Below are positions 1-64,000 of a stretch of DNA of 64,000 nt, piece after piece. Made by a program: the position numbers and the translations under genes. The notes under the pieces were generated by a model that worked only from the letters and a program-made list of their open reading frames with translations, had not been told where the DNA came from and did not search any database. Origin of the DNA: Anthoceros angustus (taxonomy: Eukaryota > Plantae > Anthocerotophyta); contig VJWM01000011.1 in the NCBI GenBank assembly GCA_010909165.1, forward strand, positions 248,001 to 312,000, read 5' to 3'. Within the stretch, counting starts at the first letter, position 1, and each line of letters begins with the position of its first letter.

Positions 1-1471
1 AATCTCGGCAACGGCCTACTCCGTTGCAGACCTTCAAGCTGCCACGAACAGCTTCGGTCAGGAAAGTCTCATCGGTGAAGGAGCATTGGGCCGTGTTTAT
101 CGGGGTGAATTCCCCAATGGAAAGGTTCTTCCTTCTCCACCAAGTTCGTGTTGAATTCCGTCCATTCCTTAAGTAGATATGTCGATGATTCTCCATGTCC
201 GTTTGGGCTTCAGTTTCTCACCATTTCTGTGTCTCCTCAGGTATACGCAGTGAAGAAACTGGATACCACTGCTCCTTTGGTACAAAATGAAGACGATTTC
301 CTGAGCATAGTGGCCAGCATTTCACGCCTTCGGCACTCAAACATCACAGAACTTGTCGGTTACTGTGCTGAGCATGGGCAGCGTCTCCTGGTGTACGAGT
401 ACGTCAGCAGAGGCACTCTGAACGAGACTTTGCACGCCGCGGAGGAGAATATCAAGAGGCTGTCTTGGAACCAACGTGTGAAAATCGCACTGGGTGCAGC
501 ACGAGCTCTGGAGTGAGTGGGATACTGCATTTTGCTTGAAGACCTGTTTACTCTCCATCCTTTAGGACTTCGATGCCTAACACGCTGTCTGTTTGACTTC
601 AGGTATCTGCATGAGGTGTGTCTGCCTGCGGTGGTGCACCGGAATTTTAAATCAGCCAACATTTTGTTGGATGAAGAGCTCAATCCACACCTATCGGATT
701 GTGGAATTGCGGCTCTTACGCCCTTTGGTTCAGAACGTCAGGTAATTGCACTTCACTGCAGTAATTGGTTGTGCCTTTCGATACTTGCCTCAGAAGAATG
801 TGGTCAATTGCTGAGTTTAATGTTGTGGTGGGCTGTCTGAATGTAGGTCTCTGCTCAAATGTTGGGCTCATTTGGGTACAGTGCACCCGAGTACGCCATG
901 TCAGGGATTTACACAGTGAAGAGTGATGTTTACAGCTTCGGTGTTGTGATGCTTGAACTCTTGACTGGACGAAAGCCACTAGATAGGTACTTCCCATCCC
1001 ACTATTGGTCTTTTGATCTCACAAGTTTTAGAGCCCATTTTTCGTCTTACACTGACATCGTTTGCGCGTGGTCACCTCAGCACAAGGACCAGAAGCGAGC
1101 AGTCACTGGTAAGGTGGGCAACTCCTCAGCTCCACGACATCGATGCCCTTGCCAAGATGGTGGATCCAGCCTTGAAAGGAATCTACCCTGCCAAGTCTCT
1201 CTCGCGATTCGCTGATGTGGTCGCCCTCTGCGTCCAGGTGCGTCTCTTGCCATGTTTCCCGTTCCCGTTGTAAGTTTTCTTGTGTCTGACATTCTGTTCC
1301 CGCAATGTCCGGCAGCCGGAACCTGAATTCCGACCTCCCATGTCCGAGGTAGTCCAAGCTTTGGTACGGCTGATGCAACGCGCAAGCCTGAGTAAACGCA
1401 GGTCAGGTGATGACTTGGGGTCTTCACAACGAAGTCTGGATCGTCACGACATCTCGGATTCCTCCGCTTGA
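1..1471 (+). CDS. SRF: STRUBBELIG-RECEPTOR FAMILY (LRR-V) receptor-like kinase, 3' part (kinase domain); 5' end outside window
   Basis: Spliced translation gives [109 protein letters not shown] and [20 protein letters not shown] introns separate exons at ~1-124, 241-512, 603-741, 848-985, 1081-1237 and 1316-1471. HRN and SDCG are typical of the SRF family. Confidence 0.92.
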
Positions 1472-1852
1472 TCAGACGCGTGCCTGCTGCTCTGCGAGCT
1501 CTTCAAAGATTCGCGAATTCCGGATGATCTTCGGAAGGCCTCAGACCTGTTTCGTTTCTCGGGATGCAGCATCTGCAGCAATAAAAATTTGCTCGCTGTA
1601 TCCGGGTGCTGGGCCCGAATGCGCTGGTTGCCAACGATTTCGAGACCAGCATTTATTGGATTCTTCAGCCATCTGTTTACCGTTGTACATCTATGTGTAA
1701 AGTTGATCAGGCAGCGTGGCCTTGAGATTTCTCGAAGGACATTTCTTCGCCGAAGGTGTCTGCTCTCAACGTGGACATTTCTTGGCTGAAGTACGGGTTT
1801 TATTCAACAATTGCCCCGGGGGAAAAGAATGTCAGTAGAACAGGAATTGAAA

Positions 1853-2907
1853 TCACGGAACCTTATCGAAAGGCTGTGTGTCCTTGTAGCATGTGGACCA
1901 CACTCTCCGTAGTGCTGCTTCGGCATCTCGCTGGGGGCAATGAGGATTTTGGGTTACCGAGAACAACGCTCTCCGCTTTACACAAACCTGCCACAGCGGG
2001 GGGCCTTACAATCCAGCCCTGTGCGGCCGGCAGGGATACCAAAAAACTTCAATTACCTGATGTTGGGCTTGAAGGCCTGTGTTTCCTCGTAGAAGCTCCC
2101 GATTCCAATGGCAATCTCCACTTAGGTTTGCGGCTCGGATCTGAGACAAGGGGAGCCACAACGTTGTCACTGTTGAGATTTACGAGCAGGGAAGGAGTTG
2201 GACATCTTGTCAATAACGTGGTCAGTGAAATACGAAGGCTGATGATCAAACACCATAAAATGAAAGCTACCTCACTGCAGGCGTGATGCTCGCAGTTTGA
2301 CCAGTCCAAATTTGCACTCCGACAATGATCATACGCATGGATGAGTTCATGTGTCAAAGCCACGTCCACTTCATCCTGATACGCAACGTGGTTGCTGCAA
2401 ATCACAATCTGAGATCACAGGCATCGGCGGTCAAGTTGGACAGTCATGTGGTTCACAAGCTCCTCAGCAGACTGCACTGGAGCCAGACATGAATTAACAA
2501 GGCTGCAATGCCTTCACTGTATATATACATACTCCGTCGTTCGGTAAGAAGCCTCCAGTTGCCTTGATCGTGCAATTCGTAGGTTTGAAAAACCTGTCTG
2601 GAACGGAGCAGCCAGCTTTCTCGATGGCATCTCTCATGAACTTGACCATGGCATCTGCAGTAAACAGTGCTACGGCATTAGTTCCTCCTCACCACCTGCC
2701 ATCAAGCAAGGCTGCAATCCTCTCCAGCCAATTCGATAAATTCCCTGCGGCCCATAAAACCTAAAATCCGGCTGTCTATCAATCCTTCCAAGAAAACCAA
2801 AACCTCAGCATACTTTTCGTGAGCGACCGGTCGATCATGTCCTGGCACTTCTCGGTCGTCGTCCCGTAGTACGATTGCCCGGAGCTCACTGCTGCAGGGT
2901 CCCCCAT
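1853..2907 (-). CDS. ATP23: Mitochondrial inner membrane metalloprotease ATP23
   Basis: Five exons reconstruct MGDPAAVSS..KCQDMIDRSL / MVKFMRDAIEKAGC..GGF / ICSNH..LTHELIHAYDHCR..DWSNCEHHACSE / IRAANLSGDCHW / CVKRRA..SV..NPHC..CYKDTQPFDKVP*. HEXXH motif is HELIH. ATG at 2905-2907, stop at 1853-1855. Confidence 0.92.
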
Positions 2908-3923
2908 CGCTAGCAAATTTCTAAGACCGTCTCCACAGGAAAAACGCTGCTAGGGCACAAAGCAGGAGCAGAAAGTGCTTAGCGATAGAAGTATGCCGGT
3001 TTAATGGGATTGTGGAATATACGCCAGCCAGCCAGGGACACAGATTTCCTGCACAGAAATGTCCTCAGACAAGCTGCTGATGGAAATTTTCAAGAGACGG
3101 CGGCCATTTCCCAGGCCAAAATTCGAGAGCAGCTGGCATCAACTGCAACCCACAAGGGCATCTGAATCGAACAACATGTCTCGTATACAAAAGTATATCT
3201 TGCACTACATTGCCGGCGACAGCTGATTAGGAGACAGACTGCGAGAGTAAAACTGGCAGTGAGGCGGGAAGTGAGGATGGACGTTCCTTTGTTTTTGTTT
3301 TGCCTCTTTTCCGTGCAGAGCTGTGATTGGCGGGCAGCGCTAGTAGCTTTGCCGCAGCTTCCTTGCTCCACACTGCCGTACCCACGCGAGCTATTTTCTA
3401 GGACAAGTCTTATGTAGTGTATTGGGACGCAGGACAGACCATGTTCAAATTGCAGGATTGACCAGAAGGTTCTTATCTCACCGCGTGGGCAAAAGTGAGA
3501 GTTTAATATGGGCATACGGGACAGAGCTCACGAAAACACCATGAGAGTAGAAGGACAACGAGGCTCTGGTATATCCCACCCCACGAGCAGGGCAAGGCAG
3601 CTAGGTACAGAAACGAGAGGAGGAGGGGCTAAGGAGCCTGAAACAAAAGCACGAAAGACGGGCTAGCTGGGGACCTTCTGGGTGGAGTTCCTTTCCCCTA
3701 GCAAGCTTTCAAACTCCGGGACGCAGGTACTCCCAGGTGTCTGGCAAGTTGCAGACCAGGCAATTTGTGTCTCGGTCAGCTGGGGGAGGGTTTTGGGTGT
3801 CCCTGTACAGGTGAGTGCAGCTTGTTTGGGAAATTGCGTTGTGTCTTGGTTTCTTGATGGAAGGAATGTGCTGACAAAGTGTGTGCGTGTGATGTCCCTG
3901 TGTGGAACGGAATGCGCAGCTCC

Positions 3924-5204
3924 ATGGCTGACGGGAGCAGTGAAGTAATTAGGTTCGGAATATTGGGGTGTGCCACCATCTCGCGGAAGATGGTGAGAGC
4001 TATGAATCTGACACCCAATGTGGAACTGGCTGCTGTGGGGAGCCGGTCCCTGGCCAAGGCTAAGTTATTTGCAGCTACCTATAACGTTCCGCTCAAGGCA
4101 AAGCTGTACGGGAGTTACCAAGATGTTTTGGATGACGAGAGGGTGGATGTGGTTTACATACCGTTGCCAACGTCCCTGCATGTGGAGTGGGTGGTGAAGG
4201 CTGCCGACAAGAAGAAACACGTATTGTTGGAGAAGCCTGCCGCCTTGACTGTGCAGGAGCTGGACATAATGATCCAGGCTTGTGACAAGAAGGGTCTGCA
4301 GTTTATGGATGCCACCATGTGGATGCATCATCCTAGAACTGCCAAGATGGAGGATTACCTCAGACCTGAACTTCTGGGTGAGCTCCGAGAGGTTAGCAGA
4401 CGAGCAATCCCGTCCTTTTGATGGCTTGAGAGTGGAAGCGGAAAGTCTCTTTCTCTTAAGTGGCTGGTGTATGCAGGTGCTGTGGGTGAGACAAAGCTTG
4501 AAGTGTCTGTACCCGGAGTGTCATGACGGTGGAACTCACAATCAGGGCACTCCTTTGTTGTCTTGCAGGTAACAAGTTTGTTTCATTATACTCTGCCTTT
4601 TGACTTCCATGCGAAAGATATCCGCGTTCAAGCAGACTTGGATGGCCTTGGTGCCTTGGGCGATATCGGCTGGTACTGTGCTCGAGCTATTCTGTGGTCA
4701 AACAAGTACCAGCTCCCGGACACCGTCACTGCCCATCGAGGACCTAGGATCAACGCAGATGGGGTGATCACTGGCTGTGGAGCAACTTATTTGTGGAAAG
4801 ACGGACGAGTTGCTACCTTTCGCTGCTCATTCCACTCTCAGAGCATCACCAAATTCACAGTATCAGGAACCAATGGCGTACTGGAGGTGGACGACTTCTG
4901 CCTTCCCCGTCGGGAAGATGCAGCCTCCTTCGAGTTCTACACTGACGGTGCTTTTGAGAGTTTGCAGACAACCTACGTGCATAAAATAGTGACGGAGGAG
5001 GTGAAAACGGGGTTACCTCAAGAAGCTCTTATGGTGCATCAGCTTGCAAGCCTGGTGAGAGCCATCCGCAGTGGCAGTGGGAAACCGGATCCTAAATGGC
5101 CCAACATCACAAGAAAGACCCAGCAGCTACTGAACGCCGTCAAGACCTCCATCCAGTCCGGGTTTGCACCCGTGTTTGTGGCCACAGGGGCCTTGGCGAG
5201 CTGA
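3924..5204 (+). CDS. Gfo/Idh/MocA family NAD(P)-dependent oxidoreductase
   Basis: Two exons (~3924-4391, ~4569-5204) contain IRFGILGCATI, DVVYIPLPTSLHVEW, KHVLLEKP, FMDATMWMHHPRT and DIRVQADLDGLGALGDIGWYC. Confidence 0.9.
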
Positions 5205-6302
5205 GCGGCTGAAACTGAAGACCTGCCCATGAGAAGACCACTTGTCACGTTTGTCAAGAGGCATCCCAGTTCAACATCAACACATCCGACTGTGGAGGAT
5301 GCCTTACCAAACCGTAATTACCTCGATGGAATGGAAGCTGCCCCAGCCCAAGTTCTGTTACCTCTTACTCCATGGGTATCCAGCAGTAAAGGACAAGCCT
5401 TACTTTTGCAGGCTAGAGAACAGCATTGTCTTGTCCAAGAACTCGGAGGCCTGGAAATCCTCCGTCCTGGTAGACAGACCGAGCACGTATTATACACCAC
5501 TGAGGAATGAAGAAATTGAAGTCATAGGACGGCTCCCGACATACACTCAGCTACATGTGTAGAAAGTAGGTGCATATCCAATGTAGTATCTCCACGCAGA
5601 TGAGGGATTGCCATCCTTGAACAAAGCGGAAGAGATCTGCGATATTGCAACATGTCCAAGTGTGAGCGTGTGGTGCGCAGTTGCCGGTCGGGCCAAGACA
5701 GACGGCGGAAAGACGGACCAGTAGCAAATGGGCAGAGAGAGTGGAGTGAGTCGGATTGTGAGCCCCGATTCCGCGCATGGATGAGATTCACGATTCGTGC
5801 TGATTCAGCGCCTGGGCCCCCGTCACGCCTCCTCCACAATCACGTTTTCACCGCCCAGGCCCGACTCGTCTCGGGACATGATGCACTCTCTACTGCCCAA
5901 CAAACAGTCCCAACTGCGACCCAGTTCCAGTCGTGAGCCACACACAGACGTGTCGTTTTGCTCGAGTTTACCAACGTTCTTTTTTATCCGCGCTTGAATT
6001 GCAAGCCGCGCCGCAGGCCACTTCCCCTCCGATCTTCTGCTCCCATTCTGGGCACCCACAAGAAGCCTCCGCGGCCCTCCGGCTGCTGTAGTTTCTTGTG
6101 TCTGCGCCCCGAGCCGCAGCTCTGAATTCCAAGGGCCGGACATTGGTGCGAGCCAACTCCTGGCGGCCGCAGGAAGGGAGCTCCCGGGGTGCGAGATCTG
6201 GAAATGTCTCGGCATGCCAGGCTGCGCGCGCGCTTAGTGGGGGTGGTTTGAATTTTGTGGGCGGTACCCGGAGCCCTGCCAGGGTCTCGCTGTTCTGCGA
6301 GG

Positions 6303-7986
6303 ATGAATCATGTGGAGGGTGTCCTGGATTCCGCCTCGGGGCCCGCGGCCTGGATGGCAATTGGCATTCTCATCGGCTGCTGCTTCATGGCCGGCGTGGT
6401 CCCGGCTGTGCTGCGCTGTTACACTTCCCTCTCCAGGCGCTGCTTCGCATCTAAGAGGTATGCGTGGAGGATAGGATTAAACCCTGGCTTTCGCTGGCTA
6501 CGATGTGAGCGTTTGTCCAGTTTGAATTTCTTTCTTGGGAAGGCTTTTGTTGAGCCTGTGTTGTGTTTTGGGCTTCCAGGAAGCTTGAAGTGAAAATCGA
6601 TCAAGCCGCGCGGAAGGTGGAGAGGGTAACTGTTGCGGACCTTCAGAATCTGGTGCAGGTGTTAGAGGAGAGGGATAATGTTACTGATCCCCCGTGGGAG
6701 CATGCCATTCAGAAAAGCTCGTCCACAGTATCGTACTGTGCGTGGCGCCGGGACCCTAAGGTTGGTTTTTTTCCGATCCTGCAAGCTCATGCCTTGCCTG
6801 GACAGCGCTAGGCACGTTGCCTGTGCTGCTTTTTCTGATGCAGCTTCTTGACTGGTGCAGGATGGTGGCCCTACGCAAGTCCTTAGCACCACTGTGTTTG
6901 AAGATTGCTCCACCGAGCTAGCTCGTGACTTCTACATGGACGGCGAGTTTCGAAAGCAGTGGGACGGCACGTTTGTTACACAAGAGCAGTTAGACTTGTG
7001 CGATGAAACTGGAACGGAGATCGGCCGCATTGTGAAGAAGTTTCCGTTGCTGAGTCCTAGAGAGTATGTGCTTGCTTGGCGAGTGTGGGAGGGGGATGAC
7101 AAATCGTTCTTCTGCTGTATCAAGGTAAAGTTGTTGGACTGCTTGTTTGAGATGGAATAATTTCCGCAAGAAGGTGTCTGGGTTGGCGTTACTGCTGTAT
7201 GACACCGAGTTGGCTTCACAGGCCTGTGAACATGAACTCGTGCCTCTTGCTGCAAAGTTCAAACGGGTTGAGACGTACAATTCCGGTTGGCGAATACGGA
7301 GAGGTGAGGTGTAGCTTTTGTTCTTTGCTGACTGGCCTGGGCTGGCTTTTTGGTTTGCTAATCTAGGATTTCTGGTGTCCAGTGCCTGGAAGGAATGCCT
7401 GTGAAATCAGCATGTTTCACCAGGAAGATCTTTGCATGCAACGGGAGATGGGCAAGCTGGCATTCTGTAGAGGCATCTGGAGCTACGTGAGGAAGATGGA
7501 GACAAACCTTCGAAAGTTTGCTCTGTGTAGAGATGCATGTTGCCAGGGCTGCAGTGCCGTGTCTCTTGCTCAGAAGGTATGCACTGCGTGATCTGACCCA
7601 GATCATCACACCTTAATAATAGGCGTCCCTTATACTATGCCTCGACGTGGTACACTGTCCTGACTCGCTAGCTTCCCCTTGTTGTTCAGGTACCAGCAGC
7701 TGTTTTAGCCTCTGTCTCAGTCAAGGGCCAGATGCCTGGAGCTGCTAGCCTAAAGTTGTCACCAAACGCAAGCCTGAGCACAGGCAATGGTAGTGGAAAC
7801 TACGAGATGACTTCTCCTGTTCGTGAAGCTGTCCTACGAAAGAAAGTTGCGAAGGGATTGATATTTCTTGGTGGAGCTGTAGTCTTCAGCCAGTCGTCAG
7901 CATCCTGGGGCGCGAAGATTGCTGCTGTTTGCCTGATAAAACGATTAGTTCGACCTCAATCTTCATGCAAAAAGATGCGGACTTGA
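6303..7986 (+). CDS. START/SRPBCC-domain lipid-transfer-like protein with N-terminal hydrophobic segment
   Basis: About six exons give YCAWRRDPK / GGPTQVLSTTVFEDCSTELARDFYMD.EFRKQWD / KKFPLLSPREYVLAWRVWE / RVETYNSGWRIR / ACEISMFHQED..REMGKLAFCRGIWSYVRKM. Introns are GT-AG; stop at 7984-7986. Confidence 0.85.
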
Positions 7987-8407
7987 GACAAGAATCCTCA
8001 AATGTGTGTTTGCCGGACATAGTCTGCATTCCACCTTGTACATTACGACAACCCCCTTACAGGAGATATTTCACCTCCGGTGAAATTATACAGTTCAAAG
8101 TGTGGATTCAAATTACAGTACAACCATCCACTGGTTCAAAGTCACAAGGTGCACAACACATCAATAAAAAATGGCAACACAAAATGCCAAAACTAGACCG
8201 GAGAAAATGAGCGCCGCGACTAGGGACTTCTGTTTCGGAAATTCCACCATCAGCTTGTTGCACGAGCGCCTGGGGGCAAAAATCTGCCACAGCGGTTCCT
8301 GGCAGTAAAAACAGTCTACATAAGCGCTGCAACAAAACCTGGTAGCACCACTGCACCTCGAGAACACAGCGCTCTAGAGAGGGGTTAACAACTCACATCT
8401 GACAGAA

Positions 8408-9966
8408 CTAGGGAGCAGGAAGATCCTTCAAGGTGCATTTGCGTTCCTGGAGAAACCATTCTGGGACCAGTTTGGCGGCATGTGGATAGAGATCTTTGTA
8501 AGAACCTTTAATTGTTGTTTCTACAATACCAGATGCTGCAGCAATGTCTGCAGAGCCAAAGATGGTCTGTGTCAGCGCCTCGACACTTCCTGCATATCCT
8601 TTCAGCAGTCAAGAAGGGGGCCAGGATAGCAGTCCAGATGGAGGTCAATCATACCTTTCCCCGTCTTTTGCTCGCCTGAAAGCGCGGCTATCATGTAAAT
8701 TACTCCACATGCAACCGAAATTGGGGTTTTCCTGCAGTAGTCCATGCAAGGGCGGCCTTGTAAGTAAGTGATACACAGCACAGCAGAGGCTCGAAGACAT
8801 CTGTCCGCAGGCACTGCATCACCTGATATCGATTGTCTCCAATTTCTCAACAGCCTCAAGGGTGGCTTTCACAGTGGTCTTACTCGCGTCCAAAACAGAA
8901 CAGAATCGCCTCTGGAAAGACGTGCTCAAAAGTTTGCACATGTTAGGGAGGGCCGGTCCACACTCTTTCGGAAAAGGAAACACGTATCCAGCAATTCACT
9001 TACCACATAGTCCCTGGGATGGAGTGCCGCCATCTCCATGCGCTCACCTGCATCCTCTTCCAGATGCTTCGTAATTTGATTAACTGCTCGGCCAATTTCC
9101 TTCACGGAGACTCCGTTCGCAGCGGTTCGGATCTCTAAAACCAACTAGAAATTTCAGGACGCTCAACTCATTTACCTGGAACCAAAACCCACCAGAAGAC
9201 ACACTGCAAGTAATCCCAACCTTTGAAAGTGCGAGGATTATCTTCTTGTCTACAAGCGAGGTAGAGGCAAGCAGCCAGGACGGCATCCTGATTTTTCCCC
9301 CGGAAAGATTTGAGGTCTGACACCTTCTTGTACACTTCACTTGCCCGATCCTTAATTCACAAGGAAGCGTCCCGTTACACAGCGCCCAGACGTAAGATCA
9401 AGCACTACTTTCGTTGCATCACAAAGTACGCATGATTCACAACTACAATACACCGCTACCTTTATCGTGGTCACCAGTTGCAATCTGCAACCATCAGAAC
9501 GTCGAGTCAACATAACAGCTTAGGACAATTGAGCCAAAACCAACCTCCTCCAACCATCCAATTGAACCCAATATTTTTGTCACAACCACACATCAAACCC
9601 TTCCAGAACGCACCTGTCGGCCATAGTCGTCATAGTTTGGAAAGCAGCGAGCAGGCTCTGATCAGAATTTCGGTCCCGATGCTGCCACCGGCTCAGCGAC
9701 TCCGTAGCGTCGTCACCCCTCGCTCCTCTGGTGGAAATGACAGTGGACAAGCCACCGTCCCTGAGCAAGTGATTGGTGCGGGCTCCCACACGGTTGCGAT
9801 CCTGGGAACCTGATTCGTTGTTGGCGAAGCTTCTCCACTCGGCCGAAGTGTCGACGGTGCGGGCCTCCAGTACCAAGCCACACTCTCGGCACACCGTGTC
9901 CCCCGCTGCATGGTCTTCCACCACCTCCGTGGGAAATTTGCACTCCGGGCACTGAACGTCCGCCAT
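8408..9966 (-). CDS. TFIIB: Transcription initiation factor IIB family protein (divergent paralogue)
   Basis: Zn ribbon [20 protein letters not shown]-finger SAEWRSF..NRVG and cyclin repeats ([39 protein letters not shown]; RRFCSVL; [13 protein letters not shown]; [16 protein letters not shown]). Seven exons with GT-AG introns; stop at 8408-8410. Confidence 0.9.
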
Positions 9967-11236
9967 CCTGCTTTCGCAGATCCTCTGCCTCTGCTATCCT
10001 AGGCCTGCGCCTGCCCCTTCGCCTGCTTCTGCTCTCTGGCTCTGGCTCCTCCCGGAGATGCTAACATACAATCCAACCCGCTTCCGAGCTGCGAAGAGCA
10101 ATACCCACTCGATTATTCATCAGGCGACAGACATACCTCGTACGCATTCCTCACCAGCTCACCCTCCATCGACACCAAACACTTCACGGCCAGCTGAACT
10201 TCAAACAGCAAAATCAAAACGGAAACGGACCAATGACCCACGTTCCAATTGGAACGGAACGTTAGTGCTTAGGTCAAGTATTTCTAATACTTAACTAGCT
10301 TTCTAGGCTAGCTTTCAAATAAATTTCTCACCTTTCCACCTCACACAAACCAAAAAACCAGGATGAGGTAATTTTCAGGTCCGCCCCCACATATATAGCC
10401 TTACCATCTTGACATGGATATTGAATATCTCGACCTCACATATATATTGATCTTTTGGTTCGCTTCCACTATATATATATCAATTAAAAAAATACGGTTG
10501 AAGAATATATTATATATATATTTTATTTTAAATATCATCTTTAATATGTAACCTTCAACATATTTCCGAAAGGAGCTCCAACCAATTGTGTTGCCTTTAG
10601 TGTAGTAGTAGTAGTAAAATAGAGTTCGTTACACGCGGCAGGTATTACAATCGGGAAACCAATGTGCCCTATAAAAATAGGGGCCGAAGTATATGAAAAG
10701 AGCCTATTGATAACTTGTTTCTAAGCGTGTTTGGAGAGGGGTAAGAAAAATACTGAATAGGCTAATGAAAAAAAAAATGGAGTTCTACGCTTTTAAAAGA
10801 CACCACCATTATCTAGAGGCTTGTTGTAATAATTGTAATGCCTGCAATTTCTCATTCCCTTCCATAACATTGAACTGAACAGCTTCATACTATTGTTGAA
10901 TCTTGAATGTGTATTGCCATAAACACTTCTCGCCACGTTGTCATACGCAAATGCTTGAAGACTCCGGAGCTCAGCCCTACTATTGCCATTGTTGTTGGCG
11001 CACCGCTCTGGATGCCTAAACCACTTAGAAGTGACAAGACCTCCTGGCAACTTGCAATGGGACACGATTCATCTGCATCGCCAACGCTCCACACACTCTT
11101 GTACGCAATCGCTATTCAAAGACGCGTTGTGATACAGAAGCTTGAAAACTGTCACACACGCCATCGTCCCTTGTTGCTTTGACACTATTCTGGATGCATA
11201 AACTGCTTGAAGGTGACCACACCTCTTGGCATCTTG

Positions 11237-11444
11237 TGTCAAACTTGTATATTATTGCTTCCTTTGATAAATTCACCCATGCGTGGATAGCAACAAGCAC
11301 GAGAACATGCAAGAGTGTAGTAGATAGCACAAGAGCAAAACAGTGAATGAATATCAAATGAGAAAACAAAGTAACATATGAAGTATCACTATCTAAAATG
11401 TATATCAAGTCATTTAACCCTAACAGGTTATCCAATTAACACTC
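11237..11444 (-). repeat. Probable 3' LTR of the outer minus-strand Copia, displaced by the Gypsy insertion
   Basis: Joining 11444 to 40569 restores, on the minus strand, a PPT-like tract (agattaagtgggag) followed by TGTTAATTGG..., downstream of the Copia RNase H at 41366. A candidate ...TTTGACA end lies at 11237; this end is uncertain. Confidence 0.45.
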
Positions 11445-11942
11445 TGTCATGCCGTGTGATACTAATCTCTGCACTTGGGTTTAGTGCTTGATTAGCATTA
11501 ATTAATCTACTTACTTATCTTTAAGTAAGTAATTGTGTTAATTAATCTAAAGTGTTATATTAGCGTTGATTAGTGTTAATTAATCTAATGTGCTTAATTA
11601 ATCATTGATTAGTGTTAATTAATCTAATGTGCTTATGTTAAGCATTGATTAGTGTTAATTAAACAGGTAGCAATAGCTGGATAAGCTTAATATGCTGGCA
11701 TATTCCTTGCATATTATAATCAGTATTCTTAGGATATTTCCGCATACCGCCAATAGGATATCTTAGGAATATGCCGCTGGTCGATATATGACCCTTCCAT
11801 TGACAAGCTCGATCATACCGTCTCTGACATGCAACGCAAGAGCGCTTTCGGCGAGGCCAAAGCTACGACCCGGTGAGTACGCGTGAGAATCTGTTGTTTG
11901 AGACTGTGCCACACGACGCGAGCTACTCCCTCCCGTTGTTAT
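11445..11942 (+). repeat. 5' LTR (repeat A1) of the Gypsy element
   Basis: Begins TGTCATGCCGTGTGATACTAATCTC and is homologous to ~39819-40443. It contains AT-rich ~44-bp internal repeats with TTAATTAA. It is followed by TGGCGATC at 11946, a possible tRNA primer-binding site. Confidence 0.8.
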
Positions 11943-12085
11943 GCTTGGCGATCCCGCGCACAGACACTGGGGTTCGTGCCAGTTTTGGACGCTGAGCATG
12001 TGGCAGCGGCTACGCCAGCGACGCGAGGCGATGCTACCCAGGCGACGCCAGCGCTAGGCTGCAGGCGACGCTAGCTCTTAAGCAA

Positions 12086-12562
12086 GAAGCCAAGTCCAAG
12101 GCCAGAGGAGGCGGTGGCCTGTCGCATTGTTTGTGCGACCAGCGCAGCTTACCCCCAACTTATGCATGATCTCATGCACGACCCAGCAGGCGATGCTAGG
12201 CGCTAGGCGATGCTAGGCCAGACGCTAGACTTAGGTGACGCTAAGCCACCCTAGGCTTAGCCAGCACGCTAGGCGAGGACGCTAGCCTGGGCAAGAAGCC
12301 AAGTCCAAGGCCAAGGAGAGGAGGCGGAAGCCCAAGTCCAAGGCCAAGGAGAGGAGGCAAGCCCAAGTCCAAGGCCAGAGGAGGCGAAGAAGCCCAAGTC
12401 CAAGGCCAAGGAGAGGAGGCGGAAGCCCAAGTCCAAGGCCAAGGAGAGGAGGCGAAGAAGCCCAAGTCCAAGGCCAAGGAGAGGAGGCGAAGAAGCCCAA
12501 GTCCAAGGCCAAGGAGAGGAGGCGAAGCCCAAGTCCAAGGCCAAGGAGAGGAGGCGAAGCCC
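12086..12562 (+). repeat. Tandem repeat, ~32-35 bp unit gaagcccaagtccaaggccaaggagaggaggc, in the Gypsy 5' region
   Basis: About 8 adjacent copies at 12296-12562 plus one at ~12086. The array explains the repetitive ORFs called here. Confidence 0.9.
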
Positions 12563-12723
12563 ATACCAAGAGGAAGGAATGAGGCTCCATAGGTGGCCTT
12601 TTAAGGCCAACCAACCAAGGGAGAAACAAGAGTATTTTACCTCCGGATTCCTAAGGGGGAGAAGATAGACATGGGTATGTCATCAGTCCATTTGATTTCA
12701 CTTTCTCCAAAAGTCCTAGTTGG

Positions 12724-12770
12724 CACCCCATCCAGGTATCGATCCACCCCACGGTGCTTAACTCTGAGTT
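12724..12770 (-). promoter_or_regulatory. 5S rRNA-derived internal Pol III promoter-like segment (A box to C box)
   Basis: Minus strand reads GAACTCAGAGTTAAGC-(22 nt)-GGATGGGTG, against plant 5S GAACTCCGAAGTTAAGC-(23 nt)-GGATGGGTG. Confidence 0.6.
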
Positions 12771-13089
12771 CTATGCCTTGCTATCCAACTCACCCAGCTC
12801 ACATTTTTGACTATGTAGCCTGCAGAGTATTTGTATGCAATTTTAACATGCATAGATACTTAGAGGTTTCACTAATCACGATCTAAGATAGCGGGTGTGT
12901 TAACCTTGATTAAGGGTTTGATCTAGCCACTAACCGCCTGGAGTGCATGCCCGACACACTGATCCGGACGGAGCTACCAACCAAAGAAGTCCATCGAGCG
13001 AATTCAAGTCCCACCAAGAGAGAGAAGTGCTAACACCTCGATTTTGGTACCAAAGGACACGGAGGAACCCAAATGACACAATCAACAAT

Positions 13090-14950
13090 CTTTGAAGGAT
13101 CTGAGTGGCAACACACAAGACACGTTAGTGCCGCCGACAACTGGAAGCGATGAGGAGGACTTGTCTTGGAGTCGCCAAGATGGGAGGAGACAAGGATCGA
13201 ATGGAGTTGTTCACGTGACGAGCGGCACCTTGCCACCGGAGGACTTCATCGAGAAGTACGGTGCGTGGAGATGGAATTGAAGACCGGATACACGAAGCGA
13301 TACGGCTTCATCCAAATGCCAAGTACTTGGGGATGAAGCATTGGCGTGCTATCGCGAGCACAAGGCGAGGTTGTTGAGCGCACATCCGGAGGACTGAGTA
13401 GCTCAAGTTCAAGGAACCAAAGGCAGGAGTCACCGAGTGGGCACGATCCCATCAAGAGATGTTGACATCTTCCTACGGAGTTTCGCAAGCACGGATGAGA
13501 AGATCTCCGAGCACACTTCAAGATGAAGTCAGCGAGACGCAAGATGGCTTATCAAGAATCGACCATGGTACGTGACACCAAGATCATGAGTGACCGATCC
13601 GCAGAGAAGTACTTGCATTGCCATGCGCATGAAGGTGCAACAAGCGGTGCACAAGACGGGGGCAACACTACACCCTCAAGGAAGTGTACGAGATGGTCGA
13701 CAAGATAGGGCCACACACTTTCTCTCTCGTGGCAAAGTGATTACTCCAAAGACAAGTAGGAGTGGTGGACATGACCGACGCGGAGGTCGAGTGGAGGAGC
13801 TGAGACAAGCCAGCCCCACAGCCCAAGTGACGAGCCTCGCGAGGAGGTGCCGAGGGAGACCATTCTCATGAGTGCGAGCATGCATTCTGGAGGAGTCAAG
13901 GGTGAGGAGCCATGCCCTAGGTGTGGAGGTACGGCACAATGAAGCGGCATGTTGGGAGAAGCATCCGAATTGCGCCTCACGGGTTATCGAGCAGAACCCC
14001 GCCAATGCATCCGCCAACCTCATCCACAAAATCAAGAGCAAAGGCGCCGTGGAGGAGGCACCGAAGTCCCGTGGACAAAAGAAACGGAAGCATCAAAGAA
14101 GACGATGGATGCTACGTGGCACGCCTTGCAAAGCCGGAGAAGTTGGTGCGGCGAAGATCAAGGAGAGCAGCAGCTCATCATCGAGGACGAAGAAGATGAG
14201 CACAAGCTTGATACATGGCGACCGTGACTGTGATCCGCAAGGGGAAGAAACCTCCGCCTACGAGAGAAGATAGCTCGAGGAAGAAGAGGATGTCTTGACA
14301 CCAGCGGAAGACACGGAAGGAAGCTTCGGATCCTCTTCCCGAACCTATGCCAAGATGCCAAAGTCGCTTGAGCCATTGCCATGTGGAGCAACCTGTGGGA
14401 GCAACATCAAAGTCCAGAGGGCGATGGAGAAACCCATGCAGATTGTCGACGAGACGATGGCACAAAAGCTCGGAGATGCCATGTTTCATTTACAAGACAT
14501 GGGGTTGAGCGTGAAGGAAGTCGGGTTTGACTCGGATGTTGACAACCCTTGAAGACGAAGCAAGTGTCCAAGATGTGCCACAGTGGCAATGATGTCATTG
14601 CCGACCAAGCCAAGCATCTCGTGGAGAAGCGGAATGTCGCACGAGTGGGTGGCTTTGGTCAACAATCGGGAGAGGCACATTGAAATCAATGGATTCGCAC
14701 CAAGGAGGGTGTTGATTGACACCGAGCACACCGGTGATCGTTGGAAGAAGAGTGAAGGAAGCGTGGGTCTCCACCAAGAAAGGTTGAAGGAAACCAAGTG
14801 GAAGATCCGATCGCACTGGGACCACGGAGCATGTGTTGGGGTGACAAGGTACATGTCAAGGTTTCATTCAAACCAAGAACAGACTTCACCTTTGTCGAGG
14901 TACAGCTTGGTCACCGATGCATACATTTGATGTCTTGCTGGAGCGACGCT
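13090..14950 (+). pseudogene. Gypsy gag and aspartic protease (frameshifted)
   Basis: A degenerate gag-like region is followed by the retropepsin-like motif IEINGFAPRRVLIDT at ~14680-14725. Confidence 0.6.
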
Positions 14951-15359
14951 TTGTACAAACCTCGAGTCATGGTGGATTTGTGGACGGAGACTACTATCGA
15001 CTGGCCGAGAAGCCGGAGCAAAACCGATGAACGGATTGCCGCATCCCTCTGCTGCATGGCAAGGATCATGAGAACCTCATTGCCAGCGCCTACCCGGTTT
15101 GGCGCCAGAGTGAAGGACACGCCATACGTTTGAACCTCTTGGCGTGTGTCTAACAACCAAGCCCGATGGAGGATTTCGACGAGGAGGAGGAAAAGCTAGG
15201 GTTGCAACCACCCTGAGGAGGTTCTTCAAGTCACCGGACGGAGCGGATCGCAGAATGAGCCGAAAAGCTGTGGAGGATGGTGCAAGAGGACCAGGTCCTA
15301 TGAGCCGGAGAACAAAGTTCTTGCCTAGGGTTGAGCCTGCTTGTGACCTAAACACCTGT

Positions 15360-16280
15360 GTCATCACATGGCGACCTGAAGACGGCATAGTGCTCGTGGA
15401 ACTCTTTGGAGGCATCGACGCCAAGCAGCAAAGTGTGGCATCAAAGTAAGATACGTGCATTGTGACCCGGATCCAAAAGCAAGGATTGTGTCACGTGCGC
15501 CGTAAGAGACTTGATGGGGAGTACCAACCTCCGACGGGGGAGCCGTGAAGGGTTACCGAAGCCGGCGGATGTTCGCATGATAGGGTTGTCCCATTTGAGT
15601 TGTCTTGGGCAACCGTGGACCTTGTCATCGCAGTTGGGAGTGTCAAGGACTATCCTCGCAGTAAAGGGTCAAGGTCTCAAGGATCCACGAACAGCATTGT
15701 TCTATGACCGATGAGGATCTTGCGCTTGATCCAAAGGGCAAGAAAGGCCTTGTGGATACATGTTGGAGAATGTGCCAAGATGCATGAGCGTGAAGAAGCA
15801 AGTTCGGAGGACTTTGCCACGATCCGAGGAGTGTTGGGTCGAGCTTCTATTGGATGCATTCAATTTGGTTCGAGGGCTCATAGGTTGAGGTCCATGTGGA
15901 CTAACCTTGCTCCCTTGGAACATTTGAAGTGTGCGAGGTCGCTCACCAAGCGACCTAATCATGTTGTCAAGGATGTGCTAGCATCGGAAGGCATGCCCAA
16001 CAAGTCATCAAGACGACAAGCCGTGACTTCGTGAACACGCCTGACACCCCATGGCGGCTTGGCCAACCTTTGTGTCCAAGTCCAAGTCTTACGCCTGGGA
16101 ACCATGGCCCCGGCTGTGGTGGATGACATGGCGAGGTTTTGGGAGAGCCAACAGCCACAGAGGGAGTTGGCCATGGATTTGATGCCGGAGCCACGAAGAC
16201 ACCGGAGTGACCGAGAAGGAACGGTCGATTGCTTGGGCAAGCATTTGACGTGAACATGATGACTGGTTGTTTAGCTGAGT
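15360..16280 (+). pseudogene. C5 DNA cytosine methyltransferase domain embedded in Gypsy pol (frameshifted)
   Basis: Motifs in canonical order: I VLVELFGGI (~15391), IV VDLVIA(G)WECQGLS..KGQGLKDPRTALFYD (~15615-15710), VI YMLENV (15757-15774), VIII AHRLRSMWTNL (15876-15908) and X LGQAFDVNMM (~16232-16262). Confidence 0.85.
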
Positions 16281-16739
16281 CTTACCAACTTCAAACCAAG
16301 AAGGCGGGGTTGCTGGGTTCGGGTGAAGGATATTCAAGACTCGCATCTCAACAGGAGAAGGCGAGTTTGAGGGCAAGGAGAGCGAGCACGAGGAAGGCAA
16401 GCCATCTCGAGCCACAACCACATGAGTGGTTAACAGCGCCGAGTTGAAGAGCAATCAACGGCCGCCTAAAGGAGTTGTTGGAGGCATCGCGACATGTGTT
16501 TGCTTTCACGCTATGAGATGGGGAAGTACACCAAAGGAAGTTCCACATAGAACTCGACTACGATGAACCAGTGTTCCAGAGGCATGTGCTCACAAGGCCG
16601 AGTGGGATTTGGTTGAGAATCGATGCCAAGAGCTTCTCAAAGGGCTGATTCGACGATCTAACTCCACTACAAGGAGGCTACCTTTTACAAATGGGTCTAA
16701 GTTTAGTTAGAGGAAACTACAACACTCTTACTGACTCAA

Positions 16740-18440
16740 AGCCTGTTGTAAGTTTTTGAACATTTACAACAAGGGTTCCTAACTAATATGATGTGGCATG
16801 GATTTTACAACGGGGTTTGTTGACATGGCATTTGACATAATTTTACAACGGGATTTGTTGACATGGCATGTTGACACAAATTTTACAACGGGGTTTGTTG
16901 ACATGGCTTGCTCGTTGTACATGACGTTGTTAATTGTGCATAAACTCTTTTGATTTAGAAAACTATGGGGGTTATTTGTTAATAAAACTACATTTTGTTG
17001 AATTTATAATGACGTGGCATAAAGGATGTTGTAAAACGTACTTGTAAAAGACGTTGTAAACCATGTTTGTTGTAGATGTGGTTGTAAATTGTGCAAGACT
17101 TGATTTTTGGAATAATACCATTTATTGGAATATCTATGAATAGATTTATTATTTGCTGATGTGGCAAGTTCGTTGCAAATGATGTTGTAAATATGTTTCT
17201 CTGGATTTATGTTAGTTATGGGATTATCTTTTTTTTTTGTATTCTTGACGTGTCACATGCATTGTAGCTATGGTTGTAAAACGCATGAAAACCATTTTAT
17301 ATAAATATCTATAAATAAATTTATTATTTGCTGACATGGCAAGCTCATTGCAAATATCATTGTAAAATGGTTTCTCCAATTTATGTTATATTATTGGATT
17401 ATTCATTTATTGTATATTATTGACGTGGCACATGTCGTAACTATGGTTGTAAAATGCACAAGCCAGCCAATATCCATGAATAAATATATTATTTGCTGAT
17501 GTGGCATGTTTTATGTAAAATGCCGTTGTAAAATTTTGGAAGAGACCTTTTCCTTATTTATGTAATTTATGAGGTTATATATTAGTAAGATTCTTGATGT
17601 GGCATGCCTTTTCCTTATTTATGTAATTTATGAGGTTATATATTAGTAAGATTGCGATGTGGCATGCCTTTTCCTTATTTATGTAATTTATGAGGTTATA
17701 TATTAGTAAGATTGCGATGTGGCATGTCATGCCGTTGTAAATATGGAAGAGACCTTTTCCGATTTATGTCATTATGAGGCTATATATTTCGACCGAGTTC
17801 GCTCCACAACCCTTCTCCAATTGCAGGCGTGAAGATGAAGAAGAGGAATATAACGCTGGTGAGGAGGTTTCTCAGCGCGCTCGAATATATCGGCGAGGGG
17901 GGGCGTGCATGACGCAATGCATCTGCAGCTTTTCACCCGACTCCATCCTACAAGGACCGGAGATGATCCGGTTGTTGGAGCATCACTTTCCAAAATGATC
18001 AACAAGTGGGAGTGAAGAGGTATACCCAAACACACCTCTGTCCGTCACCTCCTCCCGCTTCTCTCCGATCGGTCACCTCCTCCCACGAAGACAAAGCATT
18101 CAATTGGGCTTTACCGGACCGTGTTTTACAACACGGTCCGTTTAAAAATGTACGTTATAAAATGTTTGAGACGGCCGAGATCGGGCCTCTCTCATGTTTT
18201 ACAACATCGTACAACCTAATCTAATTTACAACACGATCCATTGCAAACCTCACGTACATTGTAAAGCGTTTAAGAGAGGCCAAGATAGGCCTCCCACAAT
18301 TTTACAACATAGTCTAATTTACAACTTGCGCACTTGTATGTTGTAAAATGTATGACAAGGGATCAGCCTCTGCGTTTACACCAAATTCACAACGTAGTCT
18401 CATATACAAGGTCCATTGCAAAGCGATCTTGCAGCGTTGT
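16740..18440. repeat. Left subterminal repeat region of the CACTA
   Basis: Dense TTTACAAC/GTTGTAAA and GATGTGGCA/GACATGGCA motifs, including a 3x ~59-bp tandem repeat at ~17545-17730. Confidence 0.8.
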
Positions 18441-19079
18441 ATCTCGATCGGGCTTCGTGCCATTGACAAATTCACATTAGCGTAGTGCCATTGACAAATT
18501 CACGAGCCATGGCGGCGTTCAGAGAGACACAAGCCACGGTTCCCCAAGTACCACTTGCTTTCGTGCTCTCACATAAATCATAGCAAGAGTTAGGAACGCA
18601 CGAAGCGGAGTGCCGCAACCAGCACTCCACAACACCCTCAGGCAAGAGAGATGCACCACCTTCAAGCAAGAGACATGCACCACCTTCAGGCAAGAGACAT
18701 GCAGTCCTCTTCATGTGTCATTTAGCTGTCAAACAACTTCCACCAAAAATTGGACACTGTAACTCAGAGCGTGATTTCTTGATGCGAGAAGCCATATGAA
18801 CTAGCATCCATGAATACACTAAGGAGTACAGAGCCATTAAAGCTTGGTATTCTACCGATCTCGCTTCCATCAGCCGCCCTCTTCTCCTCGCTCTTTTGGT
18901 TTGCTATCCGGGACGCCCAGTGTTGATGTTCTACAGGCTTTCCCCTGCGTTGCATCCATGTGAAATGTGAAAGAGATGTAGTGTGGCAATATGCAGGGGC
19001 TGGATGTTGAAGCCATGAGAAAATGCAGTGGACAACAAAGTTGCATAAACGTTTGCAAGGCGAGAATGCTCAAGCATTG

Positions 19080-19560
19080 AAAACTTGATGCGCATCTTCT
19101 ACTTCGCCACACTTTGCCTACATGTCCACGGGCAAGTGCCCACAAGTGTGTTATCTAGTCCTCTCTCCACAATCAGGAGTGCACACCTTATAAGGCACTT
19201 GCGTTTACCGAGCCTTGGAAGGCAAGCAAAGGTAACATGGTTGCCACAATCAGCCCTCCTTCTCCATTTGTCCATACGAACAAGCGCCTCTTGGCCAAGC
19301 CATGATTTGCATACCCAACTATCGGGCCGTCCATGTCACGACATCCTTTCGCCTAACCTATCGAAAACCGTGTTTGCCTCTTCCAGATTCACCACGGTTT
19401 GCGTACATGTCCACCGCATTGGCAATAAACAAGTTCGGTGGAATGTCATGCAACATATCATGCCGCACTTTTCGCTAGATTCGTGTCCACAAATGCACAA
19501 GCTTGAAGGGCTGCAAAGATGTGGGCATCCGCCTTCACACGAGCGACACATCGCATAGTA
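19080..19560 (-). pseudogene. Captured PLS-class PPR gene fragment
   Basis: Degenerate PPR motifs VDMYAN.G.LEEANTVFDRLGER.VVTW and VDM*AKCGEVEDAHQVF, with stops and frameshifts. Confidence 0.6.
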
Positions 19561-19871
19561 AAGTTGTATCGCCTCATTAGGCTCCCCATGTGTAGCATGC
19601 GGAGATTATTGAAAACCACATGAAGGGATTTGGTTTGCCCCCTCCGTAGCCTACCTCCGGATACATACATGCAAGATATGGTTCCCCAAGTATGTGATTG
19701 ACTCATCCAAGTTTGACTGAGATCATGAACGTCATCCCACAACCATGTCCTTCTTATCTCGCACAAAGTTTTAGCGACATATAAAATGGATGAGGAATAG
19801 AATAGTCTATCTACATGATTTTACTCCGGCCTCGATAGCTTTCCCTACTCACATAACGTCGATGGTTACAG

Positions 19872-20661
19872 TGTCACGACTCCCATATCCAATCCGCACA
19901 CCTCCGCTCAGCTTGGGAGCTCGACTTGGAAGGAGAAGCACAATGACCCACGCATATTCAAAGAAACAAGCTTCTCATCCAACAAGTCGGCTTGAACATG
20001 TTGTTTAACCCGAGGACCTCACGGACTCCTTGCGAATGTCGTGAGCGAGAGCTCCTCTTACCTCGCCTAGTTTCCCACGCACAAGAGGGGAGTCCTAGGA
20101 AGTGGTGATGGGAGGACGGTTACTTGGTGTGGTCACTGAGAAGCGGTGGCCGCTCAAGTCCGCTTACACAGTCCGTAGTCCTATCTATTCAAATAGGTAG
20201 GACTCAAGTCCTTGGTCTTTGGGGTTTGGGAAAACAGACTCAAGTCCTTGGTCTTGGGTTTGAATGATGTTCCTTGGTCCTTAGTAGCAGATAGAAGCCT
20301 ATTTCAGTCCTTGGTCTTGAGGTTCGGAAGGATGTTCCTTGGTCCTTGGGAAAATGGTATGTAGATAGAAACCTAGTCCTTGGTCTTCGGGTTTCGGAAG
20401 GATGTTCCTTGGTCCTTGGGAAAAGTAGCATGTAGATAGAAACCTATTTCGAGGGCCGAGGAAGGCAACTTCCTTGAACCATGGGAATTCCGTTTTCTAG
20501 ATATTGCATGTAGGGCTATATATGCATGTTAGGTAGACTAGGGGTAAAATTGGCACATTCTAAGAGGCAACCGAATCGCCCTAAGGTAATGGATCAGAAT
20601 CCTAACGGTGTGTACTACCTAATGGGATGCACGATTACGAGCATCTTGGATGCTTGTGACA
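19872..20661. mobile_element. Possible solo LTR
   Basis: Bounded by the inverted ends TGTCAC and GTGACA, with internal short tandem repeats (gtccttggtctt; gatgttccttggtccttgggaaaa). The flanks TACAG/CACAT match only 3/5, so no clean TSD. Confidence 0.4.
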
Positions 20662-21290
20662 CACATGTGTTTGTCTCGCTTCAAAATGTGAACGCACAAG
20701 TTCATGCGCAGGCAAGGAATCCTTCCGATCTTGGAAGAGCGGTTGGGGAATGGCATTTTCAACATCGATGGAGAGATGTGGAAGACGCAGGAAGACTTCA
20801 AGCTTGAGTTCTCTTCAGTGCTGTGATTACGCACCAACGCGAGAGAGGTGCTCGCGGCAAGACATTGCCCAAGCTTGGGAAAGGAGGAGGTTGTTGACAT
20901 GCGGTGAATGATGGTGTGTGGAGCATGTTGCAATCCGCCTTCTTAATGCTCGTGAATTTTGCTCGATGATTCGTGCAAGCCATTGAAGGATCTCTTCGCG
21001 CATGACATTCGATTCCATTTGCAAAATCGGGCAACACCCTTAGGCAAGAGACATGCACCACCATCTATGAGTGCAATCGCGTTCCTTCCACAATTTGTGA
21101 GTGCATACGTGCCCTTTTGCATCTTCCAGCTCACCATATTTTGCGATCCTCTTTCATGGGTCGTTCAACTGCCAAAACTTGGCAGGCATTTTCCGTTCAC
21201 CAAATTTTGCATACATGTCCACTGTAGGTGCCCACCACTACATTCTCCAGCAGCCGAGCCCTTGCTGTACCCATAAGGGCATTCCATGTC
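20662..21290 (-). pseudogene. Second captured PPR gene fragment
   Basis: TWNALMG and ENVVVGT..VDMYAKFGE motifs, degenerate. Confidence 0.5.
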
Positions 21291-21399
21291 ACCATATCCT
21301 CGACAAAGCAAGCAAGACTACAAGAAAGGTTAGGGAATCACCACTAGTTGTCCATCATAGTGAAGACTAAACGAGGTTCTTTGAAATCATCATCCCCAC

Positions 21400-22525
21400 T
21401 TGCCAATTAAGACGATCCATGTAACGTAGGGGTCGTCGTTCAATAGCCCATCATAGCATATGATGGATAACCGAGAGACAGACCGAGATTCTTGAATCAA
21501 GCAGCTTATCCCCACTCGCCAAGACCACATCCATGGTGCTCCCATTCCTCCTCCATAAGATGATCCGGTGGCGTGGCGCGTCGTTCTCTGACTCTCCGAG
21601 TGTCCAAAATTTGTCGACTTATTCTCCAAAACACGGAAGGAGGATTCGCACTCCTCTCTCGAGGTACTTAGCGCCAATTTGAGTAGGCGGGACAACTTCC
21701 CTACATCGGGCGGGGAACCCCAAGCCGGATGGCGCCACTTGTTCGCATGGCGGGCAGGGAGACTTGTATCACAACCATCTTGTGAAGCAAGCGGTGGCTA
21801 TGTCCTCACCTTGTTTACTATGTGTCCTCAACAATGGTCGAAGGCTCTGCGGCGGTTTTCCACGAGGACAAGCCAAAGGCGGCCCGAGTACACCGTGCCA
21901 CACAAGCCGTGAAAGGTGGAACCCGATACAAAACGGCTCCCGCTTGAGTGCGCATCGGAACAAAGGCGGGTGTCCGCTGCGGAGAAATCATCAACGTCTT
22001 GTCTTCTTTACTCTTTCCGGGACTACGCCGAGGCAACGGCCAAGATCGGATACCACACTCAAAGAAAAAGATTGATTTGTGGCCCAATTCTAGTGCCTCA
22101 TCGCTACCAAGAAGCCGGAAGAGGTCGATCATCGAAATTGGCGCGCAGCAACTACGCCGCAACAATCGGTCATGCGTTGGGCGTCGTAAACCCTTAAACC
22201 ACGAACCCGTTGCCTTACGGAACCCCAACAAGTCCAACGGTGAGGATGTGCAATTTGAAGAAGGGACGTCGGTGGCGGAAACCTACGCACTAACTATCTC
22301 GGATGTCGGTACCCATGTCGCATTAATATGCATCCGAGTTGAAGTCCGTTGCCTTGGATGCATTCGATGAAAGGCGATGCACCACGAGGAGCGATGCGGT
22401 GGTCGTGGTGACGGGCGGGCGATCAAGCGTGGAAATGGACCATGGTATCACGCTTTGCAACATTGATGATTTCACCGGACATGCAAGGATCCGCATCGGT
22501 AGAACCCCAACAACGGTGACCTAGC
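21400..22525 (-). pseudogene. Retrotransposon gag-like fragment
   Basis: Degenerate retrotrans_gag-like text (ATGSWFKGL..IFFFECGI) and a decayed zinc-knuckle-like motif near 21790-21830. Confidence 0.35.
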
Positions 22526-23149
22526 ATGTTTTAAGAAAAACTAAAAATATTTTTGAACACCAACCTATATCAACTATCTATCTATCCTCCCATCGTCTCT
22601 CCCTCTTTACCTCTTTCGCATTGTACCCTTCCTTGCCCCGCATAACATGTCTATTACTCCAACTCTACTATGTAACTCATTGGTCATCATCCGCTCATAC
22701 TATATCATCTTCATCATCCTCACTCATGCTATCCCGACTAGAAGCCTCACGTTGTACTATCGTCTTCCACTAGAAGCCTCACGTTGTACTATCGTCTTCC
22801 ACGTCGTTTGTACTCACCATAATTATAATTAAATAAGTGAAATATTTAAGACTTGGGATACTTTTTATACTTATAAGAAAAGCTTTAAAATATTTTTCAA
22901 CCTATCAATTACCTATCTATCCTCCCACCCTCTCCACTCCTTATCCCTCTATAATCTCCACTCCTTATCCCTCTATCATCTCCCTTCCCCTTCTCCTTTC
23001 CACATAACAAGTCTATTACTCCAACTCTACTATGTAACTCATTGGTCATTATCGCTCACGCTATCATTGTCTTCATCATCCTCACCTATGATATCCGCAT
23101 CCTCATCATCTTGACTCATGTTATCCTCGTCTTGAGCCTCACCTTGTAC

Positions 23150-26100
23150 TATGCGTCTTCCACGTGCGCTTGTACCCACCACAATTTTCCATGCATTTTA
23201 GAATTCTCATACAAAAGACTTGCTCCACTTTCTCCGATACTAGTACAAATGGCTCATCCTCCAACTTATCATTGGATAACATGACATCGTTAACCATGAA
23301 CATACGAGATGTATCTGTTTTGATGGTCAGTGCTCTTTGTTCCATTGAGCCTTGAACCATCTCACCTTCAACACATTTACTTTTTAGACGGCCCTAAGTC
23401 CACCTCCAAAATCTTTTCCACCTTTCCAAAGATAGGGAAAATCTGCTATAATAGGTTCGGTGTCCCGCGATGTGAAACACATGCCGGCTATATAGATGTT
23501 TTATAATGCTATCACATGTATTCTTTCCCTATCGCATCTATAGTCCTTATATGATTTCCATATGCCCACATCATTTTATATGATCGCACACGAGGAGGTC
23601 CTCGCACAATTGCACATCCAACCCATAGGTTTGTCGCATTTCCCTTTCTTATACTTAACTTCATCTATCAACCATTCGCAAAGGGCGTTGCTCGTCGTCT
23701 ATCTCATACACTTTTCGCCATTTTTGAGTACAATGAGTTTTCCACTAACACTTTCCTCATCTTGCATTTCCACATCATTCGGTCATAATTTTGCCATTCC
23801 TTGCAATAACACCCCACATTGGGTGACATCATCTTCTGATTTCCACACTCTTGGTGCCTCTTTATGTGTATTTCTAAAGAACTTTGAGCTATAAAATATT
23901 ATCTTTTGTCCTAAGTATCCTAAAGCCATGCTACCTTTTGGTCGGCTTTTTGTCGAACAAATCCCTTTAACACAGCTTTTATGTGCCTTTCTAAGAACGA
24001 TATTGAGTTGGTCCACATAACTCAACCTCCCGCACAAGATGAACAACAACATGTACTTGACTTGTCGGAAAAGTCATTGGAAATTCTCTCTCCAACACAC
24101 ACATGATCTCCACACTTTTCACCTTCATAGCTGGAATTTCATCCTTCGCAATTTCTTTTGAACAAAGCCACGAATAGCTCGGCAAGATCACATATAGCCT
24201 TGTGAACATCATGATGTATTAATCCTTTCAAGACAATTGGCCACAAATCCGTTGATGGTGATGATCATGAGACTTTAACCACGAAATTCCCTCTTCTCTC
24301 CCTTTAGAAAACAACGCTCAAATTTGACCCATACCACAGAGGAATGATCTGCAAATCCTTGTTCTCAATTTTTCCTCTGCATTAGCATACATTCGCCTCT
24401 TTTCTGCCATGTCCAAGAACCGGTCTTGGTGTCGTTATAAATGTCCGTCCACAGGTTCGCCAGTTTTTTAGTTACCTTGCACCCCATTTACAATGTTTTG
24501 GCCTCTTTGTCTCCTTCCACAGGCGATGGCCTCGCATGGGGCCACCAATCTTGTTTGGTATTTGAATACTCAAGATCTCTCGACTACCAAGGGAATCTTG
24601 ATTCCCACATATGTGTGCCAAAATCATTGACTTACATTCTTTCCAATGTGCATGATATCAAATAAGTGTCGATCAACAATATACGCAACCACCAAATAGC
24701 ATGACTAAAAGTTAACCTTCATGAATAGCTATTAGTCTACCTACCGATGCTACCAATAATATAATTAAAATATTCTTGAAAAGGGTAATACTTGCAAGAC
24801 CCCATATGCATGCATACATACCTCCCAAGATGGAAGCTCCCGAAAATTGAAGGCTCGTCGCTAGTAACACCCAGCTGTCTTCACCATTGTCTTTTGCATA
24901 TTTCCGGTTAAAGCTTTCGATCATAATATCCTCCGGAGTTGGTGCATAGTCCGGATGAATAATTTCCATCTCACCTTTCCATTGAATGAATCCCGCTCTT
25001 CCACTCTAAACTTGTGTTCCTCGTAAAATTTTCTAAAATTCTTATCATACGTCATTTTGTTTGTGAACATTGACTTTCTTGCTTCTAATTTGTCCCAACA
25101 TATCGGACATGCCCGCTTCCCTTTTGTTTGCATTTTAGAAGTGAAAGAATATCCGGATAATCATGCATCGTCCACAACAATAAGGCCTTCAATTTAAATT
25201 GTCTTTGAGCATTTCCAATAGCCATAGAAGCATCTTGTACGACCACACCTTCCTCCCACAGTACCTTCAACTCTTCGATGAGTGGTTGAAAATATATCTG
25301 CATCTTTACTTGCTTGGACCGGAATAATCATTGACAACAATATATGCCCATTCTTGATAGATAACCAAGGAGGCGTTATAATTGACAAGAAGCACACAGG
25401 CCATATAGAATACCTAGAACTTTGGTGCCCAAAGGATTAATCCCATCCGTAGCAAGTCCTAATCGAATGTTGCGTCTCCTTAGCAAACTCGATAAGTGTT
25501 GTCCACATGTTCCCATGCATAGCTATCCGATGGGACCCGCATAATCCCATCATTAGACTTATTTGTGGCGTGCCATGACATCATACTTGCTAGCTCCGGA
25601 CATCTAAACATTTGTTTCAATCTAGGAATCAATGGAAAATATCAAGCTTAACCTACACACTCGTTCTTCGTGTCAATTCGATACCTATGTTCCACACATC
25701 TTGCGAATAGCAATTGAAAACTCTGTGAACAACATACAATCATCTTGACAAGCATGTATGGATGTATATGTTAGGCCAAACCCTTAAGCATCTTTTTAAT
25801 TTCAGCCCTACTTTTGGCAACTTGTTGCCACGAGGCCTAATTTGCCTAGTAATGATAAAATTGAATTCAAAGATGCATCCGACCAGCCATGCCTCCTTTG
25901 GATGTTCAATAACAATAAAATGAATGCCAATAAACTTATCTCGGCTCCAACCCATAGAGGCGTAGTTCTGCGGTGTGCATCGCCTTTAATTCCTCGGTGC
26001 AAGGAATCGACTGTTCTTTAGTCATTTCCGATGCCAAACCCCACCAAGTGCCTCCACCAACTCTATGGTCACTTGTTCGTCGGGATGAATGTTGACATGT

Positions 26101-26156
26101 TCTTCATCAACCTCAAAATGATCATCAACCTCAATAAAATCTTGTTCCTCTTCAAT
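23150..26156 (-). pseudogene. CACTA Tnp2/TnpD transposase core (Transposase_21, DUF4218, DUF4216 regions), frameshifted
   Basis: TPLWVGAEISLLAFILLLLNIQRRHGWSDASL, NIRLGLATDG, YSIWPVCF, QPLIEELKVLWEEG..LLWTMHDYP, ACPIC, DIMHI and CVLEREFP..QVHVVVHL..EVELCGP. Confidence 0.88.
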
Positions 26157-26382
26157 CTATTTATTCAATCACACGCACAGAATAAATATCAAATAAGTAT
26201 ATAAAATATTGTAGTTCTATATAGAATAAATTAATATTATAATTTCAAAACTTTAGTATAACCACTGTTATTAATGAAATATTGAACAACATGCAAAACT
26301 AAAAAGGTTAAGAAGTCAAGTGAGGAGAGTATATACTAATTGTTTTGTTGCAAATATAGTCAATATACACAAGGTACAAGAC

Positions 26383-27231
26383 CCTCAACATCAACTCTTC
26401 TACATCCTACAACAAAAACTATTCCACATCCTCGTGCATCAAATTTGCCTTCAATTTCTTCCACTCCATCATGCGTAATTTAATGTGTCTATGTACTCTT
26501 CCCGCCTTCCTTTTGGCTTCAAATGGTTCGGGTTATACCAATTGTAATCAACAAACAACTCTTCCCGCATTAATGGTCCTCACGCCCAAGTGCAAATCCA
26601 ATCAAGATGGTCGTCACTTAGTAGCTCATGCCCATCCGACCTTTCTTCCCAAATGCAATTTTGCTTGATTGCGATATTTCCACTACTACTATTCATATAT
26701 CCCACATTCCCCATATGCAACATGCCCATCGAGGTACTCAATTGGGCCATCATTAACATCTTTACGGAGTCTATTGAAAGTCAATGCATACTTGAAATCG
26801 GTAACTGTTGTAGTTCACTATCTTGTTATATTCTCCCTGTATACTTTGGACCCCAAACACAAACAAAGGAACTCCATTCACATTATCTTTTCTCACTACG
26901 ATTTTCTCCATGGAAAATAAACCCAACCCCATGGTCGGGTTTGTTGCCTCCTTCACTATCCACCTTCGCCCCAATATAGAAATGACTTGTTAATAGGAAT
27001 AGGTCCCTTCTCCCACATTCCCCATTCTCTAGGGTACACGCCTTTCAAAAGATGCTTGTATAAAACAATAGCATCATGAGACTTTGGATCTTCCCCTCTT
27101 TTGGATGATAAGGAGGTGCAATAAAGGGTCCGGTCTGCCTTTCCATCCAAAGGTTTTCCTACACCGCAAAGCCATGTGTCCACTCCTACGCTCACTTGTT
27201 ATAACATGCAAACAAATCGAACTCCTTCCAA
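26383..27231 (-). pseudogene. SET-domain (lysine methyltransferase fold) exon lying inside the CACTA transposase gene
   Basis: Across small frameshifts: RRWIVKEATNPTMGLGLFSMEKI, KYALTF, YLDGHVAYG/NVGYMNSS..QNC and ICTWA/VRTINAG(E)ELFVDYNW. These match the SET signatures GxGLF, RxxNxS and GEELxxDY. A ttttttatag acceptor precedes 27231. Confidence 0.75.
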
Positions 27232-27450
27232 CTATAAAAAACAACCATAATTACACATATGAATAATTAAACTACCTTTAATATAACAAGAGAAACATAC
27301 TTACCACAATTAGTATGCCACATCGTAATTATTCTATAGATAATATTATATAATTGCTTTATTATTGTATTTTCTAGCATAGAAGAAAAGGGCTCCATAA
27401 TTACTTCATTAGTTTATTTCCTAGCATAGAAGAAAAGGATTGCAACTCAC

Positions 27451-27720
27451 GGTTGTGGCTACGGGTGGTTCTCCTTGTTCGCTATTTCTTCTCCTCTCTC
27501 CTCCTCCTCCTTCTCCTCTCCTTCTCCTCCTCGTTGTTCTTCTCCTCCTCGTCCTCCTTCTCCTCCTCGTTCTTCATCTCCTTGCGGTTCTCCACCGGGA
27601 CTTCATTCTGGGAGGTAAGGTCCATTCTTGCGCAAATGTTTACGTGCTTGGTTAGCTCAGAACTCGCCTTGCACTCTTTGCACCAACATTTTGGAAAATA
27701 TATTGGATATTTGGGCGCTT
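27451..27720 (-). pseudogene. N-terminal exon of the CACTA transposase (transposase-associated CxC..HL..NG domain plus acidic tract)
   Basis: KCWCKECK...RKHLRKNGPY followed by an E/K-rich tract. It ends at a GTGAGT donor at 27450. Confidence 0.65.
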
Positions 27721-30096
27721 AAATCTGAGCGATCCATAAGGACCTACCCTCAACAATGATCGTGGGTTAGCTTAAGCGACAACTTGCCCCTGTCTTCCGA
27801 GCACGTTGGAAAGTGCAGGCTACCTTCGATGAAGTGCTCACCGCCTCGCTCCAACCTCCGTGATCGGCGTAAACCGTCGAGCCAATTCTAATCTAGAGCA
27901 ATTCCATGCAACTTCGATAACGCGATACTCAAAACGCTTTACAAAGAGCATAGACTGCTGCAGCGGACTTGTAGCTATCTAGCATCCGGATGGTCGATTT
28001 AGGTGTGCAGTTTTATTGACCCTTGCTACTAGAAGGCCCTCGCCGCGATGGAAGGCCCTTCTAGCTATGTAGTGGATGGTTAGTACAAGAGAAAGGCCTC
28101 TTACAGTGCTTGTTAGGCGGTCAATCCAAAGCGCTTTACAACACGAGGCGTTGCAAATCGGTTTGGGAAATTTGCAACGCTCTCTTATCAACGCACTCGC
28201 AGCAACATTTGCAACGCACGTGACCAATTCTAATCATGAGCAATTGCATGCAACTTGACAATACTAAACGCTTTGCAAAAGACCCGCAGCGGACTTGTAG
28301 CTATCTAGCATCGCGCGGATGGTCGACCCTTGCTATGAGAAGGCCCTCGCTTCGCACAATGGGCGGCTTGGCCTCTTACTCGATGATGCCGCGAAACGCA
28401 GCGCTTGGCCTCTTACAGCATCGGTCCAAAGCGCTAGCTAGCGTTACAGCTTTGGGCAATTTGCAAAGCATTCGTAAAGCACCGTAGTGTGCTATTGATA
28501 TAGCCTTAGCTTACTTAAAGGCGCAAGCCTTTCCTTATTGCGTGGGACTCAAGATTGTGAAATGTGTGAGCAACTTTATATCAAAAGCTCGAATGCCTTT
28601 ACATCGATAGGCGGATCGTCTTTGCCAACCTCGCGTGACTTGGGTAGACTACGAAACCACATTTGTGATGAGTTCATTATCACTCGGATCCGGCTCGGTC
28701 CGTGTCGGAGCATAGTCTTCACAAAGGTAAGGTGGCTCCGTCATGCTCCATTCGTGATGCCGATTAAAACCTTGAGCCCCAAACAAAATCTACCTTGTTA
28801 GCATTTATCATGCAGAAAGCAGATCACTCACAGACTTTTACACTTACGATAGAAGGAGATGATTAGGTTAGGCACAAGATCCATTTCTCCCGTCAAGTCG
28901 AGTCATCCGAGTTCCGCTTCTTCACAAAAGTAAGCCCTTGGAGACCACGGATCGAGAGTAGTACCAATGTGATGATAGCACACCAAGGCGTGCAGCGTGG
29001 AAGCATGTGACCAAAAAACAAGGACGAGTTCCATCCGGAAGGGTGGGACCCTTCTCTTTCTCCGAGGAAGGCTAGGAAGCGGACGCAATGTTACACAACC
29101 CTTGTCACAAGGGTCAAAGTTTGCACAATTCAGGCATCACCTCCTCTTCATCACGCATCTCCTCCGGCTGGGATCCACCTCCGGAAGGTCCTCGGCCGCC
29201 GGCGCCAGTTGTCGGCCATCACCTCCGGATGGTTCTCGGCCGGCTCGCGTTGTCTACCGCCATCGCTGCTCAAAACGCACTTGGCCGGGTCGGGCTTAAC
29301 ACAATCGGAGTTCACAACCGAGTTCACAATCAGGTCGGACAAACACAATCGCTCAAAGTGTGTGCGGCTCACTTTGAGGTACCGTCGATTCGCGCAGGAA
29401 CGGATCAGCTGTAAAACTATAGTGTACAGACCGAGTTCGCACTGGGAAACAGGAACAAAGTGACAGGCCCCCAAGGAGCCCCTTACTCTCAAACTCCATG
29501 GCGTCAAAGAAACCATATGTGGGTCTTTCAACTGTCTCGGCAGTGTACAGTAGAGTGGGTGTGGGCGGTGTTAATGCGGAACCTCGAAATGCGTTCTGGT
29601 GTGCGATCAGAGGATTGAACTCTCATTAGGTACCGCCTAGCCCGCTTGCTGTACTGGCAACATCAACAACTGGCATGATGATGAGTGCCAAGAAGACTTA
29701 AATTCTTTAGCAGCACCGTTTAAGGAGGGGCGAATCAGAGGTTTTAAGACTCGGGCTCAAGTGGATGGCCGAGGAAGCATTGCCCCTTTAGCCCTTATTC
29801 TATTCATTCCCCGGATCTTTTACACATTAAAGGGGCACGAGTCCCAAGCAATAGCCTTGAAAGCACCTAAGGGACAACATAGCTACGCTCCATACAATCC
29901 CTCTATCGCCATCAAAATATCTCCGAGGAGCACACTCGCTAAGCAGCCCTGTGCTCAAGCACTCCGTTGTCATATCATATCCATTTTCATGCCAATGGTT
30001 TCCCTCAAAAGGAAAGAAGCATTAAAGCTTTATTTGTAGGCTTGCATGGGTCACCATCAAAACCTCATCACTCATATGCTTTCACCCATTCTGACG

Positions 30097-30406
30097 CCGG
30101 GTAATTGCAGAGTTGCGGCATGGGGACCTCTTCCACTCCTCCAATATTGTGTCCAGCATTGAGTTTGATCGGGATGACGAGCTATTTGCCACTGCTGGAG
30201 TATCAAGGAGGATAAAAGTGTTTGAGTTTGCAACGGTGGTCAATGACATGGCTGATGTGCATTGTCCCGTGGTAGAAATGTCTACCCGCTCCAAATTGAG
30301 TTGTATGAGTTGGAACAAGTACATAAAGTCGCACATTGCGTGCAGTGATTATGAAGGGATTGTTACAGTATGGGATGTGAATACGTGCCAGAGCATCACG
30401 GAGTAT
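30097..30406 (+). pseudogene. COP1: Captured COP1 WD40-region fragment
   Basis: Uninterrupted RVIAELRHGDLFHSSNIVSSIEFDRDDELFATAGVSRRIKVFEF..HCPVVEMSTRSKLSCMSWNKYIKSHIACSDYEGIVTVWDV..SITEY. Similarity stops mid-exon at both ends, and no other COP1 exons are nearby. Confidence 0.85.
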
Positions 30407-31189
30407 GTGTACCAGACAGGCCCAGCGCCTAAACCTCACCCGAAGTTTATTACTTGGTTCTCGCGGGATTCTGTTCTGGCCCGCAGCTCCACTCCACCGG
30501 CTAGTTGCAATCTAGTTTTCTCAACTAAGTGTTCGCCACAAGAAGCCGAGAACTTTGCAAAGGCAGGGTGTGCATGTTCAGGCGTGGTGCCTTTTTGCAT
30601 ATTTAATGAATCTCCACCAATTGTGATGACCTTACTTTGACCTCTTTCTTGTAAAAAAGCCACCCTAACATGCAAAAAGCCATTTGGGCACCAGGTGAGC
30701 ATCTTTGCCTACCATGAACTAAGGTGAACAGATACGTATGTACACAAGAATGTAGGGGATCGGTTTGTGCGCATGACCGATCCTAAGCGCCGTGGCCGAC
30801 CTTTCTTGAGAAACAAGAGCCGAGCCGCACGGTAGAGAGAGAGGGTCTCTTAGTTTCCTTTTGTGCGTTCCATATGTGTACCACTTTTACCTACTAGAGA
30901 TTTTAGAACGTAAAAGTGAACGCGTTGTAAATAGTAATAGTTTCTAATTTTACAACGGAGTGTGTTGTAAATGGTAATAGTTTCCGACTTAACAACGGAG
31001 CGCGTTGCAAATAGTAGTTTCAAAGTCGTTTCATACAAACTCACGCACTGCAGTGCACGGTAGGTGACGCAGTGCACATGGCGGTGTGCAATGCATGCAA
31101 GATCTTGTCCAAGGAACATGCTTGCACACAAATCGATATAAAGGCGGGTTCATATGCAGTAGATGTTTACATACCGCGGCGTATGTGTT

Positions 31190-31520
31190 GAGAGCCTCTG
31201 TCGATTGCCCTCGGGGTGTGTGAGCTTGCCATCGGGGTGTGTGGCGTGGGGAGCTTGTGCTAGTGTACTTGAGGGCCATGCGGCTTGCCATCGGGTATGT
31301 GAGGTGGGGAGCTTGTGTAGCTAGTGTAATTGAGGCCATGCGGCTGCCATCGGGGTGTGTGAGGTGGGGAGCTTGTAGCTAGTGTAATTGAGGGCCATGG
31401 GGCCACCATCGGGGTGTGTGAGGCCGGGCTTGCCATCGGGATGTGTGACGAGTGGGAGCTTCATGTAGTAGTGTAATTGAGGCCATGCGCACCGCCATCG
31501 GGGTGTGTGTGTATTATAAT
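31190..31520 (+). repeat. Degenerate ~60-bp tandem repeat (gccatcggggtgtgtgaggtggggagcttgtagctagtgtaattgagg...)
   Basis: About 5-6 imperfect copies are visible. Confidence 0.75.
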
Positions 31521-33117
31521 TGAGAGTCTATGTGTTTGAGAGAAGCGGGAAGCCAACCATGCCTCTGCACATTTTAGAAGCGCGGGAAGGCCATGAGAAG
31601 TGCGGGAAGGCTTTGTAAAGCGCGGAAGAAGAAGCCGGAATTTGACGTCCATCCGTACACAAGGCCCGCACCTTGCTTAAGATTGTCGACTTGGCTTTGC
31701 GGCAGCTTCAAGGATTGCTTGATGAGAGATTGCGACTTTGCTTAGCAGCGTCACATGTTGAGTCAGCCTCCCCCTCTCACGCGAGATCTTGGTCGCGGCC
31801 GCGTTGTGTATTGCACACAAGCTCTAACAACGGCACATGGTGTTTAGTTAGTGACTACACACAAGCTCGTGTTTAGTTAGTGACGCAATTACCTACAACA
31901 CAATTAATTAGGGCTTTGAATTCCTTGGATCAAGAAGGTTTGTGTGCATCCCCAATCTCTTATGCTTGGTGCTTTTTAGGGCACGCACTTTCATGGGCAA
32001 AGGTTGCTAAGCGCCTTTCTACTAACCCCAACCACCTTGCAATGTAGATGGTGCACTACACGTGCAAGTCGGTTGGGTTTGCATTGTCATGCGCGATAAG
32101 GAAACAAGACTTTTGGCCACATTAGTGGTGGGGGCAGCGGGATGCCGTGGTGGAAGGATCGCCTCTAACGGCTCGGTGGTTGGGTTTAGTAGGCAGCGCA
32201 AGGAGGCTGCTTTCCGCTTGTCGACAAGCCTAGCGTGCGAAAAAATGGGCCACCGTGAAGGCAAAGAAGCGGGAGGGCGTCTCAAAGGAGCGGCGGAAGC
32301 GCCCGTCTTGTCGCCTCGAAATGTGAGTTGTGCATCAACGGCTTTGTCCGCGCATATCGCAGGTTTGAATCACGCCCTTCAACTAGTTCGCGAGCTCTAG
32401 GGTCGGTGATGATAATGAGCTCTAAGATGGCTTTTCTTTTCTCACTTGTGTGGTAGGAAAGCGGGCGATCGCCCGCGGTGGAGACAAGCAGCCTCCTCCC
32501 GATGCCGTGGAGGAGGGCGGAGGAGGCGGCCTCCCGATGCCGTGGAGGCGGCCTCCTCTAATGCCGTGGAGGAGGAGCGCCTCGATGCCGTGTGGAGTCG
32601 GCGCTGCCGCTAATCCCATGGCGGCGCGCTCTGTGGAAGAGCTCGTGCCGTGCTTCGTGGAGAAGCGAAGATCTCAAGTCACCACCACCTCCTCTTAGGT
32701 CTTCGGATGAGAGAACAAGGGCCACCAGCGGTGGCTTATGTGCACAGGACCTTTTGAGAAAGATGATAGCTGCGAAGGCAAGCCCTTCCTCCCTTGTCCG
32801 TGACACTGCGGCTCAAAACTTACCGGACCTTCAATCCAAGGTCAGTACTCCCATGCCACCTCCACCACTCCTACTCCTAACCCTTCCGTCAATGTTGGTT
32901 CTCGCAGTTTGAAGAAGTGCAGCCTGATGGAGCAGCAGAAGTGGAAAATCCAATGTGGAGGAGGGAGATGGCGGGGCGGAGATCCGCCGCCAAGGAGAAA
33001 TCGAATTAAAGGAGATCGCCCAAATGCATACGTCATTCCACAATGGACATTCATCTAGAATCGTGTTTCGGTTTTAGTTGAAATGACTCCTTGCTTTTAC
33101 TTTCATAAGCTTGTCCA

Positions 33118-33512
33118 GGCGGTGTGTGGCCTTGCGCCCAATGTTTCTCTTTTGGTCTCTCAAGCCACGCAGGCAAGTGTGTGGCCTTGAGCCGATGTTT
33201 CTCTTTTGGTCTCAAGCCTAAAGCCACAAGTGTGTGGCCTTGATCGCCGTATTTTCTATTGTCTCAAGCCTAAACATGCGGTGTGTGGCCCTTGTGTGTT
33301 CTTTTGGTCTCTCAAGCCTAACAGTGTGTGTGGGCCTGCCCGTGTTTTTTGGTCTCTCAAGTCTAAATGGCGGGCCGCCCATGTTTCTCTTTTGGTCTCG
33401 CAAGCCTAAACTGGCGGTGTGTGGCCTTGAGCCCATGTTTCTCCTTTGGTCTCTCAAGCCTAAACAGTGTGTTTCTCGTTTGGTGTCAAGCTAAACATGC
33501 GGTGTGTGGCCG
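33118..33512 (+). repeat. Degenerate ~55-60-bp tandem repeat (gtgtgtggcc...tttggtctctcaagcctaa)
   Basis: About 7 imperfect copies are visible. Confidence 0.75.
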
Positions 33513-33639
33513 CTTGGCTAACAAGGATGTACATGGCATGCATGGCATGTGCATACAAGCATGTGGCCTATACATGCCAGCCACATGCACCGCAGCATGT
33601 ACAAGCATATTCGATGTTTTCCTTCTCATGTGTCGGGTT

Positions 33640-34860
33640 GGATTAAAGAAGATTCATACGATTATGAAGTGCTCCAATTTCGGTTGAGGTGGGCACTTCA
33701 TGGATCCATTGATTGGCAACCGGGAGAGAAACTAGAGACACAAGCAATTGTGGAGGCAGCCATTCAAGAGATGTTGGTGGGATTTGGAGCATGGCTCATG
33801 TGTGTGACCAAATGTTCAACACCATGTTGCGCAATTGGAAGAACAATCTTGCAAGATGCGCAAGACAATTTCTTGAGGGTAATCATCCACCTAAGTATAA
33901 GCCTCGTGATATCTCGGTGACCGGTGGGATCGCATTGTGGAGAATGAAAAGCCAAGGCCGGGATGGAGATGTCGCACAAAACGCATAGCAATGTTGAGGA
34001 AGTTGAACTCGGATGCTGCCGTATGCCCACTTTGGTAATGGTGGGTTTGTGAAGTTTACAAATCGGTTTTACCAACTCTTTGGTAGACGCCTCACAGCAA
34101 GAGGCAGGCGAAGGCCGGGAAATTGGATAATAAAACTTGAAACATATTGGGCGCCAATCTTCCTCATCCGGCGTTTGGCTCCAACCCCAGAATAGGTGCC
34201 AAACAATTGTGGCGGGACCTCAAGGATGCTGGTTACAAAGATGATGATTTGGATGGTAAGATTTTGATTTGATGTCTTTGCAAGTTTTGATTGTCCTATT
34301 TTAACTCGTTTTTGGATTTGCCATAGGAGCCGTATCGGCATTGGGCGCAAGCAAATGGATGATAATGACTGGTTTTTGGACAATTTGGTGCCTAGATTGA
34401 AGCCCGGGTTAAGTGAGGATCTTTCTCCTGTAGTTCTTATAGAAGATCTTTCAAGTCTTTGTTGTAACACCGCTTCTTGGTAACATATTCGATTCTTGCA
34501 GAATCGGGTGTGGCCTCCGCCCCTGGTGGGAAGCCTTAACCTCCCAAGTGTGGTCAAGACCGGTGTGGAACGAAGCCACGATGAAGTACTTGTTGAAGTT
34601 GAACCACTCCATCTCATGGAAGAGGTGGAAGAATTTGAAGAGGTTGAGGTATCCTCTCTAAATGCGAGGAAAAGTTTTTCAATCTCATGGCCTCTCATCG
34701 ACGGGCAGAACTTGAAGCTCAACGCCTTTCTGTGAAGCTAGGTCTGGACTACGCCAAAGAGCTCAAGTCATCAAGGGTGAAGAGCATGAAGAGGAAGGAA
34801 ATGAGGCTTCAACAAGTCCAATTTGAAGAGATCAAGGAGCGAGGAATTCTAGTTTGGTGC
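33640..34860 (+). pseudogene. Probable CACTA second gene (TnpA/Transposase_24-like), degenerate
   Basis: Protein-like spliced fragments (MFNTMLRNWKNNLARCARQFLEG..PRDISVTGWDRIVE) inside the CACTA, on the strand opposite the transposase. Family assignment rests on position and weak motif resemblance. Confidence 0.4.
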
Positions 34861-34899
34861 TTTCTTTTAGTTGCTCCTTAGAAACTCTTAGAAATTGAT

Positions 34900-35040
34900 C
34901 GACATCGCTTTTGTGGGAATGTCCCTTGTGTGTGTCTGGGGAATGGCCCCAATGTTTGTGAGTGTGTGTGCGGGGAATGGCCCCATGTTTGTTTGTGGGA
35001 GTCTGTGTGTCCGGGAATGGCTTCTATGTTTGTGTGTTTA

Positions 35041-35076
<36 letters not shown>

Positions 35077-35490
35077 TGTGTGTGTGAGTTTTGTGCGAGC
35101 ACTGCAAGTGTGTGCGAGCCTTGTGAGCAGTGAGAGCCTATGAGCACTGTGAGAGCTTGTGAGCCGGAGCTTGAGCCTTGAAAATTGAGCCTTGAGCTGT
35201 GAGAGGGAGAGTCTGTGAGCCTGGGCGTGAGAGGAGAGTCTGAGCTGTGTGAGGCGAGCACAGAGCTGAAAGCCTATGAGCTTGTGAGAGCGATAGCTTG
35301 CAGAGGAGAGCTTGTGAGGCGAGAGCTGTGGAGGCGCGAGCTTGTGAGCTTGTGAGCGAGAGCTTGAGAGCGGAGCGGGCGAGCCTATGAGCGTGAGAGC
35401 CTGTGGCGCTGATTATGAGAGCCCGTGTGGGTTTGTGCGAGTTTGTGGGCCGTTGTGAGTTTGTGTGAGTTGAATGTGTGGATTTGTGTG
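34900..35490 (+). repeat. (TG)n microsatellite and low-complexity GAGC/TGTGA repeats
   Basis: Pure (TG)n run at ~35043-35074, flanked by degenerate gagcttgtga repeats. Confidence 0.85.
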
Positions 35491-35736
35491 AGGATCATGT
35501 TCATTTTGGGGTTTAGAATCGCTTGCATTTGGTAGTAGCATTCCATTTCTCGTGTGACTAATGCACAACAAGGTGCAAGATACAAAATTTACAACAAAGG
35601 ACGTTGTAAAACACTTGTTGTAAATATGCCCCATTTAAAGAAGCTGAAAATAGATATTTGTGTTATTAATAATATGTATTTTGTTTAAAAGTCTTTATAT
35701 ATATATATATATACTTAAAAGGCGTTGTAATTTAAA

Positions 35737-36810
35737 TGTTGTAATTGCTTTTCAATTGGGATGTTGTAGATGGTTTTGTAAAGCAGTCGTTGTAAAGCGT
35801 TGTACCCACAACGTCTCAAACTTAGATGTTGTAATTGCTTTGCAATTGGGATGTTGTAGATGGTTTTGTAAAACAGTCGTTGTAAAGCGCGTTGTACCCA
35901 CAAGGGCGTCTCAAACTTAGATGTTGTAATTGCAATTGGGATGTTGTAGATGGTTTTGTAAAACAGTCGTTGTAAAGCGCGTTGTACCCACAGGGCGTCT
36001 CAAACTTAGATGTTGTAATTGCTTTGCAATTGGGATGTTGTAGATGGTTTTGTAAAGCGTTGTAAAGCGCGTTGTACCCACACGAGACGTCTCAAACTTA
36101 GATGTTGTAATTGCTTTCGCAATTGGGATGTTGTAGATGGTTTTGTAAAGCAGTCGTTGTAAAGCGCGTTGTACACCAGACGTCTCAAACTTAGATGTTG
36201 TAATTGCTTTTGCAATTGGGATGTTGTAGATGGTTTTGTAAAGCAGTCGTTGTAAAGCGCGTTGTACCCACAGACGTCTCAAACTTAGATGTTGTAATTG
36301 CTTTTGCAATTGGGATGTTGTAGATGGTTTTGTAAAGCAGTCGTTGTAAAGCGCGTTGTACCCACGAGACGTCTCAAACTTAGATGTTGTAATTGCTTTT
36401 GCAATTGGGATGTTGTAGATGGTTTTGTAAAAGCAAAGTTGTAAAGCGTTGTACCCACAGACGTCTCAAACTTAGATGTTGTAATTCCTTTTGCAATTGG
36501 GATGTTGTAGATGGTTTTGTAAAAGCAGTCGTTGTAAAGCGCGTTGTACCCACCGAGACGTCTCAAACTTAGATGTTGTAATTCCTTTTGCAATTGGGAT
36601 GTTGTAGATGGTTTTGTAAACAGTCGTTGTAAAGCGCGTTGTACCCACACAGACGTCTCAAACTTAGATGTTGTAATTCCTTTTGCAATTGGGATGTTGT
36701 AAATGGTTTTGTAAAATGTCGTTGTAAAGCGCGTTGTACCCACACAGACGTCTCAAACTTAGATGTTGTAATTCCTTTTGCAATTGGGATGTTGTAAATG
36801 GTTTTGTAAA
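35737..36810 (+). repeat. Right subterminal tandem array of the CACTA, ~12 x ~93 bp
   Basis: Unit tgttgtaattgctttgcaattgggatgttgtagatggttttgtaaagcagtcgttgtaaagcgcgttgtacccacagacgtctcaaacttaga, built from the GTTGTA motif. Confidence 0.93.
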
Positions 36811-37107
36811 TGGCACCACGTCATCACATGGTGATGTGGCAATGAGGGCCATGTCATCAAATTATGCCATGTCATCACGATGATGTGGCAATGAAGCCAT
36901 GTGGCAACAACATGCCATGTCATCACTTGGTGATGTGGCGATGATGTGGCGCCACATCACCACTTTAATGACATGGCCGGGCGGCCATGTCATCAATTTT
37001 ACAACGTCATGAAGCTCTCGGTTTACAGCGGGCGTTGTTGCGCGTTTACAACGCCACGCGTTGTAACACCCGTAAAACCGTTGTAAAACCCTCATTTTCT
37101 TGTAGTG

Positions 37108-39685
37108 CTCGCGATGCAGCGGTGCGGCGATTGCCAGAAAAGAAGGATGAGAATGGATTGTGGACGGGCGGAGAGGAGTGTGGTGACTATCGGCCGTTGA
37201 GCGGCGAATCCCACATGACCACTATCCCATGCCCGGGTGAAGAGATCTTCGACACCATTGGGTCTGCCAAGTTCTTCTCAACATTGGACTTGAGGCTAGG
37301 GTTTCACCAAGTAGAGATCGTCAAGAAGACAAGAAGAAAAGCGTTCGGGGCGATTGCTTGAGTGGAATTACATGCCATTTGGGTTGAAGACGCCAACGCA
37401 GTTCAAAAGGTACATGGACAATGAGCTCAAGGACTTGCATTTCGCCAAGTGCTACATTGATGATGTCATCATCTTGACAATACCTTTGAGGAGCATCTAC
37501 AACATCTTGAGCGGTCTTTGCTAGGTGCTTGTGGGTTGAAGGCCCATCCAGGAAGTGTCGATTTGGAGAGGATAAGGTGTTGTACTTGGGTCATTGGATC
37601 ACGCTGGATCTCGCCGCATGCCACCAAGGTGGAGGCAATCGTGCATTCCGTGCCAAACGACATCTCGTTGAGGGCATTCTTGGGTTTGGCGGTTACTACG
37701 AAGTTCATTCCGCGGATGAGCGGATTGCGGCCATTGAATGACTTGTTGAAGAAGTTGGTGACTTGGCGTTGGACTCAAGAGGAGGAGTCGCTTTCATGGA
37801 GTTGAAGGGTAGACTCATGAGCTCGCCAATTCTTGGTCATCCAAACTTCATGGCCGTTCGTACTTTACGATTGGAGCAAGTCGGCATAGGCGATCTTGCG
37901 GATCAATGACAAGGAAGAGGAACATGTCGCTATGCCGTCGGAGCAACAACCGGTGAGTCCAACTACTCGCCTATGAAGGAGAATGTCTTGCAGCGTGTGG
38001 GCGTCGGACACTTTTCGTACTTGTTTGGACATCAATTTCGACTAATCACCGACCATCAACCCTTGCATTGGTTGACGAGCAGCTTACGGAAAGGCGAGGT
38101 GGGCTCTCATTCTCCGGGAGTATGACTTTGTCATCGAACACACCGGCGGTAGAGTTCACTCTAATCTTGATGGGTTGTCAAGGAATCCTCTACCTCGTGT
38201 GAAGACACTACAGGCCGGGCAAGATTCGGATGACGAGCAACCTGAGAGTAGTCCGGATACCATGTTGGCCATCTTGAGGATCGAAGATGACCCTCCACTC
38301 ATCGCTATGCGGTCCGTCAGGACATCGGGCGGATGCAATAGCGGTGACCTTCCTAAGGTCGGGAATTGCCACAAGGGCTTTCATCTCGAGCGGCCAAGCT
38401 ACGAGAAGGTGGCTCGGTACTATTGGAAGGAGGACATAATGTATGTCCGTGATTACAGAGATAGAATTGTACCCAAGCCGGAGGTGAGACTCATCACCCA
38501 GTGCATGAAGGCTTAGGGCATTTTGGTGCTAAGCGCACCTCGGATGCTCGAGCCACACACAGGCAAGGATGTATGGAGATGTGGAAAGGTCGCAGAATGT
38601 AGAGTGTGCGATCGAGTGAAGGCAAGGTTCACGACCAATGATGTTGTGCTTCACTCTCTGCCGATCCGAGGACTCTTCTACAGGTGGAGTGTGGATCTCA
38701 TGCCGGACATGCAGGACGCGTCGAAACAAGCATGTCATGCTAATGGTGGAGCATTTCAAGTGGTGCGAGGTTGCCATCTTACCCAAGCGTGACTCTCGGC
38801 TTACCGGTAAGGCGTTCTTGGCTTCCGTTCTTAGTCGATATGGAGCATGTGCAGGTTCTCACCGAGGCAAAGAATTCGTGGGGAATTCAAGACTTGCTTA
38901 GAGCTTGATTGATCATCGACGTGCGTCGAGATCATCCTCAAGCCGATGGACTTGCTGAGCGCTTAGTGCGGACCTTCAAGCGGGCCTTGCGTATTGTCTC
39001 ACAAATGACCAAGACATGGGATGAAGGGATGCCATACCTAGTGCTAGTGCAGGTGAGCAATCAAGCGACCTTGAGCAATTTTTCACCATACTACTTGTTG
39101 TATGGGCGACAACCATTTTGCCAAACGTGAGGCAAGCAAGGCTACAAGCACCATGGATTGGCGCGGATGATTGCCTACGAGACACAGGCGGGAGCTTTTC
39201 AACGGATCATGCCCATGGCAATGGAGAACCTTGCCATAGCGCAACACATGGATCAACTGCGCTATGCTTACACGAGGAGGGACATGGAAACCCAAGGTGC
39301 GCAAGTTCGAAGTTGGAGATTATGTCTACCTGCATCGGAAGCCAGGCAACACCTTGGAGGTATCCACCAGCAGAGTCATCTTGCGGGTCGTGCGAGTAGG
39401 CAAAGATGGAGTGCTTGAGCTTGAAGGATCCGATGGCCGAAGATGGAAGGATCACCTCAAGAACTGCGCACCATGCCACTTACCCAATTTGGACCCTCAA
39501 CTACGGCCTACAATGTGGCGTCCACCCAAAGACTTGGAGTGTCAGGTTTGTGGACGATGATGATGATGATGCTTCTTTGTGATCGGTGCAATAGGGGATA
39601 CCACATGTTTTGTGTTCAACCACCTCTTGACATTCCAGGAAGATTGGTTTTGTGCACAATGCACTACATGAGGTGCGTCGTGTAG
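37108..39685 (+). pseudogene. Gypsy RT-RNase H-integrase with C-terminal PHD finger (frameshifted)
   Basis: LPEKKDENG..CGDYRPL, FSTLDL..GFHQ, MPFGL, YIDD (~37453), ITDHQPL, integrase WSVDL and HPQADGLAERLVRTFKRAL. PHD CQVC..LLCDRCNRGYHMFCVQPPL..DWFCAQC at ~39540-39662. Confidence 0.9.
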
Positions 39686-39729
39686 TCCTACTAATGATAA
39701 TGTTGACTTGGAGTCTCACATTATCGGGG

Positions 39730-40522
39730 ATTGGTTTGCACCTATATACTGCGTATTAGATTTGTTTGCTTGGTTGTTGGTCGAGGAAGTGCTTATATGA
39801 ATTCAAGTGCTTACCTCGTGCGGCATGCCGTGTGATACTAATCTCGCACTTGGGTTTAGTGTTTGATTAGCATTAATTAATCTAATTACTTATCTTTAAG
39901 TAAGTAATTAGTGTTAATTAATCTAAGTGCTTATGTTAATTAAGCATTGATTAGTGTTAATTAATCTAATGTGCTTATGTTAATTAAGCATTGATTAGTG
40001 TTAATTAATCTAATGTGCTTATGTTAATTAAGCTAAGTTAATTAAGATGCATTGATTAGTGTTAATTAAACATGGTTAGCAATAATTGGATAAGCTCAAG
40101 TAATATGCTTTGGCATATTGCATATTATAGTGTATTCTTAGGATACAATAGCTAAGTGGATAAGCTCAAGTAATGCTTTGGCATATTCCTTGCATATTAT
40201 AGTGTATTCTTAGGATATTTACGGCATATATGATGCCGATAGGATATCTTAGGAATATGCCGATGCCGGTCTAGTATATATAGACCCTTCCATTGAGGAC
40301 AAGCTCGGATCATAGCTTGTCCTCTAGATATGTCTGTCTGAGGCGTTGTGAGGAGGCCATATGACTCAGGGCGATGTGTGAGGAATTTGCGTGTTGTTCG
40401 TGGGGAGGTGTGTTTGTGCCACGGCGAGCTACTCCTCTGTTATTGGTTTGCACCTATATACTGCGTATTAGATTTGTTTGCTTGGTTGTTGGTGGAAGTG
40501 TATATACAGATTGATTAACACG
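39730..40522 (+). repeat. Gypsy 3' terminal region: B1 (39730-39795), A2 (~39819-40443), B2 (40442-40505)
   Basis: A2 matches the 5' LTR. The segment attggtttgcacctatatactgcgtattagatttgtttgcttggttgttggt occurs identically before and after A2. The region ends ...TTGATTAACA(CG). Confidence 0.85.
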
Positions 40523-41365
40523 TGTATATCAAGTCATTTAACCCTAACAGGTTATCCAATTAACACTCCCACTTAATCTGGACGGGTTAAATAGGACTAT
40601 CCTAAGTCAAGACCTATCCAGTAAATCGTCAGTCTTCGTCCTCACTCGGTAGAAGCGATGGCAGTAGAGATTGCTGAGCTTGTTAGTCTAGGGGAGCAGA
40701 TGGAGAGAGACTACGCCTCTTGGGTCCTCACTGTCCTCGCCCTATTTCAGTCCATCTGTGCTGTGATCATCCTTATATCGGCATGCGTGACCATGATACG
40801 ATCACAGAACAACAGCTTGAGCAGCAAAGGGAGGTAGGAGGAAAGGAAGAGGATACAAAGCTCGGGCCATGAAAGTGACGAGAGGGAGAAGGGCACCCAA
40901 GGAGCACAAGGGACAGTTGCAGCGAGCTGGAGGCATGACGATTGGGAGGTATTCAGACAGTTTCAGGAGTCAATGGAGAGATGTGACAAGATCACGGAGA
41001 GGCTTCTCGACACGACAAAGAGAAGGACTGAGGCACTGCAGGCTCCGGTCGCGAAGGGATGCAAAGGTAAGCTAACCCCAGAATATCCAGGTAGCTCAGA
41101 AGCAAAGACTGGTATTGTTGTCGCATGCTCCCACTAGTGGTGAATCAAAATAGGGTAGCAGCATCCTCACGATTAAATGGGTTACAGAGAGCTTCATCCA
41201 CTGAGTTGCTGAGACTGTTGTCTGTTGTGATGTCTGCAGGTAGGGAGAAAGAGGCAGCGGAGTAGGGAATGGGAGGCTAGAAGACCTGTTGGGGGTTCTC
41301 CTCCCATGTCAACAAACCCTAAGGAATCCTAAAGTAGGGCGAGTGGTCTATTAGGCCAAGACCTT

Positions 41366-42640
41366 CTACATGAGTGACATGTTTGTGTTTCGGGGTAACT
41401 TTGTCAAGATATCAGCAGTGTTTGCATCTATGTGTATGTAAGTAAGTTTAACAATACCCCTAGTAGTGATATCTCTAACATAATGATGCTGAATTTCAAT
41501 GTGCTTGGTACAAGCATGGAAACAAGGGCACTCGACTAAAGACAACTTGGCTGACTGGTTATCGCAAAACAAAATGGTAGGCTCTTTCTGTTTTGCATTC
41601 ACAAAAGTTAGAAAAGCTCTCTCCCACTCCACTTCTTTTGTGGCATCAGTAAGACACTTATATTCAGCTTCCGTACTTCACAGGGCGATGGAAGTTTGTT
41701 TTCTACAGCTCCAATTAACAACAGCAGAGGACAAAAGGAAGGCATAAGTGGACAAACTCTTGCGAGAATCACCATCAGATGCCCAGTTAGCATCAGTGAA
41801 GCCATGAAGGGTAGGAGCATTTGCACTTGTAGCAAAGGCCAAGGTAATGGGTACCTTTCAGGTATCTGAAAACTCTCTTAATGGCTGTCCAATGATTCCG
41901 ACCATGGCACTCTAAGAATTGTGATGCCGTGTTTACAGAATACGTTTTATCTGGTCGAGTCCAGTTGTTGACAAAGAGGAGGCTGCCCACTGCATGGCGA
42001 TAAGGAACATCCTTCATGTCTTCGATATCAGCTGCAGCTATTGGACAGTTCTGCCGAGTAAGTCTTATGCCAGTTGCTCCAGGTGTAGAAGCTGCATGTG
42101 CCTTGTCCATGTTGAAGCGAAGTAGAATCTCATAGATGTATTCGTGCCGATGAATAATGATCAAGCCCTCATCCCTAATGCGTAGGACTTGAATGCCAAG
42201 GCAAAACTTGAGGTCACCAACATCAGTCATTTCGAACTCAGCTCGCAGCATATGTTTCACCTGATCTAACAAATGCTTGTCATTGGCTGGAAAAATGGCG
42301 TCATCAACATAAATTGCAAGGAGCACATAAGTTGAGCCATGGTCATAGATGTACACCGAAGGATCAACAGAACTCTGACAAAAACCAAGATTTTTGAGGC
42401 AAGTATCTAGTCTTTTATTCCACCGTTGTGCACTTTGTCGAAGACCATAGATACATTTCACTAACTGACACACCCAATCAGGGTGTTCAGAGTCCTCATA
42501 ACCTTCCGGCTGCTCCATGTATAACTCCTCCTCAAGAAGACCATGGAGAAAAGCAGTTTTCACATCCATCTGTTGAAGCTCTAGATCATGTTCAGCAGCT
42601 AAACCCAGCATGAGCCGAATGGACTGAGAGCGCACCACCG
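41366..42640 (-). pseudogene. Outer Ty1/Copia RT and RNase H
   Basis: QMDVKTAFLHG, LYMEQPEGY, IYGLRQS, YVDD, YRHAVGSL, CDNQSA and TKHIEIQHHYVR..ADILTK. Confidence 0.92.
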
Positions 42641-42769
42641 GGGATAAGCTGCATTGAGCTTGTGTTTAAATACCCACTTGTAGATAATAGGTGTCCCCCT
42701 CTGCGAAGAACAACATCGGAATCACTGAGAGGTGCTTGATCATCTCTTGTAGATGAGGCCCGTAAACCT

Positions 42770-43735
42770 TTCAGGCTGATGGAAGGAGCATGTTCAAACA
42801 ATGTTTGCCCCTCCCGTGCCCGGCGGTACCCGGACATGGGATCTTCCTTCGATAAACATGCTCCATCTGCACCACATGGAAGGGCCTATGACCAACCAAG
42901 GTCTTCCGCTCCCCGCTCACGCGACACGTCTGAAAAACGGCGAAGGCCACAACAAACGAAGAGGAGCCCGAATTATGCTCCGCCTCATTTGGCAACTCGC
43001 AGTAGCAGTACGTCCTCTCGCCCTTGGGACCCCAAGCCATGGCTCTCTTGTGCAACTTCATAACTTTGACTGTAAGCACGTCCGTTAACCGTGTATTATG
43101 CTTGTGTGTATCTTTGGATAATTGCAAAATCTGGCCTCAATGGACTACTTAGGGAGAGAACTCGCTTCCTTAAAGTGATAGAAGCAGCATTGTCATTCGC
43201 ATGAGCATGGGGAACGATGACGAGATCAGGACCCGCAATGAAAAACAAGGTAGGCAAGTGTGCTAAGAACCTGTCATCCTGGCTGAACAAGATCATATTC
43301 ACACGCCTTCTCCACTCAGCACTTTCACACCCTCGAACAATTGGTTTTCTTGACAATACTCTTCTAGAGCAACACATCGTCTTCTCACCCACATTAGGAG
43401 AACCAACAACACACAGCTCAAGGATGAATACGGTCGTTATGCTTAGCATCCAGCGGCATTCGAGATACCAATTTTCTTTGTCCCACATGTGGTAGAACTC
43501 CCCTTGGTACCTCCTCCACTTTGCCATCGCCTTGACTTGAATCGAACAAGTACCTATGTGATCGTCCGATCATTGCATTAGTAAAGTCCTCCTGTACCAT
43601 TGTGTAGCAAGCCTCCACAATCATCTCTGCCGCCTCAAGGAGCTGGTAATGCCCTTCGTCATTGTATTTGAAGTCCGCATATCCCGCAAAATAGTCCACC
43701 CTATTGTATGTGAACAAAAACCTATGATGACCTCA
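42770..43735 (-). pseudogene. TE-borne gene remnant, possibly a Ulp1/C48 SUMO-protease-like domain
   Basis: DLVIVPHAH...ITLRKR and ELPNEAEHNSGSSSFVVAFAVF loosely resemble the Ulp1 His and QxNxxDCGxFV blocks. Catalytic residues are not clearly readable. Confidence 0.3.
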
Positions 43736-43951
43736 TGCAGGATATGGACAGGAGAGAGGTTGCACCAGTGAGAGAGTTGAGGGAAAGGGGCATGTTTGGG
43801 ACCCTTGCAGTCTCATATGGTTTGAATATCTGCCGTATTGGAGGTATATGCTTAAGTGGGCACAGAAATGTGTGATGCACGTTGAAAAGAACAATGCGAA
43901 GGCTTTGTGGCAGACCTTCATAGGGGAGAAAGATGATCTTAGATCACGCTT

Positions 43952-45770
43952 AGACATGGAACAATATGGGGGAAAGAAGGCAATAGCCGTCCCACTCTTG
44001 CACGGGGGTGGAGAGCCGACGGGAGCGAATGAGGATGAAGGTTGATTTCCAAGGTTGCCGCTCTCATCCGACTGCTAGATACATGGGATTTGTCGCGGCC
44101 GGCAAGGACAACATGCACATTCACACTGGGATTACGGACGGCGGTCATTCAAAGACGCCAAATCAATTCACTTTGCAACTTAGGCAAGGGCCTTTTGGCA
44201 TCAAAACATAAGCCGGGTGTCCCTAGAACGAACCGTCGTAGGGCTCATGAAATGCTAGTTGCATCGGCACACGGCTCAACTCGCCATCCTACTCCTCTCC
44301 TCTTCCATAATGAAGGATGTACCATTTTTCACTCCAAAACATCTATAATCTAGTAATAGTACAAGGCGACATTTAAAGGCGAGAGCCCTGCAGTTTCTAC
44401 ACGGTGAATCACGGGACCCCAAGTTTGGCGCCTGGCAAACCAATCCCAAATATCCAACCGCAACATATCCATCCACTTCCATGATCTCAAGCAAACACCT
44501 CCCGATTTAAGACCTACAAGCATCCGTGACATCACTCATTATGCGAGGCTGCAACTACCGAGCACCTTCTTCTCATTTCACGGGCTCAATTGAGGGAAGT
44601 CAATCGTATGTCCGACATCAACCCAGTTCCAACATTATCCCTCCATGTCGGCGAGAAAGCGGTCAGATCCACGCTCAAAGCGGGCTCTCCAGCCATTGCC
44701 TCGGCTTGCACCAATGCTCGCAAAGCCACCATCCACAATAGTGAGCAACAAGGACGGTAGGTGAAGGAGGCCGCGTGCAGGTCGAAACATTCCAGATGCT
44801 GAGCATTGAAGGTTCATGGGAAGGTGCTTGTAGCAACAGTATATAGACATGGAACAATATGGGGAAAGAAGGCAATAGCCGTCCCACTCTTACTGCAGGG
44901 GTGGAAGCGGAAGCGGGGAGGCGAATGAGGATGAAGGTTGATTTCCAAAGGTTCAGCTCTCATCCGGTACTTTAGATACATGGGATTTGTCGCGGCCGGC
45001 AAGGACAACATGCACATTCACACTGGGATTACGGACGGCGGTCATTCAGCATGGAAATCAATTCACTTTGCAACTTAGGCAAGGGCCTTTTGGCATCAAA
45101 ACATAAGCCGGGTGTCCCTAGAACGAACCGTCGTAGGGCTCATGAAATGCTAGTTGCATCGCGGCACACAGCTCAACTCATATCCTACTCCCCTCTCCCT
45201 CTTCCATAATGAAGGATGTACCATTTTTCACTCCAAAACATCTATAATCTAGTAATAACGTGCAAGACGACATTTAAGGCGAGAGCCCACACCGTTTCTA
45301 CACAGCTGAATACAGGACCCACCAAGTTTGGCGCTCCTGTGCAAACCAATCCCAAATATCCAAATCCGGCAACATATCCATCCACTCTATGATCTCAAGC
45401 AAACACCTCCCACTTTATTGACCTACAAGCATCCGAGACATCACCGTCTCGAGAGTAGCAACTAGCCGAGCACCTTCTTCTCATTTCACGGGCTCAATTG
45501 AGGGAAGTCATCATATGTCCGAGCATCAACCCGTCCCCTTGATTATCCCTCCATGTCGGCGAGAAAACGGTCGCGATCCCTGCCTCAAACGGGCTCTCCA
45601 GCCATTGCCAAGTCGGCTTGCACCAATGCCTGCAAAGCCACCATCCACAATAGTGAGCAACAAGGACGGTAGGTGAAGGAGGCCGCGTGCACAAATCGAA
45701 ACATTAAGATGCCGAGCATTGAAGGGTTCAGGGAAGGTGCTATAGCTGGCACAGTAGCACGACATGGCAA
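43952..45770. repeat. ~890-bp direct tandem duplication (43952-44845 / 44846-45770)
   Basis: gacatggaacaatatggggg..aagaaggcaatagccgtcc and the downstream sequence recur. The junction falls at GACATGG microhomology. Confidence 0.85.
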
Positions 45771-48469
45771 CCCGACTCAGCGGTGGCGGAAGGATGTGTA
45801 GCTTGAAGAAGGAGAGGAGCATGATGACAATGCAAGTGGAGGTCACGGTGGCGCAGCAGACAAGCGTGCTTTCTGCGGAATGCGAGGTAATGAAGCGTGA
45901 GCCAGTGGGCGTCGCCATTTTACGGGTCGGCAAGAAGCCGCCTACTCACTGATGTCCGTGAGGACATGATGAAGGTGCACTGGTATTTAATAAAGCACGG
46001 AACTCGTTTTCTAAGGAAACCACGTCATGCCAATGATGGGCATGTATGCATATCAAAACAAACATGTGCCATACTCCAAGGATGCCATTGTCCTTGGATA
46101 ATGGCTGTTTATAATACCTATAAATGGCCATAAACATATTGGTCTAAAATAACACTTAACAATGGTTTTTAAAAAAGGGGATGTCACTGGTGTGAACGCG
46201 GTTGAAAAGGGGATGCATATGCCGTGTCCAATTCTCAGGACAATGGAAGATGGTGGTGTCGGTGGCGTCATCTCGTCTCGGGCTTCGCTCGGCATCATCC
46301 TCGAGTCTCGCCTTCATCTCTAAATTGAGCCGGTATTTGCGATGGCCCCCGGGAGCCCGACATTGGGAGATGGGGCACCATTAGCCAAGGGATGCAACCA
46401 TCCCCCCACTGGGAACCCGATAGAGGCAGATGACGCCCAAGTGAGCTTGGAACGTGGCCGCGATCGCAATAGGAAGGAGATTCAGGCGCGAGCGCTTGCC
46501 GTGAAAAAGATGAAGAAGAGAGGCCGAAGAAGGGCGCGTTGGCCCACGATGCTAGCAAGCAAGGACGATGACACCACCGATACGGACAAGGTTCAGGTAG
46601 CACACATGCTGACAAGTATGCAGCTATTGGTGACATCAGCGCGACCTATATGCAGAAGGAGTGGCGTTCCGCTCTTGACAGGGAATGTGTGCATATTTGG
46701 GACTTGGATGATGCCAGGGGAATCTTGCACTCTCTTGGGAAACTTGTTGCTGTGAGCCTCCTTTGTTTGGAATGGAACCATGTTCTTGGTGATGAGCCCT
46801 CATGTTCAAAAGATGTAGGCAATGTCCATAGCTGGCCACTCAGGCATGTGCTTGATGTGAGTGATAGGTCTTGGTGTACAGACCTTGCACGCTTTTCCAC
46901 CTCACAACCTTCCATGCTGAATGTGAACTTCCATTTTACGGACAGATTGTTACGCAGATTTTAATGAACCTCCATTGGTTTTACGAGAAGCTGGTCATGA
47001 TAAAATAGTGCGGCCGATAATTACGATAGCATTTCTACTCGATCAAATAGGAAATCAGGACATTTTATGTTAAAGATGCTACTTAATGAGGCGGACATGC
47101 TGCAACTTCAGTGTAATAAGTACTCAAGGTGGCAAGTGCCAGTATGACACTCAAGGTACTGAGAGATTGCCCTCCTTTACATGCCTCATTATTACTGTCA
47201 ATAAAATGCCTTTATAAGAACACGATTGTGACCATGCACATGTCCCGGTAGGAGGAGGAGAAAGATCCGCCCGAATATTGCAGCCATTTAAAGGCGTAAC
47301 ATGGTTTTGCCATCGCTTGGTCATATCGGTCACATGGTGCGCGGACATCGAGGGAGCAGGAAATTTGGTCATTCGTCGCCAAGACGGTGTAACAGGCAAC
47401 CTACAGTTTGAATTAATTGCAACAGCGTTTCAAGTGTTTAGCCTCGTAAATCGCATTCACTTTACGATATTAACTTTTGCCGGTATGGCTCGCCTTTGTG
47501 ATGTGAAGAAGCATCTGACCGCTAGACATTTCTTCACCAACATTAGAGGCCTACAACATCTAGCGAAGGCGGCGCATGGGTTGTCGCTGTCTTGAATATG
47601 ATTAGACTCGTTCCTTATCTATTTTTGCAAGGGAACAACCACTCGTCCGTGGGAAATGTAGAGGTTTTTTCCATGCAAGCTTGCTTGATGAGGAAGACAA
47701 AGAATTGACCGCGCTGTTGTGCAGGACGGGAGAAGATCTGACATCTAGGCTCGTGCATGCCCTCATCCTTCTGAGATGTGCACTTACCGCCATCGGTAGC
47801 TTCCGATGTGTCCGTTTTTTCGTTTCCTTTTCTGAACATCGTTTGGTTTTCGCAATCGCTCGGGCTAGAAGGATTGAAATTGCTGCTTGCCTGCAATCCG
47901 GTGGATGTGTGGCGAGGTTCTGGTCATGCATCTCCAGGGCCTGGGCTTGCATCGCAGACTTATGATATTGCTTAGGCGCTGCAGGATTAGCCTGTGTGAA
48001 TCGATGGTCCTTGCCGTGATGTATGGCTGGTGATGACGGTCGATGATTGATCCATTACATGTTCATATCGATGTGGTCGATGGTTGTAGTGTGATGCATA
48101 GTGCAATCCTTTATAGGCTATGCTGAATTCACCGCTTGAAAGTGAGCAGCTGTCGGTCACATGCAAATGCCTAGTATGACCATGTATTGTATGCGTCCAC
48201 ATGCCCTCCTATTGTCTGTCGACACTGACACGTCCGTCCGCCATGCTATGCTATGCATTGTAGTGCTTTGATTTCCCCGACGGCTGGAGTTTGGGGAGAA
48301 ATGGAAATGCAGTGTGGGATCCGGAGGCATCACAAGAAGCCGGTGCAAACCGAGGTCGCCTAGGGGGGGAGGGTTTTTTCCCACCGGATGAAGTTCCACA
48401 TTCCCAAGAAGCTTATGAGGCGGAAGGGACTCTCGGTGGCCCTCATGTTGCTCGCTTAGCTGCTGCATT

Positions 48470-51400
48470 TGTTGAGAGTGAAGACCCTGGTACAGGGTTT
48501 AGCATAACTCGCTTACATATATGCACGCGTTAGGGTTAGTTATGTTAAATTTTGTTATATAAGGGTCGTGTGTGTAGGGCAACATGTGAAGACCGTATAA
48601 AAACAGTTTTGTATTCACTTTTTGATATGATGAGAAACATTTGTCGATAGCAAGTGTGTGTTGCTCTCTCCACATTTTACATATGGTATCAGAGCTTGTT
48701 ATGCTCCGCCCATTCCTCAGGCCATGATGCCTGGACGAGGAGGCTCTCGTGCGAGGAGGCAGCCTAAAGGTGGCGGAGAAAGCGATCGTGGAGGAAATTT
48801 CCAGCGATTGCAAAATAATCACTGGCCTAGACAACGTCCTAGACACATGCAGCCAACTATCCAGACATCTGGATTAGACATTTTGTAGATACACATTCAG
48901 GTAGTTCAGCTGGTAGAGCTAGAGCAGCAAGCAGGCGGGAACGTAATTCTAGAATACATTCCTTATACCATGCGCCTAAGTAGAAACCACAATCTTGATT
49001 TGTTCTACAAGCCACCTGAGGCATTCCTCCCGAGCTATTTCTTCCGGGATCTTCAGCGTTCTCCCCAGTTCTAGCGGACAATCCCTTGTTTGTACCTGTC
49101 AAAATTCAAGATCGAGGGGCACCTCAAGCCGATTTTGAAAAGAGAATCGAGTACTCTGCGGAGAGTCAAATCAACTTATCTTAGGGATGGAGTAGCGCTC
49201 TTGGTCAAGCAACTCAATCAACAAGGCAATTGCAAGGATTTCGAGAATCGCTCCAGGAGATGGATCTTGGCCAGGGCTTCTCATCGGAATCTTCTCCTTC
49301 CAGGAGAGATTCCATCATGTGACCAGACTTCCGCTGGTGGAGAGGGCGGGTGGCACGAACCGGCAGGAGCAGTGGTGACCTTTGGTGCAGACACAGGCGC
49401 GGCCACCGCTGCATCTCTTCTTGAACTTGTGTCTTCTTATTGATTGGTCCAACTAACCCGCTTCTTTTGTTTCACATGAAAGGGGCGTTAGGAAACCCTA
49501 AAATAAAAAAACAATTGAAGCGTTGCATGAGTTTTTGCTAACCCTCTATGTCGAAGGTCGATGAGGAGGAATCTGTTGGTCAAACAACCTTGTTTGCCCC
49601 CCACCAACCCCTATCGAACACTGAACACAAGTCGTCGGGTCCTAAGCATTCTCATGAACATATAAATAATTGAACGCATAATCGCATCCTAACTTTGTTT
49701 GTATATGCCCATAGTAAAGAGATAATCTGTTGAGTTAATGTCCCTTGCTTTGATGATAGCGATCATAGTAGCGGTCCGCATCTCGATTTCGAGAGGAAGG
49801 TGAGGTTGATATAGCGGCTGCTTCCGCGATTAGCGAGTCCTCATCACACGACACCAAAGCCGTCGGCATAATGGCAACCCCATCCTTCACGTCTAATCTC
49901 AAAGAAAAGATAGGTTTAATGGCACTAAGTACCCGATCCGGAAGTGCGCATGAAAGCCATCTTGATTGCGTGGTTGTTTGGAGTGTTGTGGATGGTTCCT
50001 TTCGAGAACCCATCCAGCGGGTTCTGGTGACAAAAAGGTGTCACCCGAGTTGTTTGCGATTCTCATCAATGCCCCCTTCGTCCCCTTTGAGTGCCGGGGC
50101 ATCCAAATGGAATGTTCAGGAAAGGCGTATCAAATTAATGACTTGTCTTCTGTCGGGAATTTTCTCTCGGTGAAAGAAGGGATAAGGTGGCGTCTTTACC
50201 GACAAATTCTCACCTCCGATCCAGACTTGCCTCCTTCAACATCAAGATTGAGGAGGAGCATAGTGGTTCGATTCTTGAGCATCTTGCCGCTACTCTTCAA
50301 CAATTCGTCGGCTCCTATAATGGACCTTTGAAACGCCTCCCAGGCTGCTACGCCGAGGCTAAATGACAATTGATGACATTGTCGCCTGCATCGGGAGGAA
50401 CGAGCGGCTGTTCTCTATTAGTGGATCCAAGCCAAAGGCCGAAAAGTCTTGGCGGCTCGGTTCAAGCCAAACAAATAGAAAGGCAAGACTCACTCTCCAA
50501 ACCAGTGGGTGCAGGTCTTCTCCTACAAAGAAGTTTCGGCAGTGCGGAATCACAGACCTTTGGGCTCGGATCGTAAGAAGAAGGCAGGCGAACCCCAGAA
50601 GAAGGCTTCCACCAGTGTTGCTGTTAAGGACAAGGGCTCGAATGAAAATTCGACGTCTGCAGACAGCAAAGGAACAGTTAGAATATACACAATTTGCCTC
50701 TCTAATTCAAAGCACGATAAGGACAGTTGGTACTTGGATTCAGGTGCAACTGCCCACATATGCAAGGACAGAGATTTGTTCTCGTACCTGGATACCTCTC
50801 ACACTGCTGAAAAGGTGTTGCTTGGAGACGAGAAAAATGAGACAGGCCTTCGCATTGAAGGGCAGGGTAAATGCACCTTCATCTTACATGACAGAACTGA
50901 CCTGGTTTTGGAAGATGTTCTGTATGTGCCAAGGATGGCCAAGAATCTTGTGTCCTTGAGTCGTTTGCTTAGCATGAGCGCATATAGTATGTTTGCAGAC
51001 CAGAGTTCCTGTTCTTTCTATACCACTGCTGTTCCACACAGACTAGTGTTTAGAGGCATTCAGACGGTGACACATGCACTGGATATCCATTGTAAGCTTG
51101 CACACCTACATTGTCAACAATGTCGGATGGACTCCAAATTTTAGCTTCTCTTTGTACGCCCCAGTCACGCCAAGCGGCTAAGATAATCGATATGTCATAC
51201 TGATTTGCTATAGAGAGCCCTTACCAGTGCTTCAAGGACTTGCCTATTTGTGAGGCTTGTATCCTGCGCGAAGGGCGACCATTTCCACTACCCCCACACA
51301 TAAAGCATCCGTCCTTGAGTTAATACATGCGGATATCTCAGAAAAATCCACGAGCCATCACTAGGAGGTTCTCGATATTACCTTTCCCTCACAGATGACT

Positions 51401-54400
51401 TCAGTCGCTATTCCTGGACCTTCCCCATGCAGCTCAAGAGTGACACTTTTCATACATTCAAGAATGGCTCAAGAAGAGAGATAGTGGTTAAATGGCTCGC
51501 GGACAATAACCGAATTTGTGAATGCCAGTTTGATTCTTATCTGCGGGGAGCATGGAATTGACGTCGATTGTGATTCTTATACTCCTCAACACAGTTCTTG
51601 GCGGAAAAATCGAGACCTCTCGGTATGACTCATGACATGCTCCTCTGGGCTGGACTTCCTCAAGGATCTTGGGCGAGGCGGTTGTCATTGCTGCCCATTA
51701 CAGATCGTGTACACAAGTCTTTGTCAAGGACGGACCCCTATGAGGTATTGCGTAAGCCTAGCATTCTCCACCTCAGTCTTGGATCTCGAGCTTTTGCTTA
51801 TATCCATGCCAAGAGGAGGAAATTGGACAATAGGGCTCAGGTCTTATTTTCGTTGGATATAGTGAGAATGTGAAAGCCATCTTGATTGCACGTTGCCGGA
51901 GTGTTGTGGATGGTTCCTTTTCCGAACCAGATCCCACAACGGGTTCACAAGTAAAGAAAGCAGGGCTGCGCAACGGTTGCTGCGCCTCATCAATGGGCTT
52001 GCCATGCACTCCCCGATGTTGAGTACCGGCGCATCCAAATCTGGAATCAGCTCGAGAAGACGTATCAAGTCATTAACATTATGACTAAATGCGTTGTCTG
52101 GCAGGAGTACTACTCTCACGAATGAAAGAAGGGGATAAGGTGGGCGTTTTACCAAAGAAATTCCGTCACCTCCGATCAGCCTTGCCTCCTTCAACATCAA
52201 GATTGAGGAGGAGCATGCGTGGTTCGATTGTTTGAGCATCTTGCCGCCTACTCTTCAACAATTCGTCACCCTATAATGGACCACCGAACGCCTCCCAATA
52301 CATTCTGAATCGCAAGCACCGACAATTGATGACATTGTCACGCTCGCATCGAGAGGAACCGAGCGGCTATTCTCTATTAGTGGATCCAAGCCAAAGGCCG
52401 AAAAGTCTTGGCGGCCTTCAAGCCAAACAAATAGAAAGGCAAGACTTACTCTCAAACCATAGTGGTTTGGGTCTTCTCCTACAAAGAAGTTCGAAATTGC
52501 AACCGTGCGGAATCGGACACGGGCTCGACCGTCAGAAGAAGAAGGCGTAACCAAGAAGGCTTCCACCAAAGGTTGCATGACAAGGGCTCGAATGAAAATT
52601 GACGTCTACAGCAGGAACAAGTTAGAATATACACAATTTGCCTCTCTAATTCAAAGCACGATAGGATAGTTGGTACTTGGATTCAGGTGCAACGCCCACA
52701 TCTGCAAGGACAGAGATTTGTTCTCGTACCTGGATACCTCTCACACTGTTGAAAAGGTGTTGCTTGGAGACGAGAAAAATGAGACAGTTTGAATTGAAGC
52801 GGTAAATGCACCTTCATCTTACATGAGTAATCGACCGGTTTTGGAAGATGTTTTGTATGTGCCAAGGATGGCCAAGAATCTTGTGTCCTTGAGTCGGTTT
52901 GCTTAGCATGAGAGCGCATATAGTATGTTTGCAGACGAGTTCTGTTCTTTCTATACCACCGCTCCACACTAGTGTTTAGAGGCATTCAGGACTGCACTGC
53001 TGGATATCCATTGTAAGCGCACTGTTACATTGTCACAACAACACAGTCGATGGACTCCAAATTTTTAGCTTCTCTTTGGCACGCCAGGCTTGGTCACGCC
53101 AACAGGGCTAAGCTAATCGATATGTCAGCTACGGACTGCTATAGAGAGCCCTTACCACAGTGCTTCAAGGACTTGCCTATTTGTGAGGCTTGTATCCTGG
53201 CGAACCAGAAGGAGCAGCCATTTCCCACTACCCCTGCACATAGAGCCAGTCACGTCCTTGAGTTAATACATGCGGATATCTCAGGAAAAATCCATGAGCC
53301 ATCACTAGGAGGTTCTCGATATTACCTTTCCCTCACATATGACTTCAGTCGCTATTCCTGGACCTTCCCCATGCAGCTCAAGAGTGACACTTTTCATCTG
53401 TTCAAGGAATGGCTCTCGAGACGATGGGGTGGTTAAATGGCTCAGACAATGGTAATCGAATTTGTGAATGCCTGTTTGATTCTTATCTGCAGGAGCATGG
53501 AATCGGGCCGATTGCTGATACTCCATAACACAACGGAGTTCGAGCGGAAAAATCGACCTTGCTCGGTATGACTCGCAGATGCTCCTGGACTTCCTCAAGG
53601 ATATCTGCGGGCGGTTGTCCGCTACTTACATTCGAATCGGTACACAAGTGCCAAGGGACCCCTATGAGGTAGGCAACAGAAGCCTAGCATTCTCCACCTC
53701 TTGGCTCTCGAGCTTTTGCTTATATCCTGCCGAAAAGAGGAGGAAATTGGACAATAGGGCTCGGTCTTATTTTGTTGGATATAGTGAGAATGTGAAAGCA
53801 CAGTATGACAAGCAAGCATTCCATAATTACGGGAGTGTTACCTTTTTGGAGCCTCATGCCCCTATCGGTGAGCCAGCTTCCGAGGGAGTCATTGCAGTTA
53901 CAGAGGGAGCCGATGATGATGCAGACCCAGATGAGCTTGATTCTGCGCATGCACATGTCGACTACCCTCAGGATGATGCTGATGCTGCCCCTGCCGATGA
54001 TCCTCCACCTGTGCCTGCTAATCAAGAACAACCTGTTGGATTAGGACGGGCTGATGATCATCAGGCAGCATCCCTTGAGCAGGCACCCCTGGATGATTTC
54101 GACATGCACCATGATGAGCATTTCGATGATCTCTTTAATGAAAATGAAGGGCATGGTTTTGAGGACATACCTGAACATGCCAAACCGCACTAGAGATGAT
54201 GAGGAGGCACGGTCCACGAACAAGAGCTTAGCTCCACACGTCCGAGCCAGCTTCAGTGGAAGGAGCCCCATATCGATCAATAGACTTGAGCACACATCCT
54301 CGATCACGGTTCCCTTACGATGAACCTAAAACTACTGTTGCAAGCCTTGAATGGTCGAATTTGCACAATGGCGTGTAGCGATCGAGGGGCGAATATCGAT

Positions 54401-57400
54401 CCTTGATTAAAAATAAGACCTAGACACTTGTAGACCTCCACACGGAAGGAAGCCCATCTCATGTAAGTGGGTCTTCAAGTTAAAGTTGAACGCTAAAGGT
54501 GAAGTAGCTAGGTTCAAGGCACGACTTGTGGCAAGAGGATTCACGCAAGTAGAGGGGTTGGATTACCAGGAGACCTTCTCACCTGTGGTTCGAGCACAGT
54601 CCATTCGTATGATCCTGGCACTTGCTACACAATTTGACCTGGACCTGGAGCAAATGGACATGTGCACAGCCTTCCTCTATGGGGCCTTGGACGAAGACCT
54701 GTACATGGAGCAGCCGGAGGCATATGTTGATCAAAAGCATCCGCACAAGCTGTTAAAGCTGCTCAAGTGCATATATGGCCTCAAGCAGTGGAAGAGTACA
54801 TTATCACTATACATGTGTTTTACGCTAAGGATCAACTTCGTCCAAAATCTGCGGAACCTGGCGTGTATAGACTTACGAGGGAGAGTATGTGATCACGGCC
54901 CTTCACGGCGATGTCATCCACGGCTACAACACCCCTTGCTCTCAGTTAAGTCTATGTTGAGTAGCAAATTTGAAATGAAAGACATAGGTGCACTTAGGTT
55001 TGCTTAGCATGAGCATATAGTATGTTTGCACGAGTTCATGTTCTTTCTATACCACTTCTTGTTCCACAGACTAGTGTTTAGAGGCATTCAGGACTGCATC
55101 TGCTGGATATCCATTGTAAGCTTGCACACATTGTCAACAACACCGTCGATGGACTCCAAATTTTAGCTTCTCTTTGGCACAGCTTGGTCACGCCAATGTG
55201 GCTAAGCTAATCGATATGTCACCACGGACTATAGAGAGCCCTTACCACAGGCTTCAAGGACTTGCCTATTTGTGAGGCTTGTATCCTGCGAAGGAGCGCC
55301 ATTTCCACTACCCCCGCAATAGAGCCACGTCCTTGAGTTAATACATGCGGATATCTCAGGAAAAATCCACGAGCCATCACTAGGAGGTTCTCGATATTAC
55401 CTTTCCCTCACAGATGACTTGTGGACCTTCCCATGACTCAAGAGTGACACTTTTCATCTTCAAGGAATGGCTCAAGAAGAGAGATAGTGGTTAAATGGCT
55501 CCGCACGGACAATGGCACTGAATTTGTGAATGCCCTGTTTGATTCTTATCTGCAGGAGCATGGAATTCAGCCGCTACGCCACTCCGCAACACAACGGAGT
55601 TGCTGAGCGGAAAAATCAGACCTTGCTCGGTATGACTCATGATGCTCCTCTGGGACTTCCTCAAGGATCTTGGGCGAGGGGTTGTCGCCGCTACTTACAT
55701 TGAAGTGCGTGGCCAAGGGCTCATGAGGTATTCGCAACTAAGCCTAGCATTCTCCACCTCCAGTCTTGGCTCTCGAGCTTTTGCTTATATCCATGCCGAA
55801 AAGAGGAGGAAATTGGACAATAGGGCTCAGGGTCTTATTTTCGTTGGATATAGTGAGAATGTGAAAGCATACAAGCTGTATGACAAGCACCGGCATTCCA
55901 TAATTCTGGCGCGGAGTGTTACCTTTTTGGAGCCTCATGCCCCTATCGGTGAGCCGCCCGAGGAGTCATTGCGAGGAGGGAGCCGATGATGATGCAGACC
56001 CAGATGAGCTTGATTCTGCGCATGCACATGTCGACTACCCTCGGATGATGTCGATGCCGCCCGCGATGATCCTCCACTGCTCGCTAATCAAGAACAACCT
56101 TGTTGGATTAGGGCGATGATCATCAGCGGCATCCTTGAGTGCACCCTCGGATGATTTTGACATGCACCATGATGAGCATTTTGATGATCTCTTTAATGAA
56201 AATGAAGGGCATGGTTTTGAGGACATACCTGAACATGCCAAACCCGCACCTAGAGATGATGAGGAGGCACCTGGTCCACCAGAACAAGAGCTTAGACACT
56301 CCACACGTCACAGGCCAGCTAGGTCAGAGTGGAAGGAGCCCCATGTCCAATAGACTTGTGCACACATCCTCATCACGGTTCCTTACGATGAACCTAAAAC
56401 TCACGCAAGCCTTCAATGGTCCAATCGCACAATGGCGCGATGAGGCGAATATCGCCCTTGATTAAAATAAGACTAGACACTTGTAGACCTCCCACGGAAG
56501 GAAGCCCATCTCATGTAAGTGGGTCTTCAAGTTAAAGTTGAACGCTAAAGGTGAAGTAGCTAGGTTCAACGACTTGTGGCAAGAGGATTCACGCAAGTAG
56601 AGGTTGGATTCAGGAGACCTTCTCACCGTGGTTCGAGCATCCCATTCGTATGATCCTGGCACTTGCTACACAATTTGACCTGGACCTGGAGCAAATGGAC
56701 ATGTGCACAGCCTTCCTCTATGGGGCCTTGGACGAAGACCTGTACATGGAGCAGCCGGAGGCATATGTTGATCAAAAGCATCCGCACAAGGTGTTAAAGC
56801 TGCTCAAGTGCATATATGGCCTCAAGCAGAGTGGAAGAGTCTGGTACATCACTATACATGTGTTTCTGCTAAGGATCAACTTCGTCCAAAGTACTGCAGA
56901 CACAAACGTGTATAGACTTACCAGGGGAGAGGAGTATGTGATCCTGGCCCTTCACGTGGACGATGTCATCCTGGCTACCAACAGCCAGCCCTTGCTCTCA
57001 GAAGTTAAGTCTATGTTGAGTAGCAAATTTGAAATGAAAGACATAGGTGCACTTAGGTTCTGCTTGGGAATTCAGATTATCCGCAACAGACTTGACAGGC
57101 TGATGGTGATCCACCAGCTTAAGTATATCAATGAGATCCTACGAAAGTTCAAACTAGAAGACTGCCGACCAGCTACTACACCAGCAGCAGTTGGAGTCAA
57201 GCTTACTAGCCTCATGTGTCCGCAGAGTGCTCAAGACAAAAAGGATATGGAAATTATACCCTATAGGCATGCTGTGGGAAGCCTTATCTTTGTCGCCAAC
57301 TGGACAAGACCTGACATGCAATATCACGATTGTGATGTCTCGGTTCTGGAGAATCAGGCGAGAGCACCTTTGGGTAGCCGTAAAAAGAATCTTCAGGTAT

Positions 57401-58959
57401 CTTAAAGGTACCATGCACCTTGGGATAATCTAAGGTGGAGCAATGGGCAGGATAAACTTATCTTGTCGGGGGGTCACGGATGCGGTTGGGCTTGATTCGG
57501 ACTCCAGAGCTTTGTCCACATATTGTTTTCTATTAGCGTGGTCAACTGGGCGACCAAAGCGGGGCGTCCATATCACTCTCCTCGACTAAGGCGGAGTACA
57601 AGTCTCTTACAGAAGCCACAAAGGAGGCTGAGTGGGAGAGGAGGTTCTTACATGATCTCGGGCAGGAGCAAGTTGAGCCGACCCCGATTTCCTGTGACAA
57701 CATGTCTGCCTTGGCCTTGGTCGCTAACCCTCGTTTCCACAAAAGAACAAAGCACATTGAGATTCAGCACCACTATATTCGTGATGCTGTGGACAGAGGG
57801 GTTACTAAGGTAGGTTTTGTTGGGACAGAGGACAACACTGCTGACATCCTGACGAAGGCCCTGCCAACGCACAAGCACTATCAGCATATGGAGGGCTTAG
57901 GTATTGGTGACTTCTCAGCGCACACAGAACAATGATGCTGGACTTATCTGGTGGTTTGGGGAGACAGGTGCCCTCCTTCTGTTGGTGGTCCAGACCATAG
58001 CTTGTGGTAGAGCCTTTCCAGCAGTCCAGCACCTGCCCATTCTCCCCAGGCATCCAGAGCCCTGTCCAGGCCACACAGTGTGGCGTCAGAATCATGAACA
58101 ACAGAATTACAAAGTCAGCATTAGGTGGATGAAGATCCTTGCATACCTAATCACTTGGATGCCGACAATCTGTAGCCGAGCCAGCAGCAAACTCGGACCC
58201 TTCCCCCAGCAGTTTAGTCAGTTTAGCGGTGTCCTTCAGCAGTGTGAGCAGGTCAGTCCTACTCTCCAGCTCGCGCAGGACCTCCGGGTCGGTGTTGTCA
58301 GCCGTGGGAAGATTACTTTGCCAGTCCACAGTAGGTTGATGGACATCTTCCAGCTGCCAACCCTTATGCACTGCCCAACCGAAATCCTTTCATCCCATCT
58401 GTCCTCCTTAGTATCTGTCTGGTTGCAGAGGGAGCTTTGCCCAGGTTGGGCCTTGGCCGATCTCCCCTTGGCAGCAGGCTTGCTCACGCCATCGCCACAT
58501 CGTTTCCTGCTCCTCAGCTTCATGTTGAAGAAGCAGGAAGTAATCCTGATCAGCATGAACAGAGCGAGCTGGATGATAGTTATGAGGGTGGTGGTCTGGA
58601 ATGCCATTTTTATGTTCCCCTCAGGCACTTGAATGTGGCGGGTAGTAGGCGTGGAGGCGGCGTAAGAGGAAGGCGGCGTTAGAGGATCCCATGGTCGTGA
58701 GGAGGGGCGAAAGCGACTTAGCGTGCGCTCGTTCTTTCGAGAGGAGTGTTGAGGTGAAGACCAGTGCAGGTTTAGCATAACTAAACACGTATATGCAGCG
58801 TTAGGGTTAGTTATGTTAGGGCTGTTATAGCGAAGGGTCATGTGTGCTTAGGGGCAACATGTGAAGACCGTATAAAACACAGTTTTGTGTTCACTTTTTG
58901 ATATGATGAGAAACATTTGTCGATAGCAAGTGTGTGTTGCTCTCTCCACATTTTACATA
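48470..58959 (+). mobile_element. Ty1/Copia LTR retrotransposon with TG...TA LTRs and internally duplicated gag-pol
   Basis: LTRs at 48470-48683 and 58747-58959; TSD GCATT (48465-48469 / 58960-58964); PBS TGGTATCAGAGC (tRNA-iMet) at 48684; purine tract before 58747. Confidence 0.93.
49900..57935 (+). pseudogene. Copia gag-PR-INT-RT-RH in three overlapping tandem blocks (restarts at ~51870 and ~55000)
   Basis: WYLDSGATAHIC x2, LWHARLGH/CEAC/LELIHADISG x3, FKARLVARGF and QMDMCTAFLYG x2, HVDD, and KRTKHIEIQHHYIR..ADILTK once. Confidence 0.9.
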
Positions 58960-58964
58960 GCATT

Positions 58965-61050
58965 GCACGAGGTATAGGCAGGCAACTTTGTTGCCGGAAG
59001 CGGTGTGCTTCCTCCCCCACAATGTTTCTGCACAGATGGGCCAGAGGCAGTTGTGGGTGGAATAGACAATGCCGAGCTGGTCCGAGCTTTGATGAAAACA
59101 CGGGGAGTAGAGTGGATTCAAGAGCAACTGGTGGCACTAAGTCTCGTTGGGAAAGAAATGGAGCACACGGGAAAGCCAAAGCCTCCACCAACTTTGACCT
59201 TCGGGGGCTTGAGTATCCCGAGACATAAGAAGTTCATGGAAGTAATACGCAGTAGAGCGGCAAACGAAATTCCAGGAAAGTGGAGCGACTTGCCAACGTC
59301 TCGGAGGAAGAAAATGTGCACAGAAGTGGCTGCTCAGTTTTCGGATCTTCTTGCGAAGGGGAGGATTTCATCAGAGTTCAGCCAATACACTCGGACAAGG
59401 AATAGCAGGTACATGTCGAGGCAGCCAAAGCCTGTGCTTTGGAGGAGAAGAGGGTAGGGAAAAAATTTTCAACAACTTTTCAGCCTCCACTACCTAATGA
59501 TAGGGTATGGCGGAAGATTCTCACATGGGCACGGGTTGAACTCCGGCAACATGGAAATTTTGCCATCAAGGCATCACTAGACTAAGACTCATTGGAGAAA
59601 TCAAATGGAAAGGGCCCAATCCATGGGGCTAGTCGAGAGAGTTGGTTGGGTTTTAAGTTCCAAGAGAAGTATGGGAAAGCCAAAGCCTCCACCAACTTTG
59701 ACCTTGAGGCTTGAGTATCCGAGACATAAGAAGTTCATGGAAATGTCAGCAGAAAGGCAAAGCGAAATTCCGGAAAGTGGGCGACTTGCCAGCGTCTCGG
59801 AGGAAGAAAATGTGCATGTATGGCTGCTCGCCGGATCTTGCGGCGGAGGATTTCATCAGAGTTCAGCCAATACACTCGGACAAGGAATAGCAGGTACATG
59901 TCGAGGCAGCCAAAGCCTGTGCTTTGGAGGAGAAGAGGGTAGGGAAAAAATTTTCAACAACTTTTCAGCCTCCACTACCTAATGATAGGGTATGGCGGAA
60001 GATTCTCACATGGGCACGGGTTGAACTCCGGCAACATGGAAATTTTTTGCCATCCAAGGCATCACTTGCAGCTAAGACTCGACTGGAGAAATCAAATGGA
60101 AAAGGGCCCAATCCATGGGGCTAGTGCGGACGAGTTGGTTGGGTTTTTAAGTTCCAAGAGAAGTATGGGAGAGAGCCAACTGACGAGGAGTGTGATTTGG
60201 ATCACTCCGCCCATTAACAAAAATGCACGAACTATGGGATGTGCGGGAGCGAGGAGAGTCGGTGCCGAGTTTTTGAAATCCCTGAGGGTACGCATTAGGG
60301 CCAAGCGAGATGCCACAAAGAGGAATGGTTCAAAGCATTCACAGAAATCTGCAATAATTGATCTGGATTGCGAAGGAAGTAGTACGGGGGACGACGCCCC
60401 AGAAGTGGATGGTGCGAATGGGAAAACAACAGATGGAGAAGAAGGGGATCACGAAGGTGATTTGGAACATGATGAGGAGACAGGCTAGGAAGACGATAAG
60501 GAAGACGAAGACAACGAGGATGGGGAAGCAGCAGAGGAGGAGGAAGCGGAGAGGGTGAAAGGACATGGAAAACGTCATACGGTGGCAGATGCCACAACAT
60601 CAGAGTCTCTAGGAGGAGGGCAATTGGAATTTGACACGGACGATTTCGAAAATGCTGAACCGCGTACGCGGAAAGTTCCAAGAAGAGGGGGACGCGTACG
60701 GCATAAAGTACACCGCACTGCCACATTGGAGGGCAGAGTAACGAGGGCTCAAGCTACAGCAGTGAATCAAAAGGCCGCCAGTTCTAAGGGGAAAGAGAAA
60801 GCGAAAGGGTCGAAGGTGAGTTGCCATGACCAAATTTACATGTCCACATGCATGTCATGTGCATTGTGGGGTTGATGTGGATTCTTTCTGACGCAGGCGC
60901 AACCAAACAACGATGTGCATGAGGCGATGGCCTTCGCCGAAGAGCGCGCTCCATCGACAGAAAAAAGGCAGGCAGCTACAAACCCTCGAGGACCGAAATC
61001 GAAAAGAGCGAAAGGGCGAAAAAGCGTCATGAGCGATACAGGCGTGAGAT
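58965..61050 (+). pseudogene. Uncharacterised CACTA-internal gene (TnpA-like?), continuing the frame cut at 48469; has a ~500-bp tandem duplication
   Basis: Protein-like KFMEVIRSRAANEIPGKWSDLP..RVWRKILTW block, present twice (~59170 and ~59673), followed by an acidic tract and a GT-AG intron near 60817-60896. Confidence 0.4.
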
Positions 61051-61215
61051 ACCCAGCTGCTGATTATGATTAGTGGTTGGATGCACAAAACTCCAGAAGT
61101 TCTATGCCGCCAGGTGAACCCGCGCTGCAAATTGTCGTATCGATATGTATGTGCTACCGTATAGTATCTGCGAAGTCTTCTGAAGTTATATGTATTCCCA
61201 TATAGAGCCATCTAT

Positions 61216-61554
61216 AAAATGCGCGGTATAAATTCTGTAAATCAAGCGAGAATACAATGTGGCCAAAATGCGCGGTATAAATTCTGTAAATCAAGCGAGA
61301 ATACAATGTGGCCAAAATGCGGTATAAATTACGTAAATCAGCGAGAATACAATGTGGCCAAAATCGCGGTATAAATTCTGTAAATCAAGCGAGAATACAA
61401 TGTGGCCAAAATGCGCGGTATAAATTCTGTAAATCAAGCGAGAATACAATGTGGCCAAAATGCGCGGTATAAATTCTGTAAATCAAGCGAGAATACAATG
61501 TGGCCATAATGCGCGGTATAAATTCTGTAAATCAAGCGAGAATACAATGTGGCC
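61216..61554 (+). repeat. Tandem repeat, 7 x 49 bp (aaaatgcgcggtataaattctgtaaatcaagcgagaatacaatgtggcc)
   Basis: Near-identical adjacent copies with no spacers. Confidence 0.92.
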
Positions 61555-61978
61555 ATCGAGACATTGTACATGCCACATGGCAAGTTCACACATGTCGAGA
61601 GAGGGCGTCAGAAACAGCAGTGGAAAGCGTGGAAACCCATAGAATTCAAAATGAAATAGTCCACCACCACTCGCATTCGGAAAACGCAGTGCATGTGCGA
61701 ACATGAGGGCAACACACGTCCACACCCCTGACCGACATTGTCAGCACCCGGGTTAGAAACCCTGACAAACCCGAGTTACCGAGCCTACAACCTGGCCTTG
61801 CCCCGGACCTCATAACCGTTATAAGAATTGGTTGTCACGGTCTTCATGTTACAGGGTTTATTACAGTTCTTAGGTCCGGCAAACCAGATGCCTTGTGTAA
61901 CAAAGCCATCGAGTACGTTACAAAAAGGCAATATTTCATAACACTGCAGCATTACAAACCATGCTGTTTCTAGTAGTG

Positions 61979-62373
61979 AACTTACAGGTACCCTTTCCAA
62001 GGATGCTCAGGCTGGTGGCACTACTCTCATCACCTAAATAGACCTTCTCAGAAATTGCCGAAAGCACCAAACTGGTAAAGAAAGACTCATCCTTACAGAT
62101 ATGAGCAGTAGCTCCTGAATCTAGACACCAGCAGTCAAGCTCACTCGTAGAAGTGTTCAAGCAAATAGTCAATATTTTAACTACCGGCTTGCTTGAAGTG
62201 GATGCTGGTTCTATCGGTTGCTTATCTCCCATATGGTGTGAAGAGGAATGTGCAGCAGGCCGAGGAACTGCCCGTTGAGGCTCTCCTGCCTTCTTCTTGT
62301 GACATTCGCGAGCCCAATGGCCAGGTAATCCGCACCAATAGCAATTACCTTGTCGTTTTGGGTGAGAGGACAT
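61979..62373 (-). pseudogene. Outer Copia gag zinc knuckle and protease
   Basis: CYWCGLPGHWAREC and WCLDSGATAHICKD..GKGTCKF, cut by the CACTA terminus. Same strand as the RT-RH at 41366-42640. Confidence 0.85.
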
Positions 62374-63201
62374 GCACCATTAATAGTGCAGGATTAATCA
62401 AGAACCTAAACCCTAAATCAAGGATGCAACCTGGACAACGCAATAATTGCGTTGTCCAGGTTTCATCCTTGACTTACCTCGATTTGGTGGTCAGCCCTGC
62501 ATTGCGCTATAAACTCTGTTGTCGACTTTGAGCTTGTGTCCAGAAGTAAGGCGGCTTTGTTCCTCTTGAAACAAAGCCCCAATCATCTCTTCAAGCTTGT
62601 TGTGGTACTACTTTCGCTGACGGCCAGCCGGGCCAGCACCAGTCCCGTGTCGTTGCAATATGAGGTCCGTTCCCAAGGGAATGACTTGTTCCGTTTGCGC
62701 ACGTTTCCTTATATCTACTACCGATGCGTCTCAAGAATATGTAACACATGTAGCATTATTTTATTTTTAAAATTTACCTTAAAATAAATATCTTTCAGTA
62801 TTATTTTATCTTTGAAGTTCATCTTAGAATAAATATCTATCGTATTATTTTCATCACTTCACTATGACATACCGATAGAAACAGTTAAAAACTTTTCCAA
62901 GGTTTTCTAAGCCTTCTTAACTATATATTAATATTATATTGAAGATATAAAATAAACTTTTTTAAGGTTTTTCTCAAACCTTCTTAAAAATAAAGTATAA
63001 TTTATCCTCCTTTTGTCATGACAGTCAACTAATGAATTGAGACTATGATGTGATTCATCCGTGCATCATTTTTATCACGTGTCAATGAGGCCTAGCTAAT
63101 GGTCAAGGCTATGAACTATGAAACGCTGGGCTTTGGTCGTTTCTCGAAACTTGGATTTCACTTTGAAAATAAAAATCTGGACACCTCATTGATAATGTCC
63201 G

Positions 63202-64000
63202 TTACAAGCTACACAAACTCTCGAATCCCATGTAGGCTCCTGCGAAATAGGCCTTAACATTCTTCAAAGTGCCAATTAATCCTGCGAACACATTGCGTCA
63301 CAAATTTCAAATCACATAAAAATCTAGGAACCAATGCTTCCCATGCGTATGGCCGTGAAAGTGCAATAAAACATCATACCCAGGAAGATCGCACTCAAAC
63401 CGATGACCGTGCCTAAAGTGAAAGTGATGATAGAGGCTCTGCCAGTGATGGCAACCAGCTGCCTCATAATGTGGACGCCAACAGATGCTGCCACCAGAAT
63501 CCCCAGCCCAAAGTAGACAGCTATTTCATCACACCACGACGATCATCAGCTGGTGCTCGGCAGTTTAACATGTTTGCATGCTTCTGAACATGCCAATGGC
63601 AATTCTTACCGAAGTTTACAGGGAGCCGCCCGAGCAAGTAGTATTCCAGCACTGACATGGAAGAAGAGAACATTATCATGAAAGTGGAGGTAGCGGATGT
63701 GACCTGCAGAAATACAAGCAGTCATCACTATTTCGTATTGGTGGTAAGATCCGCACCATACTGGTACTGACAACATGATGGAACTAAAAATTATGACTTG
63801 GTGATGCCTGCTGTAGACACCTGCGGAGAAATTCCCAATTCCAGGAACATGGGTCCCAAGATCATGCCGCCTCCTATGCCAAGGAAGCCTCCGATTGTGC
63901 CAGCAAAACAGGAAATTAACGGGTACAGGATCAGTTTGTCAATGGTCCATGCCACTTCCGCTGCTTCAGAGGGTTCACTACGTGCAAGATCCTGCTTGCA
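63202..64000 (-). CDS. Sulfite exporter TauE/SafE family membrane protein, 3' part (5' end outside window)
   Basis: Four exons give AGTIGGFLGIGGGMILGPMFLELGISPQ / VTSATSTFMIMFSSSMSVLEYYLL / GRASIITFTL..IGLSAIFL / YMGFESLC*. Stop at 63202-63204. Confidence 0.9.

Follow-up and report, generated by a model that had tools for sequence, protein, structure and literature searches.

Does a Gypsy retrotransposon of the hornwort Anthoceros angustus encode its own cytosine methyltransferase inside pol, and if so, where did the enzyme come from and what would it do? The question is raised by the 64,000-nucleotide stretch of contig VJWM01000011.1 analysed here (the window), in which an earlier note, made from the letters alone, had read an unpermuted, DNMT3-like C5 DNA methyltransferase (DNMT) between the protease (PR) and the reverse transcriptase (RT) of a Gypsy element. 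The answer favoured here, with moderate confidence, is that the locus holds an inactivated Gypsy copy of the order PR-DNMT3-type-RT-RNase H (RH)-integrase (INT)-PHD, likely from the same old green-plant lineage as KnitGypsy-Dnmt3 of the alga Klebsormidium nitens, and that its enzyme would methylate new cDNA.

Identity of the methyltransferase domain

The five DNMT motifs named in the earlier note are all present on the plus strand in the order I-IV-VI-VIII-X, spread over three frames: ELFGGI (~15396), DLVIA and WECQ (~15620-15646), ENV (~15766), AHRLRSMWTNL (~15876) and LGQAFDV (~16232). A Pfam search of the raw frames matches PF00145 in none of eight translations of the DNMT region. Relatives were first reached through the integrase end of the element, and eight of them make up the family profile used for alignment. 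A frameshift-aware alignment to this profile recovers the whole domain, motifs I-X unpermuted, at 15381..16276 on the plus strand with a score of 238, against 21-35 for six shuffles. PF00145 is matched by eight of the nine relatives in one set, and all six pre-RT relatives (DNMT ahead of RT) score above its curated cut-off. The PF00145 search proposed in the earlier note thus recovers the domain in the relatives, to which the family profile ties the window.

The window domain keeps the catalytic Cys, ENV and RxR, and reads WECQG at motif IV, with Glu-Cys in place of the Pro-Cys dipeptide. When profiles of the relatives are compared with solved structures, DNMT3A is the best match (E 2e-17 and 7e-23), DRM2 matches in part (~1e-11) and bacterial enzymes are weaker. 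AlphaFold models of one relative with the domain after RNase H (post-RH; L003, pLDDT 83) and one pre-RT relative (P0170, pLDDT 92) likewise match DNMT3A/B in Foldseek, with TM scores of 0.6-0.7. These profiles and models support the identification of the window domain as a C5 methyltransferase of DNMT3 type within a Gypsy pol, as first proposed. Mammalian DNMT3A and DNMT3B have their fold, motif order, catalytic Cys, ENV and RxR in common with the element family, but they are only ~20% identical to the family profiles, lack an insertion of roughly 25 residues after motif II that sets the element-family domain apart, and, in DNMT3A, carry GSPCN where GWECQ stands here. An origin from DRM was rejected because the motif order is unpermuted, unlike that of plant DRM2, which aligns with only part of the family profile.

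Anatomy of the element

The element is bracketed by an exact 46-bp direct repeat, present in two copies in the window, of which the left (11399..11444) abuts the 5' end and the right (40523..40568) follows the 3' end; these and all features of the element lie on the plus strand. Terminal repeat A1 (11445..11943, right end approximate) begins with TGTCATG and has 94.7% gapless identity to A2. Its first nine bases are identical to those of repeat A in the metagenome locus L011, and other copies begin near 11444-11447, matching the A1 start. No tRNA primer site after A1 is shared between the window and L011, and no tRNA genes were found within the 64-kb window. The 5' internal region contains an array of ~33-bp repeats at 12240-12600.

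A probable gag region is placed by its position at 13070..14500 (bounds approximate). It is multi-copy and includes a Cys/His stretch near 13910-13970; there is no relevant Pfam match in it, only a similarity of E 0.72 to the knuckle of the relative P0078. The protease, expected near 14700, is a frameshifted aspartic protease domain at 14700..14989 (score 68.5 against 17-21 for eight shuffles). Beyond the DNMT domain, sequence comparison places the N-terminal part of RT at 16390..16664 (left bound approximate). The earlier note had put the RT N-terminus at ~16450-16664; RT does not end there but resumes at 37111 on the far side of a nested CACTA DNA transposon. Remaining RT and RNase H extend over 37111..38200 (right bound approximate), with 53% identity to P0019 over an RT-RH read-through and an RT_RNaseH match of E 0.0011. 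The integrase, with zinc finger, core and C-terminal part, occupies 38380..39535 (bounds approximate); it is 49% identical to P0019 and, over 96 aa, 65-66% identical to proteins of Calypogeia fissa. A PHD finger closes pol at 39540..39663 (PF00628, E 7.5e-6, above the cut-off). There follow repeat B1 (39730..39823; 92.6% to B2 over 68 nt), terminal repeat A2 (39824..40441), delimited by repeat comparison with A1, and repeat B2 (40442..40522), which forms the 3' end and seems either to lack a few bases or to have diverged. The first reading of the element was incomplete in that it had missed the PHD finger, the splitting of the repeats and the insertion of CACTA.

The CACTA element (16665..37107, minus strand) is no part of the retroelement. 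It is identified by CACTACAAG inverted ends and a CTC target duplication, and encodes a DUF4218 transposase piece on the minus strand (E 1e-11). Over its 20.4 kb it also contains subterminal tandem repeats and, near 30095-30637, a captured WD40 piece, which we take to resemble COP1.

The order PR-RT-RH-INT is that of Ty3/Gypsy. The ends differ from the classical Gypsy pattern of two complete LTRs and a 4-5 bp target duplication: the repeats are split in the layout A-coding-B-A-B, and the flanking duplication is 46 bp. The latter exceeds by far what a Gypsy integrase would be expected to leave (4-5 bp) and may be a long target duplication or a local rearrangement. At the flanks of L011, unlike those of the window's element, there may be a 4-bp duplication in which a single base is mismatched. 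The L011 element opens with TGTCATG and closes with CATGACA, the reverse complement (2123-2129, 11949-11955 and 12388-12394), so that the internal B1-A2 junction resembles a joined pair of ends and could template both termini. Membership in the DIRS class was rejected, since the window's element and its relatives have an rve-type (DDE) integrase in place of a tyrosine recombinase.

The copy in the window is dead because the 20-kb CACTA element is inserted in RT, which it breaks at 16664. The DNMT domain itself has 17 frameshifts and no in-frame stops. Probably these frameshifts stem in large part from read errors: almost every one is a deletion, indel events outnumber substitutions in all six repeat comparisons within the window (e.g. 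121 against 59), and single-copy genes keep long open exons. Neighbouring genes in the window include a receptor-like kinase and TFIIB, alongside the CACTA and Copia elements; together with the liverwort neighbours of the integrase they indicate a land-plant host. At 49951-57932, ~2-kb Copia pol segments stand head to tail in an array; they are 95-97% alike outside gaps but full of short indels, and the array could be an artefact of assembly.

Relatives that carry the domain

The homolog search returned 187 proteins, and most members among the matches listed are metagenome proteins. Those with organism names, again among the matches listed, come from Closterium and Mesostigma on the pre-RT side and from Pleodorina, Haematococcus, Monoraphidium and Cymbomonas on the post-RH side. 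A motif scan of metagenomes adds 22 loci, all with the DNMT domain. It precedes RT in two of them (L001 and L011, near-identical) and lies after RNase H and/or directly before the integrase in 17; the rest are too short or give only a partial order. The family is also multi-copy in three organisms, represented by the contigs of runs X1-X3.

Several relatives are intact where the window copy is broken. L011 has the order gag-PR-DNMT-RT-RH-INT-PHD between repeats arranged A-coding-B-A-B, as in the window. P0237 is a single 2300-aa ORF with PR, DNMT, RT, RH, INT and PHD, P0170 runs gag-PR-DNMT-RT, and P0048 likewise continues from DNMT into RT. The continuous PR-DNMT-RT frame that the earlier note had suggested looking for therefore exists in the family. 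In P0078 and its kin the protein stops ~110 residues past the DNMT, and there may accordingly be a form with two ORFs as well.

Searches with uncorrected window sequence reach less far. A word-based search with a 108-aa ORF yielded none among 218 candidates, and single-frame phmmer against 1.84 billion proteins gave 19 matches, the best at E 1.3e-7 and none below 1e-10. Among the new phmmer matches, 16 of 17 are family domains, the exception being P0215. No relatives were found among viral contigs. Two family members, P0116 and P0193, have a bacterial label in public databases; they are probably eukaryotic DNA in metagenome bins.

Some post-RH members extend further downstream. Long ORFs lie downstream of pol in L007 (7959-10250), L012 (9215-11521) and L022 (13320-15839). 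In P0013, P0015 and P0008, all of the post-RH algal type, a C-terminal tail of 350 aa continues past the PHD finger. The tails of P0013 and P0015 contain DPFAG and SPPF motifs, found together in only two of 32 post-PHD tails, and match MethyltransfD12 at E 0.0035, below the cut-off, which suggests an adenine-methyltransferase-like domain beside the DNMT3.

Conservation and the motif IV loop

Conservation was assessed in 121 domains, a set that includes the window, L011 and near-duplicates and excludes domains shorter than 230 aa and 11 distant C5 enzymes. The catalytic Cys is present in 116 of 118, and the motif VI Glu in 119 of 121; of the two Arg of motif VIII, the first is found in all 121 and the second in 116. 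Immediately ahead of the catalytic Cys stands Glu in 65 of 118 domains and Pro in 40. Judged from these alignments, WECQ is a family trait that is not fixed. The replacement of Pro by Glu seen at first in the window thus stands, and decay of this copy was rejected as its source. Glu and Pro alternate at least six times on the DNMT tree, as expected of a tolerated site. Three pre-RT members, P0030, P0032 and P0155, have strongly diverged methyltransferase domains (AGCQG or WPCVY) and are possibly on the way to pseudo-enzymes.

Substitution rates show that the DNMT domain is under selection in the algal-type (post-RH) relatives, a result that concerns those loci and not the window's own family. 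Three pairs of post-RH loci have a Ka of 0.08-0.10 in DNMT at saturated Ks, with an RT Ka of 0.06-0.10; against the more distant L002, Ka is 0.39-0.41 in DNMT and 0.20-0.24 in RT. On the pre-RT side, P0170 and P0048 are 83% identical in DNMT, 70% in the linker and 87% in RT.

What the enzyme would do

In the favoured mechanism, the DNMT domain would be made with Pol and carried in the particle, where it would bind SAM and methylate cytosines of fresh double-stranded cDNA, possibly also DNA at the insertion site. The PHD finger on the integrase would read histone H3 and guide site choice. The earlier note had further proposed that the enzyme would be freed from the polyprotein. The cDNA methylation proposal draws on the conserved catalytic residues, on the selection described above and on analogy with SymbioDIRS-Dnmt3 of Symbiodinium, which, in the available text of PMC5890265, performs de novo CG methylation in yeast. 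Counted against it are the replaced Pro, the lack of extra CpG loss, and the same report's finding of no methylation by KnitGypsy-Dnmt3 in yeast, a result its authors call inconclusive. CpG observed/expected ratios are 0.76-0.86 in the retroelement and 0.80 in CACTA, so there is no extra depletion. CHG depletion in the retroelement (0.47-0.57) equals that of CACTA (0.52), which fits ordinary host silencing.

The same points feed the strongest alternative, which is rather unlikely but deserves weight. It accepts the lineage and the anatomy and holds that WEC-type domains are weak or dead as enzymes: they would bind or trap DNA, or form dimers with the host's DNMT3 as DNMT3L does, thereby shielding cDNA or damping host de novo methylation. 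The change from GSPC in DNMT3A to GWEC here, the inactivity of KnitGypsy-Dnmt3 in yeast and a CpG depletion no greater than that of neighbours speak for this alternative. However, active SymbioDIRS elements likewise lack CpG depletion. The repeated Glu/Pro switch is that of a tolerated site, and conservation of the Cys, the Glu and the two Arg extends over the entire set. Pseudo-enzymes usually lose catalytic residues.

A further, improbable alternative is an active enzyme that, once the element has integrated, acts mainly not on free cDNA but on the chromatin of the host or on the promoter repeat of the element itself, as self-restraint or mimicry. The PHD finger on the same polyprotein would suit such a role, and the available text of PMC5890265 lists insertion-site effects and slowed transposition among the options; the position within Pol, on the other hand, would favour contact with cDNA.

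Origin of the domain and of the element

Trees of three parts of pol place the window among elements that carry the domain. The DNMT tree separates pre-RT from post-RH placements with a support of 98 (FastTree, 121 rows), and an IQ-TREE analysis of 35 chosen rows gives the pre-RT side 99/96; in the latter, six rows whose DNMT position was not visible took their label from the FastTree result, and the long rows P0030, P0032, P0152 and P0155 were omitted. The window falls on the pre-RT side of the DNMT trees, on a long branch. The RT-RH tree joins the window with P0048/L011 and P0019 at 96 and, with a support of 100, separates off 27 of the 28 post-RH rows; the exception is P0152, a post-RH member on the pre-RT side. 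In the INT tree (FastTree) the window, Calypogeia fissa and L011 group at 96, and a 28-row set with a support of 95 contains both the window and K. nitens GAQ89224, a protein not established as a copy of KnitGypsy-Dnmt3. Two pre-RT members, P0140 and P0155, fall outside the window's set.

All of these trees are unrooted and contain elements only, no DNMT3 of hosts; what they reveal is common ancestry of the elements, not who the donor was or in which order things happened, and horizontal spread may have played a part. Within these limits the DNMT, RT and INT trees agree in putting the window on the streptophyte-type side (DNMT ahead of RT), apart from the chlorophyte-type elements with this DNMT behind RNase H, which points to an old shared lineage and not to independent capture. 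The window's element thus appears, from comparison of its sequences, to belong to an old lineage across green algae and land plants. Between the two origins considered in the earlier note, a land-plant member or an independent acquisition, the trees favour the former.

Capture of a host DNMT3 separately in the element's own land-plant lineage is accordingly very improbable. What it has in its favour is the long branch, with an identity of only ~41% between the window DNMT and the closest relatives on both sides and no relative above that, the modest best phmmer match of a single-frame query, and the absence of host DNMT3 from the trees. Against this, the domain sits where it does in pre-RT relatives and at a comparable spacing from PR to motif I (228 codons, against 148-286), shares the WxCQG motif and lineage-specific blocks with the family along its whole length, and is accompanied by an RT and an INT that group with domain-carrying elements; moreover, the family profiles are far from DNMT3A. 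Finally, although the assembly is indel-rich here and the element holds another nested insertion, it is scarcely credible that the segment is a separate insertion, a pseudogene fragment or an assembly chimera in an ordinary Gypsy element, a view rejected for want of termini of its own (no bracketing terminal repeats or duplication beyond chance, the longest being 6-7 nt), opposed by a DNMT-bin depth like that of neighbouring pol in contigs from three organisms (runs X1-X3), by one listed contig that spans the 5' junction and by the listed joints (15 of 19), not one of which skips the segment, and largely refuted by intact relatives with the DNMT in the same place (P0237, P0170, L011), which make the segment integral to the family, as the earlier note had assumed.

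Under the favoured reading of an old shared lineage, capture would have happened once and the domain would later have shifted between two positions in pol. A more far-reaching version, put forward tentatively and with less confidence, dates a single DNMT3 capture before the chlorophyte-streptophyte split. From it would descend a so far unrecognised Gypsy clade whose direct repeats are split and whose members extend from green algae up to land plants, with the DNMT at two pol positions, a working Glu-Cys loop, de novo methylation in land-plant genomes and, in some algal members, an added adenine-methyltransferase-like tail.

Comparison with known elements

The closest published element is KnitGypsy-Dnmt3, described as having Gypsy domains and DIRS-like repeats and as acquired within the lineage of K. 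nitens (de Mendoza et al. 2018, PMC5890265, available text). It shares with the window the Gypsy domain set, an unpermuted Dnmt3-type domain in the Pol ORF and the key residues. Its repeats also have the layout seen here, with A1 and A2 flanking the ORFs and two B repeats flanking A2. In the INT tree the window's element falls together with an INT-PHD protein of K. nitens, and the link to KnitGypsy-Dnmt3 consists of this one integrase fragment and the paper's description. The window's element differs in its land-plant host, and the available text makes no mention of a PHD finger, of where in pol the DNMT lies or of a WEC motif. Furthermore, that text treats the capture as specific to the K. 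nitens lineage, whereas relatives are found here in Mesostigma, Closterium and chlorophytes. SymbioDIRS-Dnmt3, in what could be drawn from its description, is similar in its Dnmt3-type domain in Pol and its A-coding-B-A-B repeats, and has two coexisting domain orders; it differs in being of the DIRS class with a tyrosine recombinase, where the window's element has a DDE-type integrase (rve) and a PHD finger.

Other elements resemble the window's in part. EpiLTRs and DAM-LTRs are LTR elements in which a chromatin reader is likewise combined with DNA methyltransferases (Fernandez-Moreno et al. 2026, bioRxiv 10.64898/2026.05.21.726589, available text). According to that text, EpiLTRs carry a DNMT4-related DNMT, a chromodomain and DAM, and are distinct from the streptophyte Gypsy-DNMT3, for which the preprint still cites the K. 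nitens element. The window's element has instead a DNMT3-type domain and a PHD finger, its pol ends after the PHD finger, and no DAM domain was seen. Gypsy-7a_cRei of Chlamydomonas is a green-lineage Gypsy element that, as here, has a PHD finger in the polyprotein; unlike here, no DNMT is named in the available part of its description (bioRxiv 10.1101/2022.06.16.496473).

Gypsy-Dnmt3 elements are named, in the literature as far as its text was available, only in PMC5890265 and the 2026 preprint, besides a later citation. The main text of the REXdb paper (PMC6317226), as available, has none of the terms "PHD", "methyltransferase" or "methylase", and the available text of PMC12344493 cites only the earlier Gypsy-Dnmt3 report. 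No report of a land-plant or chlorophyte Gypsy-Dnmt3 was found; subscription papers, theses, Repbase and supplements may hold one. Relative to this record, the window's element is a new, divergent member of Gypsy-Dnmt3, a group whose range is much wider than published.

Implications

In the literature so far, Dnmt3 in a Gypsy element is an oddity known from a single alga. Should the lineage indeed span green plants, among them land plants with their well-studied methylation systems, why a transposon keeps a silencing enzyme would become testable in moss or liverwort models. Surveys of plant DNMT3 genes, in turn, could be contaminated by transposon copies, which standard Pfam searches often miss. 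Active sites of both the PC and the EC type occur naturally in the element family, which thus provides a ready-made series of variants.

Follow-up and report, generated by a model that had tools for sequence, protein, structure and literature searches.

A divergent SET-like domain nested as multi-copy cargo inside the transposase gene of a plant CACTA element

Introduction

Primate SETMAR (Metnase) is a single-copy domesticated host gene, in which a host SET domain lies N-terminal to a whole mariner transposase. The locus described here likewise holds a SET domain beside a DNA transposase, but as multi-copy cargo of a CACTA element and with a SET frame that, in this copy, stops before the Tnp2 transposase core.

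SET lysine methyltransferases have also been recorded as cargo of mobile DNA transposons. In a recent preprint, red-algal Plavaka elements, giant (17–19 kb) members of the EnSpm superfamily, are described as carrying PAG2, a separate gene that joins an N6-adenine methylase to a SET domain and for which a role in chromatin modulation is proposed; the same source reports SET cargo in Helitrons and HarbingerS (bioRxiv 10.1101/2025.02.11.637652). Oomycete MuDR elements carry SET genes as well (PMC12730594). For plants, Table S6 of a survey of TIR elements assigns a SET domain to an accessory protein in one CACTA cluster out of 775 and to the transposase itself in one MULE cluster out of 1846 (PMC12973397); the CACTA cluster, a table row lacking species and gene layout, may or may not correspond to the present family.

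CACTA elements are further known to draw more than one protein from a single gene. In maize En/Spm, a single gene is alternatively spliced into TnpA and TnpD; of these, TnpA has a DNA-binding domain and counters silencing (PMC13547354; bioRxiv 10.64898/2026.08.24.746577). According to these two sources, Arabidopsis SPM3/7 likewise obtain a transposase and an accessory regulator from one gene, and a whole-word search of both returned no SET domain among Spm products.

Here, we analyse a window (the whole stretch of DNA under study, 64,000 nucleotides in length) for which an earlier sequence-only reading had proposed a CACTA family whose transposase, translated from one spliced transcript, would contain SET in its interior, an architecture it did not know from CACTA elements. 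We find that a divergent SET-like domain is indeed real multi-copy family cargo, nested inside a canonical plant CACTA transposase gene, whereas an accessory protein made by splicing is more probable than a single SET–transposase fusion. As in Plavaka, the SET domain is carried by an element of the EnSpm superfamily; unlike PAG2, described as a separate gene fused to a methylase, it sits within a canonical land-plant Tnp2 gene, the transposase is of the PF02992 type, and Pfam gave no match to an N6-adenine methylase domain in the pieces ahead of SET. Compared with HarbingerS, MuDR and Helitrons, which belong to other superfamilies and whose SET cargo is described as accessory genes, the SET-coding sequence here is an exon inside the transposase gene. 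The arrangement is reminiscent of En/Spm in that one gene is predicted to give both a transposase and an accessory product by alternative splicing, the accessory domain being SET in place of the DNA-binding domain of TnpA. Our literature search, with most subscription journals, Repbase Reports and bioRxiv supplements outside its reach, found no description of a plant CACTA element whose transposase gene harbours a nested SET exon. SET within the EnSpm/CACTA superfamily is nevertheless less unfamiliar than the earlier reading had assumed, given the red-algal Plavaka and the one plant CACTA row.

Element structure

The window contains a complete CACTA element of 20.4 kb (16665–37107), recognizable by CACTACAAG at both ends, a CTC duplication and subterminal repeats. 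On the left, the target-site duplication (CTC, 16662–16664) is followed on the plus strand by the terminal inverted repeat (TIR) CACTACAAG (16665–16673) and by a subterminal repeat field (16684–18347) with TTGTAAA/TTTACAA motifs in both orientations. The right end (35588–37110) comprises a subterminal array of ~94-nt tandem units, the TIR, which ends at 37107, and the second copy of CTC (37108–37110). The two TIRs match over 9 nt (16665 vs. 37107), and TTGTAAA/TTTACAA clusters at 16.7–18.3 and 35.6–37.1 kb mark the subterminal fields of both ends. Across the 64-kb window, 4 of 1346 CACTA pairs combined a TIR of at least 8 nt with a 3-bp target-site duplication; of these, only the 16665/37107 pair had the canonical CACTACAAG end together with repeat fields on both sides. 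An inner CACTAACTA pair around the transposase (22288/31882, ACG duplication) was rejected as likely due to chance: it has no repeat fields and shows low depth at both ends. The tandem array forming the right subterminal region comprises 11–12 copies of the ~94-nt unit at 35717–36838.

Besides the transposase gene, the element carries a captured fragment of the WD40 region of host COP1 (30095–30407, plus strand; E 3e-52 to COP1 structures). This piece reached 178 bits against plant-type COP1 structures and ~100 bits against RFWD2, in keeping with the window being eukaryotic DNA from a land plant. Contigs from two runs, X1 and X2, were compared with the window, and a 3098-nt X2 contig that matches the fragment with 7 differences at 310 sites likely represents the host COP1 gene.

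A second, frameshifted ORF-like region on the plus strand (33639–34878) points away from the transposase. A Pfam search of this region (33.6–34.9 kb) gave no match; it is possibly a candidate TnpA-like accessory gene, in an unusual divergent arrangement. Elsewhere in the element, the segment 21730–22365 has low depth and ~95% matches from contigs of both runs, and likely consists of further captured host pieces. At 19100–21800, both runs show a repeat of very high depth that has many internal joints and may represent a repeat family inserted into, or captured by, the element.

Transposase gene

Three parts follow one another on the minus strand: a Cys/His first exon, the SET stretch and the Tnp2 core. 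The first coding exon (27451–27737, minus strand) starts with an ATG at 27737, contains a CxCxxC and an HLxxNG motif and a charged low-complexity linker, and ends at a GTGAGT donor (27450). We take its CxCxxC…HLxxNG pattern to be a transposase-associated-like motif, but the assignment to PF13963 that had been expected for this exon found no match in Pfam. CWCKECK (27688–27668) and KHLRKNG (27641–27621) lie in two different frames; in the HLRKNG frame, the best for this exon, it ends in phase 2 and includes two stops in this copy. The micro-exon suspected by the sequence-only reading has a plausible counterpart in a 29-nt candidate (27333–27305, minus strand) with the region's best predicted donor (GTAAGT, 27304).

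The Tnp2-type (TnpD-like) transposase coding region is frameshifted and spans 23040–26156 on the minus strand, beginning with an acidic linker at 26156; the AG acceptor at 26157 is a candidate for the start of this exon. In agreement with a Tnp2 core downstream of the SET stretch, pieces at 25436–24924 (minus strand) match PF02992 (Tnp2; E 5e-13, 1e-8 and 2e-5) and pieces at 24218–23786 (minus strand) match DUF4218 (E 1e-11 and 0.03). A word-based protein search with a Tnp2 piece gave no match, which is weak evidence, and a viral scan with the Tnp2 pieces found nothing.

SET-like stretch

The SET exon opens at the acceptor at 27231, and its 5′ part, ~85 codons ahead of SET (26969–27231, minus strand), belongs to no Pfam family. 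The SET-like domain itself (26469–26968, minus strand) is recognizable by GxGxF, N(S)S and ELxxDY motifs and ends at a stop: MGLGLF (motif I, GxG) lies at 26932–26915, YLDG starts at 26736, NVGYMNSS…NC spans 26708–26655 with the N(S)S motif near 26693, and GVRTINAG (26586–26563) and ELFVDYNW (26561–26538) follow. These motifs, as well as CWCKECK, KHLRKNG, the GTGAGT donor and the 27231 acceptor, were found where the earlier reading had put them or right next to it; its AVRTINAG reads GVRTINAG.

The tyrosine of ELxxDY, which has a catalytic role in SET enzymes according to a published account (PMC4919437), is kept (26546–26544) and corresponds to Y78 of P0002, a distant homologue introduced below. 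The NH(S) pseudoknot motif is altered in the window and in P0002 alike, with the Asn kept and the His replaced by Ser; among 65 reference SETs, 57 have NH and 4 have NS (40 of the 105 references were unmatched by the motif pattern). Post-SET cysteines are absent. The SET frame terminates at a TGA (26471–26469), 24 codons past the tyrosine, after a Cys-free tail of 24 residues. A compact SET-like domain inside the transposase gene, with the tyrosine kept, NS in place of NH and no post-SET cysteines, is what the sequence-only reading had described. Its continuous SET exon, in contrast, was not confirmed: the motifs occupy three different reading frames, which in this copy are interrupted by five breaks from 26971 to 26562, and no single piece matched a SET family in Pfam.

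Evidence for the SET identity of the stretch is indirect but consistent. A search of 1.84 billion proteins with the C-terminal half of SET returned two matches at E ≤0.001. One, P0001, was discarded as a repeat protein matched via a short motif. The other, P0002 (113 aa; E 7.7e-4), hits PF00856 at E 0.0015, under Pfam's cut-off, and scores 0.96 against SET clusters in the Atlas. In a frameshift-aware alignment, P0002 reached 35.9 bits at 26736–26502 and at most 7.6 bits elsewhere, the runner-up value covering both strands as well as reversed and complemented controls. Window and P0002 share an unusual GN-x-GY-x-NSS plus IWEE signature at 33–35% identity. P0002 ends 35 residues after its tyrosine, and its gene call may run into an intron; an AlphaFold model of it was uninformative (pLDDT 36).

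A profile was built from 105 unrelated bacterial and viral SETs. Against it, a script-made read-through of the stretch, with X at the five breaks and hand-chosen break points, scored 14.1 bits (single-sequence E 1.5e-6), the match spanning motif I to the final tyrosine. None of 2000 shuffles reached this value (best shuffle, 9.1 bits), and a profile–profile comparison gave a probability of 95.8%. When P0002 and the window were combined into one profile and compared with the PDB, SET enzymes occupied 29 of 30 rows (best E 0.02). By this indirect chain, with weak profile matches, the stretch is SET, as the earlier reading had assigned it.

Other searches remained negative. A blind frameshift-aware scan with a generic SET profile peaked at 7.9 bits, under the control peak of 8.3; a PDB search with the window's SET C-terminal half yielded chance matches only; and the N-terminal half reached at best an uninformative 0.80 in the Atlas. 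Word-based searches gave no match for the N-terminal half among proteins, nor for the P0002–window alignment among proteins of 199–2000 aa, both being weak evidence, and a viral scan with P0002 found nothing. Two SETs from a metagenome scan were dismissed as family members, being bacterial-type. An assignment to the ATXR5/6 class from the KQNC/DYNxY wording was likewise dropped, as PDB E values of 0.3–0.9 fail to separate this class from EZH2 or KMT2; for the same reason, we call no substrate.

Copies and sequence variation

Run X1 is possibly the source sample of the window and therefore informs on errors and copy variety, not as independent support. The assembly contains many one-base losses: in two stretches, X1 contigs agree with it at every aligned base (0 substitutions), yet their alignments need 13 and 4 gaps. 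The SET stretch is multi-copy: its exon (801 bp) is matched by 147 X1 contigs, 101 of them at 99% identity or above, 27 at 95–99%, 16 at 90–95% and 3 below 90%. Summed depth, which is not a copy number, was 369 in the SET bin, 218–276 in the Tnp2 bins and 1–17 in three interior bins. The SET segment thus exists in more than one copy, at varied identity, in line with the earlier reading, which had ascribed SET to the family. Among the matches listed, a 2228-nt X1 contig (depth 31) matches 26029–26289 only, so that some copies may lack the SET part or differ in it. X2 contigs, whose RNA nature is a guess, do not cover SET or Tnp2 and are silent on expression either way.

Short-read contigs fully mend one of the five SET breaks, the frame into the NSS motif being restored by a contig that holds all depth at 26701–26709. 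A divergent contig supplies the +1 that the 26968 break requires, but together with a -1 located 33 nt upstream; at the 26566 break, contigs show only +1 where +2 would be needed; and two breaks had no indel row at a 30% share threshold, which probably hid minority indels.

This state of the sequence raises the question of whether the stretch is passive Pack-CACTA cargo or a decayed relic, i.e. a captured SET fragment that is copied along and gives no working enzyme. Several unmended breaks, a divergent contig that is itself out of frame, the NH-to-NS change and the uninformative P0002 model are compatible with such a fate, and the same element did capture a COP1 fragment. However, just 7 differences in 310 sites separate the COP1 piece from its matching contig, whereas no close named relative was found for the SET part. 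Variation ahead of SET is also biased towards silent changes. Of the 8 changes listed for the divergent contig at 27004–27037, 6 fall in third positions, and 5 of 7 codons are silent in the SET-directed frame, compared with 0 of 7 and 1 of 7 in the other two frames; this bias rests on 8 changes, with 10 of the contig's 22 changes listed, and has p 0.02 (~0.06 over three frames). Moreover, a homologue as distant as P0002 keeps the GN-x-GY-x-NSS and IWEE signature. We regard passive cargo or a relic as rather unlikely.

Splicing and gene structure

Splice signals between 26.0 and 27.8 kb were scored with a rough plant matrix from general knowledge. The acceptor at 27231 obtained 7.5, the second-best value among 145 AG sites, and the GTGAGT donor of exon 1 only -0.8. 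Seven indel states, all assembled from indels seen in short reads, were tried for the join of exon 1 to the SET exon; three of them are in frame, whether or not the micro-exon is included.

These signals bear on whether the SET exon might be an independent small gene that lies in a transposase intron, has a start and promoter to itself and does without exon 1. Precedents point in this direction: known SET cargo of HarbingerS and Plavaka is described as separate accessory genes, and Spm families alternate between spliced and split-gene designs, both according to the sources cited above. ATGs do occur within the exon (e.g. at 26932). Yet the exon is opened by a strong acceptor, exon 1 can be joined to it in frame, and it is preceded by a short AT-rich stretch between splice signals, which together make an independent gene distinctly unlikely.

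The strongest predicted 3′ splice site of the region (26406–26424, minus strand; score 8.1, best of the 145 AG sites) lies 63 nt past the SET stop. Judged by the matrix, it likely marks intron sequence of a transposase transcript that skips SET. In-frame SET-skipping routes exist without altering the sequence: exon 1 plus the micro-exon reaches the Tnp2 frame by 3 of 24 joins in one step and by 165 of 1307 joins in two steps (best summed score, 12.6), whereas exon 1 by itself does so by none of the 24 one-step joins and by 39 of the 1307 two-step joins. From the SET tail to Tnp2, in contrast, none of 45 donor–acceptor pairs gives a one-step in-frame join, and 46 of 2203 two-step joins do so, with a best summed score of 2.2 and a weak SET-tail donor. 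All of these counts include chance phase matches and the score sums cover different junctions; for these reasons, and because the exon-1 donor itself scores -0.8, they favour an alternative last exon but fall short of proof.

The same numbers weigh on the single spliced protein that the sequence-only reading had put forward, in which exon 1, SET and Tnp2 would be joined into one transposase with SET in its interior; such a protein would resemble SETMAR but still be mobile, and would methylate chromatin at cut or insertion sites. SET does lie between two transposase parts on the same strand, and one-base losses are frequent in the window, so that a frame error may underlie the stop at 26471. 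Past the tail, a shifted frame would encode a plausible helix and reach the 26156 exon in phase 0, the two-step routes from the SET tail offer some in-frame paths, and the donor that the fusion would need (-1.0) is close to the -0.8 of exon 1. Against this stand the TGA itself, where no indel row appears at a 30% share, and the lack of any one-step join. The exon end proposed at 26383 lies beyond that stop, and its donor at 26382 scores -3.1, which ranks 15th among the 24 GT sites from SET to Tnp2. The fusion would further need another frameshift, and two TAGs would have to be explained as codons altered by mutation; one of these TAGs provides the AG of the strongest acceptor in the region. 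P0002, too, ends soon past SET, although its gene call may run into an intron. Thus, the nesting of SET in the transposase gene stands, while a single frame through to Tnp2 would depend on low-scoring two-step routes, and we consider the fusion unlikely. Equally improbable is its fullest version, in which a still-mobile CACTA element would splice a working SET domain into its transposase (zinc motif–SET–Tnp2), use exon skipping as a switch, and let the transpososome mark its own ends and new insertion sites.

Proposed function of the SET exon

We lean towards the SET exon being an alternative last exon that gives rise to a separate protein of ~350 residues, with SET-skipping transcripts encoding the ordinary transposase. 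At the level of sequence, the TGA at 26471, the early end of P0002, the position of the best acceptor past the stop and the SET-skipping routes all favour a separate product. With SET as an alternative last exon, one promoter would feed two products, a protein from exon 1 and the SET exon and a SET-skipping transposase. The former would consist of the first-exon Cys/His motif, a linker, SET and the stop, with 3′ end formation expected in the AT-rich stretch after the stop.

Because exon 1 would be shared by both products, the SET protein would carry the transposase's Cys/His module and would likely dock in the same way, either on the element itself or on its complex. Once docked, it could methylate lysines, with the nucleosomes of the element as the most plausible place, and so keep copies expressible. 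Marking of its own chromatin in this way might help the element resist silencing, a role played elsewhere by TnpA and VANC. The SET product is probably an active enzyme, and if it is, its target would on balance be a histone.

Known plant anti-silencing factors, VANC and TnpA, are described as DNA-binding regulators in the literature consulted here. If the proposal is true, a canonical plant CACTA element with a SET enzyme of its own, attached to the first exon of its transposase, would possess a built-in chromatin writer, and some 'SET genes' in plant annotations would be transposon cargo. A SET-carrying CACTA element also offers a direct test of a transposon writing its own histone marks. 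The significance is tempered by the SET cargo already recorded in four other transposon groups and in one plant CACTA table row, and by a copy too broken to fix the gene structure.

Other features of the window

Outside the element, the domain scan covered 76 of 81 long ORFs, leaving out five overlapping repeat-derived frames at 12.2–12.7 kb. Host genes are closely packed at 109–9993, including a protein kinase (109–1212), a peptidase M76 (2052–2414), a GFO/IDH/MocA oxidoreductase (3858–5201) and a TFIIB zinc ribbon (9583–9993). On the other side of the element, Copia-type retrotransposon pieces with RVT_2, Pol_BBD, gag pre-integrase and SH3 domains extend over 41400–58100; this region contains ~2-kb internal tandem duplications at 50.7–57.4 kb and a reverse transcriptase in opposite orientation (41796–42665). 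Two related TAGTGTTAATTAATC-type repeat arrays, at 11477–11681 and 39852–40069, flank the element.
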